From Ignavibacteriales bacterium (lineage in GTDB: Bacteria; Bacteroidota; Ignavibacteria; Ignavibacteriales; Melioribacteraceae): a DNA stretch of 61,933 nt. How positions within the stretch are numbered: the first letter of the stretch is position 1; every line of letters starts with the position of its first letter. This document shows, in pieces, positions 1-61,933 of this stretch. The notes below the pieces were generated by a model, which searched no databases, was not told the DNA's origin, and worked only from the letters and a program-made list of their open reading frames with translations. A program made the position numbers and the translations under genes. Location: contig JAFGPR010000277.1 in the NCBI GenBank assembly GCA_016936095.1, forward strand, positions 1 through 61,933. The letters are read 5' to 3'.

Positions 1-1296
1 ATTTCCATTTTGCTCCATCTTTACTATCTCGCCTCGTTTTTGCCCAACGATTTCGATTACTTTACCAGCGCTTTCATTCGGGACGTCCACAACAAGAATT
101 TCAATTGGTTCAGCTTTCTTGTTGTTCAGTTCTTTGTAAATAACCTTTGGTGGTCCAACTGCAAATTCAAAGCCTTCGCGTCTCATATTCTCGATTAGGA
201 TTGATAAATGCAAAATGCCTCTTCCAGATACTTTGTAAGTATCAGGTGAACCAGTTTCCTCAAGCCGCATTGCAACGTTATGTCTCAATTCTTTAAAAAG
301 TCTATCACGCAAATGTCGCGATGTTACATATTTGCCTTCCTTACCATAAAAGGGTGAAGTGTTGACAGTAAAATTCATACTTATTGTTGGTTCATCAATA
401 GCAATTATTGGCATCGGTTCTGGATTTTCAGTCTCGGAAATTGTATCACCAATATCAACATCTTCGATACCAACGATTGCACAAATATCTCCAGTTGATA
501 CTTTTTCAACCTCAACGCGCTCTATTCCTTCAAATATAAAAATCTGCTTAATGTTTACCGGAGTAATCTTTCCATGTCTTTTTATTATACTCAAGTTATC
601 GTTTTTTTTGAGTGTTCCTCGAAAAACTCGACCTATCCCAATTCTTCCAACATAATCATTATAATCAAGCGTAGTAATTTGCAATTGTAACGAACCGGTT
701 CTTTTCTTTGGTGCAGGAATATTTTTTACTATTGATTCAAGCAAAGGAGTTAAATCTATCTGTTTATCTTTAAGGTTTTCGACTCCCCAACCTTCTCTAC
801 CACTTGCATAAATTACAGGAAAGTCAAGTTGAGTTTCATTTGCATTTAGATCAAAAAATAAATCGATAACTTCATCAAGTACTTCTTTCGGACGGTTATC
901 TTTTCTGTCAATTTTATTAATTACAACAATGGGTTTAAGGTGAAGTTCTAACGCTTTCTGTAGAACGAATCTTGTTTGTGGCATAGGTCCTTCAAAAGAA
1001 TCAACTAGTAGCAGAACGCCATCAGCCATTTTAAGAACTCGCTCAACTTCACCACCGAAATCTGCGTGACCGGGTGTATCTATCAAATTTATTTTTATAT
1101 CCTTATAAGGAATACTAATATTTTTTGAAAGTATAGTAATTCCTCTTTCTCGTTCAAGGTCATTTGAATCGAGAAAACAATCTCGAACCACCTGATTTGC
1201 CCTGAATACTTTTGATTGTTTCATCAATTGGTCAACCAAAGTTGTTTTTCCATGGTCAACGTGTGCAATAATTGCGATATTTCTAATTTGTTTCAT
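1..1296 (-). CDS. typA: Translational GTPase TypA/BipA, N-terminal 432 codons; C-terminus lies beyond the left window edge
   Basis: Own translation of the minus strand from ATG (complement of 1294-1296) gives [24 protein letters not shown]..., then [11 protein letters not shown] and VVINKIDR GTPase motifs. The frame stays open to base 1, which is why it is missing from the ORF track. Plus-strand ORFs 10..198 and 359..655 are its shadows. Confidence 0.9.
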
Positions 1297-1410
1297 ATTT
1301 TATTTTTCTATTTGTAAATTTCTAAAGTCTATACAATATTGAAATATGAGAATTCTTATTTCAAAGATATGCTCAGATTGTAGGATGATGGAAATATTTT
1401 AAATAGTAAG

Positions 1411-1734
1411 CTAGTCCTCAATAACTGCTGCGGTTCCATTCGCAGATACCATAAGCATACTTCCGCCTTGTCCAACTGTTTCATAATCTATGTCAATCCC
1501 GATGATTGCATTTGCACCTAGTTCAACAGCTTGCTCTGTCATCTCCTGAATTGCGATTTCTTTTGCTTTTCTCAATTCTTTTTCATAAGCACCAGAACGA
1601 CCACCAGCTATATCACGGATACTTGCAAATATATCTTTGAAAATATTCGCTCCGAGAATTGCCTCTCCACTTACGAGTCCTAGATATTTTATTACTTTTT
1701 TACCTTCGATTGTTGGTGTAGTTGTTACTAACAT
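1411..1734 (-). CDS. YbjQ/UPF0145 family small protein
   Basis: 107 aa. The pattern [14 protein letters not shown]...LGLVSGE...[13 protein letters not shown]...[11 protein letters not shown] matches the YbjQ family as I know it. Confidence 0.75.
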
Positions 1735-1961
1735 TTTATCTCCAAAAACAAAAAAAAATAAATTTTATAATGCAAATATAAATGTTCTTTAGTTGTGTTA
1801 AAAGTATTTATTCAATTTTGCAAATTCTTCATTATTTTCAGTTCTTATAGCAGATTAAGAGAAAAATCATTTTATTTTACATAGAATTTTTAAGATTTCC
1901 TTAATTTTCATTAAATTAGTTCTGTAAATAAAATTTCTTTTAATGAATAAGGATTAAAATT

Positions 1962-3074
1962 ATGTCTCCGACTTATGCTGAAATAAATTTGAAGAATTTT
2001 GTCTATAATTATTTGAATTTACGTAAGAAAGCAAAAGATGCTATGGTAATGCCTGTAGTTAAAGCAGACGCTTATGGTCACGGAATGGTTGAATGTGTTG
2101 AGGCACTTGCCAAACTTACAAAAGATAAACCTGAATATTATGGTGTTGCATTACTTGAAGAAGCAATTGAATTAAGAAATGCAAAAATTATTAATGAACC
2201 AATATTATGCTTTGCTCCAATTTGCAAGGAAGATATTCCAAAATACTTAAAACTAAAAATTTATCCTACCGTTACCTGCGATGAACATATTAAAATTTTA
2301 AGATCATATTCAGGCAAGCAGAAATTAAAATTCCATATTAATATAGATACAGGAATGCGAAGATTAGGATTTGATTATAGAACAGCAGCTGAGAAAATTA
2401 AAATTATCAGCAGAATACCAAATGTAATAATTGATGGAATTTATACACACTTTGCCACTTCTGATGAGTTTGAAAAGCATTATGCAAAAATTCAACTTTT
2501 AAGGTTTAATTCTGTAATTAAAAAGTTAGAAGAAGCAGGAATAAATTATGGATGTGTTCACGCTTCTAATAGTGGTGCAATTATTGATTTACCCGAAGCA
2601 AAGTTTGATATGGTTCGACCAGGTATTTCTCTCTACGGATATTATCCATCATTAGAGACAACTGAATCTGTAAAACTAAAACCTGTTATGTCAATAATCT
2701 CAAAAGTTAGTACCACCCGAAAGCTTCTTAAGGGTGAGTCGATTAGTTATGGAAGAAAATATTATGCAAGTAACGATACGACAATTGCAACCGTACCTAT
2801 TGGGTATGCTGACGGTTTTGTTCGTGCGCTAACAAATAATTCTTATGCAATAATAAAAAATAAGATTTACGAACAAGTTGGTTCTGTTACTATGGATAGA
2901 ATAATGATTAATGTGAATAATGATAAAGTTAAAATTGGTGATGAAGTAGTTCTAATAGGTAAAAGGAAAAATTTGGAAGTCAATGCTTGGGATTGGGCAG
3001 TTGTATTGAATACAATTCCTTATGAAGTAACCTGTAATATTAGTAAGAGAGTTCCACGAAAATATATAAAATAA
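1962..3074 (+). CDS. alr: Alanine racemase
   Basis: 370 aa. PLP-lysine motif PVVKADAYGHG near the N-terminus, with C-terminal IPYEVTCNISKRVPR. Confidence 0.9.
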   Translation: MSPTYAEINLKNFVYNYLNLRKKAKDAMVMPVVKADAYGHGMVECVEALAKLTKDKPEYYGVALLEEAIELRNAKIINEPILCFAPICKEDIPKYLKLKIYPTVTCDEHIKILRSYSGKQKLKFHINIDTGMRRLGFDYRTAAEKIKIISRIPNVIIDGIYTHFATSDEFEKHYAKIQLLRFNSVIKKLEEAGINYGCVHASNSGAIIDLPEAKFDMVRPGISLYGYYPSLETTESVKLKPVMSIISKVSTTRKLLKGESISYGRKYYASNDTTIATVPIGYADGFVRALTNNSYAIIKNKIYEQVGSVTMDRIMINVNNDKVKIGDEVVLIGKRKNLEVNAWDWAVVLNTIPYEVTCNISKRVPRKYIK

Positions 3075-3126
3075 ATTATTTTTGTATATTGGTTACGTAA
3101 ACCAACGAATTGGTGGCTGGGGAAAA

Positions 3127-4005
3127 ATGGATTTAGCAAAAGAATATATAATTCAATGTTTACTTGTTGCTGCGAATAATCTTCGGCTTACTACATCTAA
3201 AATTGAAGTTATTGTTTTATTAAAAGAACATTTTGTCGGATGTAAGGATATTGCGGATGAGATAAATATCCTTAAGACATCAACGTATTTTTCAAAACTT
3301 GCAATTAAGCTTAGTCAAATCTATTTTTATATAAATAATTATAAAATCGATTTTTTGAAAATCTCGGAGAAATTTAAGGGACATGTAAATCTGATTATAA
3401 ATGATTTGAACCAATTTCTTGAAGTGGTTACTCCAGCGACATTTCAAAAAACAATTTCAGAATTAGGGAAAGGAGAAATAAAAGTTGAATTTGTAAAACG
3501 TATGACAAGGACAGATTATCTTGACAATATAAAAATAACTGGTGACGAAGAATCAGATATGATAATAAATAATGAATCAAAACCTGAAACAGAAAAAATA
3601 AAAGAAAAATTAATACTCGATGATGATTCACATCAGGTAAATTTAATTCAGCAATATCAAACAAATATATTAAAACCTTTAAAACCGATTGATGCATTCC
3701 TAAAAAGGATTTTAATAGGTAATTATACCATAAATGAGTTAGACGAATTTCTATATGTTTTAATACAGAACAATGACCTATCAAAACGAATTGGATTCGA
3801 AATAGTAACTAATATGCACGAAATATTAATCAAAGCGTTTGAATTAATTAAGGATAGGAAATTTATTCCCTCGTATTACACAATTGAAGAAATGCGTTCG
3901 TGTTTAATCGTAATCGCAGCAGTTGTCAAAAATAAAAATTATGATATTACAACATATCTAAATAGAGCAGAGCATTTTGGTAAAAGAATATTATTAACTT
4001 CATAA
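3127..4005 (+). CDS. Hypothetical protein with acidic central region; no family recognised
   Basis: The track ORF 3082..4005 starts at TTG. I prefer the first ATG at 3127 (MDLAKEY...), preceded by ctggggaaaa. No motif recognised. Confidence 0.55.
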   Translation: MDLAKEYIIQCLLVAANNLRLTTSKIEVIVLLKEHFVGCKDIADEINILKTSTYFSKLAIKLSQIYFYINNYKIDFLKISEKFKGHVNLIINDLNQFLEVVTPATFQKTISELGKGEIKVEFVKRMTRTDYLDNIKITGDEESDMIINNESKPETEKIKEKLILDDDSHQVNLIQQYQTNILKPLKPIDAFLKRILIGNYTINELDEFLYVLIQNNDLSKRIGFEIVTNMHEILIKAFELIKDRKFIPSYYTIEEMRSCLIVIAAVVKNKNYDITTYLNRAEHFGKRILLTS

Positions 4006-4016
4006 GGAAATAGATA

Positions 4017-5084
4017 ATGAACATTTATGCAGTTATTATGGCTGGTGGAGTTGGTTCAAGATTCTGGCCACGTAGTAAAGAAAAAAAACCAAAACAACTA
4101 TTACGTATTTTTGGTGAGAACACGATGATTCAAGATACAGTGGCTCGTGTTAAAGATTTTATTACAAATGAAAATATATTTATAATTACAAATGAAGTAC
4201 AAAGAGAAAAAATTATTCAGCAATTATCCGAGATACCAGTTGAGAATATAGTTGCAGAACCATTCGGTAGAAATACAGCTGCCTGTATTGGTCTTGCTGC
4301 AATTCTTGTAGCTCATAAAGATCCAAATGCAGTAATTGTTAATTTACCGGCTGATCATTTGATTAAAAATATTGAAATTTTTAAAGATACTATTAAATTA
4401 GCTGCTGAATTTGCCTCTAACTCAAAAGGAATTGTCACCATAGGTATTAACCCCACTCGACCAGAAACAGGTTATGGTTATATTCAAATAAATGATGAAG
4501 TAAACAAAGAAGGTGTTTATAAAGTAAAAACATTTGCTGAAAAACCAAATTATGAAACTGCAGTCAACTTTCTTGAGTCAGGCGATTTTTTATGGAATTC
4601 AGGTATGTTTATTTGCCGTGTTGACGCTATTTTGAGTGAAATAAAAAAATATTTACCTGATTTGCACTTAGGATTAGAAGAGATAAAAGCAGGCATCGGT
4701 AAGAATAATTATATTGAGATCCTTAAACGCGTCTATGGACAATTGAAAAGCATTTCAATTGACTACGGTGTAATGGAAAAATCCGAATTTGTATATCTTG
4801 TCAAAGGTAATTTTGAATGGAGTGATGTTGGTAGTTGGGAAGAAGTATATAAACTTTCAGAAAAAGATAATTCGGGTAATGCAGTTAATGGTGATGTTTA
4901 TGTTGATAAGTCTTTTGATTCCTATATTTATTCACCGGATAAATTTACAGCTGTAATTGGTGTTAATGATTTGATTGTCGTTAATACAAAAAGCGCATTG
5001 CTGATTTGTAACAGAAATAATTCGCAGGACGTAAAGCAAATTATTGACTATTTAAAACTAAAAGAGAAAGACGAACTTCTCTGA
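4017..5084 (+). CDS. manC: Mannose-1-phosphate guanylyltransferase (nucleotidyltransferase domain only, no cupin/PMI domain)
   Basis: N-terminal MAGGVGSRFWPRS (GGxGxRxWP) motif. 355 aa. Overall similarity to GDP-mannose pyrophosphorylases. Confidence 0.8.
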   Translation: MNIYAVIMAGGVGSRFWPRSKEKKPKQLLRIFGENTMIQDTVARVKDFITNENIFIITNEVQREKIIQQLSEIPVENIVAEPFGRNTAACIGLAAILVAHKDPNAVIVNLPADHLIKNIEIFKDTIKLAAEFASNSKGIVTIGINPTRPETGYGYIQINDEVNKEGVYKVKTFAEKPNYETAVNFLESGDFLWNSGMFICRVDAILSEIKKYLPDLHLGLEEIKAGIGKNNYIEILKRVYGQLKSISIDYGVMEKSEFVYLVKGNFEWSDVGSWEEVYKLSEKDNSGNAVNGDVYVDKSFDSYIYSPDKFTAVIGVNDLIVVNTKSALLICNRNNSQDVKQIIDYLKLKEKDELL

Positions 5085-5092
5085 GAAAAGTA

Positions 5093-5917
5093 TTGAAACT
5101 ATTTATATTACTGTGTGTGATTTCACTTAATATTTTTTCACAAAATAATGAGTACTCTTGGAAAAGTGGAATAGATAATAATTTTAATATTAAAAACTTG
5201 ATTAGAGTTCCGATTGGTTATGAACGGATTAATGTTGATTCAAATTCTTTTCAGTTTTGGCTTAGACATTTACCGATAAAAATTCATCAACGATTTGTTT
5301 ATCTTTATAATGATGAGTTGAAATTAAATCAAAATGCACAATACTCAATTATTGATATTGATGTTGGTCATAAAAATTTGCAGCAATGTGCAGATGCTGT
5401 AATTAGATTACGTGCTGAATATTTATATTCAAAAAAAAAATATGAAGAATTGCATTTTAACTTTACAAGTGGTGACAGAATTAATTATAACAAATGGGCT
5501 GAAGGTTATCGAGTGAATGTAAATGGAAATAAAGTATCTTGGTCAAAAAGAGCGAGCAGAGATTATTCATACGAAATATTTCGTTCTTACCTTGATGTGA
5601 TCTTTACTTATGCCGGCTCATATTCCCTTAAGCAGGAACTGAAAAAAGTTATTGATGTGAAAGATTTAAAAATTGGTGATGTGTTTATTGTTGGAGGATT
5701 TCCCGGTCATGCAGTTATTGTTGTTGATGTTGCAGCTCACAAAAGTACGGGAGAAAAAATATTTTTACTTGCACAAAGTTATATGCCGGCTCAGGACATT
5801 CATATTCTAAGGAATCTTGAAAATGAAGTTCTATCACCTTGGTATAGACTTAATACGAAAAAGCTATATACACCTGAATGGACTTTTAACTGGAGTGATT
5901 TACATCGGTTTAATTAG
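5093..5917 (+). CDS. Secreted protein, DUF4846-like
   Basis: TTG start and signal peptide-like N-terminus (KLFILLCVISLNIFSQ). The FWLRHLP...QQCADAVIRLRAEYLY pattern resembles DUF4846 from memory; not verified. Confidence 0.55.
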   Translation: MKLFILLCVISLNIFSQNNEYSWKSGIDNNFNIKNLIRVPIGYERINVDSNSFQFWLRHLPIKIHQRFVYLYNDELKLNQNAQYSIIDIDVGHKNLQQCADAVIRLRAEYLYSKKKYEELHFNFTSGDRINYNKWAEGYRVNVNGNKVSWSKRASRDYSYEIFRSYLDVIFTYAGSYSLKQELKKVIDVKDLKIGDVFIVGGFPGHAVIVVDVAAHKSTGEKIFLLAQSYMPAQDIHILRNLENEVLSPWYRLNTKKLYTPEWTFNWSDLHRFN

Positions 5918-5925
5918 ATTTGTTT

Positions 5926-6540
5926 ATGAAAAAATTAGTAACAGAAATAGATGTAATTAACCTGATACGATCAGGAAGCAGAGTCCTAATTGTAGAAGAT
6001 GGATACATTTTTACTCCACTTGCATTAGATAAAATTAAAGAGAAAAAAATTACTGTTGTCAATAAATCAAAAACGAAAAACTCAAATATCATAAGAATAG
6101 CAATTGGTTCTGATCATACAGGTTATACTGTCAAGTTATTACTAATTGAATATTTACAAGCAAAAAATTACGTGGTTGAAGATGTAGGAACATTTAGTGA
6201 GGAATCTTGCGATTATCCCGATTTTGCAATAGCAGTTGCAAAAAAAGTATTATTAGAAAATGTTAATTTTGGAATATTAATCGATGCAACAGGAATACCC
6301 TCTGCAATTACTGCAAATAAATTTCCGGGTATTCGAGCAACAACTTGTTATGATGAATTTTCTGTAAAGAGCGCAAGAGAGCATAACAACGCAAATATTT
6401 TAGTGCTTGGTGCAAAGACTTTGAACGAAGAGAAAATTAAGTTACTTGTTGATATATGGTTGACGACAGAATTTGCTGGTGAACGTCATCAGAAGCGAAT
6501 AGATAAAATTATTGAATTAGAAAAAAAAATATTGAAATAA
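5926..6540 (+). CDS. rpiB: Ribose-5-phosphate isomerase B (RpiB/LacA/LacB family) with a ~55-aa N-terminal extension
   Basis: The core IRIAIGSDHTGY...CDYPDFA...ANILVLGA is typical of RpiB. I moved the start from TTG 5920 to ATG 5926. No in-frame ATG/GTG/TTG lies closer to the core. Confidence 0.85.
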   Translation: MKKLVTEIDVINLIRSGSRVLIVEDGYIFTPLALDKIKEKKITVVNKSKTKNSNIIRIAIGSDHTGYTVKLLLIEYLQAKNYVVEDVGTFSEESCDYPDFAIAVAKKVLLENVNFGILIDATGIPSAITANKFPGIRATTCYDEFSVKSAREHNNANILVLGAKTLNEEKIKLLVDIWLTTEFAGERHQKRIDKIIELEKKILK

Positions 6541-6543
6541 TTA

Positions 6544-7305
6544 ATGAGTAAAATAATAATTGAAAATTCAATTGTTGAATCAAACGAAAGAATAAATAGC
6601 AATGTCTATTTATTGAAAGTAACATCGCCAGAAATTGCTTCCCAAATTGGAGTGGGACAGTTTTGCAACATTAAAGTTAGCGATACAGATTATCCTTTGC
6701 TTCGTCGTCCTCTAAGTATATGTGATGTCGAGGATGATAAATTATTTTTTCTCTATCAAGTTGTTGGCGTAGGAACTGAAATCCTGTCAAGGAAAATGAA
6801 AGGTGATAGACTTAACATATTAGGTCCTCTTGGTAATGGTTTTAATATTCAGGACGATTTTGAAACTGCGATAATTGTAGCAGGAGGAATTGGCATTGCT
6901 CCATTTCCTTTTCTAATTAAAAAAATTATGAATAAAAATATTATTACTTATGTTGGATTTAAAACAAAGGCTGATATAATTGATTATGGATTAAAAAATT
7001 GTAAATATTCAACAGATGATGGCTCTCTCGATTTCAAAGGAACATGCGTTGACTTATTAAAAAGTGAAGGTAAAACATTAAATTCAAAATGCAAAATATT
7101 TGCCTGTGGCCCAAATTCAATGTTGAGAAACTTAAAAGAGTTTTGCTCTGATAAAAATATTACTTGCGAAGTATCTCTTGAATCCGTAATGGCTTGTGGA
7201 TTTGGTATTTGCCAAGGTTGTGCAGTTGAATCAAAAAATGATGACAATTACAAATTAGTATGTAAAGATGGTCCTGTTTTTAATATTAATGAAATTAAAA
7301 TCTAA
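6544..7305 (+). CDS. pyrK: Dihydroorotate dehydrogenase B electron-transfer subunit
   Basis: RRPLSI FAD-binding motif and C-terminal 2Fe-2S cysteine cluster CGFGICQGCAV...CKDGPVF. Sits immediately upstream of pyrD. Confidence 0.9.
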   Translation: MSKIIIENSIVESNERINSNVYLLKVTSPEIASQIGVGQFCNIKVSDTDYPLLRRPLSICDVEDDKLFFLYQVVGVGTEILSRKMKGDRLNILGPLGNGFNIQDDFETAIIVAGGIGIAPFPFLIKKIMNKNIITYVGFKTKADIIDYGLKNCKYSTDDGSLDFKGTCVDLLKSEGKTLNSKCKIFACGPNSMLRNLKEFCSDKNITCEVSLESVMACGFGICQGCAVESKNDDNYKLVCKDGPVFNINEIKI

Positions 7306-7362
7306 TTTTTAACTTTTTGTCTTTTGGTTATTGTTATACGGCTAAGATTTTTTGGATGATAA

Positions 7363-8277
7363 ATGGACATAAACTTATCGGTTAATATTGGAAAACTTAA
7401 AATATGCAATCCAATAATTCTCGCTTCTGGTACTGTTGGTTATGGAGAAGAGATTGCAAAATTTTTGGAACTTAGTAAAATCGGTGCAATTATTACTAAA
7501 TCAATTTCCTTAAAACCCCGCAAGGGTAATCCACCACAAAGAATAGTCGAAACACCTTCGGGAATGCTTAATGCAATTGGACTCGCTAATGTTGGACTTG
7601 AAGAATTTATTACAAATAAAATTCCTTTATTAGAAAAATTTAATTCAACTGTAATTTGTAATATAGCTGCTAGTTCGATTGAAGAATATGTGGAATGCAC
7701 TCGAACCTTGAACGATTTTGATATCATAAAAGCATTTGAAATTAATGTCTCTTGTCCCAATGTTAGAGAGGGGGGATTAATTTTCGGCAATGATTTGAGC
7801 GCAGTTGGAAAAATCACAAATCAGGTGCGGGCAGCAACAGAAAAAACAATTATTATTAAGTTATCACCAAATAATTCTCAAATATCTGAATTTGCTCAAG
7901 TTGTAAAAGATGAAGGGGGGGATGCTGTCTCAGCAATAAATACTTTAGTTGGAACAGCATTTGACATTAACACACGAAAACCAATTATAAAAAACATCAC
8001 TGGCGGTTTGTCAGGTCCAGCAATTAAACCAGTTGCTTTAGCAAAAATCCTTGAGATTAGTAGAAAAATAAATATCCCGATAATCGGACTGGGGGGTATT
8101 ATGAATTGGAAAGATGTAATTGAGTTCATGATTGCTGGGGCAAGTGCTGTGCAAATCGGAACAGTAAATTTTATCAATCCATTCGCAGCTTATGAAATGA
8201 TTGAAGGAATAGCAAATTATTGCATAAGCAATTCAATAAAAAATATTTCTGAATTAACCGCGTCATATCAATTATAA
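7363..8277 (+). CDS. pyrD: Dihydroorotate dehydrogenase, class 1B catalytic subunit
   Basis: Motifs ASGT.GYG, NVSCPNV (catalytic Cys), GGLSGPAIKP and GLGGI. Confidence 0.92.
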   Translation: MDINLSVNIGKLKICNPIILASGTVGYGEEIAKFLELSKIGAIITKSISLKPRKGNPPQRIVETPSGMLNAIGLANVGLEEFITNKIPLLEKFNSTVICNIAASSIEEYVECTRTLNDFDIIKAFEINVSCPNVREGGLIFGNDLSAVGKITNQVRAATEKTIIIKLSPNNSQISEFAQVVKDEGGDAVSAINTLVGTAFDINTRKPIIKNITGGLSGPAIKPVALAKILEISRKINIPIIGLGGIMNWKDVIEFMIAGASAVQIGTVNFINPFAAYEMIEGIANYCISNSIKNISELTASYQL

Positions 8278-8278
8278 C

Positions 8279-9547
8279 ATGGAAATAGAAAGAGCACTAG
8301 AAAAAATTTTCGCACTTCATTCCTTTGGAGTGAAATTAGGTCTGGAAAATATAAATAAACTTTTAAATTTTCTTAATAATCCCCAGAACAATTTTAAATC
8401 AATTCATATAGCTGGTTCGAACGGTAAAGGAAGCACTGCTTCTTTCATTGCAAGTATTCTAATGGAAATGGGATACAAAGTGGGATTATATACTTCTCCT
8501 CATTTGGTTGAATTTAACGAGCGGATAAGAATTAATGGAAATAAAATTCCCAACGAATATGTTGCTAAATTTATCTCTTCGGTGGATTCATTAATTGATG
8601 AAAAGCAAATTACTTTTTTTGAAGTTACAACTGCTTTAGCATTCAGTTATTTTTCGGATGAAAAAATTGATTATGCTGTAATTGAAACAGGACTTGGTGG
8701 TAGATTAGATGCAACCAATACTATTAATCCGCTTTCTTGTGTTTTTACAACTATCAGTCACGAACACACAAACATACTTGGTGAAGAATTATGGAAGATT
8801 GCAGAAGAAAAAGCAGGTATAATTAAAAAGGATTCGAAAGTCTTTTTTGGCATACTACCTGAGGAAGCAGAGAATGTTATAAGAGAAAAAATTCGATATT
8901 TTGGAAATGAATTTTATTCATTAAAAGAAAATATTGATGATTATCCAGATTATGTAAAATTGCATTTAACGAAATTCAATTACAATTTATATAAAACTCC
9001 TTTAGTGGGTAGACATCAATTATTCAATTGTAGTTTGGCTATATTAGTCCTCGATAAAATATTTGATATAAAAACTGACAGCGCAATTTCACAAGGTATA
9101 AAGAATGTTATTAAAAATACAGGTATTCAAGCACGATACGAAACATATTCAGAAAACCCAAAAATAATTTTTGATGCAGCGCATAATTTGGAAGGTGTTG
9201 AATCTTTTATTGCTGAATTTGAAAAAGAATATTCAAGATATAAAGAAACAAATTTAATATTCAGTACACTGCAGGATAAAAATATTTTTGAAATGTTTAA
9301 GAGATTAAATCCTTATTTTACAAAAGCTTATGTTACAACTTTGGAAAATGAACGTGCTTATAAAATTGACGAGATTTATAATATTTGTAAAGAGATCCGA
9401 GACGATGTTCAAAAATTAGAAAGCCCCTCGGATTTTATAGTTCAAGCTAAATGCTCAAATGGAAATAAATGTATTGTAATTCTTGGCAGTATATATTTGT
9501 TAGGGCAAATTAAAAAAGAATTAATGAATAAAGATATAAACTTGTAA
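8279..9547 (+). CDS. folC: Bifunctional folylpolyglutamate synthase/dihydrofolate synthase
   Basis: Mur-ligase P-loop HIAGSNGKGST plus YTSPHL and ETGLGGRLDATN motifs. Confidence 0.9.
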   Translation: MEIERALEKIFALHSFGVKLGLENINKLLNFLNNPQNNFKSIHIAGSNGKGSTASFIASILMEMGYKVGLYTSPHLVEFNERIRINGNKIPNEYVAKFISSVDSLIDEKQITFFEVTTALAFSYFSDEKIDYAVIETGLGGRLDATNTINPLSCVFTTISHEHTNILGEELWKIAEEKAGIIKKDSKVFFGILPEEAENVIREKIRYFGNEFYSLKENIDDYPDYVKLHLTKFNYNLYKTPLVGRHQLFNCSLAILVLDKIFDIKTDSAISQGIKNVIKNTGIQARYETYSENPKIIFDAAHNLEGVESFIAEFEKEYSRYKETNLIFSTLQDKNIFEMFKRLNPYFTKAYVTTLENERAYKIDEIYNICKEIRDDVQKLESPSDFIVQAKCSNGNKCIVILGSIYLLGQIKKELMNKDINL

Positions 9548-9579
9548 TTTTGATTTAGGGAAAAATCTATATATAAAAT

Positions 9580-11064
9580 ATGAGTATTCTGAATAAAATA
9601 TTGGAGTTAGGGAAAGATACTGCTGTATACGGTGTAAGTACTATTATAGGTCGTTTCATTGGATTTTTACTTGTACCATTCTATACACAGGTTTTTACGA
9701 CTGAGCAATTTGGAATATATTCTTATGTCTATACATTATTTGCATTCTTGAATATTATCTATGTTTATGGTATGGACGTCGCATTTATGAAATATGATTC
9801 ATTGGTAGATGGAGAAGAAAAAAAGAAAATTTTTTCAACAACTTTTATAACTGTTCTTATAACTTCAATAATATTATCAATCATCTTCTTTGCGTTACGA
9901 TTTCCTATCAGTGAGTTATTAGAAATTCGCTATTACAAATTTGATATTGTATATTTTGTAATTCTTATCTTACTTATAGACTCTTTAACCTTTATTCCAT
10001 TTGCAGATTTAAGGTTAAGAAGAAAAGCGAAAAAATTTGCAACTATCAAAATTCTGAATATTATTATAAATGTGACATTAAACATAATTTTGATTTTAGT
10101 CTTCAAACAAGGTATAGAGGCAATTTTTATTGCTAACTTAATTGCTTCAATTTTTTCTTTACTTGCGTTATCGAAAGAAATATTAGAAAAATTAAAATTC
10201 AAAATTGATAAAGCAGTTCTAAAAAGGTCTCTGAAATTTGGAATTCCATATCTTCCTGCAAGTCTTTCCGCAATGACTGTGCAAGTTATTGATGTCCCGA
10301 TATTGGGTATGTTAACTGACGAATCTACAGTCGGAATATACAGAGCAAATTACAAACTTGGAATTATTATGATGTTGTTTGTCTCTATGTTTCAATATGC
10401 CTGGCAACCATTCTTCTTAGTAAATGCCAAAGAAAAAAATGCCAAAGAAATATTCGCGAAAGTCTTAACGATTTTTGTTATAGTAGGAGGAGTAATCTGC
10501 GTTTTCTTTTCCTTATTTATTGAAGATGTTGCCCAATTCGAAATTTTTGGCCGCACAATTATTGGTAGAGATTATTTAGTCGGGTTAATTATTGTTCCAT
10601 TGGTTTTACTTGGATATTTTTTTAATGGAATATACTTTAATTTCTCAGCCGGTATTTATATAGAAGAAAAAACCAAATATACATTTTTAGTAACTGGTAT
10701 TGGTGCTTTAGTAAAAATTGGAATCAACTTTTTACTAATACCCGTGTGGGGATTAATGGGTGCAGCATTTTCGACTTTAATTAGTTATATGGCGATAGCA
10801 TTTTCTCAATATACTATTTCGCAAAAATTTTATAAGACTAACTATGAGTATAGTAAAGTAATAAAATTACTCGTGCTTGTTTTTCTTGCAATAGGTGCAT
10901 ATTATTTATTGTTCTACTTTGGTGAAATAAACCTGTTAATCAAATTATTAGTAATGCTTATTTTTATCGGATTGATTTTTGTTTTAAGGATTATTAATTT
11001 CAAAGAAATATCAACAATTTTGACAAATATTTTTTCAAAAAGTGAAAAAAAGAATATCATCTAA
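9580..11064 (+). CDS. Oligosaccharide/polysaccharide flippase family membrane protein (Wzx/MOP-like)
   Basis: 494 aa, polytopic. The N-terminus GKDTAVYGVSTIIGRFIGFLLVPFYT is typical of the polysaccharide biosynthesis protein family. Confidence 0.75.
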   Translation: MSILNKILELGKDTAVYGVSTIIGRFIGFLLVPFYTQVFTTEQFGIYSYVYTLFAFLNIIYVYGMDVAFMKYDSLVDGEEKKKIFSTTFITVLITSIILSIIFFALRFPISELLEIRYYKFDIVYFVILILLIDSLTFIPFADLRLRRKAKKFATIKILNIIINVTLNIILILVFKQGIEAIFIANLIASIFSLLALSKEILEKLKFKIDKAVLKRSLKFGIPYLPASLSAMTVQVIDVPILGMLTDESTVGIYRANYKLGIIMMLFVSMFQYAWQPFFLVNAKEKNAKEIFAKVLTIFVIVGGVICVFFSLFIEDVAQFEIFGRTIIGRDYLVGLIIVPLVLLGYFFNGIYFNFSAGIYIEEKTKYTFLVTGIGALVKIGINFLLIPVWGLMGAAFSTLISYMAIAFSQYTISQKFYKTNYEYSKVIKLLVLVFLAIGAYYLLFYFGEINLLIKLLVMLIFIGLIFVLRIINFKEISTILTNIFSKSEKKNII

Positions 11065-11070
11065 ACTTTT

Positions 11071-12966
11071 ATGAGCAAAAAAAATAAAAAAAAGAAAATT
11101 GTAAAATCTTCAGCAGAAAAAAACAAAATTGACGTTAAGAAAAAGAAAAATATTTTACTTACCCTTGGAATAATTCTGTTTGTGGGATTAGTTCTTCGAC
11201 TAATATATGTACTTGAAATAAACAACACACCATTTGCAAATAATTTATTTTCCGATGCAAAAATTTATAACGAATGGGCAAAAAGTATAGTAAGCACGAA
11301 TGACTGGGTTGGAAAAGATGTCTTTTTCATGGCGCCGATTTATCCTTATTTTTTAGCAATAATTTATAAAGTATTTGGTCAATCAATCCTTTTTATTCAA
11401 TTATTGCAAGTAATAATCAGTACTTTTTCTATCTTATTAATTTATATATGTGCTAAAAAATTATTTTTGGAAAAAGTTGCATTGATTAGTGCGGCAATAT
11501 CTTCTGTATATTCTGTTTTTGTCTTTTATTCAGGAGCAATTCTATCTGAAACTTTACAACTTTTTTTCTTTTGTCTTTTTATCTATTATATTATCAAGTC
11601 AAGTGAAAGTAATAAACTTAAACACTGGTTTATCGCAGGAATTTTTGCCGGAATTAGTATCCTGTTTCGTGGTAATTTTTTGTTTATTAGCTTTCTTATT
11701 GTATTGTACATTATTTTTTCTGAGAATGTTAAAGGATTTCTTAACAAGATTAAAAGTACATATAAAAGAATATTAATTTTTACAGCAGGAATTTTACTGA
11801 TAATTTTTCCAGTTACATTAAGAAATTACCTTGTTGGTGACGAGTTTGTTTTGCTTACTTCAAATGGAGGAATAAACTTTTACTTAGGTAACAACCCTAA
11901 TTCGCAAGGAGTATTTATTACACCTCAAGAATTTGACTTTCACAATGATTTAGCGGGACAAAAATATGCCCAAAAAATACTTGGAAGAAATCTAACTGCT
12001 TCAGAAACTTCTTCTTTCTGGTTCAACAAAGGGATTGAATTCATCACAAATAATCCGGGAAATGCAGCAACGCTTTATCTAAAAAAAATATTTCTGTTTT
12101 TCGGACCAAACGAGAATCCTCAATCATTTGTGATGAACAAAGATTTTTTTGCTGACAACTATTCCACAATTCTTCGATTTTTAATTGTTGACTTTAATTT
12201 AATCTCTTTTCTTGCACTCTTTGGTTTGTTCTTATCTTGGTCAAGACGGAAAGAATTGAAATATTTTTACCTAATCTTTTTTGGTTATGCTTTAAGTACA
12301 ATTATATTTTTTGTTAATGGTAGGTTCCGACTTGCTTTAATTCCGCTATTTATTATTTTTTCATCATTTGCTATTTATGAAATTTCTAATTTAATAAAGA
12401 ATAAAAGCTACAAGAAATTTATCACACCAATTTCTTTAACTTCTGTTTTTGCTTTGATTTATTATTTGTTCATTCCTTTACCTAAATTCACAGATTATGA
12501 TGCTTATCTGCAACTCGGAAATATTGCTTATAATGAGGGTAAAATTGATGAAGCAATTCTAAATTATGAGAAGTCACTTTCACTTCAGGAAAATTATTTG
12601 ACTTACGTTAATCTTGGGAATTCATATGGAGTACTAAACGATTTCAAAAATGCCGATTACTATTACAGAAAAGCAATAAAATTAAATCCTGAAAATCCTT
12701 TAGGATATTTTAATTGGGGATCTTTATATTTCTTAGCAAACAAACTAAAAGAAGCAGAAGTTATATATTTAAAAACTCTTCAAGTGGATCCATATTTTGA
12801 ACAAGCAATAGTAAATCTTGCAAATATTTATTTCATTACAGAGCAATATGAGAAAGCAATAGGATATTATGAGTTTTATCTAACCGTCGCTAAAGATATA
12901 AATATGAAAAATACTGTAAAATTAGATCTTGAAAATGCCAAAAAAAAATTAAGTGAAACGAAATAA
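11071..12966 (+). CDS. GT39/ArnT-like membrane glycosyltransferase with C-terminal TPR repeats
   Basis: Lys-rich N-terminus and about 10 TM segments resembling the ArnT/PMT family. The C-terminal ~150 aa carry TPR-like repeats (AYNEGKIDEAILNYEKSL, YYYRKAIKLNPENP). Confidence 0.7.
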   Translation: MSKKNKKKKIVKSSAEKNKIDVKKKKNILLTLGIILFVGLVLRLIYVLEINNTPFANNLFSDAKIYNEWAKSIVSTNDWVGKDVFFMAPIYPYFLAIIYKVFGQSILFIQLLQVIISTFSILLIYICAKKLFLEKVALISAAISSVYSVFVFYSGAILSETLQLFFFCLFIYYIIKSSESNKLKHWFIAGIFAGISILFRGNFLFISFLIVLYIIFSENVKGFLNKIKSTYKRILIFTAGILLIIFPVTLRNYLVGDEFVLLTSNGGINFYLGNNPNSQGVFITPQEFDFHNDLAGQKYAQKILGRNLTASETSSFWFNKGIEFITNNPGNAATLYLKKIFLFFGPNENPQSFVMNKDFFADNYSTILRFLIVDFNLISFLALFGLFLSWSRRKELKYFYLIFFGYALSTIIFFVNGRFRLALIPLFIIFSSFAIYEISNLIKNKSYKKFITPISLTSVFALIYYLFIPLPKFTDYDAYLQLGNIAYNEGKIDEAILNYEKSLSLQENYLTYVNLGNSYGVLNDFKNADYYYRKAIKLNPENPLGYFNWGSLYFLANKLKEAEVIYLKTLQVDPYFEQAIVNLANIYFITEQYEKAIGYYEFYLTVAKDINMKNTVKLDLENAKKKLSETK

Positions 12967-13078
12967 TATTTACTTGAAATTTTAATTTATGTTATATAAA
13001 ATATTTTATCAAAAGCAATTGTTCTTTTTACTTTTTTAGTTTTATCTTTCAACGTTAACATAAATTATTTTTGTAAAA

Positions 13079-13528
13079 ATGATATTTATTAAAGTGAAAA
13101 GAATCTCACAGGATTTTTCGGATATACCGTTACCAAAGTATGCAACTGAAGGTAGTTCAGGTATGGACATACGAGCTGCGGTTTCTGAGAAAATTGAAAT
13201 TCTTCCAAATAAGTTCACTGTAGTACCGACTAATCTTATTTTTGAAATCCCAAATGGTTATGAAATACAAGTAAGACCAAGAAGTGGACTTGCAGCAAAT
13301 AATGGTATAGGTATTTTAAATTCACCTGGAACAATTGACTCTGATTACCGTGGCGAATTAAAAGTTATTTTGTTTAACTTCTCCGATAAGGCATTTGCAA
13401 TCAATAGAGGGGATAGAATAGCACAAATCGTAATTAATAAAATATTCAAAAGTAATCTGGAAGAAGTTACGGATATATCTAAAACTGAAAGGGGAGAAGG
13501 CGGATTCGGTCATTCAGGAAAACACTAA
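13079..13528 (+). CDS. dut: dUTP diphosphatase
   Basis: Motifs GSSGMDIRA, RPRSGLA, GTIDSDYRGEL and RGEGGFGHSG. Confidence 0.93.
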   Translation: MIFIKVKRISQDFSDIPLPKYATEGSSGMDIRAAVSEKIEILPNKFTVVPTNLIFEIPNGYEIQVRPRSGLAANNGIGILNSPGTIDSDYRGELKVILFNFSDKAFAINRGDRIAQIVINKIFKSNLEEVTDISKTERGEGGFGHSGKH

Positions 13529-13585
13529 ATGGAAATTATTGCTCTAATAATTTTTTAATATATGTATTACATATAAAATTTTCAA

Positions 13586-16500
13586 ATGTCAGAATTTATT
13601 CATTTACATAATCATTCACACTATAGTCTACAAGATGGTGCTTGCACAATAGATACTCTTCTCGATACCACTATTAAAAATAATATGTCAGCGATTGCAT
13701 TAACTGACCATGGTGTTATGTATGGTGCATTTGAATTTTATAAAAAGGCACGCGAAAGAAACATCAAACCAATAATTGGGATAGAAGCATATATAACTTT
13801 AGACGGCTCAAGATTTGAAAAGGGTAAGGGGAGTGACGATAACTCTAACGGTCGTAAGCAATCTAAACATTATAATCATCTGATTTTACTTGCAAAGAAT
13901 AAAGATGGGTATAAGAATCTTATCAAACTTTCAACAATAGGTTTTTTAGAGGGATTCTATTACAAACCTCGGATTGATCTTGAAGTATTAGAAAAATATA
14001 AAGACAACTTGATTTGTACTACAGCTTGTGCTCATGGAATTATTCCTCCGCACCTTATTTCTGGTGAATATGAAAAGGCAAAACGAATAGCAAAGAAATT
14101 TAAAGATCTGTTTGGAGATGATTTTTATTTAGAAATTCAGGACCACAATTTACCCGATGAAAAAATCATTATACAAGGAATGGCAAAATTATCGAAAGAC
14201 TTAAATATAAAATTAGTGGCAACAAATGATATTCATTATATTGAGAAAGGACACGCAATTGCTCATAATATTTTATTATTGTTATCAGATAAAACAGGAA
14301 ATGCGGATTACCACCAATTAAGATATCAAACCGATGAGATTTATTTCAAGTCAGCTGATGAAATGGTTGAATTATTTAAAGACTATCCCCAAGCAATTGA
14401 AAGTACACTAGAAATTTCTGATAAAGTAAATATAAGCTTGGATGAGAAGAAACATCAATTCCCAAATTTTCCAATTCCGAAGGATTCAAAAGCAAAAACA
14501 TTGGAGGAATATTTACGACATGTTGCAGAAAAAGGATTAGGAAAAAGATTTGATGTAATTACGGATGAAATTAGCAAGAGATTTGAATATGAACTGGATG
14601 TAATTAATAAGATGGGATTTGCAGGATATTTTTTAATTGTTCAGGATTTTATTAAAGCCGCAAAAGAAAGAAATATCCCTGTAGGATGTGGAAGAGGAAG
14701 TGCTGCAGGTAGTCTTGTCGCGTATGCACTTGAAATAACGGAAGTAAATCCGCTGGAATATAATTTGTTGTTTGAGAGATTCCTAAATCCTGCAAGACGT
14801 TCAATGCCCGATATAGATATTGATTTCGCCGATGATCAAAGAGAAAAAATAATTCAATATGTAAAAGAGAAATATGGTGAAGAATCCGTTTGTCAAATTA
14901 TTACTTTTAATAGATTATCTTCCAAAGCTGTTATCAAGGATGTTGCTCGTGTATTAAAAATTTCTATACAAACTGCCGAAGAAATTACAAAGAAAATTCC
15001 CTCTAAATTTGGCAAAGTATATTCTATCGATCAAGCACTTAACGAAGTAATTGAATTAAAGGAAATTCGGGATTCTAAAGATCCAATGATTATTGAACTT
15101 TTGAAATATTCCCGTGTTTTGGAAGGGATGAATAGAAATGCTTCAAAGCATGCTGCTGGCGTTGTTATAACTCCTGGACCTGCTGTTGAACATGTACCAT
15201 TATGTTTAGCTGGTAATGATAATGAAATTGTTTCTCAATTTAATATGAAGGATCTTGAGGATGTTGGTCTATTGAAAATGGATTTTCTTGGTTTAAGGAC
15301 TTTATCAATTATTCGTGATACTGTTGAATTAGTAAAGAAAACTCGCAATGAAGAAATAGATATTTACAAAATACCATTGAACGATGCAAAAACTTATGAA
15401 TTATTTTCCAAAGGTCAAACAACAGGTGTGTTCCAGTTTGAATCTGCACCAATGCGTGAGTATTTAAAAAAATTAAAGCCAAATTGTATTGAAGATCTTG
15501 CAGCAATGAATGCATTACACAGACCTGGTCCAATGGAAAATATAGATGATTTTATAGGACGAAAACAGGGTAAGAAAAAGGTTCAATATTTAAGTCCGCT
15601 TCTTGAGCCTATTTTAATGTCAACTTATGGTATAATCGTATACCAAGAACAAATAATTCAAATTGCCAACCAGATTGGTGGTATGAGTCTAGCTGAAGCT
15701 GATATTTTGAGACGAGCTATGGGCAAGAAGCTTACTGAAGCGATGAAAAAGCAAAAAGAAGCATTTGTTAGAGGTGCTCAGGAAAATAATATAAACAAAA
15801 AAATTGCAAATGATATATTTATATTAATAGATAAATTTGCAAATTACGGTTTTAATAAAAGTCATGCTGTTGCTTATAGTATTATTGCATATCAGACTGC
15901 TTTTTTAAAAACATATCATTTAGAAGAATTTCTTGCTGCGAATCTTACAAACGAAGTGCATAATCCAACTAAAGTTACGAATTTTTTAGAGGATTGCAGA
16001 AAATTAAATATCAAAGTTTTACCACCTAATGTTAATAAACCATCTGTTTATTTTAATGTTGAAGAAGACAAAATTATTTTTGGTATGTCAGCGATTAAAA
16101 ATGTAGGTATAAATGCTGTGGAAGAAATTATTAGTACTCATAATAAAATTGAACGTGACTTTACAAGCATCTTTGATTTCTGTGCAAATGTAGATAATAG
16201 AATAATTAATAAAAGGGCACTTGAAAGTCTGATATTGGCTGGTGCTTTTGATTATGTTAAGGGAAACAGGGCACAAAATTACGAAGTAGTTGAATCCGCT
16301 ATTGAATATGGTAGAAAAGTGAAAAATATTAAAGAAAAATTAACAGATAATTTATTCGGTCGGGAAGAAGATATAATTAAAATTGATGAGCCCAAACTTC
16401 CTAATGTACAACAATGGGAAACAAAGGAGATGCTTTCGAGAGAGAGAAAGGTATTAGGATTTTATTTAACTGATCATCCACTTCGAAAATATGAATACGA

Positions 16501-17050
16501 ATACTTTAATTTTGCAAGTGTTCATCTTGGAGAAACAGAAAATTGCGAAGATGGCAGTATAGTTAGGGTTTGTGGAGTAATAACTAATGTAAAAATAAAA
16601 TATGATAAAGCTGAAAAAAAAATGGCTATTTTTAGTGTAGATGATTTTTCAGGTTCATGTGATTGTATTATATTCTCACGCGATTATCAAAAATATTCAG
16701 ATTTAATCAAAATGGAATCGACAATACTCGCAATAGGTAAACTTGAAAGTAGCGGTGATTCGGTTAAAATAATGATTCAAGAAATAATACCACTCGCTGA
16801 TTCATTGAAAAAATTAACAAAAAAGATAGTACTCGAACTTGATGAAAAAATTCATAGTTATGATACAATACTTGAACTGAGAAATATATTTGAAAATAAC
16901 ATCGGTGAAGTTCCTATTTATTTGAGAATAAAACAAGAAAATGGAAATCGTGAGTTTTCAATAGATTTTAAAATAAGTCCTTCGAAGAATTTAATTGATA
17001 CAGTAACAAGCATATTAGGTCCAAATTCATTATCAATTTCTTTAATTTAA
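13586..17050 (+). CDS. dnaE: DNA polymerase III alpha subunit
   Basis: 1154 aa. PHP domain HLHNHSHYSLQDG, GRGSAAGSLVAY, FNKSHAVAYS and a C-terminal OB-fold region. Confidence 0.95.
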   Translation: MSEFIHLHNHSHYSLQDGACTIDTLLDTTIKNNMSAIALTDHGVMYGAFEFYKKARERNIKPIIGIEAYITLDGSRFEKGKGSDDNSNGRKQSKHYNHLILLAKNKDGYKNLIKLSTIGFLEGFYYKPRIDLEVLEKYKDNLICTTACAHGIIPPHLISGEYEKAKRIAKKFKDLFGDDFYLEIQDHNLPDEKIIIQGMAKLSKDLNIKLVATNDIHYIEKGHAIAHNILLLLSDKTGNADYHQLRYQTDEIYFKSADEMVELFKDYPQAIESTLEISDKVNISLDEKKHQFPNFPIPKDSKAKTLEEYLRHVAEKGLGKRFDVITDEISKRFEYELDVINKMGFAGYFLIVQDFIKAAKERNIPVGCGRGSAAGSLVAYALEITEVNPLEYNLLFERFLNPARRSMPDIDIDFADDQREKIIQYVKEKYGEESVCQIITFNRLSSKAVIKDVARVLKISIQTAEEITKKIPSKFGKVYSIDQALNEVIELKEIRDSKDPMIIELLKYSRVLEGMNRNASKHAAGVVITPGPAVEHVPLCLAGNDNEIVSQFNMKDLEDVGLLKMDFLGLRTLSIIRDTVELVKKTRNEEIDIYKIPLNDAKTYELFSKGQTTGVFQFESAPMREYLKKLKPNCIEDLAAMNALHRPGPMENIDDFIGRKQGKKKVQYLSPLLEPILMSTYGIIVYQEQIIQIANQIGGMSLAEADILRRAMGKKLTEAMKKQKEAFVRGAQENNINKKIANDIFILIDKFANYGFNKSHAVAYSIIAYQTAFLKTYHLEEFLAANLTNEVHNPTKVTNFLEDCRKLNIKVLPPNVNKPSVYFNVEEDKIIFGMSAIKNVGINAVEEIISTHNKIERDFTSIFDFCANVDNRIINKRALESLILAGAFDYVKGNRAQNYEVVESAIEYGRKVKNIKEKLTDNLFGREEDIIKIDEPKLPNVQQWETKEMLSRERKVLGFYLTDHPLRKYEYEYFNFASVHLGETENCEDGSIVRVCGVITNVKIKYDKAEKKMAIFSVDDFSGSCDCIIFSRDYQKYSDLIKMESTILAIGKLESSGDSVKIMIQEIIPLADSLKKLTKKIVLELDEKIHSYDTILELRNIFENNIGEVPIYLRIKQENGNREFSIDFKISPSKNLIDTVTSILGPNSLSISLI

Positions 17051-17189
17051 GCAAATTTTTTAATAAAGAAAATTTTGATTTGAATATTTGAATATACTTG
17101 TAACTTTTATATTTTTGCGGTTAGTTATTTGCATTATTATTTTTTAAAAGCAAAAACAATGATTTCTAAAACTAAGTAAGGATAAAATT

Positions 17190-18341
17190 ATGTTTGAACT
17201 TAAGTTAACAGAAGAGCAAAATATGCTTCGTGATATGGTTAAAGATTTTGTTGATAAAGAAATAAAACCTATCGCTGCTAAAATAGATGACGAAGAACAA
17301 ATACCTAAAGAGATTATGAAGAAGTTAGGTGAACTCGGTTTGATGGGTGTTTCATTCCCAGAGGAATATGGAGGTAGTGGATTAGGGGAGGTTGGATACT
17401 GTATAATGCAGGAGGAAATTTCTAGAGGATGTCTTTCTGTTGCTACTTTCATTGGAGCTCATCAATCAATTGGTGCAAATACTATATATCTTGGTGGAAA
17501 TGAAGAACAAAAACAAAAATATTTGGTTCCATTAGCATCAGGAAATAAGATAGCTTGTTACTGTTTAACAGAAGCTAATGCTGGATCTGATGCTTTCAAT
17601 TTAAGAACAAAAGCTGTGCTTGATGGAAACGAGTGGGTTTTAAATGGTGAAAAAATGTGGATTACAAATGGAGGCATTGCAGATATTGCAGCAGTCTATG
17701 CAAGAACAGAAAGAGGTATTAGCGGATTTATTGTTGAGACAAAAACACCAGGCTTTATCCCCGGTCCGAAAGAAAAAAAAATGGGTATTCGTGGTAGTAT
17801 GACTAATGCAATTACATTTGATAATGTTAGAATACCAAAAGAAAATCTATTAGGTGAAGATGGACGTGGATTTTTACTAGCCATGAAAACACTTGATGCT
17901 GGAAGACTCGGATTAGGTGCTGCCTGTATAGGTGCTGCTAAAGAATTATTAGAGAAATCAACAAAATATGCAAAAGAAAGAAAACAATTCGGTCAACAAA
18001 TATCAAAATTTCAGGCGATTCAATTTTATCTTGCTGAAATGGCAACTATGATATACAATATGGAATCAATTGTTTATAGGACTGCTTACGAATATGATTT
18101 AAAGAAAGACATTTCAACAAAATCTGCAATGGTAAAATTATATTGTTCCGATTGTTTAGTAAAAATATCAGACCTTGCTGTTCAAATTCATGGTGGAATG
18201 GGCTTTTCGAAAGAATTATTTATTGAACGGTTTTACAGAGACGCAAGAATTAATACTATATTCGAAGGGACAAATGAAATTCAGAAAGGAATTATTGCGC
18301 GAGATATTTTAAAGAAAAATGGAGTAATGAGAATTAAATAG
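17190..18341 (+). CDS. Acyl-CoA dehydrogenase (short/medium-chain type)
   Basis: 383 aa with CLTEANAGSD, WITNGG, QIHGGMGF and FEGTNEIQ motifs. Confidence 0.88.
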   Translation: MFELKLTEEQNMLRDMVKDFVDKEIKPIAAKIDDEEQIPKEIMKKLGELGLMGVSFPEEYGGSGLGEVGYCIMQEEISRGCLSVATFIGAHQSIGANTIYLGGNEEQKQKYLVPLASGNKIACYCLTEANAGSDAFNLRTKAVLDGNEWVLNGEKMWITNGGIADIAAVYARTERGISGFIVETKTPGFIPGPKEKKMGIRGSMTNAITFDNVRIPKENLLGEDGRGFLLAMKTLDAGRLGLGAACIGAAKELLEKSTKYAKERKQFGQQISKFQAIQFYLAEMATMIYNMESIVYRTAYEYDLKKDISTKSAMVKLYCSDCLVKISDLAVQIHGGMGFSKELFIERFYRDARINTIFEGTNEIQKGIIARDILKKNGVMRIK

Positions 18342-18351
18342 GATTTATAGA

Positions 18352-18672
18352 ATGGAACCATATATATTCACAGATCAAAATTTTAATGAAGAAGTTGTCA
18401 AATCGGATAAATTGGTATTGGTCGATTTCTGGGCGGTATGGTGTGGACCTTGTAAAATGATTACACAAACTGTTAAAGACTTGGCAAATGAATATTCTGA
18501 TATAATAAAAGTTGGAAAACTAGATGTTGATAATAATCCTGTTGTTCCAACCAATTATGGTATAAGGAGTATTCCTACAGTTTTATTTTTTAAAAACGGT
18601 TCTATAGTTGATTCGGTTGTTGGTGCAGTACAAAAAGAAAAATTTGTAGAAAAAATAATAAATTTTAAGTAA
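18352..18672 (+). CDS. trxA: Thioredoxin
   Basis: 106 aa with active site WAVWCGPCK. Confidence 0.93.
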   Translation: MEPYIFTDQNFNEEVVKSDKLVLVDFWAVWCGPCKMITQTVKDLANEYSDIIKVGKLDVDNNPVVPTNYGIRSIPTVLFFKNGSIVDSVVGAVQKEKFVEKIINFK

Positions 18673-18712
18673 TTTATCAATTTAATATATTATAAATTAT
18701 ATTTATTTAAAC

Positions 18713-18741
18713 TTGACAATAAAATCAAGTTTTAGTATTTT
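18713..18741 (+). promoter_or_regulatory. Candidate sigma-70-type promoter for the 18906 operon
   Basis: TTGACA (18713-18718), 17-nt spacer, TATTTT (18736-18741), about 165 nt upstream of the start codon. Chance matches are frequent in AT-rich intergenic DNA. Confidence 0.3.
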
Positions 18742-18905
18742 GTTTACCAAAATAAAGAAAATTTAACATTTTTAATAAAATATTAAAATTTTGTTCTTTG
18801 AACTTACTTTATTGAAATAAGTTCCAATATTTTTTTCAGTTTTTATAATACATTATTCAAATAAATAAAAACTAAACATTTTTTTTCAATAAAAAGGAGC
18901 AGGAT

Positions 18906-21900
18906 ATGCATCGAAAATTGATCTACTTTATGCTGTTTCTATCCTTAACTGCAATGGTATTTGCAGGTACAAAGGGTAGGATTAAGGGACAGGTCGTCGA
19001 TATTCAAACAGGCGAACCCTTAATCGGTGCTAACGTCGTTGTTGTTGGTACTAACTTTGGTGCCGCAACTGATGCTAGCGGCGAATTTGTTCTGATGAAT
19101 TTGGAAGCTGGAGAATATGATTTGAAAGTTTCCTACATCGGATATCAAAGTATTACTTTGACAGGAGTAAGAGTAAATGCAGACTTGACAACTGAAGTAA
19201 CTGTTGAACTTCCTAAAACAGATTTCACAGTTGAAACAGTTATTGTACAAGCTGAAAGACCTCTTATTATTAAAGACCAAACAAGTTCTGTGCAAGTAAC
19301 TACCAATGACGAAATTCAAAACTTGCCAGTTCGTGGTATGACTAACATTATTTCTTTAAGCGCTGGTGTCGTTGATTACAACGGTATTCACTTAAGAGGT
19401 AGCCGTTCAGATGAAGTTGCTTTCTATCTCGACGGTGTTTCTATTAAAAATCCGATGGGTGGTGGAAGACTTGTTAGTGTACCCAATGATGCAATTGAAG
19501 AGATTCAAGTAGAAACTGGTGGTTATTCAGCAGAATATGGTGATGCGAATGGTGGTATTGTTCGTTCTTCTTTAAGAACTGGTTCAAACGAATACCGTGC
19601 TAGCCTTGAAGTTATGACTGATAATATTGCTTTCAAGAGCAAAGAAGATTTCTATAATCAGGAAGAGGAATTAGGAAGATACTGGTATGGCTATAACGAA
19701 TTAAGTGCTGTTTTAAGTGGTCCTTTTATTCCCGAATCAAAAGTTGCAAAATTCTTCTTAAACTTTAACTACATATATGATAAAGATAGAAGCAAACAAG
19801 GTTACGAAGGATTTGATTATGGATATTTTGGTGATGGACTTTCTAGTGATCCAATAAACAATGATAGTATTAATTTAGTTTATCCAAAAGGTGTTTTAAA
19901 AAATAATGCCGGTCAACAGTATGGTTTAGCTGGTACAATTACTTTAGATCTAAATCCAGTTACTTTCAAACTTGGTGGAACTTACTTTATGAGAGATTAT
20001 GAAGTCGGAGCTAATGGAATTGCCAGTTTAATTCAAAATATGACAGGAAAAGACGAATATAAAGATGGTGCTTTCAGTTTGAAGATGACGCATGTGCTCA
20101 GTCCTTCTATGTTCTATGAAATTATTGGTGGTATAACTGTATGGGATAGAGAACAAGGTACACCAGGAATTTGGGATGATTATTGGAGATATGGAGATAG
20201 CGTTGCTGTTGCTGGAGCTTTAGGAGGACCTTGGGAAAGAAGACCAATAGATTTAGTTACTGGCGCTTTCGGAAGATATGTTAATTCAAATGCCACTGTT
20301 TATGATCTTTTTGGATTTCCATTTAATTATGAAGGAGCAATTCCAGCAACTTATCTAAAACAAAATAGGAATAGCTGGTCAATCGGCGGTAAATTCACTT
20401 ATCTGATTGGCAAAACACATTCAATTATTATCGGAGGTGATTACAGACAATGGACAATTAGGAGCTGGTCAGCTAGAGGACAATTAGACAATGCCTATAG
20501 TATTGCAAAAGCTTTATATAATAGAGGATTACTTTCAGGTTATTCATTTCAAAATACTACTATTTATACGGGAGATGTTTGGGAAGCATTGAAAGTTGCA
20601 GGGTCAGGGTTCGAAGATTCAATAAAAACTGCACTATTAATGCAAGATGGGGTTAGTAATTATGGTTATGATGTACAAGGTAACCTCATTGATGATGAGG
20701 GATTATATGCTCCTAAAAAACCCGTAACAGCAGGTTTCTATCTTGAAGATAAAATCGAATATGAAGATATAATTCTTAAATTGGGTGTACGATACGATTA
20801 CTTTGATATTGATAACTATAAGATGGTTGACCCAACGATGCCAGATTTAAGTATTCTTAATAATGGGGATGTAATTGAATCAGGTTGGGAAAAAACAGCT
20901 GTAAGAAGTTACATTAGTCCAAGAGTTAGTTTATCATTCCCAGTTACTGACAAGACGGTATTCCACGCTGGCTTTGGTAAGTTTATTCAAATGCCTGACT
21001 TAAGCCAAATTTACAATGGTGTTCATAACTGGGCTTATCAAATCGCTGGTGGTTTCTTCTTTTCTGCTCCAGCAGCATTTGATCTTCAACCAGTCAGAAA
21101 AACTCACTATGCTATTGGTTTCCGTCAGGAATTAACAGATTTCTTAGCATTTGACATTACTGGTTATTATGATGATGTTAAAGGTCAGATTTATTTTGAT
21201 CTTAATACAACCGATGTTGCTGGTGGAAGTAAATATCAATCTTATACAACCAAATCTAATGGTGACTTTCAAACATCAAAAGGGGTTGAATTAACTCTTA
21301 CTATGAGAAGATATCAAAGATTTATGGCTAACGCTACCTTTACATTCCAGGATGCAAGGGGAACGGGTTCGTATCCAAATTCGAATTCCGGTGTAGTTGG
21401 TGCTCCTCTTGATGGTGTTACTATATATAGACCTCTTTATGTTTCTCCACTTGAGTTTAATAGAGGATTTACTGGTGTATTAAATCTTGATTATAGATTT
21501 GGTGAAAACGATGGTCCTGTATCAATGTTACATCAATTCGGCGCAAATTTACTATTGAGTATAAACTCTGGACATCCATTTACTAGAGGTACTGGTGGAA
21601 GAAATATGGAAACTGACGGACGTGATAGAAGACCATTAGAACCATTAGGTTCTTCAACTACTCCAAGTCAATTTAGAGTTGATCTTAGAATTGATAAAAC
21701 ATTCAAAATTTATGATAAATTAGCAGCAAATTTCTACATCAAAGTTTTGAATTTATTTAATAATGAAAACGTAAATGATGTATATAGAAGATCTGGTGCT
21801 GCTGATGATGACGGATATATTTCGAATCCTGAATTAGGTGGTACTTTAATTAATACTTATGGACCAGTTTATGAAGATTTGTATAAAGATATGGTGATCA

Positions 21901-21962
21901 ACTATAACGGATTTTATGGTCAAGCTCGCCAGATCATTCTTGGTTTTAGACTTGAGTATTAA
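18906..21962 (+). CDS. TonB-dependent-receptor-type outer-membrane barrel with N-terminal carboxypeptidase-regulatory-like domain
   Basis: - Signal peptide present.
- GRIKGQVVDIQTGEPLIGANVVVVGTNFGAATDASGEFVL...YDLKVSYIGYQS matches the CarboxypepD_reg pattern.
- Plug-like LPVRGMTNIISLSAGVV...HLRGSRSDEVAFYLDGVSI...IEEIQVETGGYSAEYGDANGGIV.
- 1018 aa, with an aromatic C-terminus ...LGFRLEY.
- aggagc sits 6 nt upstream of the ATG. Confidence 0.8.
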   Translation: MHRKLIYFMLFLSLTAMVFAGTKGRIKGQVVDIQTGEPLIGANVVVVGTNFGAATDASGEFVLMNLEAGEYDLKVSYIGYQSITLTGVRVNADLTTEVTVELPKTDFTVETVIVQAERPLIIKDQTSSVQVTTNDEIQNLPVRGMTNIISLSAGVVDYNGIHLRGSRSDEVAFYLDGVSIKNPMGGGRLVSVPNDAIEEIQVETGGYSAEYGDANGGIVRSSLRTGSNEYRASLEVMTDNIAFKSKEDFYNQEEELGRYWYGYNELSAVLSGPFIPESKVAKFFLNFNYIYDKDRSKQGYEGFDYGYFGDGLSSDPINNDSINLVYPKGVLKNNAGQQYGLAGTITLDLNPVTFKLGGTYFMRDYEVGANGIASLIQNMTGKDEYKDGAFSLKMTHVLSPSMFYEIIGGITVWDREQGTPGIWDDYWRYGDSVAVAGALGGPWERRPIDLVTGAFGRYVNSNATVYDLFGFPFNYEGAIPATYLKQNRNSWSIGGKFTYLIGKTHSIIIGGDYRQWTIRSWSARGQLDNAYSIAKALYNRGLLSGYSFQNTTIYTGDVWEALKVAGSGFEDSIKTALLMQDGVSNYGYDVQGNLIDDEGLYAPKKPVTAGFYLEDKIEYEDIILKLGVRYDYFDIDNYKMVDPTMPDLSILNNGDVIESGWEKTAVRSYISPRVSLSFPVTDKTVFHAGFGKFIQMPDLSQIYNGVHNWAYQIAGGFFFSAPAAFDLQPVRKTHYAIGFRQELTDFLAFDITGYYDDVKGQIYFDLNTTDVAGGSKYQSYTTKSNGDFQTSKGVELTLTMRRYQRFMANATFTFQDARGTGSYPNSNSGVVGAPLDGVTIYRPLYVSPLEFNRGFTGVLNLDYRFGENDGPVSMLHQFGANLLLSINSGHPFTRGTGGRNMETDGRDRRPLEPLGSSTTPSQFRVDLRIDKTFKIYDKLAANFYIKVLNLFNNENVNDVYRRSGAADDDGYISNPELGGTLINTYGPVYEDLYKDMVINYNGFYGQARQIILGFRLEY

Positions 21963-22002
21963 TTTAAACTCTTGTGTAAACATAAATAAATGGAGATATA
22001 AT

Positions 22003-25000
22003 ATGAATCAAAAAATATTTAAATTTGCTTCTCTGCTTTTCTTTCTGATGTTGCTTTCATCAGTTTTAATATTTGCAGAAGGCGAAAAGAAAAAACAAGT
22101 GGGCAAAATAGAAGGTTCACCTGCTTATACCCACTTTAACATTAATAATATTTCTACTTGGATTAAAAACGATGGAGAGTCGGATATTAATCCAAATGGA
22201 AACTCTGGATTACAATTTCCAAAGGGTTCTGGGAAAACTGCAGTTTTCCAAACCGGTTTCGTCTATGGTGGAATTGTAAATGGTGAAGTTCGTGTCGGTG
22301 GTTCTACTTACAGACAGGGACAAACACCTGGTAAGATATTACCTGATGGCTCTGCTCAAGATCCAAATGATCCCGATGTAAGAATTTGGAGAGTTAGAAA
22401 AGATTGGAATGAATCTTCTGCAGTTTTTACATCTGAGATAGCTGATGGAGATGGCTCTACTGATGCTGATGTGAAAGCAAAGTATGAATATGATTGGATT
22501 AACTGGCCTTGGCAGAGTGGTGCTCCATATGAGGATGTAAATAATAATGGTCAATATGATTATGAAGTTGATATTCCAGGTGAACCTGGTGCAGCACAAT
22601 CAATCTGGTTTGTTGTTAACGATTTAGATGCAGCTCAATGTCAATTCTTATATGGCTCTAATCCTATTGGACTTGAGATGAGAGCTTCGATTTGGGGTTA
22701 TACATCTTCTCAGGCTCTGCAAAATATGTTTTTCCGTAAGTATACATTAATTAATAGAAGTGCTAACACAGTAGATAGTATGTACGTTTGTTTATGGTCA
22801 GACCCTGATGTTGGAGACGCAGGTGATGACTTTGTAGGTTGCGATGTTGATAAAAGTTTAGCTTATGCTTATAACGGTTTAGCAAGAGATGGTCAGTATG
22901 GAAGTTATCCTCCAGCAGCTGGTTGGGACTTCTTCCAAGGTCCTATAGTACCTGCTCCAGGACAGACTGCTATCGTTAATAACCAATACTTAGCAGATTA
23001 TGAAAATCTTTCAATGAGTACTATGTTCTTCTTTATTAATGGTGACCCCATATATGCAGATCCCGATTTGGGTTATTATACAACTGGTACGTTACAGATG
23101 TGGAATTTGTTTCGAGGAAGAGTAAGTACAACAGGAGAACCCTTTATAGATCCAACAACTGGCATGTCCACTAAATACTGTTTATCAGGTGATCCTGTAA
23201 CAGGTGAAGGTTGGGTTGATGGTATTGCCCACCCACCTGGAGATAGAAGATTAGGTTTGGTTTCTGGTCCTTTCACGATGGCACCTGGCGATACGCAAGA
23301 GATCGTTCTTTCAGAAATATTAGCTGGTGCTACTCAAGGAACTAACAACATTGCTGCTATTCAATTCTTAAGATATTATGACCTTATTGCTCAACAATCT
23401 TATGACAATTTTTTCCTCATTCCAGAGTCTCCAACACCTCCAGTTGTTAATATTTCTACATTAGATCAAGAAATTGTTTTGAATTGGGGAACAAATGCAG
23501 GGAATTGGAGTCAGACTGAATCTAAAGTTAATCAAGGTTACAAATTCCAAGGTTACAATGTTTATCAATTACCTACAAGGTCTGCTACTCAAGAAGAAGC
23601 CATTAGGATTGCAACGTATGATGTAATTGATGATATTACTGTTATTACCCAAAATGAACCGGATATGGAAAGTGGACTTCTGTTAGAGAAAGCAAAACAG
23701 TTTGGAACCAATTCCGGAGTTAAAAGATTTATTACTATAAATAAAGATTACATTAATAATACTGATTTAATTAATGGTACAAAATATTATTTTGCTGTTA
23801 CAGCTTATTCATATAACGATGATCCTTCTGTGGCAGTTAAAACCTTAGAATCAAAATTTAATGTTTACGAAATAATTCCACAGGCTGAAGATGCTGGAAC
23901 AAGATATCAAGCCTCAACAAATGAAGAATTGATTATAACTCATATTGGTACTGCAGATGCTTCAGTTGAAGTTAAAGTTGTTGATCCCAGCAAGTTAACT
24001 GGTCACGATTATGAAGTAAGTTTTTTTGAGCAAAATTATTACTTAGATAAAAATAATGTTTGGAAAAAAACGAATTATCCAGATTCAATTGGTAAAAGTG
24101 GATACAATCCAGAAGATGCTTCTGCATCAACATTATCTGGTCTTGCAGTTTATCAAACATACGGCGATAATGTAGATTGTCGTTTTACTCTTGATTTAGT
24201 CTCACCCGATTATGATTATTGTGATGGAATTCAGGTTACCTTCCCTACAAGTATAACAGTATTAAAAGCTGAGCCAACCGTAGGAAACACATACGGTCAT
24301 ACAATCCCCCCTGTAGTAAGTGGAAATACTGTAACTTGGGGTGGTGATTATCAATCTGGTGATGGTGAATTTTCCGGTGGTGAAGAATTTGTTGTTACAA
24401 TTGCAGAACCCACTTTACCAATATCTATCAACTACGAAATTTTTGATGATGGTTGGGGATTCTTAAGTGGTTATGATACTACTTACGGTATAATTAATGC
24501 AATTGGATCATTGACGATCTCAGAAATGGGTCATACATTCTCAACGCAAACGCATTGGAGATTGAGAGATGTTACTGATAACATTGTTGTATTAGATGAT
24601 CAAAAAGTTTTTTGGGGTGAACATCTTTATTGGAATTATGACGGGCAGTGGAATTCGAAGGAAGTAGGTGAAGATTACACCTCTATAGTTTATGGGCTAA
24701 AAGTAAATGTTACAAGTGGTTCTTTTGAAGCTCCTGTAACTATTGGAAGTGTTAGTTTATTAGAATCTGGCGCAACAAAATCATCAACTGTACCTATTAG
24801 TACTACTGGTGATGGTAGTTACGCTATAACAGATTATTTATATTATGGATGGGCAGCAACTGGTAAATCTATTGACGCATTTGGTAATGGTGTTGACGTA
24901 ATTGATATTTTACAAAAAGATTATGAATTGAGATTCACTGGAGTATATGATACATTAGATAATGCAGGACAACAAATTATTGATGTTCGTAGAGGAACTG

Positions 25001-25767
25001 GTTCTTATGCAACACTATATAATACTCGTTCAATGTCTATGGGTGACCATCCTTTGAATCCGACTCCAGGTTCATCTGATCCATTCTTAATTAGAATACC
25101 TTTTGAGGTATGGAATAAGGATGATAATAGGCAAGTTAATTTAATTATGTTGGATAGAAAGCAGACAGCTACGGCTGATCCTTTTTATCCATTTAATATT
25201 ACCAATAGAATGTATTGTGAAATCCTAAATACTGCTTATGATTCAACCTTAGTCAACAGTGGTGATCCGGGAGAAACTGATACTGATTCATTAACATGGA
25301 ACCTGGTATTTTGGACTACGTATTGGAATTATGGTGATGTAATTACATTACAATATTCTAATCCAATTCAATATGATAAAGATAAATTTACATTTACTAC
25401 TGCTGCACCAACGTTCTCAACAGAAACTCAAGAAGAGGATCTAGATAGAATTAATGTTTATCCTAATCCATATTATGGCGCAAACCCAAGAGAAATTAAC
25501 AAATATCAGAGATTTGTAACGATAAACCATCTTCCAGTGGGAGAACACGCACTAATAAAGATTTACAATCTTGCTGGACAATTGGTTAAAAGGTTATGGA
25601 AACTTACTGGTGACCCACAGGAAATTAAGTGGGACTTAAATAACGAAGACGGTTTACCCGTAGCAAGCGGATTGTTCTTAATTCACGTTGAAATACCAGA
25701 TTTAGGTTTCGAGAAGATACTTAAAGTTGGTATAATTCAGGAACAACAAGTCTTGGATAGATTCTAA
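22003..25767 (+). CDS. Large secreted protein of unknown function with T9SS-type C-terminal sorting domain (paralog A, 1254 aa)
   Basis: - Start moved from the track ORF (21916) to ATG 22003. This start has tggaga upstream and yields the signal peptide MNQKIFKFASLLFFLMLLSSVLIFA.
- FN3-like stretch LDQEIVLNW...YKFQGYNVYQLP.
- The last 109 aa (DLDRINVYPNPYYG...LAGQLVKRLW...ASGLFLIHVEI...KILKVGII) look like a Por/T9SS type-A CTD. Confidence 0.8.
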   Translation: MNQKIFKFASLLFFLMLLSSVLIFAEGEKKKQVGKIEGSPAYTHFNINNISTWIKNDGESDINPNGNSGLQFPKGSGKTAVFQTGFVYGGIVNGEVRVGGSTYRQGQTPGKILPDGSAQDPNDPDVRIWRVRKDWNESSAVFTSEIADGDGSTDADVKAKYEYDWINWPWQSGAPYEDVNNNGQYDYEVDIPGEPGAAQSIWFVVNDLDAAQCQFLYGSNPIGLEMRASIWGYTSSQALQNMFFRKYTLINRSANTVDSMYVCLWSDPDVGDAGDDFVGCDVDKSLAYAYNGLARDGQYGSYPPAAGWDFFQGPIVPAPGQTAIVNNQYLADYENLSMSTMFFFINGDPIYADPDLGYYTTGTLQMWNLFRGRVSTTGEPFIDPTTGMSTKYCLSGDPVTGEGWVDGIAHPPGDRRLGLVSGPFTMAPGDTQEIVLSEILAGATQGTNNIAAIQFLRYYDLIAQQSYDNFFLIPESPTPPVVNISTLDQEIVLNWGTNAGNWSQTESKVNQGYKFQGYNVYQLPTRSATQEEAIRIATYDVIDDITVITQNEPDMESGLLLEKAKQFGTNSGVKRFITINKDYINNTDLINGTKYYFAVTAYSYNDDPSVAVKTLESKFNVYEIIPQAEDAGTRYQASTNEELIITHIGTADASVEVKVVDPSKLTGHDYEVSFFEQNYYLDKNNVWKKTNYPDSIGKSGYNPEDASASTLSGLAVYQTYGDNVDCRFTLDLVSPDYDYCDGIQVTFPTSITVLKAEPTVGNTYGHTIPPVVSGNTVTWGGDYQSGDGEFSGGEEFVVTIAEPTLPISINYEIFDDGWGFLSGYDTTYGIINAIGSLTISEMGHTFSTQTHWRLRDVTDNIVVLDDQKVFWGEHLYWNYDGQWNSKEVGEDYTSIVYGLKVNVTSGSFEAPVTIGSVSLLESGATKSSTVPISTTGDGSYAITDYLYYGWAATGKSIDAFGNGVDVIDILQKDYELRFTGVYDTLDNAGQQIIDVRRGTGSYATLYNTRSMSMGDHPLNPTPGSSDPFLIRIPFEVWNKDDNRQVNLIMLDRKQTATADPFYPFNITNRMYCEILNTAYDSTLVNSGDPGETDTDSLTWNLVFWTTYWNYGDVITLQYSNPIQYDKDKFTFTTAAPTFSTETQEEDLDRINVYPNPYYGANPREINKYQRFVTINHLPVGEHALIKIYNLAGQLVKRLWKLTGDPQEIKWDLNNEDGLPVASGLFLIHVEIPDLGFEKILKVGIIQEQQVLDRF
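22117..24024 (+). repeat. Paralogous coding segment (636 codons), partner of 27068..28978
   Basis: Eyeball alignment of the two translations gives 84 of the first 100 residues identical, dropping to roughly half later. The DNA is also visibly similar, e.g. tggattaaaaa(c/t)gatgg(a/c)ga(g/a)tcggatattaatc. Confidence 0.85.
25438..25764 (+). repeat. Conserved 109-codon C-terminal sorting-domain segment, partner of 29195..29521
   Basis: Compare DLDRINVYPNPYYGANP...KIYNLAGQLVKRLWK...EIKWDLNNEDGLPVASGLFLIHVEIPDLGFEKILKVGIIQEQ with the near-identical tail of paralog B. Confidence 0.85.
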
Positions 25768-25785
25768 TAAATAAGGGAGAATAAA

Positions 25786-26823
25786 ATGAAAAAAATAAAA
25801 GTCATAAGTGCAATTTTAGTGTTTTTCCTTATAGCTGCGGGTAGCAATTTGGTATTCGCAGATGGAGGAGAACGAAATGGCACAGCTGGTTCAGTTCAGT
25901 TACTGATTCCAGTTGGACCACGAGGAATTGGCATGGGTAGTGGTACTCTTGCCAACTCCAAAGGAATCGAATCAATATTCTGGAATCCAGCAAATTTATC
26001 AAGAGGTTCCAAGAGTACAGAAGTTATGTTTGAGCATATGAGTTATATTGCTGATATTGGTATAGAGTATGGAGCTATAAAAACTAGTGTAGAAGGATTT
26101 GGTACAATAGGATTTCATATTAAAACATTAGATATTGGTGAAATACCAGTAACTACATCAGATTTTCCAGATGGAATTGGTCGAACCTATACTCCACAAT
26201 TCTTTACAATTGGCGCAACATATTCAATAATGTTAAGCGATAGAATCTCTGTAGGATTAACCTGTAATTATATTTCAGAAAAAATTGAATTCGTTAGTGC
26301 AACCGGTTTAGGTTTTAATATTGGTCTTACTTATTCTGATTTGGCCAATTTAAAAGGTCTAAATTTTGCTATTGCAATGAAGAATTTCGGTGGAAATATG
26401 CAATATGATGGTTCAGGTTTACTAGTTCTTGCAGATGCTAATGGTTATTTAAGACCAGAACAGTATTACAAAATAGAAGCTGCACCATATGAATTACCAT
26501 CTTCAGTTCAATTTGGTCTAAGCTATCATTATGATATTAATAAACAGAATGCTATTGAAGCAGCAATCCAATTTGAGAATGCTAACTTCTATGGCGATAT
26601 GTATCATGGTGGTTTTGAGTATGCATATGACAATATGGTATTCTTAAGATTTGGATATCAGGTTTCACCAACTTTGATTAAAGCAGAAAATGTATTTGGA
26701 TTAGCTGGCGGTATTGGCTTTAAGGTTAATGTTGGCGGAATGGCACTGGGTGTTGATTATGCATATCGTGATGCAAAGGTATTTGATGGTAATCATATAT
26801 TTAGTTTATATCTAGGATTGTAA
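25786..26823 (+). CDS. PorV/PorQ-family (FadL-like) outer-membrane beta-barrel protein
   Basis: Signal peptide. The N-terminal GTAGSVQLLIPVGPRGIGMGSGTLANSKGIESIFWNPANLS matches the PorV-type signature (FL.I...aR..gMG......wNPA.L). 345 aa with alternating beta-strand pattern. agggaga RBS upstream. Confidence 0.65.
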   Translation: MKKIKVISAILVFFLIAAGSNLVFADGGERNGTAGSVQLLIPVGPRGIGMGSGTLANSKGIESIFWNPANLSRGSKSTEVMFEHMSYIADIGIEYGAIKTSVEGFGTIGFHIKTLDIGEIPVTTSDFPDGIGRTYTPQFFTIGATYSIMLSDRISVGLTCNYISEKIEFVSATGLGFNIGLTYSDLANLKGLNFAIAMKNFGGNMQYDGSGLLVLADANGYLRPEQYYKIEAAPYELPSSVQFGLSYHYDINKQNAIEAAIQFENANFYGDMYHGGFEYAYDNMVFLRFGYQVSPTLIKAENVFGLAGGIGFKVNVGGMALGVDYAYRDAKVFDGNHIFSLYLGL

Positions 26824-26846
26824 TTCTGTTATTATATTATTAAAAA

Positions 26847-26882
26847 ATACCCAAGCCAAATTGGCTTGGGTATTTTTATTTT
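26847..26882 (+). terminator. Rho-independent terminator after the PorV-like gene
   Basis: Perfect 12-nt inverted repeat ATACCCAAGCCA (26847-26858) / TGGCTTGGGTAT (26862-26873), followed by TTTTATTTT. Confidence 0.85.
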
Positions 26883-26962
26883 AAACCCATCAGTCCAATG
26901 ATGTAATTTGCTTTTCAAAATTGTTATATTTGAAAAGTTATTACAAATTTTTAGGTGATAAT

Positions 26963-29524
26963 ATGGACTGGATAAAATTAATCCGATCAATTTTACTTAT
27001 CATTTTAATAATTTCTAATGTTTATTCGCAAGATAAGAAAAATCAAGAAGTCAGTAAATGCTATGGAACTCCTTCTTATACTCATTTTAATATAAATAAT
27101 ATCTCAACCTGGATTAAAAATGATGGCGAATCGGATATTAATCAAAATGGAAACTCCGGCTTAGAATATCCAAAAGGTTCTGGCAAGACAGCAGTTTTCC
27201 AAACAGGATTTTTATATGGTGGAAAAGTAAATGGAGATGTGAGAGTTGGAGGCTCAACATATAGGCAGGGACAAATGCCAGGTCGTATATTATCTGATGG
27301 CACAGCACAAAATCCCGACGACCCAGATGTACGAATATGGAGAGTTAGAAAAGATTGGAATACGCCAAATGCAAGTTTCTTGCAAGAAGTCATTGATGGT
27401 GATGCTGATAGCGAAGCTGAAGCAAAGTCAAATTATGAATATGATTGGAACAATTGGCCCTGGCAATATGGAGCACCTTTCGACGATAAAAACAATAATG
27501 GTACTTATGAACCTACTGTTGATATTCCGGGTTTACCTGGTGCAGACCAGACAATTTGGTTTGTTTGCAATGATTTAAATGTTGAACAATGTCAAAATCT
27601 CTATGGTTCTAATCCTATTGGTTTGGAAATGCAAGCGACTATTTGGGGTTATAATTTTTTCACTCCACTAAAAGATATGTTCTTTAGAAAATATACAATC
27701 ATTAATAAAAGTAATAATACTATTGATAGTATGTATTTAGGAATATGGACAGACCCTGATGTTGGTGATGCCGGAGATGATTTAGTTGGTAGTGATACTA
27801 CACTAATGATGATGTATGCTTATAATGGTAGAGATTGGGATGCACAATATGATTATCAACCTCCCGCAGTAGGATTTCAATTATTACAAGGACCCATTGT
27901 ATATTCTTTAGGAGACACTGCCAGATTTAATAATAAAAGCTTAATTAATTATACTAACTTGCCTTTGAGTGTTATTTATTTCTTTATAGGTGGTGATCCT
28001 TACTATAGTGATCCAAGTTTAGGTCAATATAATTCTGGTACCTTGCAAATGTGGAATTTATTCAGGGGTAGAAGTAGTACTACTGGTAAAGGATTTATTG
28101 ATCCTATTACAGGCAAACCGACAAAATTCTGCTTATCTGGCGATCCGATAAAAAGAACTGGATGGATTGATGGAGTTTATTATCCACTCGGTGATAGAAG
28201 AATTGGACTAGTTGCCAGTCCTTTTAATATGGCACCTGGAGATACGCAAGAATTTATTGTTGCTGAAGTTCTAGGTGGAGCAAAAGATAACCTATCAAAT
28301 ATTGGAGCGATAGGAGATTTGAGAAAGAATGCTAAGATAGCTAATTTATTTTATCAAAATGGTTTTGGAGTTGCATCCAATTTGTTTACACCAAAATTAT
28401 CAAAGACCGAATTAGACCAAGAAATAATTTTAATTTGGGGATTTTCTGAGGCAAATTATTCTCAACTTGAATTTGCTGATTTTATGGGTTATAAATTTCA
28501 AGGTTATAATATTTATCAGTTACCAACACCGACATCTGATATAAAGGATGCTGTTCGGATTGCCACATATGATTTAATTGATGGTGTATTGACTATCAAA
28601 GAGGAAGAGCTGGATCAGTTTGGTAACCCCGAAAATTTAGTCTCAAGGCAATTTGGAACTGATTCTGGAATAAAACGGTACTTTAATGTTAATTATGATT
28701 ATATTAACAAGAAATTTCTTTCCAACGGAGCAGAATATTATTTTACATTAACAGCATATTTATATAATGACAATCCTGAATATTCACCGCGACATATCGA
28801 AACGCCTATGGAAGTTATTACTTGCATACCCAAGGATGTTGATGCAGGTACAAGATATCTTAATAATTTCGGTGATATAATCTCTGTTGAACATGTTGAA
28901 GGAAATGGTAATGGAAATTTAGAGATTGTTGTCATCGATCCAACAAAATTAACCGGCCATAGTTATGAATTAAAATTTAGTGAAGATAATAATGGATTAT
29001 ATTGGCAATTAACCGATTCGACATTATCAAACAAATTACTCTATAAAGGTTACAATTTCAATGAAGGTGATGCCTCTCCGATAGTGGATGGTTTTCAAAT
29101 AAAATTAGATACAATAACAAGTTATTTCAGTGTTGATGATATATATAGATTTATGACTATTGGTAAAGCATATTCTGAAGAGTTGGCTAAAAAAGATTTG
29201 GACAGAATTAATATTTATCCTAATCCTTATTATGGAGCAAATCCGAATGAGACAAAGTATTTTGAAACCTTTGTTACAATCAACCATTTACCAGAATATC
29301 ATAAAGTAAATATTAAAATATATGATCTAGCAGGACAGTTAGTAAAACGTATATGGAAGTATAGTTCAGGAGAACAAGAGATAAAATGGGATTTAACAAA
29401 TGAAGATGGAATACCGGTAGCAAGTGGAATATTCCTAATTCATATTGAAATACCAGATTATGGATATGAGAAGATATTAAAAGTTGGAATTATTCAGGAA
29501 CAAAAGATTCCTTATCGGTATTAA
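26963..29524 (+). CDS. Large secreted protein of unknown function with T9SS-type C-terminal sorting domain (paralog B, 853 aa)
   Basis: Start moved from 26921 to ATG 26963, which has aggtga upstream and gives the signal peptide MDWIKLIRSILLIILIISNVYSQ. The N-terminal ~637 aa and the last 109 aa are homologous to paralog A. Confidence 0.8.
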   Translation: MDWIKLIRSILLIILIISNVYSQDKKNQEVSKCYGTPSYTHFNINNISTWIKNDGESDINQNGNSGLEYPKGSGKTAVFQTGFLYGGKVNGDVRVGGSTYRQGQMPGRILSDGTAQNPDDPDVRIWRVRKDWNTPNASFLQEVIDGDADSEAEAKSNYEYDWNNWPWQYGAPFDDKNNNGTYEPTVDIPGLPGADQTIWFVCNDLNVEQCQNLYGSNPIGLEMQATIWGYNFFTPLKDMFFRKYTIINKSNNTIDSMYLGIWTDPDVGDAGDDLVGSDTTLMMMYAYNGRDWDAQYDYQPPAVGFQLLQGPIVYSLGDTARFNNKSLINYTNLPLSVIYFFIGGDPYYSDPSLGQYNSGTLQMWNLFRGRSSTTGKGFIDPITGKPTKFCLSGDPIKRTGWIDGVYYPLGDRRIGLVASPFNMAPGDTQEFIVAEVLGGAKDNLSNIGAIGDLRKNAKIANLFYQNGFGVASNLFTPKLSKTELDQEIILIWGFSEANYSQLEFADFMGYKFQGYNIYQLPTPTSDIKDAVRIATYDLIDGVLTIKEEELDQFGNPENLVSRQFGTDSGIKRYFNVNYDYINKKFLSNGAEYYFTLTAYLYNDNPEYSPRHIETPMEVITCIPKDVDAGTRYLNNFGDIISVEHVEGNGNGNLEIVVIDPTKLTGHSYELKFSEDNNGLYWQLTDSTLSNKLLYKGYNFNEGDASPIVDGFQIKLDTITSYFSVDDIYRFMTIGKAYSEELAKKDLDRINIYPNPYYGANPNETKYFETFVTINHLPEYHKVNIKIYDLAGQLVKRIWKYSSGEQEIKWDLTNEDGIPVASGIFLIHIEIPDYGYEKILKVGIIQEQKIPYRY
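27068..28978 (+). repeat. Paralogous coding segment (637 codons), partner of 22117..24024
   Basis: See 22117..24024. Confidence 0.85.
29195..29521 (+). repeat. Conserved 109-codon C-terminal sorting-domain segment, partner of 25438..25764
   Basis: See 25438..25764. Confidence 0.85.
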
Positions 29525-29612
29525 GTAAAGTTTTATTTGTCCAATTATTTTTTTTCAGAAAATATTTACTTAAATTATTATTCAAATTATTTTAATTTTT
29601 AAAGGTACTAAA

Positions 29613-30995
29613 ATGCGAAAGTTGAAACTAATATTTTATTCAATTTTTATTTTCTCTGTTATTTATCCGCAAAATTCTCAAATGTTTGAGTTTGATTATG
29701 CTCAGTTTTATTACGATAGTTCATATACCTATTTCGAATTATATTATGCTATTGATCAATCAAAGTTTACAACAAAACAGGTAAATGATACAACATTTAT
29801 CGAAGGATTTTTCAATATTGAAATATTAGGAGCATCTGATACAAACATACTTTATAGTAAAAATTATTTTTTAAATCGCCCCGTTTTTATTAAAGGTAAT
29901 GAAGAAGTTAATGCCGGAAGCTTTATAGGTGTAATAGGACTTGTTTTACAACCTGGTGAATATAAATTTAAATTAAGTACATTGGATAACTTAAAAAGTG
30001 ATAATAAAGAAACAAAGGAACAAGTTGTTAAAATAATTTCCTTTAATACTAATACACCTATTATCAGCGATATACAGGTTGCATCTAATATTATTGCTGG
30101 TAGTTCAAATACAAATTCGATTTTTTATAAAAACACTTATGAGGTTATTCCAAATCCATATTCTTTTTTTAACCAAAATAGTCCAGTATTGTTTTTTTAT
30201 TGTGAATTATATAATTTAAGTTCATCTAATGATCCATCCGAACTACTACTCAAAGAGGATTTGGTTAATAATTTAGGTAAAATTGAATATACAAAGACAA
30301 AAAATGTGTCCCGACAGAATCATTCAATTGTTGAAGCAGGGGCAATTGCTTTGACAAAGTTTGCAACTGGAGCTTATTCATTAGTTGTTTCACTTTTTGA
30401 TTCTAATAACAATTTTATATATTCAGTTTCAAAAAAAATATTTATTATTAATCCTAGTTTCGTTGATACTGTTGAATTGTATAGTGAAGATATGAATGTG
30501 TTCAGTAGTGAATTTGGAATATATACAGCTGAAGAGTGTGATGCACTTTTTGACGCTTCTAAATATATTGCTTCCAATCAGGAAATAGACAGATACGAAG
30601 AATTAGATTCATTAAATGCGAAAAGAAATTATTTATATATGTTTTGGCGTATGAGGGATGAAGATCAATCTACAGCTGAGAACAAAACCAAGGATGAATA
30701 TATCAAAAGAATTGAATATGCAAATTCAAATTGGGGAAAATTCAGTAGAAAAGGTTATAAAACTGACCGTGGTAGAGTTTACTTAACTTATGGTGACCCA
30801 GATATACGTGATAGATACCCAAACGAATCAGATGTGAAACCATATGAAATATGGCGTTATAACTCAATTGAAGGTGGTGTGGTTTTCGTATTTGCTGATT
30901 TAACAGGTTTTGGTGATTATGATTTAATTCATTCAACAAAATTAGGTGAAATGAGGGATGACAACTGGTTATCCCGAATTACAGGTGCTTACTAA
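29613..30995 (+). CDS. GWxTD-domain-like secreted protein of unknown function
   Basis: Signal peptide. The C-terminal GYKTDRGRVYLTYGDPD...YEIWRYN...FVFADLTGFGDYDLIHS matches the GWxTD domain pattern, with W replaced by Y. The N-terminus FEFDYAQFYYDSSYTYFELYYAI is also typical of that family as I recall it. Confidence 0.6.
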   Translation: MRKLKLIFYSIFIFSVIYPQNSQMFEFDYAQFYYDSSYTYFELYYAIDQSKFTTKQVNDTTFIEGFFNIEILGASDTNILYSKNYFLNRPVFIKGNEEVNAGSFIGVIGLVLQPGEYKFKLSTLDNLKSDNKETKEQVVKIISFNTNTPIISDIQVASNIIAGSSNTNSIFYKNTYEVIPNPYSFFNQNSPVLFFYCELYNLSSSNDPSELLLKEDLVNNLGKIEYTKTKNVSRQNHSIVEAGAIALTKFATGAYSLVVSLFDSNNNFIYSVSKKIFIINPSFVDTVELYSEDMNVFSSEFGIYTAEECDALFDASKYIASNQEIDRYEELDSLNAKRNYLYMFWRMRDEDQSTAENKTKDEYIKRIEYANSNWGKFSRKGYKTDRGRVYLTYGDPDIRDRYPNESDVKPYEIWRYNSIEGGVVFVFADLTGFGDYDLIHSTKLGEMRDDNWLSRITGAY

Positions 30996-31001
30996 TTTGA
31001 T

Positions 31002-31877
31002 ATGATTAATAAAAACAAACTAGAATATTTTTTATTTATTATTCTAGTAAAAATAGTAAATCTATTTGGTTTTTCAAGAATTAAATATCTTGCAAAATTT
31101 TTTGGTTTAATATTTTTCTATTTTATCCCAATAAGAAAAAAGATAGTCATTGCAAATCTTAAAATTGCTTTTCCCGAGAAAAATAAGAAAGACATTAAAA
31201 AATTAACATTGCAGAATTATATTAGTTTTTTTGCAACTTTATTCGAGATAATGTCGATTCCAAAGTTGAGTAAAGAGAAAATTTTATCTTTAGTTGAATG
31301 GGGAAATATTGAAATATTTTCAGGAATCTTTAGAAGAAACAAAGGGATTTTCTTATTAACAGCCCATATTGGCAATTGGGAATTATCTGCGATTGCTGCA
31401 AGTTTATTCTTGAAAAAAAAATTTTTTGTTCTTGCTAAACAACAACGCAATCAATATTTTTCTGATTGGCTCAATAAAATGCGTAAAACTTTTGGTAATA
31501 AAGTAATACCCTTAGGTATGTCAGTGCGTGATATCTATATAGCATTGAAAGAAAAAAATATAGTTGGAGTGGTCGGTGACCAAAGAGGACCAAAAGATGG
31601 ATTGAGAGTAAAATTATTTAATAAAGATACCTCTGTTTATGAAGGCACAGCTGAAATTGCTTTGAAATTAAATATTCCAATTGTTGCTGCGATGACAATT
31701 AGAAAACAAGATTATTCTTTCAAAGTAATATTTGAAGAAATTAAGTATAATACCTATTCAAATGATAACAACGAGAAAATTATTAAAATTAATCAAGAAT
31801 ATATGAATATCTTGGAAAGAACCATTAGAGAATATCCATCCCAATGGTTTTGGATGCATAAAATCTGGAAGTATTAA
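31002..31877 (+). CDS. Lipid A late acyltransferase family protein (LpxL/HtrB-type)
   Basis: 291 aa with an N-terminal TM segment, the LTAHIGNWEL (HxGNWE) motif and a WFWMHKIWK C-terminus. Confidence 0.75.
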   Translation: MINKNKLEYFLFIILVKIVNLFGFSRIKYLAKFFGLIFFYFIPIRKKIVIANLKIAFPEKNKKDIKKLTLQNYISFFATLFEIMSIPKLSKEKILSLVEWGNIEIFSGIFRRNKGIFLLTAHIGNWELSAIAASLFLKKKFFVLAKQQRNQYFSDWLNKMRKTFGNKVIPLGMSVRDIYIALKEKNIVGVVGDQRGPKDGLRVKLFNKDTSVYEGTAEIALKLNIPIVAAMTIRKQDYSFKVIFEEIKYNTYSNDNNEKIIKINQEYMNILERTIREYPSQWFWMHKIWKY

Positions 31878-31879
31878 TA

Positions 31880-32899
31880 ATGACCCAAAAGATTTTAATA
31901 ATACAAACCGCTTTTCTTGGAGATGCTATTTTAACTCTTCCGCTGGTTCAAAAAGTTTATGAATTGAATGGCAATACTTCAATAGATATATTAACAATTG
32001 AACAGAATCGCTTTATTTTTGAGTCATCGCCCTATGTTAGTAATGTGATAATTCTTGATAAAAAGAAAAAACATAGGAATATTTTTAAAACTCTAAGGTT
32101 TGCTAAAAAATTACGAAAAAACAAATATACCAAAATTATTTCCCCACATCGTTCCTTCCGAACTTCTATAATTGTTTGGGCACTAAAAGTTAAAGAATCT
32201 ATTGGATTCTATACTTCCGCTTTCAATTTTGTATATAAGACATTGATTAAATATCGAATTGATTATCATGAAGTTCAAAGAAATCTTTCGCTATTAAACA
32301 ATGCGAGTTTAGTTCAAAATTGGAAAATTCTACCAAAAATTATTGTAAGCAAAGAAGTTATTGATAAAGTTAAGCAATTCATTAAATACCTATCTGAGAA
32401 GAAATATATTGCTATTGCTCCATCTTCAGTTTGGTATACAAAGACCTATCCAAAGGAATATTACATTAGAATAATTAATGATCTTATTGAAAAGGGTTTT
32501 TTTATTTTTCTGATTGGTGGTACGGATGATAAGAATTATTGTGAAGGGATAAAAAATCTTTTTCCGGATAACATAATATCAACTGCAGGTTCTTTTAATG
32601 TTATTGAAACAATTGAACTTTTAAAATATTGCCAACTCTTAATCTGTAATGATAGTGCACCTACACATATGGGAATGTGTGCTGATATACCTGTGTTAAC
32701 AATTTACTGCTCAACTGTTCCTTCTTTTGGATTTTATCCTTATAATGGGAAAAGTAAATATTTAAGTTACGATGAACTGATATGTAAACCATGTGGAATT
32801 CATGGATATAAAAAGTGCCCTATTAAAACTTATGACTGTGCTTATCTGCTAACTCCCGAAAGAATTCTTCATTCTGTATATCAAATGTTATCATTATGA
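31880..32899 (+). CDS. Glycosyltransferase family 9 (LPS heptosyltransferase-like)
   Basis: ILIIQTAFLGDAILTLP N-terminus and CNDSAPTHMG motif. Confidence 0.8.
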   Translation: MTQKILIIQTAFLGDAILTLPLVQKVYELNGNTSIDILTIEQNRFIFESSPYVSNVIILDKKKKHRNIFKTLRFAKKLRKNKYTKIISPHRSFRTSIIVWALKVKESIGFYTSAFNFVYKTLIKYRIDYHEVQRNLSLLNNASLVQNWKILPKIIVSKEVIDKVKQFIKYLSEKKYIAIAPSSVWYTKTYPKEYYIRIINDLIEKGFFIFLIGGTDDKNYCEGIKNLFPDNIISTAGSFNVIETIELLKYCQLLICNDSAPTHMGMCADIPVLTIYCSTVPSFGFYPYNGKSKYLSYDELICKPCGIHGYKKCPIKTYDCAYLLTPERILHSVYQMLSL

Positions 32900-32950
32900 A
32901 AGAAAATTTACTTAAATATTTATATATTTGTACATTAAAATATAAACACT

Positions 32951-33793
32951 ATGAATTTTAAAAATATTTCAAAATACTTTAGGTCTAATATTCAAATATT
33001 ATTTGATTTTCCCGACGGTGGAATGAAAATAATTAATTTAGGAATTGTTAAAATAATATTATTCTTCTTTATTGTATTTTTAATTTCACTGTTTTTATCA
33101 TTTATATTGATTTTGTATACACCGATGAATGAACTTGTAATTAATGTCGGTAATAGTCAACTTAGAAAACAGGTGGAAAAGATTGAAAATCTTGAAGAAA
33201 GAATAAATATTCTAATGACAGAGTTAAAATCAATTAGTAGCAATAATAAAAACTTAAAGTACACTTATGTAATCTCAAAGAGTGACACAACAATTGATTC
33301 AATCGAAGTAATTTATGATTCATTAAAAAGTGAACCCGTCAATCCTTTTGAAGGAAATATTTTTTCAATTTATAACAAATGGATTGAATCAAAAAATTCC
33401 AATCTTGATTCGATAAAAATCTTTTTTATACGTCCTTGCGAAGGAATTGTTATACGTGAATTTAGTTCACAGATTGGACATATGGGGATTGATTTCGGTT
33501 GTAAACAAAATACACCCATCCTAGCTTCTGCTGGTGGTCTAATCATTTTTTCTGATTATACTGTAAAAGATGGTAATGTTATTATGATAGAACATGATAA
33601 TGATTATTTAACAGTATATAAGCATCTTTCTACTCTAACTAAAAAATCAAGAGAATATGTTCACCAGAGTGAAGTACTCGGTTTTAGTGGTAATACAGGT
33701 ACTAATACAACTGGACCACATCTTCATTTTGAAATCTGGGAAAAAGGTAAACCGATAAATCCAAGAAATATATTAATAAATTTAGGGGAATAA
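32951..33793 (+). CDS. Membrane-anchored M23 family metallopeptidase
   Basis: One TM segment, a coiled-coil region, then HMGIDFG...GNTGTNTTGPHLHFEI (HxxxD and HxH motifs). Confidence 0.88.
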   Translation: MNFKNISKYFRSNIQILFDFPDGGMKIINLGIVKIILFFFIVFLISLFLSFILILYTPMNELVINVGNSQLRKQVEKIENLEERINILMTELKSISSNNKNLKYTYVISKSDTTIDSIEVIYDSLKSEPVNPFEGNIFSIYNKWIESKNSNLDSIKIFFIRPCEGIVIREFSSQIGHMGIDFGCKQNTPILASAGGLIIFSDYTVKDGNVIMIEHDNDYLTVYKHLSTLTKKSREYVHQSEVLGFSGNTGTNTTGPHLHFEIWEKGKPINPRNILINLGE

Positions 33794-33796
33794 AAA

Positions 33797-34204
33797 ATGT
33801 TAGGCAAAAAAGAAGCTGAATATTCAAAGGAAATTGGTGTAATTAGCCAAGGTATGAAAGTTGAAGGAAATATCATCTCAAAAGGTAATCTTCGAGTGGA
33901 TGGTAAAATAATTGGAAATGTGACTTGCGAAGGAAGTCTTGTGGTTGGAGAAACATCCGAATTGAAAGGAGAACTGAAAGTCAACAATATTATTTTAAAC
34001 GGTCGGTTTGAAGGAACAATCGTAGCAAGCGACAAAATTGTATTAGGGACTAAAGCTGTTGTTAAAGGTGATTTAACAAGTAAATCTCTTGTAATGGAGG
34101 AAGGAACTCGGTTTGATGGAAGAAGTAGGATGACTGAAGGAGTAGCAGACCCAACAAGATTTGCTAAATTAGAAGATAAGGAGAAAAAACCTGAAATTAA
34201 ATGA
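33797..34204 (+). CDS. Bactofilin (polymer-forming cytoskeletal protein)
   Basis: 135 aa with a beta-helical repeat pattern: VEGNIISKGNLRVDGKIIGNV...LVVGETSELKGEL...ILNGRFEGTI...KGDL. The gene ends with three consecutive in-frame stops TGA TAG TAA (34202-34210). Confidence 0.88.
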   Translation: MLGKKEAEYSKEIGVISQGMKVEGNIISKGNLRVDGKIIGNVTCEGSLVVGETSELKGELKVNNIILNGRFEGTIVASDKIVLGTKAVVKGDLTSKSLVMEEGTRFDGRSRMTEGVADPTRFAKLEDKEKKPEIK

Positions 34205-34424
34205 TAGTAACTTAATTAAAAATATTGCACCATATCTCAACATTGGAACACAATTAGCAATTACAATTGCTTTATCATTTTTTTTAGGTAAATGGCTTGA
34301 TGATATATTAAACATTTTTCCCGTTCTCACAATCTTTTTATCTCTATTAGGAATTATAACAGGTTTATATAATTTTATTAAAACAATTATTGAAATTGAA
34401 AAAAGAAAATCTAAGGAAAATTGA
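34191..34424 (+). CDS. AtpZ/AtpI-family small membrane protein (ATPase_gene1-like); start codon uncertain
   Basis: - Not in the ORF track.
- Own translation of the frame open from 34173 to TGA 34422-34424 gives ...NDSNLIKNIAPYLNIGTQLAITIALSFFLGKWLDDILNIFPVLTIFLSLLGIITGLYNFIKTIIEIEKRKSKEN.
- It has two TM helices, and the G.QLA......G.WLD motif resembles AtpZ-like proteins that precede atp operons.
- There is no in-frame ATG/GTG/TTG. The only candidates are CTG 34191 or ATT 34215. Confidence 0.55.
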   Translation: MKLNDSNLIKNIAPYLNIGTQLAITIALSFFLGKWLDDILNIFPVLTIFLSLLGIITGLYNFIKTIIEIEKRKSKEN

Positions 34425-34797
34425 GAAATTTTATTTTTATTTTTTTATTAGTGCAATAATTGTTTTTCTTTTTTTATTTGTAAATGATTTAATTGCATTA
34501 AAAGTTTTTGTATTTATTGTAATTTCTGTTTTTTCTAATATCTTTAACTATTCAGCTTTTATTTTTATCTTTAATTATTCTAAATCTAAGTCGAATAACA
34601 AATTTTTTATTTTTAATCTTGGTGGTATGATATTACGGATTGGATTGTTGATAATTGTTTATGTCTTGACAATTATTTATCTAAGACCTGATCTTTTAGC
34701 TTTTACTGTTATTTTTATAGCTTTATATTTTTGTACATTATCAATTGAAATAATAAAAATTTTTGAATGTCAGGAAGCCAAAAAAATATTGAGATGA
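34390..34797 (+). CDS. Small polytopic membrane protein, possibly ATP synthase protein I (AtpI-like)
   Basis: 135 aa with about 4 TM segments, directly upstream of atpB. TTG start that overlaps the preceding small ORF. The assignment rests on position and size only. Confidence 0.4.
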   Translation: MKLKKENLRKIEKFYFYFFISAIIVFLFLFVNDLIALKVFVFIVISVFSNIFNYSAFIFIFNYSKSKSNNKFFIFNLGGMILRIGLLIIVYVLTIIYLRPDLLAFTVIFIALYFCTLSIEIIKIFECQEAKKILR

Positions 34798-34806
34798 GAT
34801 TATAAG

Positions 34807-35655
34807 ATGTATTCTTTCTCTACTTCAGTCAACGATACAATACAAAATGCTTCACCTAGTCAGAGTGATTGGATATTTCACCATATCTTAGATAGTCGGG
34901 AATTATCTCTTCAACCAATTACTACGATTCAACTTCCTGAAATTTCATTATTTGGATTGGACATTTCAATCACAAAACATGTCGTATATTTATGGATTGT
35001 TGCAGTATTCTTAATTATTACTTTGATATTATCTGCTAGGAAATATAATAAAACACTAATTCCTAAGGGATTTTCCAATCTGATTGAGATAATAATTGTT
35101 TTTATTAGAGATGAGATAGTCAAACCAACCGTAGGTGAAAAATATAAAAAATACTTACCCTATCTTCTAACAGTATTCTTTTTTATTATTTCCTGCAACA
35201 TAATTGGATTATTACCTTACGGTTCAACTCCAACTGGTAATTTAGCAGTTACTGCTACTCTTGCAATCTTTTCATTTTTTGCAATTCAAATTAGTGGTAT
35301 ATTACAGCATGGAATTGTAGGTTATTTCAAAGGACTTGCACCCAAAGGAATAAATCCGTTATTACTTATAATTATTATTCCTATTGAGATTTTAAGTCTG
35401 TTTACCAAACCATTTGCGTTAGCAATTCGTTTATTTGCTAATATGACAGCGGGACATATTGCTTTAATGGTACTACTCAGTATAATATTTTTGTTTAAGA
35501 AATTTCTTTTTGCTGAGATTGCTGTCATTCCAATGTCAATTGCATTTTCCATTTTCATAGATTTATTAGAAATATTAGTTGCATTAATTCAAGCTTATAT
35601 ATTTACAATGCTAACTTCTTTATTTATTGGGTTAGCAATTCATCAAGAACATTAA
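34807..35655 (+). CDS. atpB: F0F1 ATP synthase subunit a
   Basis: 282 aa, polytopic, with the conserved LAIRLFANMTAGH motif. Confidence 0.92.
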   Translation: MYSFSTSVNDTIQNASPSQSDWIFHHILDSRELSLQPITTIQLPEISLFGLDISITKHVVYLWIVAVFLIITLILSARKYNKTLIPKGFSNLIEIIIVFIRDEIVKPTVGEKYKKYLPYLLTVFFFIISCNIIGLLPYGSTPTGNLAVTATLAIFSFFAIQISGILQHGIVGYFKGLAPKGINPLLLIIIIPIEILSLFTKPFALAIRLFANMTAGHIALMVLLSIIFLFKKFLFAEIAVIPMSIAFSIFIDLLEILVALIQAYIFTMLTSLFIGLAIHQEH

Positions 35656-35667
35656 AAGGAGAAAAAT

Positions 35668-35886
35668 ATGGAATTTGTTTATATCGCTGCAGGATTTGGA
35701 GCAGCATTAACGGTTATCGGAGGTGCATTTGGAATCGGTAAATTAGCAAGTGCAGCAATGGAAGCGATTGGAAGACAACCGGAAGCAGCAAACAATATAA
35801 GAACATCAATGCTTATCGCAGCAGCATTGATTGAAGGTATTGCTTTCTTTGCTTTAATTATTTGCATACTGGCTCTTTTTGTATAA
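35668..35886 (+). CDS. atpE: F0F1 ATP synthase subunit c
   Basis: 72 aa hairpin with RQPE loop and AALIEGIAFFAL (carboxylate Glu). Confidence 0.92.
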   Translation: MEFVYIAAGFGAALTVIGGAFGIGKLASAAMEAIGRQPEAANNIRTSMLIAAALIEGIAFFALIICILALFV

Positions 35887-35922
35887 AACTGAAATATTAT
35901 AATATTAGCTAAAATTTTTTCT

Positions 35923-36456
35923 ATGAATTTAATATTTCTAAATGAACAGTCTTCACCAAATTTGCTTGATGTTAATTTTGGTGTAATATTCTGGACAACC
36001 GTTACATTCATTATTGTGTTGTTTATATTAAAAAAGTTTGCTTGGAAACCTATTTTGAAATCTCTGGAAAACAGAGAAGATTTTATCCGTGATTCTTTAG
36101 ATAAAGCAAATAAAGCAAAAGAAGAAGCAGAAAATCTTACGAAAATTTCTAATGATAGAATCAGACAAGTAGAAAACGAAGCAAAAGAAATACTTTCTCA
36201 AGGTAGAGAATATTCTGAAAAGGTTAAGAAGCAAATTTTAGATGATACGAAGAATGAAACAAAAAAAATGATTGAAGATGCTAAAGATGAAATTGAAAAA
36301 ATGAAAGAAGATGCGTTTAATACATTAAAAAGTCAAATTGCTTTAATTGCAATAGAATCAGCAGAGAAAGTTATTCAAGAAAAATTAGACAAAGAAAAAC
36401 ATACTCAAATTATTAATAATTATATTGATAATATGTCTGGGAAATTTAATGAGTGA
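35923..36456 (+). CDS. atpF: F0F1 ATP synthase subunit b
   Basis: One N-terminal TM segment followed by a long charged helix; position in the operon. Confidence 0.85.
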   Translation: MNLIFLNEQSSPNLLDVNFGVIFWTTVTFIIVLFILKKFAWKPILKSLENREDFIRDSLDKANKAKEEAENLTKISNDRIRQVENEAKEILSQGREYSEKVKKQILDDTKNETKKMIEDAKDEIEKMKEDAFNTLKSQIALIAIESAEKVIQEKLDKEKHTQIINNYIDNMSGKFNE

Positions 36457-36991
36457 TTATACAATATCAACCAGATACGCCAGGGCATTAGTTAATGAAT
36501 CTATTTCTAAAAATAATTTGGATAGAATTTATTCTGATATCAATTTTATCGAAGCAACTTTTTACGTATCCCAAGAGTTCAAATCAATTTATTTAAGTCC
36601 TACCATTGGTAAGGAAAAAAAAATTGATATTATTTCTAAGACTTTGTCGAAAGCTGTAGCAACTGAAGTCTTACAATTCTTAGTCCTACTTATTAAAAAG
36701 AACCGCGAGAAATATATTTTGTCAATTCTTAAAAGGATTAAAGAATTACGAAATGAATTCTTAGGTTATTCTGGTGTTTCAGTTCGTTCTCAAGTACCTC
36801 TATTAGAAAAACAAAAAAACGAAGTGAGTGCAATAATACAGAATTTCACAAAACAAAAAATTCAGATAAATTATATAGAGGACAAAAAAATACTTGGTGG
36901 ATTTGTCATTCAAATAGGTGATAAAATTATTGATGGTTCAGTTAAAAATCAATTAAACAAATTAAAAAATAAATTAACAGCACTAAATTGA
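36449..36991 (+). CDS. atpH: F0F1 ATP synthase subunit delta (OSCP)
   Basis: Start moved to ATG 36449 (MSDYTISTRYARALV), which overlaps the atpF stop by 8 nt. C-terminal GGFVIQIGDKIIDGSV. Confidence 0.85.
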   Translation: MSDYTISTRYARALVNESISKNNLDRIYSDINFIEATFYVSQEFKSIYLSPTIGKEKKIDIISKTLSKAVATEVLQFLVLLIKKNREKYILSILKRIKELRNEFLGYSGVSVRSQVPLLEKQKNEVSAIIQNFTKQKIQINYIEDKKILGGFVIQIGDKIIDGSVKNQLNKLKNKLTALN

Positions 36992-37000
36992 ATTTAATTT

Positions 37001-38551
37001 ATGAATAAAATAAAACCTGAAGAAATATCAAGTATATTAAGAAAACAAATTACTAATTTTGAAACAGAAGTTGACATATACGAAACAGGAACTGTTCTGC
37101 AAATAGGTGATGGTATTGCTCGTATTTATGGTCTAACCGAAGTAATGGCTGGCGAACTAGTTGAATTACCACACAACGTAATGGGAATGGTGCTTAATCT
37201 TGAGGAGGATAATATTGGTGTTGTACTTTTTGGTGAGAGTAATTTAATTAAAGAAGGTGATGTTGTCAAAAGAACTAAAAGAGTAGCATCTTTTCCTGTT
37301 GGTAAAGGATTATTAGGAAGGGTCGTCAATCCTTTGGGTGAACCTGTTGATGGTAAAGCTGATGTTAACTTCGATAAATATATGCCAATTGAGAGAAAAG
37401 CTGTCGGTGTTACTGAGAGGCAACCGGTTAAAGAGCCACTTCAAACCGGAATTACTGCAATCGACGCAATGATGCCAATTGGAAGAGGACAAAGAGAATT
37501 AATAATTGGTGACCGACAAACTGGTAAAACAACAATTGCTATTGATACTATAATTAATCAAAAAAATACTCATACAGAAGAAGCGAAAAAATATGGAGTT
37601 GAACCTGTATATTGTATTTACGTAGCTATTGGACAAAAAAATTCAACAATTGCTCAGGTTGTATCAAAATTGGAAACATCTGGGGCAATGGCTTATACTA
37701 CCGTTATTTCATCACCAGCTTCTTCACCTGCACCATTGCAATATATAGCCCCATATTCAGGTGCTACATTAGGAGAATATTTTAGAGATAATGGACAACA
37801 TTCATTAATAATTTATGATGATTTATCTAAACATGCTGTTGCGTATCGTGAATTATCGTTATTACTAAAAAGACCACCGGGAAGGGAAGCGTATCCAGGT
37901 GATGTATTTTATTTGCACTCACGTCTTCTTGAAAGAGCATCGAAGTTGAGTAATGAATTAGGAGGGGGTAGTCTTACTGCTTTACCAATAATTGAAACAC
38001 AACAAGGTGATGTCGCAGCTTATATCCCTACAAATGTAATATCAATTACAGATGGTCAAATTTATCTTGAAAATAATCTATTTAACATAGGTGTTAGACC
38101 CGCTATCAATGTTGGTATTAGCGTTTCTCGTGTTGGAGGTAATGCTCAAATAAAAGCGATGAAGAAAGTTGCTGGCTCATTAAAAATAGATCTTGCTCAA
38201 TTTCGTGAATTAGAAGCTTTTGCAAGATTTGGATCTGAACTTGATAGAGCAACTCAAAAAATATTAGCAAAAGGTGCACGGCTTGTTGAGTTACTTAAGC
38301 AGGATCAGTACAATCCCATTGATGTTGTTAACCAGGTAATAATTGTCTACTTAGGTATTAAGAATTTGTTGGAAACCATAAGTATTGATGATATTAAAAA
38401 ATTTCAATGTGAAATAATAGAGTATATAAAAATCAATTACTCATTTATTTATGATGAAGTATATAAAACAAAATTGTTATCAGATGAATGTGGAAAAATA
38501 ATTGAAAAGGCGGTAACTGAATATTTACAAAAATTTAAATCATCTGAATAG
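37001..38551 (+). CDS. atpA: F0F1 ATP synthase subunit alpha
   Basis: Walker [10 protein letters not shown] plus the [26 protein letters not shown] motif. Confidence 0.96.
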
Positions 38552-38560
38552 GTAGTAAGA

Positions 38561-39445
38561 ATGCCCTCTTTGCGTGATATTAAAAATAGAATTCAAGGCG
38601 TAAAAAACACACAGCAGATTACTAAAGCAATGAAAATGGTTGCAGCCGCCCGTCTTCGCAAAGCACAACAAAATATACAAAATTTTAATAATTATTTTAC
38701 TAACCTTGATAATATATTATCTGATATTAGTGATATAAATTTGGTTAACGAAAATAATTATCTTAAACAAAGAGATATTCATAAAATTCTTTTTATTCTT
38801 GTAACTTCTGATAGGGGACTATGCGGAAGTTTTAATTTGAATATATTTCGTTATATAGAGTGTGAAATACTACCTGTGTATAAAAATTACTTTAATGAGG
38901 CTAATGCTTCTTTCATTTGCATAGGAAGAAAGGGTTTTGAATATATTAGAAAGAACAAATTAATTATTGATAAAAAGTATTTACAACTTTTCAGTGACTT
39001 GAAATTTGATATTGCTCTCAAATTATCAGAAATTATTAGGGATGATTATTTAGACTTCAAATATGATCAAGTAAATATTATATATAATGAATTTTTATCG
39101 ACAACAAAATCTCAAGTAAAATGTGAACAATTTCTTCCAATTATTTCATTAAAACATTTAATCAGTAATGTGGATTCTTCAGAAAAATTTATTATTGAGC
39201 CAGATAAGTATAGATTAATTAAATCAATAATTCCAAAGTATTTAAATTCAAAAATATGGAAGATTTTATTAGATTCTTATGCTTCTGAGTTAGCTTCAAG
39301 AATGCTTTCGATGGAAATGGCAACAGAAAACACAAAGGAAATTATAAGAATTTTATCGCTGGAATATAATAAAAAGCGTCAAGATATTATAACAAGGGAA
39401 ATTTTGGAGATAGTAAGTGGTGCAAATGCACTTCTTAACAATTAA
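38561..39445 (+). CDS. atpG: F0F1 ATP synthase subunit gamma
   Basis: N-terminus MPSLRDIKNRIQGVKNTQQITKAMKMVAAARLRKAQ and C-terminus ITREILEIVSGA. Confidence 0.92.
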   Translation: MPSLRDIKNRIQGVKNTQQITKAMKMVAAARLRKAQQNIQNFNNYFTNLDNILSDISDINLVNENNYLKQRDIHKILFILVTSDRGLCGSFNLNIFRYIECEILPVYKNYFNEANASFICIGRKGFEYIRKNKLIIDKKYLQLFSDLKFDIALKLSEIIRDDYLDFKYDQVNIIYNEFLSTTKSQVKCEQFLPIISLKHLISNVDSSEKFIIEPDKYRLIKSIIPKYLNSKIWKILLDSYASELASRMLSMEMATENTKEIIRILSLEYNKKRQDIITREILEIVSGANALLNN

Positions 39446-39487
39446 AATACTTGAAAAAATGACATTTTTTTCGTATAATTACCAACT

Positions 39488-40819
39488 ATGTTTGAAATTT
39501 TAAATGAAAAACTAGAAAAAGCGATAAAAAAGATTACCGGGCAGGGGAAAATTTCTGAACAAAATATCTCTGAAACCCTGCGAGAGATTCGAATAATTTT
39601 ATTAAATGCTGATGTAAATTATAAAGTTGCTAAGGATTTTATTGAAAATATAAAGAATAAAGCCATTGGTAAAGAGGTTTTAACTTCCGTTACTCCAGGG
39701 CAACTTATTACAAAAATAATTAATGACGAACTCGTTTCCTTGATGGGTGGGAAAGCTAGTGAACTAACCTTAAATTCATCGGGGATTACAACGATAATGT
39801 TAGTTGGTTTACAAGGTTGTGGAAAGACAACTTTTGCTGCTAAATTAGCCAACTATTTAAATAAAAAAAATAGAAAAGTTCTTTTAGTGGCAGCTGATGT
39901 TTATAGACCAGCTGCTATTGAACAATTAAAATTATTAGGAAAGCAAATTGAGGTTAGTGTCTTTTCAATAGATGGAAATAACAACCCAGTTGAGATTTCT
40001 GAAAAAGCATCAGATTTTGCTAAGGAAAATAATTTTAATACTGTAGTTATTGATACTGCTGGTCGTCTTCATATTGATGAAGAATTAATGACTGAAGTAA
40101 AGGAGATTAAAAATTCGGTTAAACCGAATGATATTTTGTTTGTTGTCGATTCGATGATAGGACAGGATGCGGTTAATTCAGCCAAAGCATTTAATGAAGC
40201 CGTTGAATTTGACGGAGTAGTTCTTACTAAACTTGACGGAGATGCAAAGGGTGGCTGTGCTCTCTCAATAAGATCTGTTGTTAATAAACCAATTAAGTTT
40301 ATAAGTACAGGCGAAAAATTAGATACAATTGAATTATTTCATCCAGATAGACTTGCATCAAGAATACTTGGCAAGGGTGACGTAATTTCTTTTGTAGAAA
40401 AGGCACAAGAACAATTTGAGGATAAAGAAGCAGAGCAATTAGAGAAAAGATTATTATCAAACCAATTTGATTTTAATGATTTTCTAAAGCAAATCAAAAT
40501 GATAAAAAAGATGGGTTCACTCAAGTCTTTACTTGGAATGATACCAGGTGTGGGATCTGCTGTAAGAGATATGAATGTCGAAGATAGTCAATTGGTCAAG
40601 GTTGAGTCAATTATTCAATCAATGACCAATAAAGAACGTAATAATCCTAAAATATTGAATGGAAATAGAAGATTAAGAATTGCACGAGGTAGTGGTAATA
40701 CAATACAAGACGTTAATAGATTACTAAAGCAGTTTACAGAAATGCAAAGAATGATGAAATCTTTCAACTCGAAAGGTTTAAATAAATTCAAAAATATTAA
40801 ATCAATAAAATATAGTTAA
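39488..40819 (+). CDS. ffh: Signal recognition particle protein
   Basis: GLQGCGKTT, DTAGR and TKLDGDAKGG motifs, with a Met-rich M domain. Confidence 0.95.
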   Translation: MFEILNEKLEKAIKKITGQGKISEQNISETLREIRIILLNADVNYKVAKDFIENIKNKAIGKEVLTSVTPGQLITKIINDELVSLMGGKASELTLNSSGITTIMLVGLQGCGKTTFAAKLANYLNKKNRKVLLVAADVYRPAAIEQLKLLGKQIEVSVFSIDGNNNPVEISEKASDFAKENNFNTVVIDTAGRLHIDEELMTEVKEIKNSVKPNDILFVVDSMIGQDAVNSAKAFNEAVEFDGVVLTKLDGDAKGGCALSIRSVVNKPIKFISTGEKLDTIELFHPDRLASRILGKGDVISFVEKAQEQFEDKEAEQLEKRLLSNQFDFNDFLKQIKMIKKMGSLKSLLGMIPGVGSAVRDMNVEDSQLVKVESIIQSMTNKERNNPKILNGNRRLRIARGSGNTIQDVNRLLKQFTEMQRMMKSFNSKGLNKFKNIKSIKYS

Positions 40820-40849
40820 ATAAAAAATAATAATTGGAGGAATCAAAAC

Positions 40850-41371
40850 TTGGCAGTTAAGTTAAGATTAATGCGATTAGGAAAGAAGAAACAACCTATT
40901 TATAGAGTTGTTGTTGCTGATGCAAGATCACCACGTGATGGTAAATTTATTGAAGCGATTGGAGTCTATAATCCAAAATCAGAAAGTACTTCTGTTGAGA
41001 TTAATTCTGATAGGGCTTTATATTGGTTGAATGTTGGTGCTCAACCTACTGATACTGTTCGAAATATTTTGAGTGGAGCGGGCGTTCTTTTCAAGAGAGA
41101 ATTACTTCGTAAAGGGCTTAATGAAGATGAAATTAATGTCAAAATGGAAGAATGGATAGCATTGAAAGATCAAAGAAGAGCCGAAATTCAAAAAAAACTT
41201 CTTGAAAAGAAAAGCAAAAAACAGAAAGAATCTCAAGTAAAGCATGAAGAAGTTAAAGAAGAAATTAGTGCTGAAGTTAAGGAAGAGATTAAAACCGAAG
41301 TTAAAGAAGAGCCAAAAACCGAGATTAAAGAAGAAAAACAAGAAAACACAGAAGAAGTAAAACCAGAGTAA
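40850..41371 (+). CDS. rpsP: 30S ribosomal protein S16 with Lys/Glu-rich C-terminal tail
   Basis: TTG start. [23 protein letters not shown] core (~85 aa) plus a ~85-aa charged tail. Confidence 0.92.
41249..41344 (+). repeat. Four tandem 24-nt coding repeats (EVKEEIxx) in the S16 tail
   Basis: The four units are GAAGTTAAAGAAGAAATTAGTGCT, GAAGTTAAGGAAGAGATTAAAACC, GAAGTTAAAGAAGAGCCAAAAACC and GAGATTAAAGAAGAAAAACAAGAA. Confidence 0.8.
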
Positions 41372-41458
41372 AAATATCAAAAAATATTTTTATATTTGAA
41401 TTGTTTTTTGTAACTTTTAATTATATAGTTTCTCATTTATTTTTTTAGGGTACCTTAA

Positions 41459-41692
41459 ATGAAAGAATTTATTGAATTCATTGCAAAACACTTGGTTGAC
41501 AATCCAGAAGGAGTAGAAATTCAGGAAGTAACTCCAGATGAAAAAACTGTTGAACTAACCTTAAAAGTTGGTACAGAGGATATTGGAAAAGTTATCGGTA
41601 AGCAGGGGAAAACAGCTCAAGCTATGAGAACTCTCTTGACTGCTATTGCTGCTAAAGATGGTAAAAGAGCAATTTTAAAGATTTTGGATTAA
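41459..41692 (+). CDS. KH-domain RNA-binding protein (YlqC/UPF0109 family)
   Basis: 77 aa with the GKVIGKQGKTAQAMRTLL (GxxG) motif. Canonical position between rpsP and rimM. Confidence 0.88.
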   Translation: MKEFIEFIAKHLVDNPEGVEIQEVTPDEKTVELTLKVGTEDIGKVIGKQGKTAQAMRTLLTAIAAKDGKRAILKILD

Positions 41693-41699
41693 TTAGAAA

Positions 41700-42215
41700 T
41701 TGAAAAATGACAACTTTATAATAATTGGAAAAATTAAGAGTTGTCAAAAGAGAGAAGGTTATTTACTAATTATTCCTGTATCAAATTATTTTCAGAGATT
41801 TTTTAATCTAAGATATGTCTTAATTGATATATTTGGGGATTTAAGAAAATTTTACATTGAAGAAGTATCTTTTGATATGAAAGATATTTATGTGAAATTT
41901 TTGAATTTTAATACTTTTGATGATATTAGTTTTATAATTGGTAAAAATATTTTTATTGATTCTTCTGATGAGTTGGTCTTACAAAAAGATTCGTATTTTA
42001 TTCACGACCTGATTGATTGTTCAGTATATAAAGGGAAATTATTTCTAGGTAAGCTTGTAAATGTTCTTTCTCTTTCAGCAAATGATGTTTATGTGATTGA
42101 AGATAACAATGGAAAAGAAATTCTTATTCCAGCTTTAAAGAAAATCATAAAGATGATAGATATAAAGGATAAGAAATTATTTTTATCAGAAGATTTTGAG
42201 TTGGTTGATGATTAG
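41700..42215 (+). CDS. rimM: 16S rRNA processing protein RimM
   Basis: TTG start. IIGKI...REGYL N-terminus and PRC-barrel-like C-terminus (FIHDLIDCSVY). Conserved rpsP-rimM-trmD-rplS order. Confidence 0.8.
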   Translation: MKNDNFIIIGKIKSCQKREGYLLIIPVSNYFQRFFNLRYVLIDIFGDLRKFYIEEVSFDMKDIYVKFLNFNTFDDISFIIGKNIFIDSSDELVLQKDSYFIHDLIDCSVYKGKLFLGKLVNVLSLSANDVYVIEDNNGKEILIPALKKIIKMIDIKDKKLFLSEDFELVDD

Positions 42216-42891
42216 ATTTGACATTATTTCTGCTATCCCTGATTTTTTTAATGGACCTCTAACGACGAGTATTATTAAAAGAGCTCAGGATAAGAAACTT
42301 GTTGAAATATATGTTCATAATCTAAGAGATTATGCTTATGATAGACACAAACAGATTGATGATAAACCATTCGGCGGTGAGCCTGGGATGGTACTTAAAC
42401 CTGAACCGTTCTTTGAATGTATTGAAAAGTTATTGGCTGAAAGAGAATACCAAAATATTATTTTTACTTCACCACAAGGTATTATCTTTAATCAAGAAAC
42501 AGCCAAGAAAATATCACTTGAAAAAAATGCAATTATTGTTGCAGGAAGATACAAGGGGATAGATGAAAGAGTTAGAGAGAAATTTGCAACGGTCGATATT
42601 TCGATTGGTAATTTTGTTCTAAGTGGAGGTGAGATAGCTGCTGTAGTAGTGGTTGATTCTGTAATTAGACTTATTCCCAAAGTACTAAATGATAGTGAAT
42701 CTGCATTGAATGACTCTTTTATGGATGGAGAATTATTATCAGCGCCAGTATATACAAGACCTGCAGAATATAAGGGAATGGGTGTTCCTGAAGTGTTATT
42801 ATCAGGGAATGAAAAATTAATCAAGGAATGGAAAGCAAAACAATCAATTATAATAACGGAAAATTGGAAAAAAATAAATAGAATGGAGTAA
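42208..42891 (+). CDS. trmD: tRNA (guanine37-N1)-methyltransferase
   Basis: Start moved to ATG 42208 (MIRFDIISAIPDFF), an 8-nt overlap with rimM. GRYKGIDERV and GGE motifs. Confidence 0.92.
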   Translation: MIRFDIISAIPDFFNGPLTTSIIKRAQDKKLVEIYVHNLRDYAYDRHKQIDDKPFGGEPGMVLKPEPFFECIEKLLAEREYQNIIFTSPQGIIFNQETAKKISLEKNAIIVAGRYKGIDERVREKFATVDISIGNFVLSGGEIAAVVVVDSVIRLIPKVLNDSESALNDSFMDGELLSAPVYTRPAEYKGMGVPEVLLSGNEKLIKEWKAKQSIIITENWKKINRME

Positions 42892-42894
42892 AAG

Positions 42895-43242
42895 ATGGAT
42901 AAGTTAAGCCAAATTAAAGCTGAACAAAAAAGATCTGACTTACCTAGTTTCAAATCAGGCGATAGAATTCGTGTTCATTCAAAAGTTATTGAAGGTGACA
43001 AAGAGAGAATTCAATTTTTTGAGGGGGACGTTATAAGTGTAAGAGGCACATTAGGTGAGAAGACTTTTACAGTTAGAAAAATTTCTAATGGAGTAGGAGT
43101 CGAGAGGATTTTCCCGTTTAATTCACCAAAAATTACTAAAATCGAAGTAGTTAAAGAAGGTAAAGTCAGAAGGGCAAAATTGTACTTCTTACGTGGATTA
43201 TCTGGTAAAGCTGCAAGAATAAAAGAAAAAAGAATTAACTAA
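42895..43242 (+). CDS. rplS: 50S ribosomal protein L19
   Basis: 115 aa with [30 protein letters not shown]. Confidence 0.95.
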
Positions 43243-43262
43243 TTTATTACAAGGAATTTTTT

Positions 43263-43289
43263 GCCGCCGTAAATTCGGCGGTTTTTTTT
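43263..43289 (+). terminator. Rho-independent terminator after rplS
   Basis: CCGCCG (43264-43269), 6-nt loop, CGGCGG (43276-43281), then T8 (43282-43289). Confidence 0.85.
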
Positions 43290-44048
43290 ATGGAATTTGC
43301 ATTACCTCAAAATATTTTTACCTCGATCTTCATTAAGAATTTACCGAAAGATATTCAAAACATGGTGGAATATTTACCCTCTTCCCTATTATTAAAAAAT
43401 TTTTCCGCACAAGATTACGATATAGGACTAGTTCCATCTTGTGATATTATTTTAAGTGAGAATAATTTTTTTGTTTCTAATAAATATGCAATTTCGTTTG
43501 ATGGGAAATTATCAAATTCAAATTTTTATTTTAAGAATAATGATATAAAGAATCTTCATGTGAAAGGTGATGTCTCTAAAAATGAAATTTTATTGACTAA
43601 AATTTTATTTTTAGAAAAGTATGATATTGATGTTGAACTTGCTTTGGATATATACACATCTGAAATACAAAATGAAAATTTGTTACTTGTTGGTGATGAA
43701 AATCTCAAGCGTGAAAACTTAGAACAAGGAATTAGTTTTGCTGATTATTTTGCAGAATTATTGGATTATCCGTATGTCAATTATCTATTAGTAGCGAAAG
43801 AGAAAGAAGTGTTATTTGATTTTGCAAAACATTTAGAATGCTTAGATATTAGGATTGAAGATAATTTAGAACTATTACTAAATGAGTTAGAAATTGACAC
43901 TGATGTTAAGAAATTATTTATTGATAATTTTAATTCTGTATATTATGAATTAACAAAAAATGAAATTGATGGTATAAAAGAAATGGTGAAATTGATGTAT
44001 TATTATGGGCAAATAGATAATATCAGAGAGTTGAATTTTATTGGATAA
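43290..44048 (+). CDS. Hypothetical protein, weakly MqnA/MqnD (DUF178)-like
   Basis: 252 aa. DYDIGLVPSCDII and the C-terminal Y.LTKNEIDGIKEM...YG pattern loosely resemble menaquinone-via-futalosine MqnA-type proteins. Similarity is by eye only. Confidence 0.35.
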   Translation: MEFALPQNIFTSIFIKNLPKDIQNMVEYLPSSLLLKNFSAQDYDIGLVPSCDIILSENNFFVSNKYAISFDGKLSNSNFYFKNNDIKNLHVKGDVSKNEILLTKILFLEKYDIDVELALDIYTSEIQNENLLLVGDENLKRENLEQGISFADYFAELLDYPYVNYLLVAKEKEVLFDFAKHLECLDIRIEDNLELLLNELEIDTDVKKLFIDNFNSVYYELTKNEIDGIKEMVKLMYYYGQIDNIRELNFIG

Positions 44049-44050
44049 AA

Positions 44051-44085
44051 AAGGCTGCCATTAAGACAGCCCCTTTCGATTTTTA
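44051..44085 (-). terminator. Weak hairpin terminator serving the minus-strand operon (possibly bidirectional)
   Basis: GGCTG (44053-44057) pairs with CAGCC (44067-44071). On the minus strand the stem is followed by TTTTTT. The stem is only 5 bp. Confidence 0.4.
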
Positions 44086-45030
44086 TTAGAATTTATTTAC
44101 TGCATTTATAATATTTTTCTTATCAACAAATTCAGCAATTATACGGACGGTTTCTTCTGCTACTGCATCTTGTGCCTGTTCGGTTGATGCTCCAATATGG
44201 TGAGTAACATAGACATTATCAACTTGTTGAAGCTTTGATGTAACTGCTCCGTCTTTTCCTTCAGGTTCTTCTGCAAAGACATCTATTCCAACTTTTATTC
44301 CTTTTTCTTGAATTGCTTTGATCAAGTCGTCTTCATTTACTACTTGGTGTCTTGAAGTATTGATGAAGAGTGCACCTTTTTTCATAAGCGAAAGCATTTT
44401 TTCGTTGAACATTCCCTTTGTCTCTGCATTTGATGGTAAATGAATAGAGATGACATCAGCATTTTTTAAAACATCTTCAACGCTTGGTTGATATTCTATT
44501 TCAGCATCTTGTGCTTTTACAATATCATATCCAATAACCTTCATTCCAAATGCTTTTGCTCTTTTTGCAACCTCTTGTCCGATATTTCCCGTCCCTATGA
44601 TTCCGATTGTCTTTCCAAATAGACCATTTGCTTTTGAGTATTCTGCTTTGTTCCAAACACCTTTTTTAAAATCTATAACATTAGACGGAATTCTTCTATC
44701 CAAAGCAACCATCAAACCAATTGCTAATTCTGCAACTGCGATGGAATTTTTACCGGGACAATTTGTAACATAAACTTTTTTAGCGGTAGCAGCTTTTGTA
44801 TCAATATTGTTTACACCAGAACCTGCTCTTATAATCATTTTTAGATTTTGAGCATCGTTGATAGTTTTTTCATTTACAATAGTTGATCGTACAATAATAA
44901 TATCAACGTCTTTAGCAGCTTCGGGTAGATCATTTTCACCTAATTTAGGTTGATAAATAACTTCAAGGTTTTTCTCTTTCATCTGCTGAATATAAATATC
45001 CGGGAATTTGTCAGCTACGAGAACTTTCAT
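44086..45030 (-). CDS. D-isomer-specific 2-hydroxyacid dehydrogenase (phosphoglycerate dehydrogenase-like, no ACT domain)
   Basis: 314 aa. NAD fold GIIGTGNIGQEVAKRAKAFGMKV, plus the RH and HIGAST catalytic region. Confidence 0.8.
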   Translation of the reverse strand: MKVLVADKFPDIYIQQMKEKNLEVIYQPKLGENDLPEAAKDVDIIIVRSTIVNEKTINDAQNLKMIIRAGSGVNNIDTKAATAKKVYVTNCPGKNSIAVAELAIGLMVALDRRIPSNVIDFKKGVWNKAEYSKANGLFGKTIGIIGTGNIGQEVAKRAKAFGMKVIGYDIVKAQDAEIEYQPSVEDVLKNADVISIHLPSNAETKGMFNEKMLSLMKKGALFINTSRHQVVNEDDLIKAIQEKGIKVGIDVFAEEPEGKDGAVTSKLQQVDNVYVTHHIGASTEQAQDAVAEETVRIIAEFVDKKNIINAVNKF

Positions 45031-45044
45031 TTTTTCCTCCTCTT

Positions 45045-45791
45045 TTATTTAGTGATGTTAAATTCAAATATAAAACAGTCAGGGAATGTTCCTTGTAATT
45101 GTGCTTTCAATTGTTCAGCTTCTTGTCTTGTATTGTATGATCCTAAAATTACACGATAAAATTTTACATTATTTACTGTTGCAACTTGAACGATGGTATT
45201 TTGCTTATATTTATCTGAAATACTTTCTGAGAGACGGATCAAATTTGCGAATTCCATATAACTTCCGATTTGAACTCCGAATCCTGTCGGTGTTACCCTT
45301 GATGTAGAAATTTCATAGTATTCATCCGGTTTAATATCTAAAGGAATATTATTAGGAGGTGGATCTTTTTGAGTATCTTGATTAGTATCGTCAAAGACAT
45401 AACTTGTATCTTGTTTCTGTTCTTGGACAACTTCAATCTTTACATCTGCTGTTCCTGTATTTACCATATCAAGTTCAATTGCAGCCGATTTAGATACATC
45501 AATAATCCTTTCTGCAACAAATGGACCTCTATCATTAATGCGAATGATAACAGACTTATTATTTGCAAGGTTGGTTACTTTAACATTCGTATTAAAAGGT
45601 AGAGAAAGATGCGCACCTGTTAATTTAGAATGCCAATAAATTTCGCCATTTGCAGTTGATTTTCCCTCAAATTTATCAGCATAATATGATGCTTTACCAT
45701 GTTGAATATAGACATCTTGCGAGAAAAGATTCAATTGTAAAACGAATAATAGAAATAATATAATATTAAATTTTGTCATCTTTTTAAACAA
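45045..45791 (-). CDS. rlpA: Septal ring lytic transglycosylase RlpA-family protein with C-terminal SPOR domain
   Basis: Signal peptide, DPBB motif GKASYYADKFEGKSTANGE...VIIRINDRGPF, and a SPOR-like C-terminal ~75 aa (FGVQIGSY...YRVILGSY). Confidence 0.85.
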   Translation of the reverse strand: MFKKMTKFNIILFLLFVLQLNLFSQDVYIQHGKASYYADKFEGKSTANGEIYWHSKLTGAHLSLPFNTNVKVTNLANNKSVIIRINDRGPFVAERIIDVSKSAAIELDMVNTGTADVKIEVVQEQKQDTSYVFDDTNQDTQKDPPPNNIPLDIKPDEYYEISTSRVTPTGFGVQIGSYMEFANLIRLSESISDKYKQNTIVQVATVNNVKFYRVILGSYNTRQEAEQLKAQLQGTFPDCFIFEFNITK

Positions 45792-45806
45792 ATTTATTAG
45801 TAATAT

Positions 45807-46499
45807 TTAATTTTCCAAATCGAACATCTCAGTGGAATTATTCCAGGTAAATTCAATAGTCTTAACGTCATCTTTAATTCTATCAAATTTATCTTTTGTA
45901 GAAATATTTCCCTCAAATTCTTTATCACAAATTGTGATTGTTACTTCAATTTTAGAACCAAATCTGGGTAGTGTAAATATATAGTCATAGGGAACTGATT
46001 TGTCGGAGGCATAATAATTTACGTAATCTTTTAAGATCTGCAGTGTTTCCTTATCATCGTAAAATAACTTTGAAGCTAACAATGGGTATGCTCTTCCCAT
46101 TTCAAAAAGTACAGAATCTGGATATTCATAATAATCTTGTTTAAATACTTTTTTAAATGCATCATCCAAATTACCATCAGAATACTCAAGAAAAAGCCAT
46201 GCATAATATCTGCAATCTATTAAAAAATAATCTGAGGTAATTCCAAATATAACTTTGCTTGTGTTACTCTTAAAAATTTTCAAAGCATAATGACAGTCGC
46301 CATATTCGTTTTTAGAAAAAAAAGATAAATAACCATTTTCAATATCTACGACTGAATCAACGATTTCTTCATTTGATTCTTTAAATTGTTCAGGAAGATT
46401 ATGATAAAAATTTGATACATTTATATTATTGCTGTTTTGTGCACAAGATATTGTTATTAAAGCAATAATAATAGCTAATATTATTATGCATTTGTTCAT
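45807..46499 (-). CDS. Hypothetical lipoprotein
   Basis: Lipobox-like LITISC followed by 210 aa with no recognised motif. Confidence 0.6.
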   Translation of the reverse strand: MNKCIIILAIIIALITISCAQNSNNINVSNFYHNLPEQFKESNEEIVDSVVDIENGYLSFFSKNEYGDCHYALKIFKSNTSKVIFGITSDYFLIDCRYYAWLFLEYSDGNLDDAFKKVFKQDYYEYPDSVLFEMGRAYPLLASKLFYDDKETLQILKDYVNYYASDKSVPYDYIFTLPRFGSKIEVTITICDKEFEGNISTKDKFDRIKDDVKTIEFTWNNSTEMFDLEN

Positions 46500-46530
46500 A
46501 TTAAATCTTTTTTATTATTAAATAATTTTT

Positions 46531-46995
46531 TTATAGTAGATTTCTTTCAATATATTTTGAATAATCTTTTATTTTAGGTGAATATTTTTCATTCATTAAA
46601 TGCGAAGAAATTATAAAATCAGCAGTTGAACGATTGCAAGCAGTTGGAACATTATATAAGACAGAAATCCTTAAAAGTGCTTTAACATCAACATCATGTG
46701 GCTGGGGTTGCATCGGATCCCAGAAGAAAATCAAAACATCAATCTTACTTTCTGCGACTAGTGCTCCAAGTTGTTGATCACCACCCAATGGTCCGGATTT
46801 CAGTTTAGTTATTTTTATGTCTAATTCATCTTTTCCAGTTTTTTTTAATAAAGCCTCTTCTACGAATTTGCCAGTTGTTCCAGTGCAAACAAGATTGTGC
46901 TTTGCCAGAATTTCAAAATTCCAATCAACCCATTCAATTAGATCTTTTTTACGATTATCATGTGCAACAAGTGCAATGTTTTTTAACTTTTCCAT
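46531..46995 (-). CDS. mgsA: Methylglyoxal synthase
   Basis: IALVAHDNRKKDL, GPLGGDQQ and HDVDVKALLR motifs. Confidence 0.92.
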   Translation of the reverse strand: MEKLKNIALVAHDNRKKDLIEWVDWNFEILAKHNLVCTGTTGKFVEEALLKKTGKDELDIKITKLKSGPLGGDQQLGALVAESKIDVLIFFWDPMQPQPHDVDVKALLRISVLYNVPTACNRSTADFIISSHLMNEKYSPKIKDYSKYIERNLL

Positions 46996-47003
46996 ATCTT
47001 ACT

Positions 47004-48653
47004 TTATCTTAACATAGGAATTTTTATATTATACTTTTTTGCATTTTGAATTGCTTGTTCATAACCAGCGTCAGAATGTCTCATTATTCCCATTCCAGGA
47101 TCATAAGTTAAAACATTCATTAAACGAACTTCGGCTTCGGGAGTTCCATCTGCAACTATAACCATTCCGGCGTGGATGGATTTACCAATTCCAACTCCGC
47201 CTCCGTGATGGACTGATACCCAGCTTGCTCCACCGATTGAATTTATAAGTGCATTTAATATCGGCCAATCTGCAATTGCATCGCTTCCGTCTTTCATTCC
47301 CTCAGTTTCTCTATTTGGTGATGCCACCGATCCACAATCTAAATGGTCCCTTCCAATAACTATCGGTGCTTTGACTTTTCCGGATGCAACTAAATCGTTG
47401 AACACTTTACCCATTTTTGCTCTTTCACCATAACCAAGCCAACAAATACGAGAGGGGAGTCCTTGAAATTTTACTTTTTTTTGTGCAAGTTTAATCCAAC
47501 GAATTAAAGATCCGTTTTCAGGGAAAGTTTCAATAACAGCTTGGTCGGTAGTATAAATATCATCTGGATTACCAGAAAGAGCAGCCCAACGAAATGGACC
47601 TTTACCATCACAGAATAACGGACGAATATATTCAGGAACAAAACCGGGAATATCAAATGCATTCGTCACTCCGTTGTCTTTTGCTTCACCTCTAATATTG
47701 TTCCCATAATCAAATGCAATTGCACCTTGCTTTTGAAGTTCAAGCATAGCTTTTAGGTGAACAACAATAGTTTTTTTTGCTAATTCAATATATTTAGTAG
47801 GATTTTCTTTACGGAGTTTAACTGCCTCATTAAAAGTAATTCCCATTGGAATATAACCATTCAACGTATCATGAGCAGATGTTTGGTCAGTCAAAATATC
47901 TGGAATAATTCCTTTTTCCAATATTTTAGGTAAAACTTCACCAGCATTACCAATTAATCCAACAGATAATGCAACCTTTTTTTCTTTTGCTTCAAGTACT
48001 AATGCAAGTGCTTCATCAAGATTATCGGTCATCTTATCCAAGTAGCCTGTATCAATTCTTTTTTGTATTCTTGATTTGTCAACATCAATACCTAAGAATG
48101 CTGCACCGTTCATCGTAGCTGCTAGAGGTTGAGCGCCACCCATACCTCCTAAACCGGCAGTTAATAAAAATCGTCCCGTCAAATCACTATTAAAATGTTG
48201 TCTTGCAGCTTCTGCAAAAGTTTCATAAGTACCTTGTAAAATTCCTTGCGTTCCAATATAAATCCAACTACCTGCTGTCATTTGACCATACATTGTAAGG
48301 CCAAGATTTTCAAGACGTCGAAATTCATCCCAATTAGCCCAGTCTGGAACTAACATAGAATTTGAAATAATAACCCTTGGTGCATTTAAATGCGTTTTGA
48401 ATATACCCACAGGTTTTCCTGATTGAACTAAAAGTGTTTCATCATTCTCAAGATTTTTTAGCGATTGAACAATTGACTCGAATGCATCCCAATTCCGAGC
48501 AGCTTTACCTGATCCTCCATAAACGACTAAATCTTCTGGTCGTTCTGCGACTTCGGGATCGAGATTATTTAATAGCATTCTTAATGCAGCTTCCTGTATC
48601 CAGCCTTTACAATTTAATTGTGTTCCAGTTGGAGTTTTAATTGCTTTATTCAT
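47004..48653 (-). CDS. hutU: Urocanate hydratase
   Basis: 549 aa with [34 protein letters not shown] and [12 protein letters not shown] motifs. Confidence 0.95.
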
Positions 48654-48655
48654 TT

Positions 48656-48994
48656 TTACTCATTGAAATATTTTTGTAAAATACCATTATAATTCTTTAG
48701 TGCAGATTTCATAAGCCATTTTTTAATAAATTTTGCTTTTGTCAATTCCTTCTGAAAATGCTTAACATTCTCTTTAAGATTAAAAACTAATCTTGTTTTT
48801 TCATCTTTAGTGAATTTAACTTCGCCAGTTGGAATACTTAATTTTTCGATTATAGAATTGAAAATACGAGCTTCATTATACATTTCATCTTGCCCGACCA
48901 TTTGTTTTAGTGCTTGTTTAGAAAATGTTAAAAGAGCTTTTCTGTCATTTTTTTCAAATGTAAAATTATAATTTTGGAATAATTGTTTTTTCAT
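48656..48994 (-). CDS. Hypothetical protein (112 aa, Lys-rich, predicted helical)
   Basis: ORF lies tightly between add and hutU with 2-nt gaps on each side. No family recognised. Confidence 0.55.
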
Positions 48995-48996
48995 TA

Positions 48997-50088
48997 TTAT
49001 TCTGTTTTTAGTGATAGAAGATTTTCTCTGATTGTTTGATAACCGGGTTTTATTACATCATAAATATATTTCAGTCTTTCGTTGTACGGTGCAAATGAAG
49101 ACTTCATTGCATTAATATTTAATTTTTCAACATCTTCCAAATTTAGATTGAATATTTGAACAGCTGTAAAATATTCTTTTGTCATTGTTGTATGGCTCAT
49201 AAGACGATTATCTGTATTCAAGAATACTCTAAAATGATGCTTGTATAGTTTTATGAATGGATGATTTTCAATTTTATCAATCGCACCTGTGTGAACATTG
49301 CTTGTAAGGCAAATCTCAAGAGGAATACGTTTGTCAAGTATATAATTTGCTAGGTCACCGAGCGATACGATGTTGCCTTTCTCATCATATTCCATATCTT
49401 CATATAGATGAGTTCCATGTCCGATTCGATGGGCACCACAATATTGAATTGCTTGCCATATTGATTCTTTACCGAATGATTCGCCTGCGTGTATTGTTAT
49501 ACTAAAATTAGACTTTTTAATAAAGTTAAAAGCGTCTAAATGTTTCTTTGGAGGATAACCTCCTTCTTCACCTGCAAGGTCAAACCCAACAACACCATCA
49601 TTTCTGAATTTTACTGCTAATTCTGCAATCTCTAAGGAATTTGTCATATTTCTCATAGCGCAAAGGATCAGTCCATAACCGACTTTGAAATCACGCTTAC
49701 CTTTTTCCAATCCATTTAATACTGCCCTGATTACTTCATCATACGATAAACCTTTACTTAAATGAAAAATCGGTGCAAATCGGGTTTCTACATAACAGAC
49801 TCCATCATCAGCCATATCTTCAAGTAATTCATAAGCAACTCTTTCTAAAGATTCTTTTGTTTGCATTAAAGCGCACGTGTGCTCAAATCCTTTTAAGTAT
49901 TCTTTGAGGTTACCACGATTAGCATCATTATGAATCCAGGATTGTAATTTTTCAGGTTCGTCAGTAGGCAATTTATCATAATTTTGATCTTTAGCTAATT
50001 CAATCATTGTTGGTGGTCTGAGTCCACCGTCAAGATGTTCGTGTAAAAGGACTTTTGGTGCTTTTTTAACAATTTCGTAAGTATTCAT
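48997..50088 (-). CDS. add: Adenosine deaminase
   Basis: VLLHEHLDGG, ITIHAGE and LNTDNRLMS motifs. Confidence 0.9.
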   Translation of the reverse strand: MNTYEIVKKAPKVLLHEHLDGGLRPPTMIELAKDQNYDKLPTDEPEKLQSWIHNDANRGNLKEYLKGFEHTCALMQTKESLERVAYELLEDMADDGVCYVETRFAPIFHLSKGLSYDEVIRAVLNGLEKGKRDFKVGYGLILCAMRNMTNSLEIAELAVKFRNDGVVGFDLAGEEGGYPPKKHLDAFNFIKKSNFSITIHAGESFGKESIWQAIQYCGAHRIGHGTHLYEDMEYDEKGNIVSLGDLANYILDKRIPLEICLTSNVHTGAIDKIENHPFIKLYKHHFRVFLNTDNRLMSHTTMTKEYFTAVQIFNLNLEDVEKLNINAMKSSFAPYNERLKYIYDVIKPGYQTIRENLLSLKTE

Positions 50089-50232
50089 AATTTACTATTA
50101 TTTTTTTTAAAAAATTTTATTAAATTTGTTTTATAAATTTATGAAATTATAATGTACTTTCAAAAAGTTACTTATAAATAATAACAATTTTATTAATAAT
50201 AAGAAAATCAATTATTTAACAATGGAGTTAAA

Positions 50233-51390
50233 ATGAAGAAGTTGATAGCGTTTTTGCTATTAGGAGCAATGTCTTTCGGACTTATTGCTTATCAATGTGG
50301 GTCAACAGAAATGACCAGTGCCAAGCTTTATATTGATCAAAAGAATTACCCTAAAGCTCAAGAATTTTTAGAAAAAGAATTAGCAAAAAATCCCAAGAAT
50401 GATGAGGCTTATTACTATTTAGGTGCAGTCAATGGTGAACTAGGTGATTATGATCAGATGCTAGTGAATTTTAATAAATCGTTAGAGATCAGTAAGAACT
50501 ACGAAACGAGAATTAATGAACAAAAAGCTTTTTATTGGGGTAAATTTTTCAATCTTGGTGTGATGGCTTACAATAATGCTACCAATGCAACTGACGATGA
50601 TAGTGTGAAAATGCATTTTGAAAAAGCAGCAGAAAATTTCCAATTTGCAATTACTTGCCTACCTGACTCAGGAGGTACTTATAAAAATCTAGCTTACACT
50701 TATTTAAATTTAGGTCAACCAGAAAGATCGTTAGATCCATTACGTTCAATGGTTAAAAATGTTAAATCAGCTGAATCTTATGAATTGCTTGGTGAACTAT
50801 TATATAAAACAGGTGCTGGTTTACAAGAAAAGAAAACTAAAGAAGATAGTATAGAAGCGTTAAATTATTTCAATGAGGCAATTACTGCGTTAACCGAAGG
50901 AAAACAAAAATATCCTAATAACGAAAATATAATGGTATTTCTTGGTTACGCATATGTATCAGCAGATAGGGTTGAAGATGCAATAGATGCATTTCAAGCA
51001 AGTGTAAACACAGATCCAAACAATCAACATTATAGATATAATTATGGTTCAATCTTATTGAACATGAATGAATTTGATTTAGCAGAAGAACAGTTGAAAA
51101 AGGCTTTAGAACTTGATCCTAATTACAAAAATGCAATTTACAATCTCGCAGTAAATTATATTAAATGGGGAGAGAAAATTCGATTAGATGCTGAAGCACA
51201 AGAGATTCAGACAGAAGAACATAAAGCGAAATTCCAAGCAGCAATTCCATTACTGAATAAGTACCTTGAAATGGAACCAAATGAAGTCGCAATATGGAAT
51301 TTATTAGGAAAAGTTTATGCCAACTTGAATATGACAGAAGAAGCAATGAAGGCATTTGAGAGAGCAGAACAATTGATGAATCAAAATTAA
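50233..51390 (+). CDS. TPR-repeat protein with signal peptide
   Basis: Signal peptide with a Cys at residue 22, and multiple TPR-like units (EAYYYLGAV, ALELDPNYKNAIYNLA, AMKAFERA). Confidence 0.75.
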   Translation: MKKLIAFLLLGAMSFGLIAYQCGSTEMTSAKLYIDQKNYPKAQEFLEKELAKNPKNDEAYYYLGAVNGELGDYDQMLVNFNKSLEISKNYETRINEQKAFYWGKFFNLGVMAYNNATNATDDDSVKMHFEKAAENFQFAITCLPDSGGTYKNLAYTYLNLGQPERSLDPLRSMVKNVKSAESYELLGELLYKTGAGLQEKKTKEDSIEALNYFNEAITALTEGKQKYPNNENIMVFLGYAYVSADRVEDAIDAFQASVNTDPNNQHYRYNYGSILLNMNEFDLAEEQLKKALELDPNYKNAIYNLAVNYIKWGEKIRLDAEAQEIQTEEHKAKFQAAIPLLNKYLEMEPNEVAIWNLLGKVYANLNMTEEAMKAFERAEQLMNQN

Positions 51391-51417
51391 TAGAATGAAT
51401 TTTTAAAGATAAATTTT

Positions 51418-51452
51418 AACCCGATTTCATTTTGGAATCGGGTTATTATTTT
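51418..51452 (+). terminator. Rho-independent terminator after the TPR gene
   Basis: AACCCGATT (51418-51426) pairs with AATCGGGTT (51436-51444), followed by ATTATTTT. Confidence 0.75.
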
Positions 51453-51481
51453 ATATTAGCAAAAATAATAAAGAGGTAAAT

Positions 51482-51808
51482 ATGCCAGATGAAAAAGAAA
51501 TAAAATCACAACAAATTAATATTGAGTTTAATGAAAAAGAAGCCGAGGGAATTTACGCAAATTTAGTATTAATTACTCATTCGCCTGCTGAGTTTATATT
51601 GGACTTTACACGAGTACTACCGGGTATACCAAAAGCGAGAGTATATTCAAGAATTATTACAACTCCACAACACGCGAAAATGTTCTTGAAAGCGTTAAAA
51701 GAAAACATTGAACGGTTTGAAAAAAAATTTGGAGAAATTAAAGTCGAAGGTTCACCTACACCACATTTTGGTTTTACGAATATTGAAAAACCAGATAAAG
51801 TAAATTAA
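51482..51808 (+). CDS. DUF3467-family protein
   Basis: 108 aa. The AEGIYANLVLITHSPAEFILDF...ARV.SRIITTPQHAKMF pattern matches DUF3467 as I recall it. Confidence 0.65.
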   Translation: MPDEKEIKSQQINIEFNEKEAEGIYANLVLITHSPAEFILDFTRVLPGIPKARVYSRIITTPQHAKMFLKALKENIERFEKKFGEIKVEGSPTPHFGFTNIEKPDKVN

Positions 51809-51831
51809 GTTGAAAATTTGATAATAAATAG

Positions 51832-52914
51832 TTATTTCTGAGCTCGCATAATATTTATCACACCACCAACTAAAAAAATCATATTTGGTAACCAAGCTGT
51901 GATTAGTGGGTCTAAAACTCCATTCTTTCCAAACGATTCACTCATTTTGCTGACTGCCAAGTAAATGAATGCTATCATTACACTGATTCCAAATTGTATT
52001 GCCATTCCTCCTTTGCGACGATTTGCCGAGATTGGTAAAGCAAACAATAAAATTATAAAACTAGCAAAAGCAAATGATATTTTTGTATTATATTCTATTA
52101 AAATTCTTGTCGGATCATTTCCAGCTTGGAGTTGTTCCTTGGCATAATCATCCAATTCGCTTAAAGTCATTTCTGCAGGTTTTCTTTGTTTTTTGATTAC
52201 ATCTTCAGGAGTAAAATTCAAATCATTTAATTGCATCGAAGTAAAAGGAGTGAAGGATTCGTTAAATTCTTCAAAACTTCTTTTAACACCGTTATAAACA
52301 ATCCATTCTTTATTGAGTGTGTCATATAGCATTTTATCAGCATCAATGCGAAAAACCATTTGTTCTTTATTGTTTGTGTTGAAATCAAGTATGGTTACTT
52401 TGTTTGCTGTACTTGCAACTACATCATAATAATTAATCGATACAATTCGAGTATTACTGTCCTGAAATAAAATTCTATCGCTACTATATTCAATTCCCTT
52501 TTTCAAATAAGTCTGACCGAGATATTCTTTGTCCTTGTTTGCCATAGGAACAAGATAACCACCAAAATAAATAGAGAAAATACTTATTAAAAATCCAACT
52601 ACAAGAAATGGAACCATATACCTGTAAAGACTAATCCCACTTGATTTCATAGCAGTAACTTCATTTTGAGTTGACATACGTCCTACAGTAAATAAACAAG
52701 CAAGTAATACAGATACAGGAATCATTAAGCGGAAAATTTCCGGCATAAACACACCATAATATCTTATGATAATATCAAAAGGAACATTATGATCTACAAA
52801 GTCGTCAAGATTTTCCATTAAATCAATGACTAAAAATAATGAAAAGAATGTAATTAAGGCAAAAATGATTGTTTGAATAAATTGCTTAATTAAATATTTA
52901 TCAAGTATTTTCAT
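51832..52914 (-). CDS. LptF/LptG-family LPS export permease (downstream copy)
   Basis: Start moved from 52968 to ATG 52914 (MKILDKYLIKQF, the canonical YjgP/YjgQ N-terminus). 14-nt overlap with the upstream copy. Confidence 0.85.
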   Translation of the reverse strand: MKILDKYLIKQFIQTIIFALITFFSLFLVIDLMENLDDFVDHNVPFDIIIRYYGVFMPEIFRLMIPVSVLLACLFTVGRMSTQNEVTAMKSSGISLYRYMVPFLVVGFLISIFSIYFGGYLVPMANKDKEYLGQTYLKKGIEYSSDRILFQDSNTRIVSINYYDVVASTANKVTILDFNTNNKEQMVFRIDADKMLYDTLNKEWIVYNGVKRSFEEFNESFTPFTSMQLNDLNFTPEDVIKKQRKPAEMTLSELDDYAKEQLQAGNDPTRILIEYNTKISFAFASFIILLFALPISANRRKGGMAIQFGISVMIAFIYLAVSKMSESFGKNGVLDPLITAWLPNMIFLVGGVINIMRAQK

Positions 52915-54277
52915 TTTCGCTGCTCTCAACTCTAAATCGTTTAGGTAATAATTTTTTGAGAAAATCAAAGTTTAGTGTTACTGTTTCTTTAGCACACTTA
53001 ATAATTAGTATAATTCCCAAAACACCAAGTAATATGTTTGCACTCCACATACTCCAGAAAGGAGATAAAAGTCCACGGTCAGCTAATTTTTCACCACCAA
53101 TTAAGAAAATCCAATAAATTAAAAAGAAAAATAAACTTACTCCAGCAGCTATTCCGATTCCACCACGTCGTATCATTGTTCCAAGTGGTGCTCCAATTAA
53201 AACGAAGATGATGCAAGCCACAGGTAGTGAATATCTTTTGTGAACTTCTACCCAATATTCATTTGAAAGGTTTTTATTGTTTTGGATAAGCTGAATTGTG
53301 GATTTAATAGAATTTTGTGTTGCTATCAAATTTTCTCTAACTTTTAAATAAACGAAACTACGTGTGTCGTCTAGATTCCCTCGTTCCATCTCAACTGGAT
53401 ATGAATTTTTTATAAGCATACTAACAATAATTTTTTCTGTTAAATCTTTTTTATAGATTAAACCAACTGAATCTATAACAGCTACATCAACCAACAATTC
53501 TTGAGCACCAAGTTCCCGTTCACTTCGTCGTTCTCCAGCGATTGTTTCTTGAAAGGAAAATTGTTCAGCATGCATGGCTATTCTGTGATTTTCAAATATT
53601 AGTTTTCTATATTTGACCTTGTAGATATTGTCAGATTGATGAATTTCACCATTTTTTAGATCTAATATTAATCTTTTCCGATCTTTTGAGAAATATATTT
53701 TCCCTTCTTTTGCTTTGATTATATTAAGAACTTCGGCATTTGAATAATCAAATACGATTACATCGTAAAGAATTTCGTTTTTCTGGTCTTCCTCGCGAAA
53801 CATTATAGCATAATATGGCACATCTTGAGAGAATACACCAGGGACTAGGGATAAGGTTGGTTTTTGTTGAGCAATATCGGCGCGTAAAACTTTTGCAGTA
53901 TAATTCATTTGGGGATAAACATAATTGTTAAATTGTACAAGTAAATACGCAAGAACAACACTGGCAATAATTGGAAATACTAACATTCTATATAAACTGA
54001 CACCAGAAGCTTTGAAAATTGCTATTTCATTATTCTGAGCCATATTGCCAAATGCCATAAGGGTAGAAATAAGAGCTGACATTGGTACAGCTAATACTGT
54101 TAAATGTCCTAAATTATAAACTATAAATTTACCAATAACCCAGTAACTTAATCCTTTTCCTATTAGCATATCTGCGTGTTTCATCAGATACTGAAGAAGT
54201 AAAACTGAAATAATAATGAAATTAGAAAAAATAAATGGGAAGAAATGATTTTTTAAAATATACCGGTCAATTATCAT
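52901..54277 (-). CDS. LptF/LptG-family LPS export permease (upstream copy)
   Basis: Start moved from 54313 to ATG 54277 (MIIDRYILKNHF). Six-TM YjgP/YjgQ architecture with a large periplasmic insert. Confidence 0.85.
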   Translation of the reverse strand: MIIDRYILKNHFFPFIFSNFIIISVLLLQYLMKHADMLIGKGLSYWVIGKFIVYNLGHLTVLAVPMSALISTLMAFGNMAQNNEIAIFKASGVSLYRMLVFPIIASVVLAYLLVQFNNYVYPQMNYTAKVLRADIAQQKPTLSLVPGVFSQDVPYYAIMFREEDQKNEILYDVIVFDYSNAEVLNIIKAKEGKIYFSKDRKRLILDLKNGEIHQSDNIYKVKYRKLIFENHRIAMHAEQFSFQETIAGERRSERELGAQELLVDVAVIDSVGLIYKKDLTEKIIVSMLIKNSYPVEMERGNLDDTRSFVYLKVRENLIATQNSIKSTIQLIQNNKNLSNEYWVEVHKRYSLPVACIIFVLIGAPLGTMIRRGGIGIAAGVSLFFFLIYWIFLIGGEKLADRGLLSPFWSMWSANILLGVLGIILIIKCAKETVTLNFDFLKKLLPKRFRVESSENENT

Positions 54278-54418
54278 AGTCAAACAAACAAAATTAATTT
54301 TATTACAATACAATTTATCAAAAAAAATACTGAATTCAAATTGACTATAACTAGTTTTTTGACTTTTATATTAAGAAATTATAAGCGAATTTAAATAATT
54401 AAATTATTAAAGGTAAAT

Positions 54419-55780
54419 ATGCATTATCTCATTTATTTTTTCTTTATTATACTTTTACAATTACAAGCACAAAAATTAAATCAACAGACAGCCAAAGAAT
54501 TTCTAAATTTTTTAATATTGAATGATTCGAATATCATAAATTATATTGACCAAGAGGAATTACAAAGAAGTTTAAGGTTGGGTATAACATATAATGATTA
54601 TTTAAATAAGTTCATGATATCCTATGATATTGATGATTATGTAAAAATTGAGGAGAATAGAAATTGTCAAATTAATTTAGTTGAACTTCAAGATGGTTAT
54701 CAAAAAGTTGATTTTTTATTTTATAAACAAAATTATAAGAAAACATATTTTTTCAGCGAAGGTTATTTCATTTCACCAATTTATTACTATTCAAGAAATT
54801 GGTCAATTGTTGAAAGTAAATATTTTATCTTTTACGTTTCTGATACCAATAAAATTAATGAGTATTCAATTAAGAAGTTGGATGATTTTGTTGATAATAT
54901 GCTGATTAAGTTTAATTTTAATGAAGATGAAATTGAAATACTTGAAAAAGAAAAAATATTCTATTTCTTATGCAAAGATGAAGAAGAAATTGAAAAATTA
55001 ACAGGTTTTCGTACACGTGGAATATATATTATTGCATACGATTATATTGTTTCAATTTTTAGTACACACTATCACGAGTTGGTTCATCTTTTAGTTAATT
55101 ATAAATTGAAAAGCTTGAATATAAACACTCATCCATTTTTTCAAGAGGGCTTAGCAGTAGCATTTGGTGGTAGAGGTGGAAATGAACCGCAAGTAATTTT
55201 AGAATTAGGGGCATTTATCGAAAAAGCTAATTTAATTTCTTATGAAGATTTATTATCAAGTAATAATTTCAACAATATAGATGCAAGTATAAGTTATCCT
55301 ACTTGTGGATTATTCTCTTATTTTTTAATTCAAAAAATTGGAATTGACAAATATTTGAGTTTGTACAAAAAATATAGTTTTTCAAATTATTTCGATGACA
55401 ATATTTTGATTGATATAAATTACTTTCCAGATAAAAAATCTTACATGAAATATGTCCAAGAAATTAACAATTCAATTTATTTCTCTCAAGATACGGAAAA
55501 TTATAATCAAATTTTGTCGGGTGAGAATTACAAAATATTTGAGGATGAAACATCTTATCTATTTCAACTAAAAGATACTACTATTGTTGAGTTTGGAAAT
55601 GAAGATAAAATGAAATATCAATATAATTTCCAAGTAAATCAAAATGAGATTTCAATATTTGATCTTCAAACGAATAATTTAATCACAAAATTTGCTACAG
55701 GATTTTCAATTGATGGAGTATTAGTTCCATTTTATGGTGGATATTGGACATTTTCTGTTAGAAAAAGTATTTTCAATTAA
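54419..55780 (+). CDS. Secreted protein with HExxH motif (peptidase MA-clan-like)
   Basis: Signal peptide. HELVH at 55073-55087, followed about 25 aa later by FFQEGLAVAFGG, resembling the Peptidase_MA_2 arrangement. Confidence 0.5.
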   Translation: MHYLIYFFFIILLQLQAQKLNQQTAKEFLNFLILNDSNIINYIDQEELQRSLRLGITYNDYLNKFMISYDIDDYVKIEENRNCQINLVELQDGYQKVDFLFYKQNYKKTYFFSEGYFISPIYYYSRNWSIVESKYFIFYVSDTNKINEYSIKKLDDFVDNMLIKFNFNEDEIEILEKEKIFYFLCKDEEEIEKLTGFRTRGIYIIAYDYIVSIFSTHYHELVHLLVNYKLKSLNINTHPFFQEGLAVAFGGRGGNEPQVILELGAFIEKANLISYEDLLSSNNFNNIDASISYPTCGLFSYFLIQKIGIDKYLSLYKKYSFSNYFDDNILIDINYFPDKKSYMKYVQEINNSIYFSQDTENYNQILSGENYKIFEDETSYLFQLKDTTIVEFGNEDKMKYQYNFQVNQNEISIFDLQTNNLITKFATGFSIDGVLVPFYGGYWTFSVRKSIFN

Positions 55781-55943
55781 ATGTTGACATTCAAGAATAT
55801 ATTTTTATTAAAAAATCTAGACTAAAATTATATAATTTAAATCCTTATTTATATTTGTTCCCAAATACTTACCTTGATTTTATAACAATTTATAAGTAAA
55901 ATTGTTATTTAAATTTATAAATTAAAGAAAAAGAGGATAAACT

Positions 55944-57923
55944 ATGCGAAAATTCTTGTTTTCAATTTTGCTGTGCAGTTTTTTATTTATTTTAATTTCT
56001 TGCACATCAGAACGTTCAAGTATTCTGGTTTCAGAATTTGGTGATGAGAAATTAACAATGGGAGAATTTGAAAAAGCATATCAGAAACATGCTGGTGGTT
56101 ATGAAAATGCAAAAGATGATTCTTTAGAGCAGCTAAAGAATTTTTTGGATTTGTATGTTAATTTTAAGATGAAAATTAAGGATGCAAATAGTCGAGGATT
56201 GAACAATGATCCTGCTATAATAAGTGAATATGAGGGTTACAAAAAACAAGTAGGTATATCATATATTGTTGAAAAACAATTAATCGAACCAACCGTTAAA
56301 GAAATGTATGAGAGAAGAAAAGTTGAGTATCGTGTAAGTCACATTATGATTGTTCCAAATGATATGACGCCGACAGAAGCGAATGATTTATCACAAAGAA
56401 TTATTGATAGTATTAATACGGGTGGTAGTTTTGAAAAATTTGCTCTAAAATATTCTGATGATAATTATTCCAAAAAGGTTGGTGGTGATATTTACTACAT
56501 AACAGGAGGACAAGTACCTTACGAATTCGAAGATGCTGTTTATGCGACTGATGTCAATAAGGTTTACCCTAAACCTGTTAAAACTGATTTTGGTTATCAT
56601 ATAATAAAAGTAACTGATAAGATTGATAGAAAAGAATCTATCAGGGCAAAACATATTTTAGTTGATTTTAAGGATGAAAATGGCAATGTTGATTCTGCAG
56701 CAGCATTAAAACAAATTGAAAGCTATCGAATGCAAATATTAAACGGTGCTGATTTCAGTCAGTTGGCAGCTCAATTTTCTGAGGATAAATATTCAGGGGC
56801 GAATGGTGGCGATTTGGGTTCTTTCCAAAGAAGACAAATGGTTCAACCTTTTGATTATGTAGCATTCAAATTACCTGTTGGTGAATTGTCAGAGATAGTT
56901 AAAACAGATTATGGATATCATTTAATTCAAGTAACAGAAATTTCTCCAATGACAAGTTATGAAAAGCAATTACCCGAACTGAAAAATTTATATAAGCAGA
57001 CAAAATATGATAGTGATCAAGCTAAATTAGTTGAGCAATTGAAAGTTGAAATGAATTATCAATACAATGATGGCAGTGTCGAACAAATTGCGAGCTTAAA
57101 TGACTCAACAACTTTTTCAGAAGAATATTGGACAAGTAATTTCAGAAACAAAACTAAAGACTTTGTTGTTTTCACTCTTAATAAAAAGTCTTTTACTTTT
57201 GATAGTTTAATGGGAAATATTTATTCTGATAAAGACTATTCTGGAAAAAAAATCGCATCGGACTTATTGTATTCAGCATTAAACAAATATGTTTCTAATC
57301 TTGTTTTAGAAGAAAAGGCACAAATTCTTGATAAGAGTGATTTAGAATTTGCTGAACTAATGGATGATTACAAAAACGGGCTTTATATTTTTAAATTGCA
57401 AGAAGAAGAAGTGTGGAATAAACTTGAACTTGATAGTATTAAAATTTATAACCTTTATCTTGAAACAAAAGATAAATATAATTGGCCTGATAGAGTTAAT
57501 TATAGTGAGATCTTTTCTCGAACTGATAGTATAATTAATAATTATTACCAAAGGATTTTGGACGGTGAAGAATTTGATAGTCTTGCAACGAAATTTACAG
57601 AGAAATTTAATTTACGCTCAAAAGCTGGTAATTATGGTTTCGTGGACGTCAATGCCGATGAATTATCTAAAATAGCAAATGAATTAAAAGTTGGAAGTAT
57701 ATCCGAACCGAAAAAAGTTAAGAATGGATTCTCAATAATAAAATTATTAGCAAAAGATCCTGCACGACCAAAAACATTTGAAGAAGCACGTGCAGAGGTT
57801 TCAAGTCAATATCAGGAGATGGAAAGCAAAAGATTAGAAGAAGATTATATCAATAGATTGAAAACAAACTATCAACCAAAATATTATTATGACGAGCTTA
57901 ATAAAGCTTTTAAGGAAGAATAA
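55944..57923 (+). CDS. PpiD/SurA-like lipoprotein chaperone with two parvulin (PpiC) domains
   Basis: Lipobox LISCTS and two rotamase signatures (FGYHIIKV, YGYHLIQV). 659 aa. Confidence 0.8.
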   Translation: MRKFLFSILLCSFLFILISCTSERSSILVSEFGDEKLTMGEFEKAYQKHAGGYENAKDDSLEQLKNFLDLYVNFKMKIKDANSRGLNNDPAIISEYEGYKKQVGISYIVEKQLIEPTVKEMYERRKVEYRVSHIMIVPNDMTPTEANDLSQRIIDSINTGGSFEKFALKYSDDNYSKKVGGDIYYITGGQVPYEFEDAVYATDVNKVYPKPVKTDFGYHIIKVTDKIDRKESIRAKHILVDFKDENGNVDSAAALKQIESYRMQILNGADFSQLAAQFSEDKYSGANGGDLGSFQRRQMVQPFDYVAFKLPVGELSEIVKTDYGYHLIQVTEISPMTSYEKQLPELKNLYKQTKYDSDQAKLVEQLKVEMNYQYNDGSVEQIASLNDSTTFSEEYWTSNFRNKTKDFVVFTLNKKSFTFDSLMGNIYSDKDYSGKKIASDLLYSALNKYVSNLVLEEKAQILDKSDLEFAELMDDYKNGLYIFKLQEEEVWNKLELDSIKIYNLYLETKDKYNWPDRVNYSEIFSRTDSIINNYYQRILDGEEFDSLATKFTEKFNLRSKAGNYGFVDVNADELSKIANELKVGSISEPKKVKNGFSIIKLLAKDPARPKTFEEARAEVSSQYQEMESKRLEEDYINRLKTNYQPKYYYDELNKAFKEE

Positions 57924-58716
57924 AATATTTTTTCTGATATTGTTTTTACATTTTCTTGGTTGTAATGATAAACCAGTTGAAGAAGAGAAAATTGTTGTAA
58001 AAATTGATAAAGACGTGCTTACCGAAGACGAATTGAATAAAAGTTTAATGGATAAAAAATACGAGAAAAAATTTCGGGAAGAATACATTAGACAATGGGT
58101 TGAGAGAGAATTATTATATAGAGAAGCAATCGAATCAGATATTATCGAAAAAATAGAGTTCCAAAAAATATTAGATAATACAAAAAAGGAAATAGCAAAC
58201 TCGTTTTTTCTTAAAAATTATTTTGCTGAAAAAAAAATAGAATTAAGCGAGATTGAATTAAAACAATATTTTGAAAAAAATAAGATGGATTTTGCATTCA
58301 GTGAAGAAATATATGCACTAAATCTTGTTCAATTTATTGATGAAATTGTAGCAATTGATTATAGAGTTTTTTTTATTGATAAAGGTTGGAAGCAATTTAA
58401 AAATCAAATAAAAAGCGATACTAATATTTATTTCAATGGAGAGAATATTTTATTAGCACCACATCAAATTCAACCAGTTGAATTACTTAATGCAATACGA
58501 GCATTAAACCCGGGTGAGGTAAGTATTGTTATTGAGTCGGAACCAAATATATTTACTATTGTTCAATTGATTCAATTTTATGAAAAAGGAAAGATACCTG
58601 ATTATGATTTAGTATCATCCCAAGTCAGAGAAAGATATCAAGCTGAAAAGAAACAAAAATTTTATAAGGACTTAATCGAAGATTTATATATAAAATATAA
58701 TGTAGAAATTAAATAG
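57889..58716 (+). CDS. SurA-N-like lipoprotein (chaperone domain, no clear parvulin signature)
   Basis: Lipoprotein signal KIFFLILFLHFLGC. 35-nt overlap with the upstream gene. Helical SurA_N-like region (YIRQWVERELLYREA). Confidence 0.6.
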   Translation: MTSLIKLLRKNKIFFLILFLHFLGCNDKPVEEEKIVVKIDKDVLTEDELNKSLMDKKYEKKFREEYIRQWVERELLYREAIESDIIEKIEFQKILDNTKKEIANSFFLKNYFAEKKIELSEIELKQYFEKNKMDFAFSEEIYALNLVQFIDEIVAIDYRVFFIDKGWKQFKNQIKSDTNIYFNGENILLAPHQIQPVELLNAIRALNPGEVSIVIESEPNIFTIVQLIQFYEKGKIPDYDLVSSQVRERYQAEKKQKFYKDLIEDLYIKYNVEIK

Positions 58717-58723
58717 GGTCAAA

Positions 58724-59995
58724 ATGAAAAAATTTTTTAGTGTAATATTTCTGCTTTTATCTGTAAATATTTTTTCTCAAGATGTTTTAGATAAGATAGC
58801 TGCCGTAGTTGATAATGAGATAATATTATTATCAGAATTAGATTTTCAAGCAAATTATATCGCAGTCCAACAAAAACTAAACCCCAATGATCCAGAATTA
58901 AGAAAGAGAATATTAAATGTAATGATGGAAGATAAACTTTTATATGCTCAAGCAGAATTAGATTCCATCTCTGTCAGTGATGAGCAAGTAAATAGTCAAC
59001 TTGATTATCAAATAAATTATTTTATTTCGCAATATGGTTCAAAGGAAATTTTTGAACAAACCTATGGTATGACTGTTGACCAAGTTAAGAGAAAACTCTT
59101 TGATGATACACGTAAAAATTTAATGGCTCAAATGCTGAAACAAAAGAAATTTAGCGAAGTTGAAGCATCAAGAAGAGAAGTCGACGAATTTTACAGTGTA
59201 TATAAAGATTCTATAGGTATTATGCCTGAGAAAATTACAATCGCACATATTTATATAAATCCGAATAAAAGTGATCGATTAACAAGAGATGCAAAACAAT
59301 TTACTCAGAATTTATTAGACTCTTTAGAAAACGGGGCAGATTTTGTGTTGTTTGCAAAGAAATATTCTGAGGATTTAAGCAATGCAAACAATGGTGGAGA
59401 TTTAGGTTTTGTAAAACGTGGAACATTTGTTCCAGAATTTGAAGCAGCAGCTTTTGCTTTGGATGAAGGAGAATTTTCTGAGGTTGTTGAATCACCTTTT
59501 GGGTTTCATATTATTCAATTGTTGGAAAGAAGAGGTGAATCAATTCATACGCGACATATTCTTATTAAAATAAAAAGTGATGATGCTGCTGATTTAGATG
59601 CAATAGATAAACTGACAGGGATTAGAGATAGTATCATAAAAGGAAATAATTCTTTCGAGTATTATGCCAGAAAATATAGTGATGACAAAGTAACATCAAA
59701 AGCTGGTGGTAATTTAGGAGTATTCGAACTTCAACAATTAGATAAATCTTTGCTAGAAATTGTTAACAAACTTAAGGAAAACGAAATCAGTTTTCCAAAG
59801 AGAATAAATATTGATAAAACTACATATGGATTTCATATAGTTATGTTAAAGAAAAGGGTAGCAAGTCACAAACCAAATTTAGATACTGATTATGAAGAAA
59901 TTAAAATGCTAGCGAAATATAAAAAACAAGATGATATGTATAAACAGTGGATTAATGAAATTAAACAAAATGTATTTTGGGAAATAAGATTGTAG
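58724..59995 (+). CDS. surA: Periplasmic chaperone/peptidyl-prolyl isomerase SurA
   Basis: Signal peptide, a SurA_N-like region, and two parvulin signatures (FGFHIIQL, YGFHIVML). Confidence 0.85.
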   Translation: MKKFFSVIFLLLSVNIFSQDVLDKIAAVVDNEIILLSELDFQANYIAVQQKLNPNDPELRKRILNVMMEDKLLYAQAELDSISVSDEQVNSQLDYQINYFISQYGSKEIFEQTYGMTVDQVKRKLFDDTRKNLMAQMLKQKKFSEVEASRREVDEFYSVYKDSIGIMPEKITIAHIYINPNKSDRLTRDAKQFTQNLLDSLENGADFVLFAKKYSEDLSNANNGGDLGFVKRGTFVPEFEAAAFALDEGEFSEVVESPFGFHIIQLLERRGESIHTRHILIKIKSDDAADLDAIDKLTGIRDSIIKGNNSFEYYARKYSDDKVTSKAGGNLGVFELQQLDKSLLEIVNKLKENEISFPKRINIDKTTYGFHIVMLKKRVASHKPNLDTDYEEIKMLAKYKKQDDMYKQWINEIKQNVFWEIRL

Positions 59996-60002
59996 GTTTT
60001 TT

Positions 60003-60998
60003 TTGAAAGATATCAAAGCAAATCCAAATGATATTGAATTGGTTGAAAAATTCAATGAAACTATCAAATTAATTAAATCTGAAATTGGCAAAGTTATTAT
60101 CGGTCAAAATGATATCATTGAAAATTTACTAATTAGCTTATTTTCAAAAGGACATTGCTTATTAATTGGAGTCCCCGGTTTAGCAAAGACTTTATTGATA
60201 AAAACATTGGCTGAAGTATTAGACCTAAAATTTAGTCGAATACAATTTACACCTGATTTAATGCCTGGAGATATAACGGGAACAGAAATTATTGATGAGG
60301 AACAAATTTCAAAAAAGCGTTCTTTCAGATTTATTAAAGGACCTATCTTTGCAAATATAATTTTGGCTGATGAAATTAATCGAACTCCTCCCAAAACACA
60401 GTCTGCTTTGCTAGAAGCGATGCAGGAATATAAAGTTACCGCAGCTGGAACAACTTACGATTTAATTGAACCATTTTTTGTATTAGCAACACAAAATCCG
60501 ATTGAACAAGAGGGAACATACCCATTACCTGAAGCACAGCTTGATAGATTTATGTTTAATCTTTGGCTTGATTATCCTTCTTTTAATGAAGAAGTTGAGA
60601 TTATTAAAACAACCACAAGTAATTATCTACCAAAATTAAATAAAGTTATTTCATCAGAAGAAATAATTAAATTTCAGGATTTAGTTAGACGTGTTCCGGT
60701 TGCTGATAATGTAATTCAATATGTTGTAAAAATCGTTAATGCAACTCGCCCTCTTAACGGTGATTCAGCTAATTTTATAAAAGAATGGGTTAGCTGGGGT
60801 GCTGGTCCCCGTGCAGCTCAATACCTTATCCTTGCATCAAAAACCAAAGCAATTTTTGAAGGAAGATTTACACCAAATATTGATGATGTAAAAAATTTTA
60901 TGATACCGGTATTACGGCATCGGATAATACCAAGTTTCAACGCAGAAGCTGAAAGTATTTCTTCTGTTGATATCATAAATAAGGTTGTAAATAATTAG
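60003..60998 (+). CDS. MoxR-family AAA+ ATPase
   Basis: TTG start. Walker A GVPGLAKT, Walker B ILADEINR, and ATQNPIEQEGTYPLPEAQLDRF. Confidence 0.9.
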   Translation: MKDIKANPNDIELVEKFNETIKLIKSEIGKVIIGQNDIIENLLISLFSKGHCLLIGVPGLAKTLLIKTLAEVLDLKFSRIQFTPDLMPGDITGTEIIDEEQISKKRSFRFIKGPIFANIILADEINRTPPKTQSALLEAMQEYKVTAAGTTYDLIEPFFVLATQNPIEQEGTYPLPEAQLDRFMFNLWLDYPSFNEEVEIIKTTTSNYLPKLNKVISSEEIIKFQDLVRRVPVADNVIQYVVKIVNATRPLNGDSANFIKEWVSWGAGPRAAQYLILASKTKAIFEGRFTPNIDDVKNFMIPVLRHRIIPSFNAEAESISSVDIINKVVNN

Positions 60999-61014
60999 TT
61001 TTTGATATTTAATG

Positions 61015-61933
61015 TTACTTTAAGAGAATCATTTTATCTGATTTCAATGAAGTTATTCCGACACAATTAGTAAACTTAACTCTATAAATATAACATCCTG
61101 CGCTGATCGTTTCCTCAAATTGATTCTTACCATTCCATTCTATTTGATATTGTCCGGAAACAGAATAGTTCTTCTCAATAGATTTAACTAAAGTTCCCAT
61201 AGGAGAAAATATTTCTAAAATTATATTGCCAGGTTCATTTAAATTAAAACAAATTTTTGTACTTGGATTGAATGGATTTGGATAATTTGATAAAAGAGTA
61301 AAATTCTCCGGTTTAGTTTTATCATCATAGTTAACAGAAGTTGTACTAATGAATTTATCTTCAATCAGATTCCATAACTCTTGTCGACTTCCGTCATAAC
61401 ATAATGCCCACATTCCAACACCAAGTAAATTTTTATTAATTGCTAAATCATATTTTAATCCTAAGCTTGAGTCATTATCATACCACACTTGATGCCACTC
61501 GCCATCATTCCACCTATACCATGAGTTATTATATTTTGTTGACCATTGTATTCCATAAGTCTGAATATTTACTTCGTCATTTCTAAATCTGGTTGAACTA
61601 ATTGATTCAGTAATTGTTGCGCCTTCATCTGGTGAGGCAGTTTTCCAATGATAACCATAATAGGGGAGTCCTAATATTAGTTTCTCTGGTTTTGTATTCG
61701 TTACAGCAACATATTGAGTTTCTATGGTATTTGTTATACAAAATGTTGCTCCTTTTAATGGAGAATTAGGAGCAGTATTTTTTGACCAACTGCCATTAAA
61801 AGCATATCCCATAATAAATATATAATCACAACTATTAGCCAAACCGAGTAAATCCCAGTCTTGTCCCCAATTAACTGCTGGACCCGCAAAAGAAACTTCA
61901 CTATAGGGAAATGCTTTATGGATCGAATCAGTG
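61015..61933 (-). CDS. GH18-like (chitinase-fold) protein with T9SS-type C-terminal sorting domain; N-terminus beyond the right window edge
   Basis: - Own translation shows the frame stays open upstream of the track start (61842) to the window edge: ...TDSIHKAFPYSEVSFAGPAVNWGQDWDLLGLANSCDYIFIMGYAF.
- GH18-type strands DYIFIMGYAFNGSW and GVGMWALCYDG.
- Tail YPNPFNPSTKICFNL...GCYIYRVKF... looks like a Por secretion tail. Confidence 0.7.
   Translation of the reverse strand, partial: TDSIHKAFPYSEVSFAGPAVNWGQDWDLLGLANSCDYIFIMGYAFNGSWSKNTAPNSPLKGATFCITNTIETQYVAVTNTKPEKLILGLPYYGYHWKTASPDEGATITESISSTRFRNDEVNIQTYGIQWSTKYNNSWYRWNDGEWHQVWYDNDSSLGLKYDLAINKNLLGVGMWALCYDGSRQELWNLIEDKFISTTSVNYDDKTKPENFTLLSNYPNPFNPSTKICFNLNEPGNIILEIFSPMGTLVKSIEKNYSVSGQYQIEWNGKNQFEETISAGCYIYRVKFTNCVGITSLKSDKMILLK

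Follow-up and report, generated by a model that had tools for sequence, protein, structure and literature searches.

In the window (the whole 61,933-nt stretch of Ignavibacteriales DNA analysed here), the functional unit is a three-gene operon encoding an Oar-type TonB-dependent transporter (TBDT), a "giant" surface protein with a T9SS-type C-terminal domain (CTD) and a barrel of the PorV/PorQ family (Table 1). A preliminary description of this DNA had treated five consecutive genes as one unit. All five open reading frames were confirmed on the plus strand with the sizes, coordinates and spacings that it gave (gaps of exactly 40, 18 and 88 nt), but the unit comprises three of them: the GWxTD gene tracks the downstream LpxL and GT9 genes, and gene 4 (853 aa) is a satellite copy of the giant gene. 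The strong terminator that had been noted after the PorV-like gene, and that ends the operon, was borne out, with a folding energy of -23.3 kcal/mol (z-score -5.6) and a stem equalled in 0 of 200 shuffles; of 56 related loci, 38 have a hairpin with a T-run 3' of the PorV-like gene. A putative promoter, identified by consensus match alone in a region that is not enriched in promoter-like sites, lies in the 234 nt that separate the thioredoxin and TBDT genes.

Table 1. Features of the operon and of the genes that follow it (positions in the window).
Feature	Position	Strand	Remarks
Sigma-70-like promoter, best match	18713..18741	+	TTGACA, 17 nt spacer, TATTTT; 10/12 positions
Gene 1, Oar-type TBDT	18906..21962	+	1018 aa
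Gene 2, primary giant surface protein	22003..25767	+	1254 aa, counted from signal-peptide Met; mechanical ORF begins 21916
N-domain of giant	22117-23421	+	aa 39-473; conserved, 435 aa
Hypervariable insert of giant	24196-25380	+	about aa 732-1126; about 395 aa
T9SS-type CTD of giant	25507-25740	+	about aa 1169-1246
Gene 3, PorV/PorQ-family barrel	25786..26823	+	345 aa; 18 nt past giant gene
Intrinsic terminator, end of three-gene operon	26843..26883	+	16-bp stem, then U-run
Gene 4, satellite paralog of giant	26963..29524	+	853 aa
N-domain of 853-aa paralog	27068-28372	+	
CTD of 853-aa paralog	29264-29497	+	
Gene 5, GWxTD-domain protein	29613..30995	+	460 aa

Conserved synteny, on which the preliminary description had beforehand made its proposal depend, was found in 46 loci with enough flanking sequence, where a long copy of the giant gene has a TBDT gene directly upstream and a PorV-like gene directly downstream. 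The block had also been called accessory-looking; the same housekeeping locus is occupied by the trio in three cultured Ignavibacteria (Melioribacter roseus, Stygiobacter electus and Ignavibacterium album JCM 16511), and the block is core and ancestral rather than accessory. Moreover, the trio co-diverges as a unit while its flanks do not. When the window was compared with I. album and then with M. roseus, identities of the flanking genes were equal in both comparisons (dnaE, 62.7 and 62.9%; GWxTD, 44.0 and 44.0%; LpxL, 40.6 and 40.9%), whereas those of the trio dropped together toward I. album (TBDT, 29 and 50%; giant, 28 and 53%; barrel, 41 and 52%).

The fifth gene had been described as encoding a GWxTD-like protein, and this identity stands (TIGR04514, 94 bits), but its membership in the block does not. 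It heads a unit with LpxL (31002-31877) and a GT9 heptosyltransferase (31880-32899), the distance to LpxL being 2-10 nt in the window, M. roseus, S. electus and one further locus (L085). It is missing where trios occur in other contexts and resembles the flanking genes, unlike the trio, in its divergence. The GWxTD gene is a neighbour in a lipid A/core unit, outside the module.

The primary copy of the trio sits in a constitutive neighbourhood that is rich in envelope-biogenesis genes and adjoins lipid A genes, a setting that would suit a role in envelope assembly no less than one in uptake. The cassette has been duplicated, with some copies beside integrases, and in other Ignavibacteria the genes that directly precede paralogous trios encode a Reg_prop/Y_Y_Y sensor kinase and a response regulator. 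The latter setting resembles that of Bacteroides polysaccharide utilisation loci.

The transporter consists of a signal peptide, a CarboxypepD_reg domain (aa 26-114; 75.2 bits), a plug (aa 123-217; 43.2 bits) and a large barrel (OMP_b-brl_4, 49.2 bits), each Pfam score being over its cutoff. A TonB-box-like segment, ETVIVQA, lies at about aa 110-117, and its position is kept, together with the plug motifs, across 52 TBDT orthologues. This domain architecture and a match to PF25183 place the protein in the Oar class, and SusC identity was rejected (61.8 bits on the SusC model TIGR04056 against a cutoff of 368). The SusC/SusD framing adopted earlier was right in one respect and wrong in another: no SusD-like gene lies in the block or adjoining it, but the TBDT is Oar-type rather than SusC-type, and the lack of SusD is thus no anomaly. 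SusCD families have also been reported for I. album (PMC12611786).

The giant is built of a signal peptide, the N-domain, a region of FN3-like and beta-sandwich domains, the insert and the CTD. Outside the CTD it gave zero matches in Pfam, NCBIfam or the PDB, the sole profile matches of both genes 2 and 4 being weak ones to T9SS CTDs, and none of the profile searches assigned the giant to a characterised family; the preliminary description had been unable to name an enzymatic or ligand-binding domain in any of the five genes. The N-domain defines about 5,900 sequence clusters, and its fold is confidently predicted: the AF2 model of the 853-aa paralog has a pLDDT of 84.9 overall and 94.8 for the N-domain (pTM 0.94). 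Even the best structural match of the N-domain, to the beta-sandwich region at the N-terminus of GH116, GH94 and dextran dextrinase enzymes, is a weak one (TMq 0.42, rmsd about 9 A). No PDB relative of the insert was found. Mean pairwise identity within the giant is highest in the CTD (71%), followed by the N-domain (60%) and the insert (29%). For the CTDs of the giant family, the C-terminus of the PorZ model is a better fit than the generic type A model, on which the two CTDs in the window score 15.0 and 19.8 bits, under the curated cutoff of 23. A Foldseek search with the whole model returned PorZ (5m11) and PorU (6za2) as top matches. Identity as PorU or another sortase was rejected because the giant alignment contains no invariant Cys or His and no C25 or PorU match was obtained.

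The two paralogs are 55% identical over 712 aa and 64% identical over the last 128 aa, which upholds the paralogy proposed earlier. The 853-aa protein shares the N-domain, the FN3-like and beta-sandwich region and the CTD, and is a satellite copy without the insert or a barrel of its own; it probably shares the anchor barrel of the primary giant. The same division is seen beyond the window, where the insert is present in all trio-linked copies and intact insert-less copies are never trio-linked, standing singly or in tandem and accompanied by neither a TBDT gene nor a PorV-like gene. Three short open reading frames beside a barrel gene (loci L029 and L081) are fragments of split long copies.

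The barrel, of the 14-strand type and with a signal peptide, was correctly called PorV-like: it scores 163.5 bits on the PorV/PorQ family model NF033709 (cutoff 90), and its family profile matches F. johnsoniae PorV (6h3i; E 1.2e-20), with no other significant match. On the PorQ and PorV equivalog models it reaches 66 and 63 bits, under the respective cutoffs of 220 and 250. It is plausibly a private PorV paralog that serves the giant.

The reading that we put forward tentatively, as not quite an even chance, is that the giant is exported by the T9SS, docked on its own barrel and acts as partner of the TBDT in uptake. As its signal peptide suggests, the giant would cross the inner membrane via Sec, and the CTD fold and orthologue annotation point to the type IX system for the outer membrane. 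By analogy with PorZ-PorQ, PorU-PorV and type B cargo with PorP/SprF, the PorZ-like CTD would then remain uncleaved and dock on extracellular loops of the barrel whose gene starts 18 nt downstream; uncleaved CTD proteins are kept and anchored by cognate PorV-like barrels (PMC10202324). Docking would hold the giant at the surface next to the TBDT encoded 40 nt upstream, an arrangement that recalls the Bacteroidota BAM complex, in which a surface protein is held beside a larger barrel by a FadL/PorV-like barrel that acts as a pillar (PMC12611786, PMC12578637). The constant part would be the 435-aa N-domain, a conserved and aspartate-rich beta-sandwich, and the hypervariable insert of 250-400 aa preceding the CTD could confer ligand specificity. 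Captured substrate, most plausibly a glycan or other polymer fragment, would pass to the TBDT for TonB-energised import.

Two known systems resemble this proposal in part. SusC-SusD and other Bacteroidota complexes of a TBDT with a surface lipoprotein, such as BtuB-BtuG, likewise co-encode a TonB-dependent barrel with a large surface-exposed partner, in paralogous cassettes of which some are under Reg_prop/Y_Y_Y sensors; however, the TBDT is non-SusC, and the giant is neither a lipoprotein nor SusD-like and would arrive by the T9SS, tethered via a third protein, the PorV-like barrel. In the SprB-SprF system of Flavobacterium johnsoniae, a cargo gene is also clustered with a dedicated barrel gene, and a PorP/SprF-type barrel has been proposed as the anchor of clustered type B cargo (PMC10202324). 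In contrast, the CTD of the giant is type A/PorZ-like (13 bits on TIGR04131 against a cutoff of 35), its barrel is of the PorV/PorQ and not the PorP/SprF family, and SprF systems involve no TBDT.

The arrangement could be explained in other ways. First, the giant might be mainly a structural surface protein (a coat, an S-layer-like layer or an adhesin), exported by the T9SS and anchored by the barrel, with the TBDT merely co-transcribed, which we consider unlikely. The giant is indeed a chain of beta-sandwich and FN3-like domains whose other Foldseek matches include an archaeal S-layer protein as well as FN3 arrays, it yielded no identifiable domain for ligand binding or catalysis, many satellite copies stand alone or in tandem without a TBDT, and the primary copy occupies a constitutive housekeeping locus. 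However, insert-bearing copies are near-universally TBDT-linked across the 46 trio loci, a sensor kinase governs some trios, and co-divergence of the TBDT with giant and barrel, but not with the flanks, is hard to explain without functional coupling.

Second, and somewhat less likely again, the giant and barrel could be T9SS or envelope-assembly machinery, an Ignavibacterial counterpart of the PorZ-PorQ (or PorU-PorV) pair in the T9SS attachment complex of Porphyromonas gingivalis. The pair would serve to attach LPS or cargo, and the TBDT-like barrel would be accessory to it. In both cases a CTD protein would stay surface-held on a PorV-family barrel; the CTD of the giant is closest to the retained CTD of PorZ, the PorQ model gives the I. 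album barrel a higher score (91.8 bits) than the PorV model does (69.9 bits), and the cargo-like gene precedes the barrel gene, just as porU precedes porV. The ancestral copy beside LpxL/GT9 and the trio followed by PagL (L086; LpxL adjoins the trio in the window) also agree with such a role. Nevertheless, the giant is not a sortase, its passenger is unrelated, and its models lack PorZ-like beta-propellers; the barrel misses every PorQ and PorV equivalog cutoff, and the trio joins the pair to a TBDT within an operon. Duplication and diversification of the cassette, two-component control, integrase neighbours and a hypervariable insert are, moreover, untypical of core machinery.

Third, the TBDT could act outward like Oar of Myxococcus xanthus, releasing or maturing the giant or another protein with no nutrient import. 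One TBDT of the Oar class has been linked to protein export, and the transporter shares with Oar the CarboxypepD_reg extension, the TonB-box plug and the 22-strand-type barrel (PMC6434023). This likeness is one of architecture, which is found in 28% of TBDTs surveyed (PMC6434023) and therefore says little on direction; Oar, in addition, is linked to neither a T9SS cargo nor a PorV-like barrel. Since the giant already has a T9SS-type CTD and its own PorV-family barrel, a second export route would be redundant, and we regard outward action as improbable.

Finally, the idea that barrel and giant are the Ignavibacterial BamG and BamH, suggested by the 14-strand FadL/PorV-like BamG that anchors the surface protein BamH beside a larger barrel (PMC12611786, PMC12578637) and by the fact that bamG and bamH are neighbours in numerous FCB species, I. 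album among them (PMC12611786, Supplementary Table 1), is effectively refuted: in I. album these are IALB_1455 and IALB_1454, whereas the trio maps to about 0.85 Mb of 3.66 Mb, roughly gene 750 (giant and barrel genes at 851.7-856.4 kb of CP003418), the barrel profile groups with PorV (1e-20) and matches zero BAM chains at E up to 10, and the giant, unlike the lipoprotein BamH, lacks a lipoprotein cysteine and would be CTD-tethered rather than lipid-anchored, with a TBDT and not BamA as the large barrel.

In summary, a literature search found no description of a system combining a TBDT, a T9SS-exported giant and a PorV-like barrel, in agreement with what the preliminary description had supposed. 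The trio is found across the sampled Ignavibacteria, and this combination, not described before, probably amounts to a new way to build a surface complex, one that we infer would function in uptake.

The five consecutive plus-strand genes of the preliminary description, with their spacings, were reproduced exactly by ORF listing and translation (see table). Their reading as a single five-gene unit was not borne out: the terminator, the coupling of the GWxTD gene to LpxL and the pattern of divergence all mark a unit of three genes, which encode a TonB-dependent transporter (TBDT), a giant protein with a C-terminal domain (CTD) of the T9SS type and a PorV-like barrel. The divergence pattern is the clearest evidence. 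The genes flanking this trio are equidistant from Ignavibacterium album and Melioribacter roseus (identities of the window to the two species, respectively, of 62.7 and 62.9% for dnaE, 40.6 and 40.9% for LpxL, and 48 and 47% for GT9), whereas the trio genes are far more divergent in I. album (29 and 50% for the TBDT, 28 and 53% for the giant, and 41 and 52% for the barrel). Because the flanks are equidistant and all three trio genes are jointly divergent, we infer that TBDT, giant and barrel evolve as one unit; the GWxTD gene, at 44.0 and 44.0%, behaves as a flank. The PorV-like gene is followed by a 16-bp hairpin (-23.3 kcal/mol) and a U-run, and a hairpin with a T-run lies 3' of this gene in 38 of 56 loci. 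No riboswitch or tRNA was found near the block.

Features of the window and of homologous loci from other genomes (L-numbers; their coordinates are local to each locus)
Feature	Position	Strand	Remarks
TBDT	18906-21962	+	1018 aa; 40 nt to next gene
Giant	22003-25767	+	1254 aa; 18 nt to next gene
PorV-like barrel	25786-26823	+	345 aa; 139 nt to next gene, terminator inside the gap
Satellite, paralog of the giant	26963-29524	+	853 aa; 88 nt to next gene
GWxTD protein	29613-30995	+	460 aa; 6 nt to LpxL
N-terminal domain, two copies	22117-23421; 27068-28372		without Pfam or NCBIfam model
GWxTD-LpxL-GT9 runs	window 29613-32899; L001 14468-17732; L084 14483-17735; L087 17585-20971
Envelope-biogenesis genes of the window	1962-12966; 31002-34204; 45045-45791; 51832-54313		alanine racemase, Mur ligase, Polysacc_synt-family polysaccharide biosynthesis protein (probable flippase), PMT_2-type glycosyltransferase with TPR, LpxL, GT9 heptosyltransferase, M23 peptidase, bactofilin, RlpA-like DPBB+SPOR protein, LptF/LptG pair
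Other housekeeping genes of the window			dUTPase, dnaE, acyl-CoA dehydrogenase, thioredoxin, ATP synthase
Four window ORFs without Pfam match at E ≤1e-5	3082-4005; 34390-34797; 43290-44048; 45807-46499		135-307 aa; 34390-34797 directly upstream of ATP synthase subunit a
Kinase/regulator with paralogous trio	L042 1961-5925; L029 2564-6476; L022, L031, L032, L041, L047, L068
AhpC/redoxin-like and DUF6029 genes preceding trio	L086 4327-15519; L083 679-11044; L051, L072		PagL (lipid A deacylase) 3' of the trio in L086; two phage-type integrases 3' of it in L083
Cargo gene directly upstream of the housekeeping-locus TBDT, I. album	L087 8074-9861; L082 509-2305		595 aa, T9SS type A

The GWxTD protein was assigned to its family (TIGR04514, 94.1 bits, cutoff 28; PF20094, 51.2 bits, cutoff 26.9). 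Its gene lies almost always directly upstream of genes for an LpxL-type acyltransferase and a GT9 heptosyltransferase and diverges at the same rate as these. The distance to LpxL is 2-10 nt in the window, M. roseus, Stygiobacter electus and locus L085, and the two genes still adjoin in two loci where extra DNA parts GWxTD from the trio (L058, L059); trios in other contexts are without GWxTD. Membership of GWxTD in the module is ruled out by this LpxL coupling, by its absence from trios elsewhere and by its flank-like divergence. Its gene neighborhood suggests instead that the family may be tied to LPS or outer-membrane biogenesis; our literature search returned no paper that mentions the term GWxTD.

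The preliminary description had also regarded the block as accessory-looking, which did not hold: it is core, at the same housekeeping locus in three cultured species. The order dUTPase, dnaE, thioredoxin, [TBDT, giant, PorV-like], GWxTD, LpxL, GT9, M23, bactofilin, ATP synthase is present in M. roseus P3M-2, S. electus and I. album JCM 16511, the cassette of the last being more divergent, and its presence at this position thus predates the separation of these lineages. In M. roseus the trio is MROS_0284-0286. Between 19 and 29 kb, over the trio and satellite, GC content rises to 0.33-0.37, compared with 0.27-0.31 in the flanks. This rise is probably an effect of the amino-acid composition of Gly- and Asp-rich secreted proteins and not a sign of recent acquisition, and a horizontally acquired island is ruled out for the window locus, which is conserved in the three cultured species despite its higher GC. 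Elsewhere the window carries housekeeping genes, with an unusually large share for envelope biogenesis.

The TBDT matched the Pfam models for CarboxypepD_reg (PF13715, 75.2 bits, cutoff 32.2), Plug (PF07715, 43.2 bits, cutoff 23.9) and OMP_b-brl_4 (PF25183, 49.2 bits, cutoff 30), and its predicted extension, plug and 22-strand-type barrel make up the architecture of an Oar-type TBDT. A TonB-box-like segment, ETVIVQA, sits between extension and plug and is conserved at the motif level (position and alternating hydrophobics) across 52 orthologues, alongside conserved plug motifs. The SusC/RagA model TIGR04056 reached 61.8 bits (cutoff 368.25), the match being confined to the N-terminal 125 aa. 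No SusD match was found in the block or neighboring genes, in agreement with the preliminary description, and the downstream partner of the TBDT, the giant, has a type I signal peptide but lacks a lipobox. With the SusC model missed and SusD absent, a SusC/SusD-type locus is ruled out. SusCD families have been reported from the FCB phyla apart from Chlorobiota, with I. album among the species sampled (PMC12611786), and the trio is thus better seen as an additional architecture than as a replacement.

The giant and the satellite are paralogs (55% identity over 712 aa, rising to 64% in the final 128 aa); ahead of its CTD, the long copy has an additional insert of ~395 aa. Searches of both against Pfam and NCBIfam gave only weak matches to T9SS CTD models; profile searches thus place neither in a characterised family. 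Pfam had no match outside the CTD in 33 members of the giant family, and PDB sequence and family-profile searches with the giant found nothing significant. The order of domains in the giant is a 435-aa N-terminal domain (N-domain), FN3-like and β-sandwich domains, the insert and the CTD. AlphaFold2 modelled the 853-aa copy with a pLDDT of 84.9 (33 homologues) and the N-domain alone (aa 36-470) with a pLDDT of 94.8 and a pTM of 0.94, the latter as a large, mainly β structure with a long helix at its end. About 60 positions of the N-domain are invariant, 20 of them Asp, and they include the motif W-x-D-x-D-x-G-x3-D-D-x2-G-x-D, which we take to resemble calcium-binding sequences. Foldseek found no close relative of the N-domain in the PDB; the best match (TMq 0.42, rmsd ~9 Å) was to the N-terminal β-sandwich region of dextran dextrinase, GH116 and GH94, and this weak likeness to glycoside hydrolases is not taken as evidence of function. 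An exhaustive phmmer search with the N-domain recovered 5,913 clusters (50% identity) at E ≤1e-3 and 1,492 at E ≤1e-30, and in some relatives, proteins of 870-1,790 aa, the domain is internal or C-terminal. Conservation along the giant is markedly uneven, with mean pairwise identities among 29 long copies of 60% in the N-domain, 45% in the middle region, 29% in the insert and 71% in the CTD. At least three sequence types of insert can be told apart, and two insert profiles found nothing significant in the PDB. By analogy with porU-porV operons, the giant was considered as a divergent PorU, a candidate ruled out by the lack of a Pfam or NCBIfam match to Peptidase C25 and of any invariant Cys or His outside the CTD among 33 homologues.

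The CTDs of the two window copies scored 15.0 and 19.8 bits on TIGR04183 (cutoff 23), and on PF18962 the score was 14.3 bits (cutoff 27). Those of homologues scored 27.4 and 23.0 bits on the type A model, at or above its cutoff, and giant orthologues are named 'T9SS type A sorting domain-containing protein' in NCBI. CTDs of the family score higher on the C-terminus of the PorZ model than on the generic type A model (e.g., 49.6 vs. 23.0 bits), and the top Foldseek matches of the whole-protein model were PorZ (5m11) and PorU (6za2). Among T9SS substrates, PorZ and PorU retain the CTD and are seated on PorQ and PorV; for type B cargo, anchoring by PorP/SprF barrels from neighboring genes has been proposed (PMC10202324). 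SprA has been reported in the sampled FCB phyla except Chlorobiota, I. album being among the species analysed (PMC12611786). The barrel itself scored 163.5 bits on the PorV/PorQ family model NF033709 (cutoff 90) and fell below the PorV, PorQ and PorV2 equivalogs (NF033710, 62.7 vs. 250; NF033711, 66.1 vs. 220; NF052325, 52.6 vs. 325); its family profile, with 65% mean column identity, matched Flavobacterium johnsoniae PorV at E 1.2e-20. That conservation in the giant peaks in the CTD would fit a permanent and specific docking role, as would a co-evolving PorV-family barrel encoded 18 nt downstream.

A protein search with the N-terminal region of the giant gave more than 2,100 matches, and those that carry a name are almost all from Ignavibacteria. 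The matches are ~1,100 aa long and 47-63% identical, and they either lack a protein name or bear the type A sorting domain name. For synteny, a scan at one genome per species yielded 588 relatives, of which the best 80 loci were fetched and mapped by tblastn. The check proposed in the preliminary description bore out conserved synteny: a long giant (≥950 aa) with a TBDT upstream and a PorV-like gene downstream was found in 46 cases with enough flank, and a few further trios are split by frameshifts. Among the same best 80 loci, ~25 giant-family copies are lone or in tandem, without either barrel. Intact short copies, which lack the insert, were never trio-linked in the fetched loci; three short ORFs beside a barrel (L029 and L081) are fragments of split long copies. 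The typical genome has one trio and one to three satellites elsewhere, and in the window and L085 a satellite lies between the barrel gene and GWxTD. At ~10 loci of other Ignavibacteria, the genes directly upstream of a paralogous trio encode a Reg_prop/Y_Y_Y histidine kinase together with a response regulator of the LytTR or LuxR type, an arrangement reminiscent of the hybrid sensors in polysaccharide utilisation loci of Bacteroides. Four others are preceded by AhpC/redoxin-like and DUF6029 genes. This variety of contexts, with PagL or integrases at individual loci, indicates a module that duplicates, relocates and at times comes under regulation, and in this it resembles nutrient-acquisition cassettes more than core machinery. 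The TBDT of the housekeeping locus in I. album is directly preceded by a gene for a different T9SS type A cargo (TIGR04183, 49.9 bits), the passenger region of which is without a family match.

The best-supported model, to which we give somewhat less than even confidence, is one in which the giant would be exported by the T9SS, tethered through its retained CTD to its own PorV/PorQ-family barrel and active, jointly with the Oar-type TBDT of the operon, in TonB-energised uptake. Specificity would lie in the variable insert, and the insert-less satellites would share the anchor. The trio could be read in other ways. First, the giant could be a structural coat or adhesin to which the TBDT is incidental, a reading that we consider unlikely. 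Second, giant and barrel could form PorZ/PorQ-like envelope or attachment machinery, a somewhat less probable reading that is kept alive by the adjacency of the trio to lipid A genes. Third, the TBDT could act in Oar-like export, which is improbable since such a route would be redundant for a protein that has a CTD (PMC6434023). Finally, barrel and giant could be BamG and BamH, the FadL/PorV-like barrel and the surface lipoprotein that it anchors in the Bacteroidota BAM, whose genes are often adjacent (PMC12611786, PMC12578637), but this identity has next to no chance and is ruled out: I. album BamG/BamH are IALB_1455/IALB_1454, the trio lies elsewhere (at ~0.85 of 3.66 Mb), and the barrel profile reaches PorV at 1e-20 and matches no BAM chain.

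Beyond the uptake model itself, we propose, more tentatively, that the cassette represents an undescribed uptake architecture of Ignavibacteria, in which the TBDT would work with a T9SS-delivered protein in place of a lipoprotein. This partner would remain tethered through its CTD to a dedicated PorV-family barrel, so that two barrels and one surface protein form the complex, and its swappable insert would define what is taken up. Such a cassette would date back to the ancestor of the class and have undergone repeated duplication. Cognate PorV-like anchors and complexes of TBDTs with surface partners are already known. What appears to be new is their combination in one conserved, co-evolving operon, whose function is read here from sequence. 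The preliminary description knew of no system of such composition; our literature search likewise found no paper on a TBDT, giant and PorV-like operon, which falls outside Pfam and NCBIfam as well.

In FCB bacteria, the proteins known to capture substrate over TBDTs are SusD-type and other surface lipoproteins. If the trio forms one complex, it would represent another route by which these bacteria put a substrate-capturing protein over a TBDT, and the concept of PorV-like barrels as permanent anchors of their cognate partners would reach beyond PorU/PorV, PorZ/PorQ and SprB/SprF, all from Bacteroidota. The N-domain stands as a very large unmodelled family (~5,900 clusters at 50% identity) with a confident fold and no close relative in the PDB. 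Cultured hosts exist in M. roseus, I. album and S. electus, making decisive experiments feasible. If the model is true, the T9SS would be tied directly to nutrient import.
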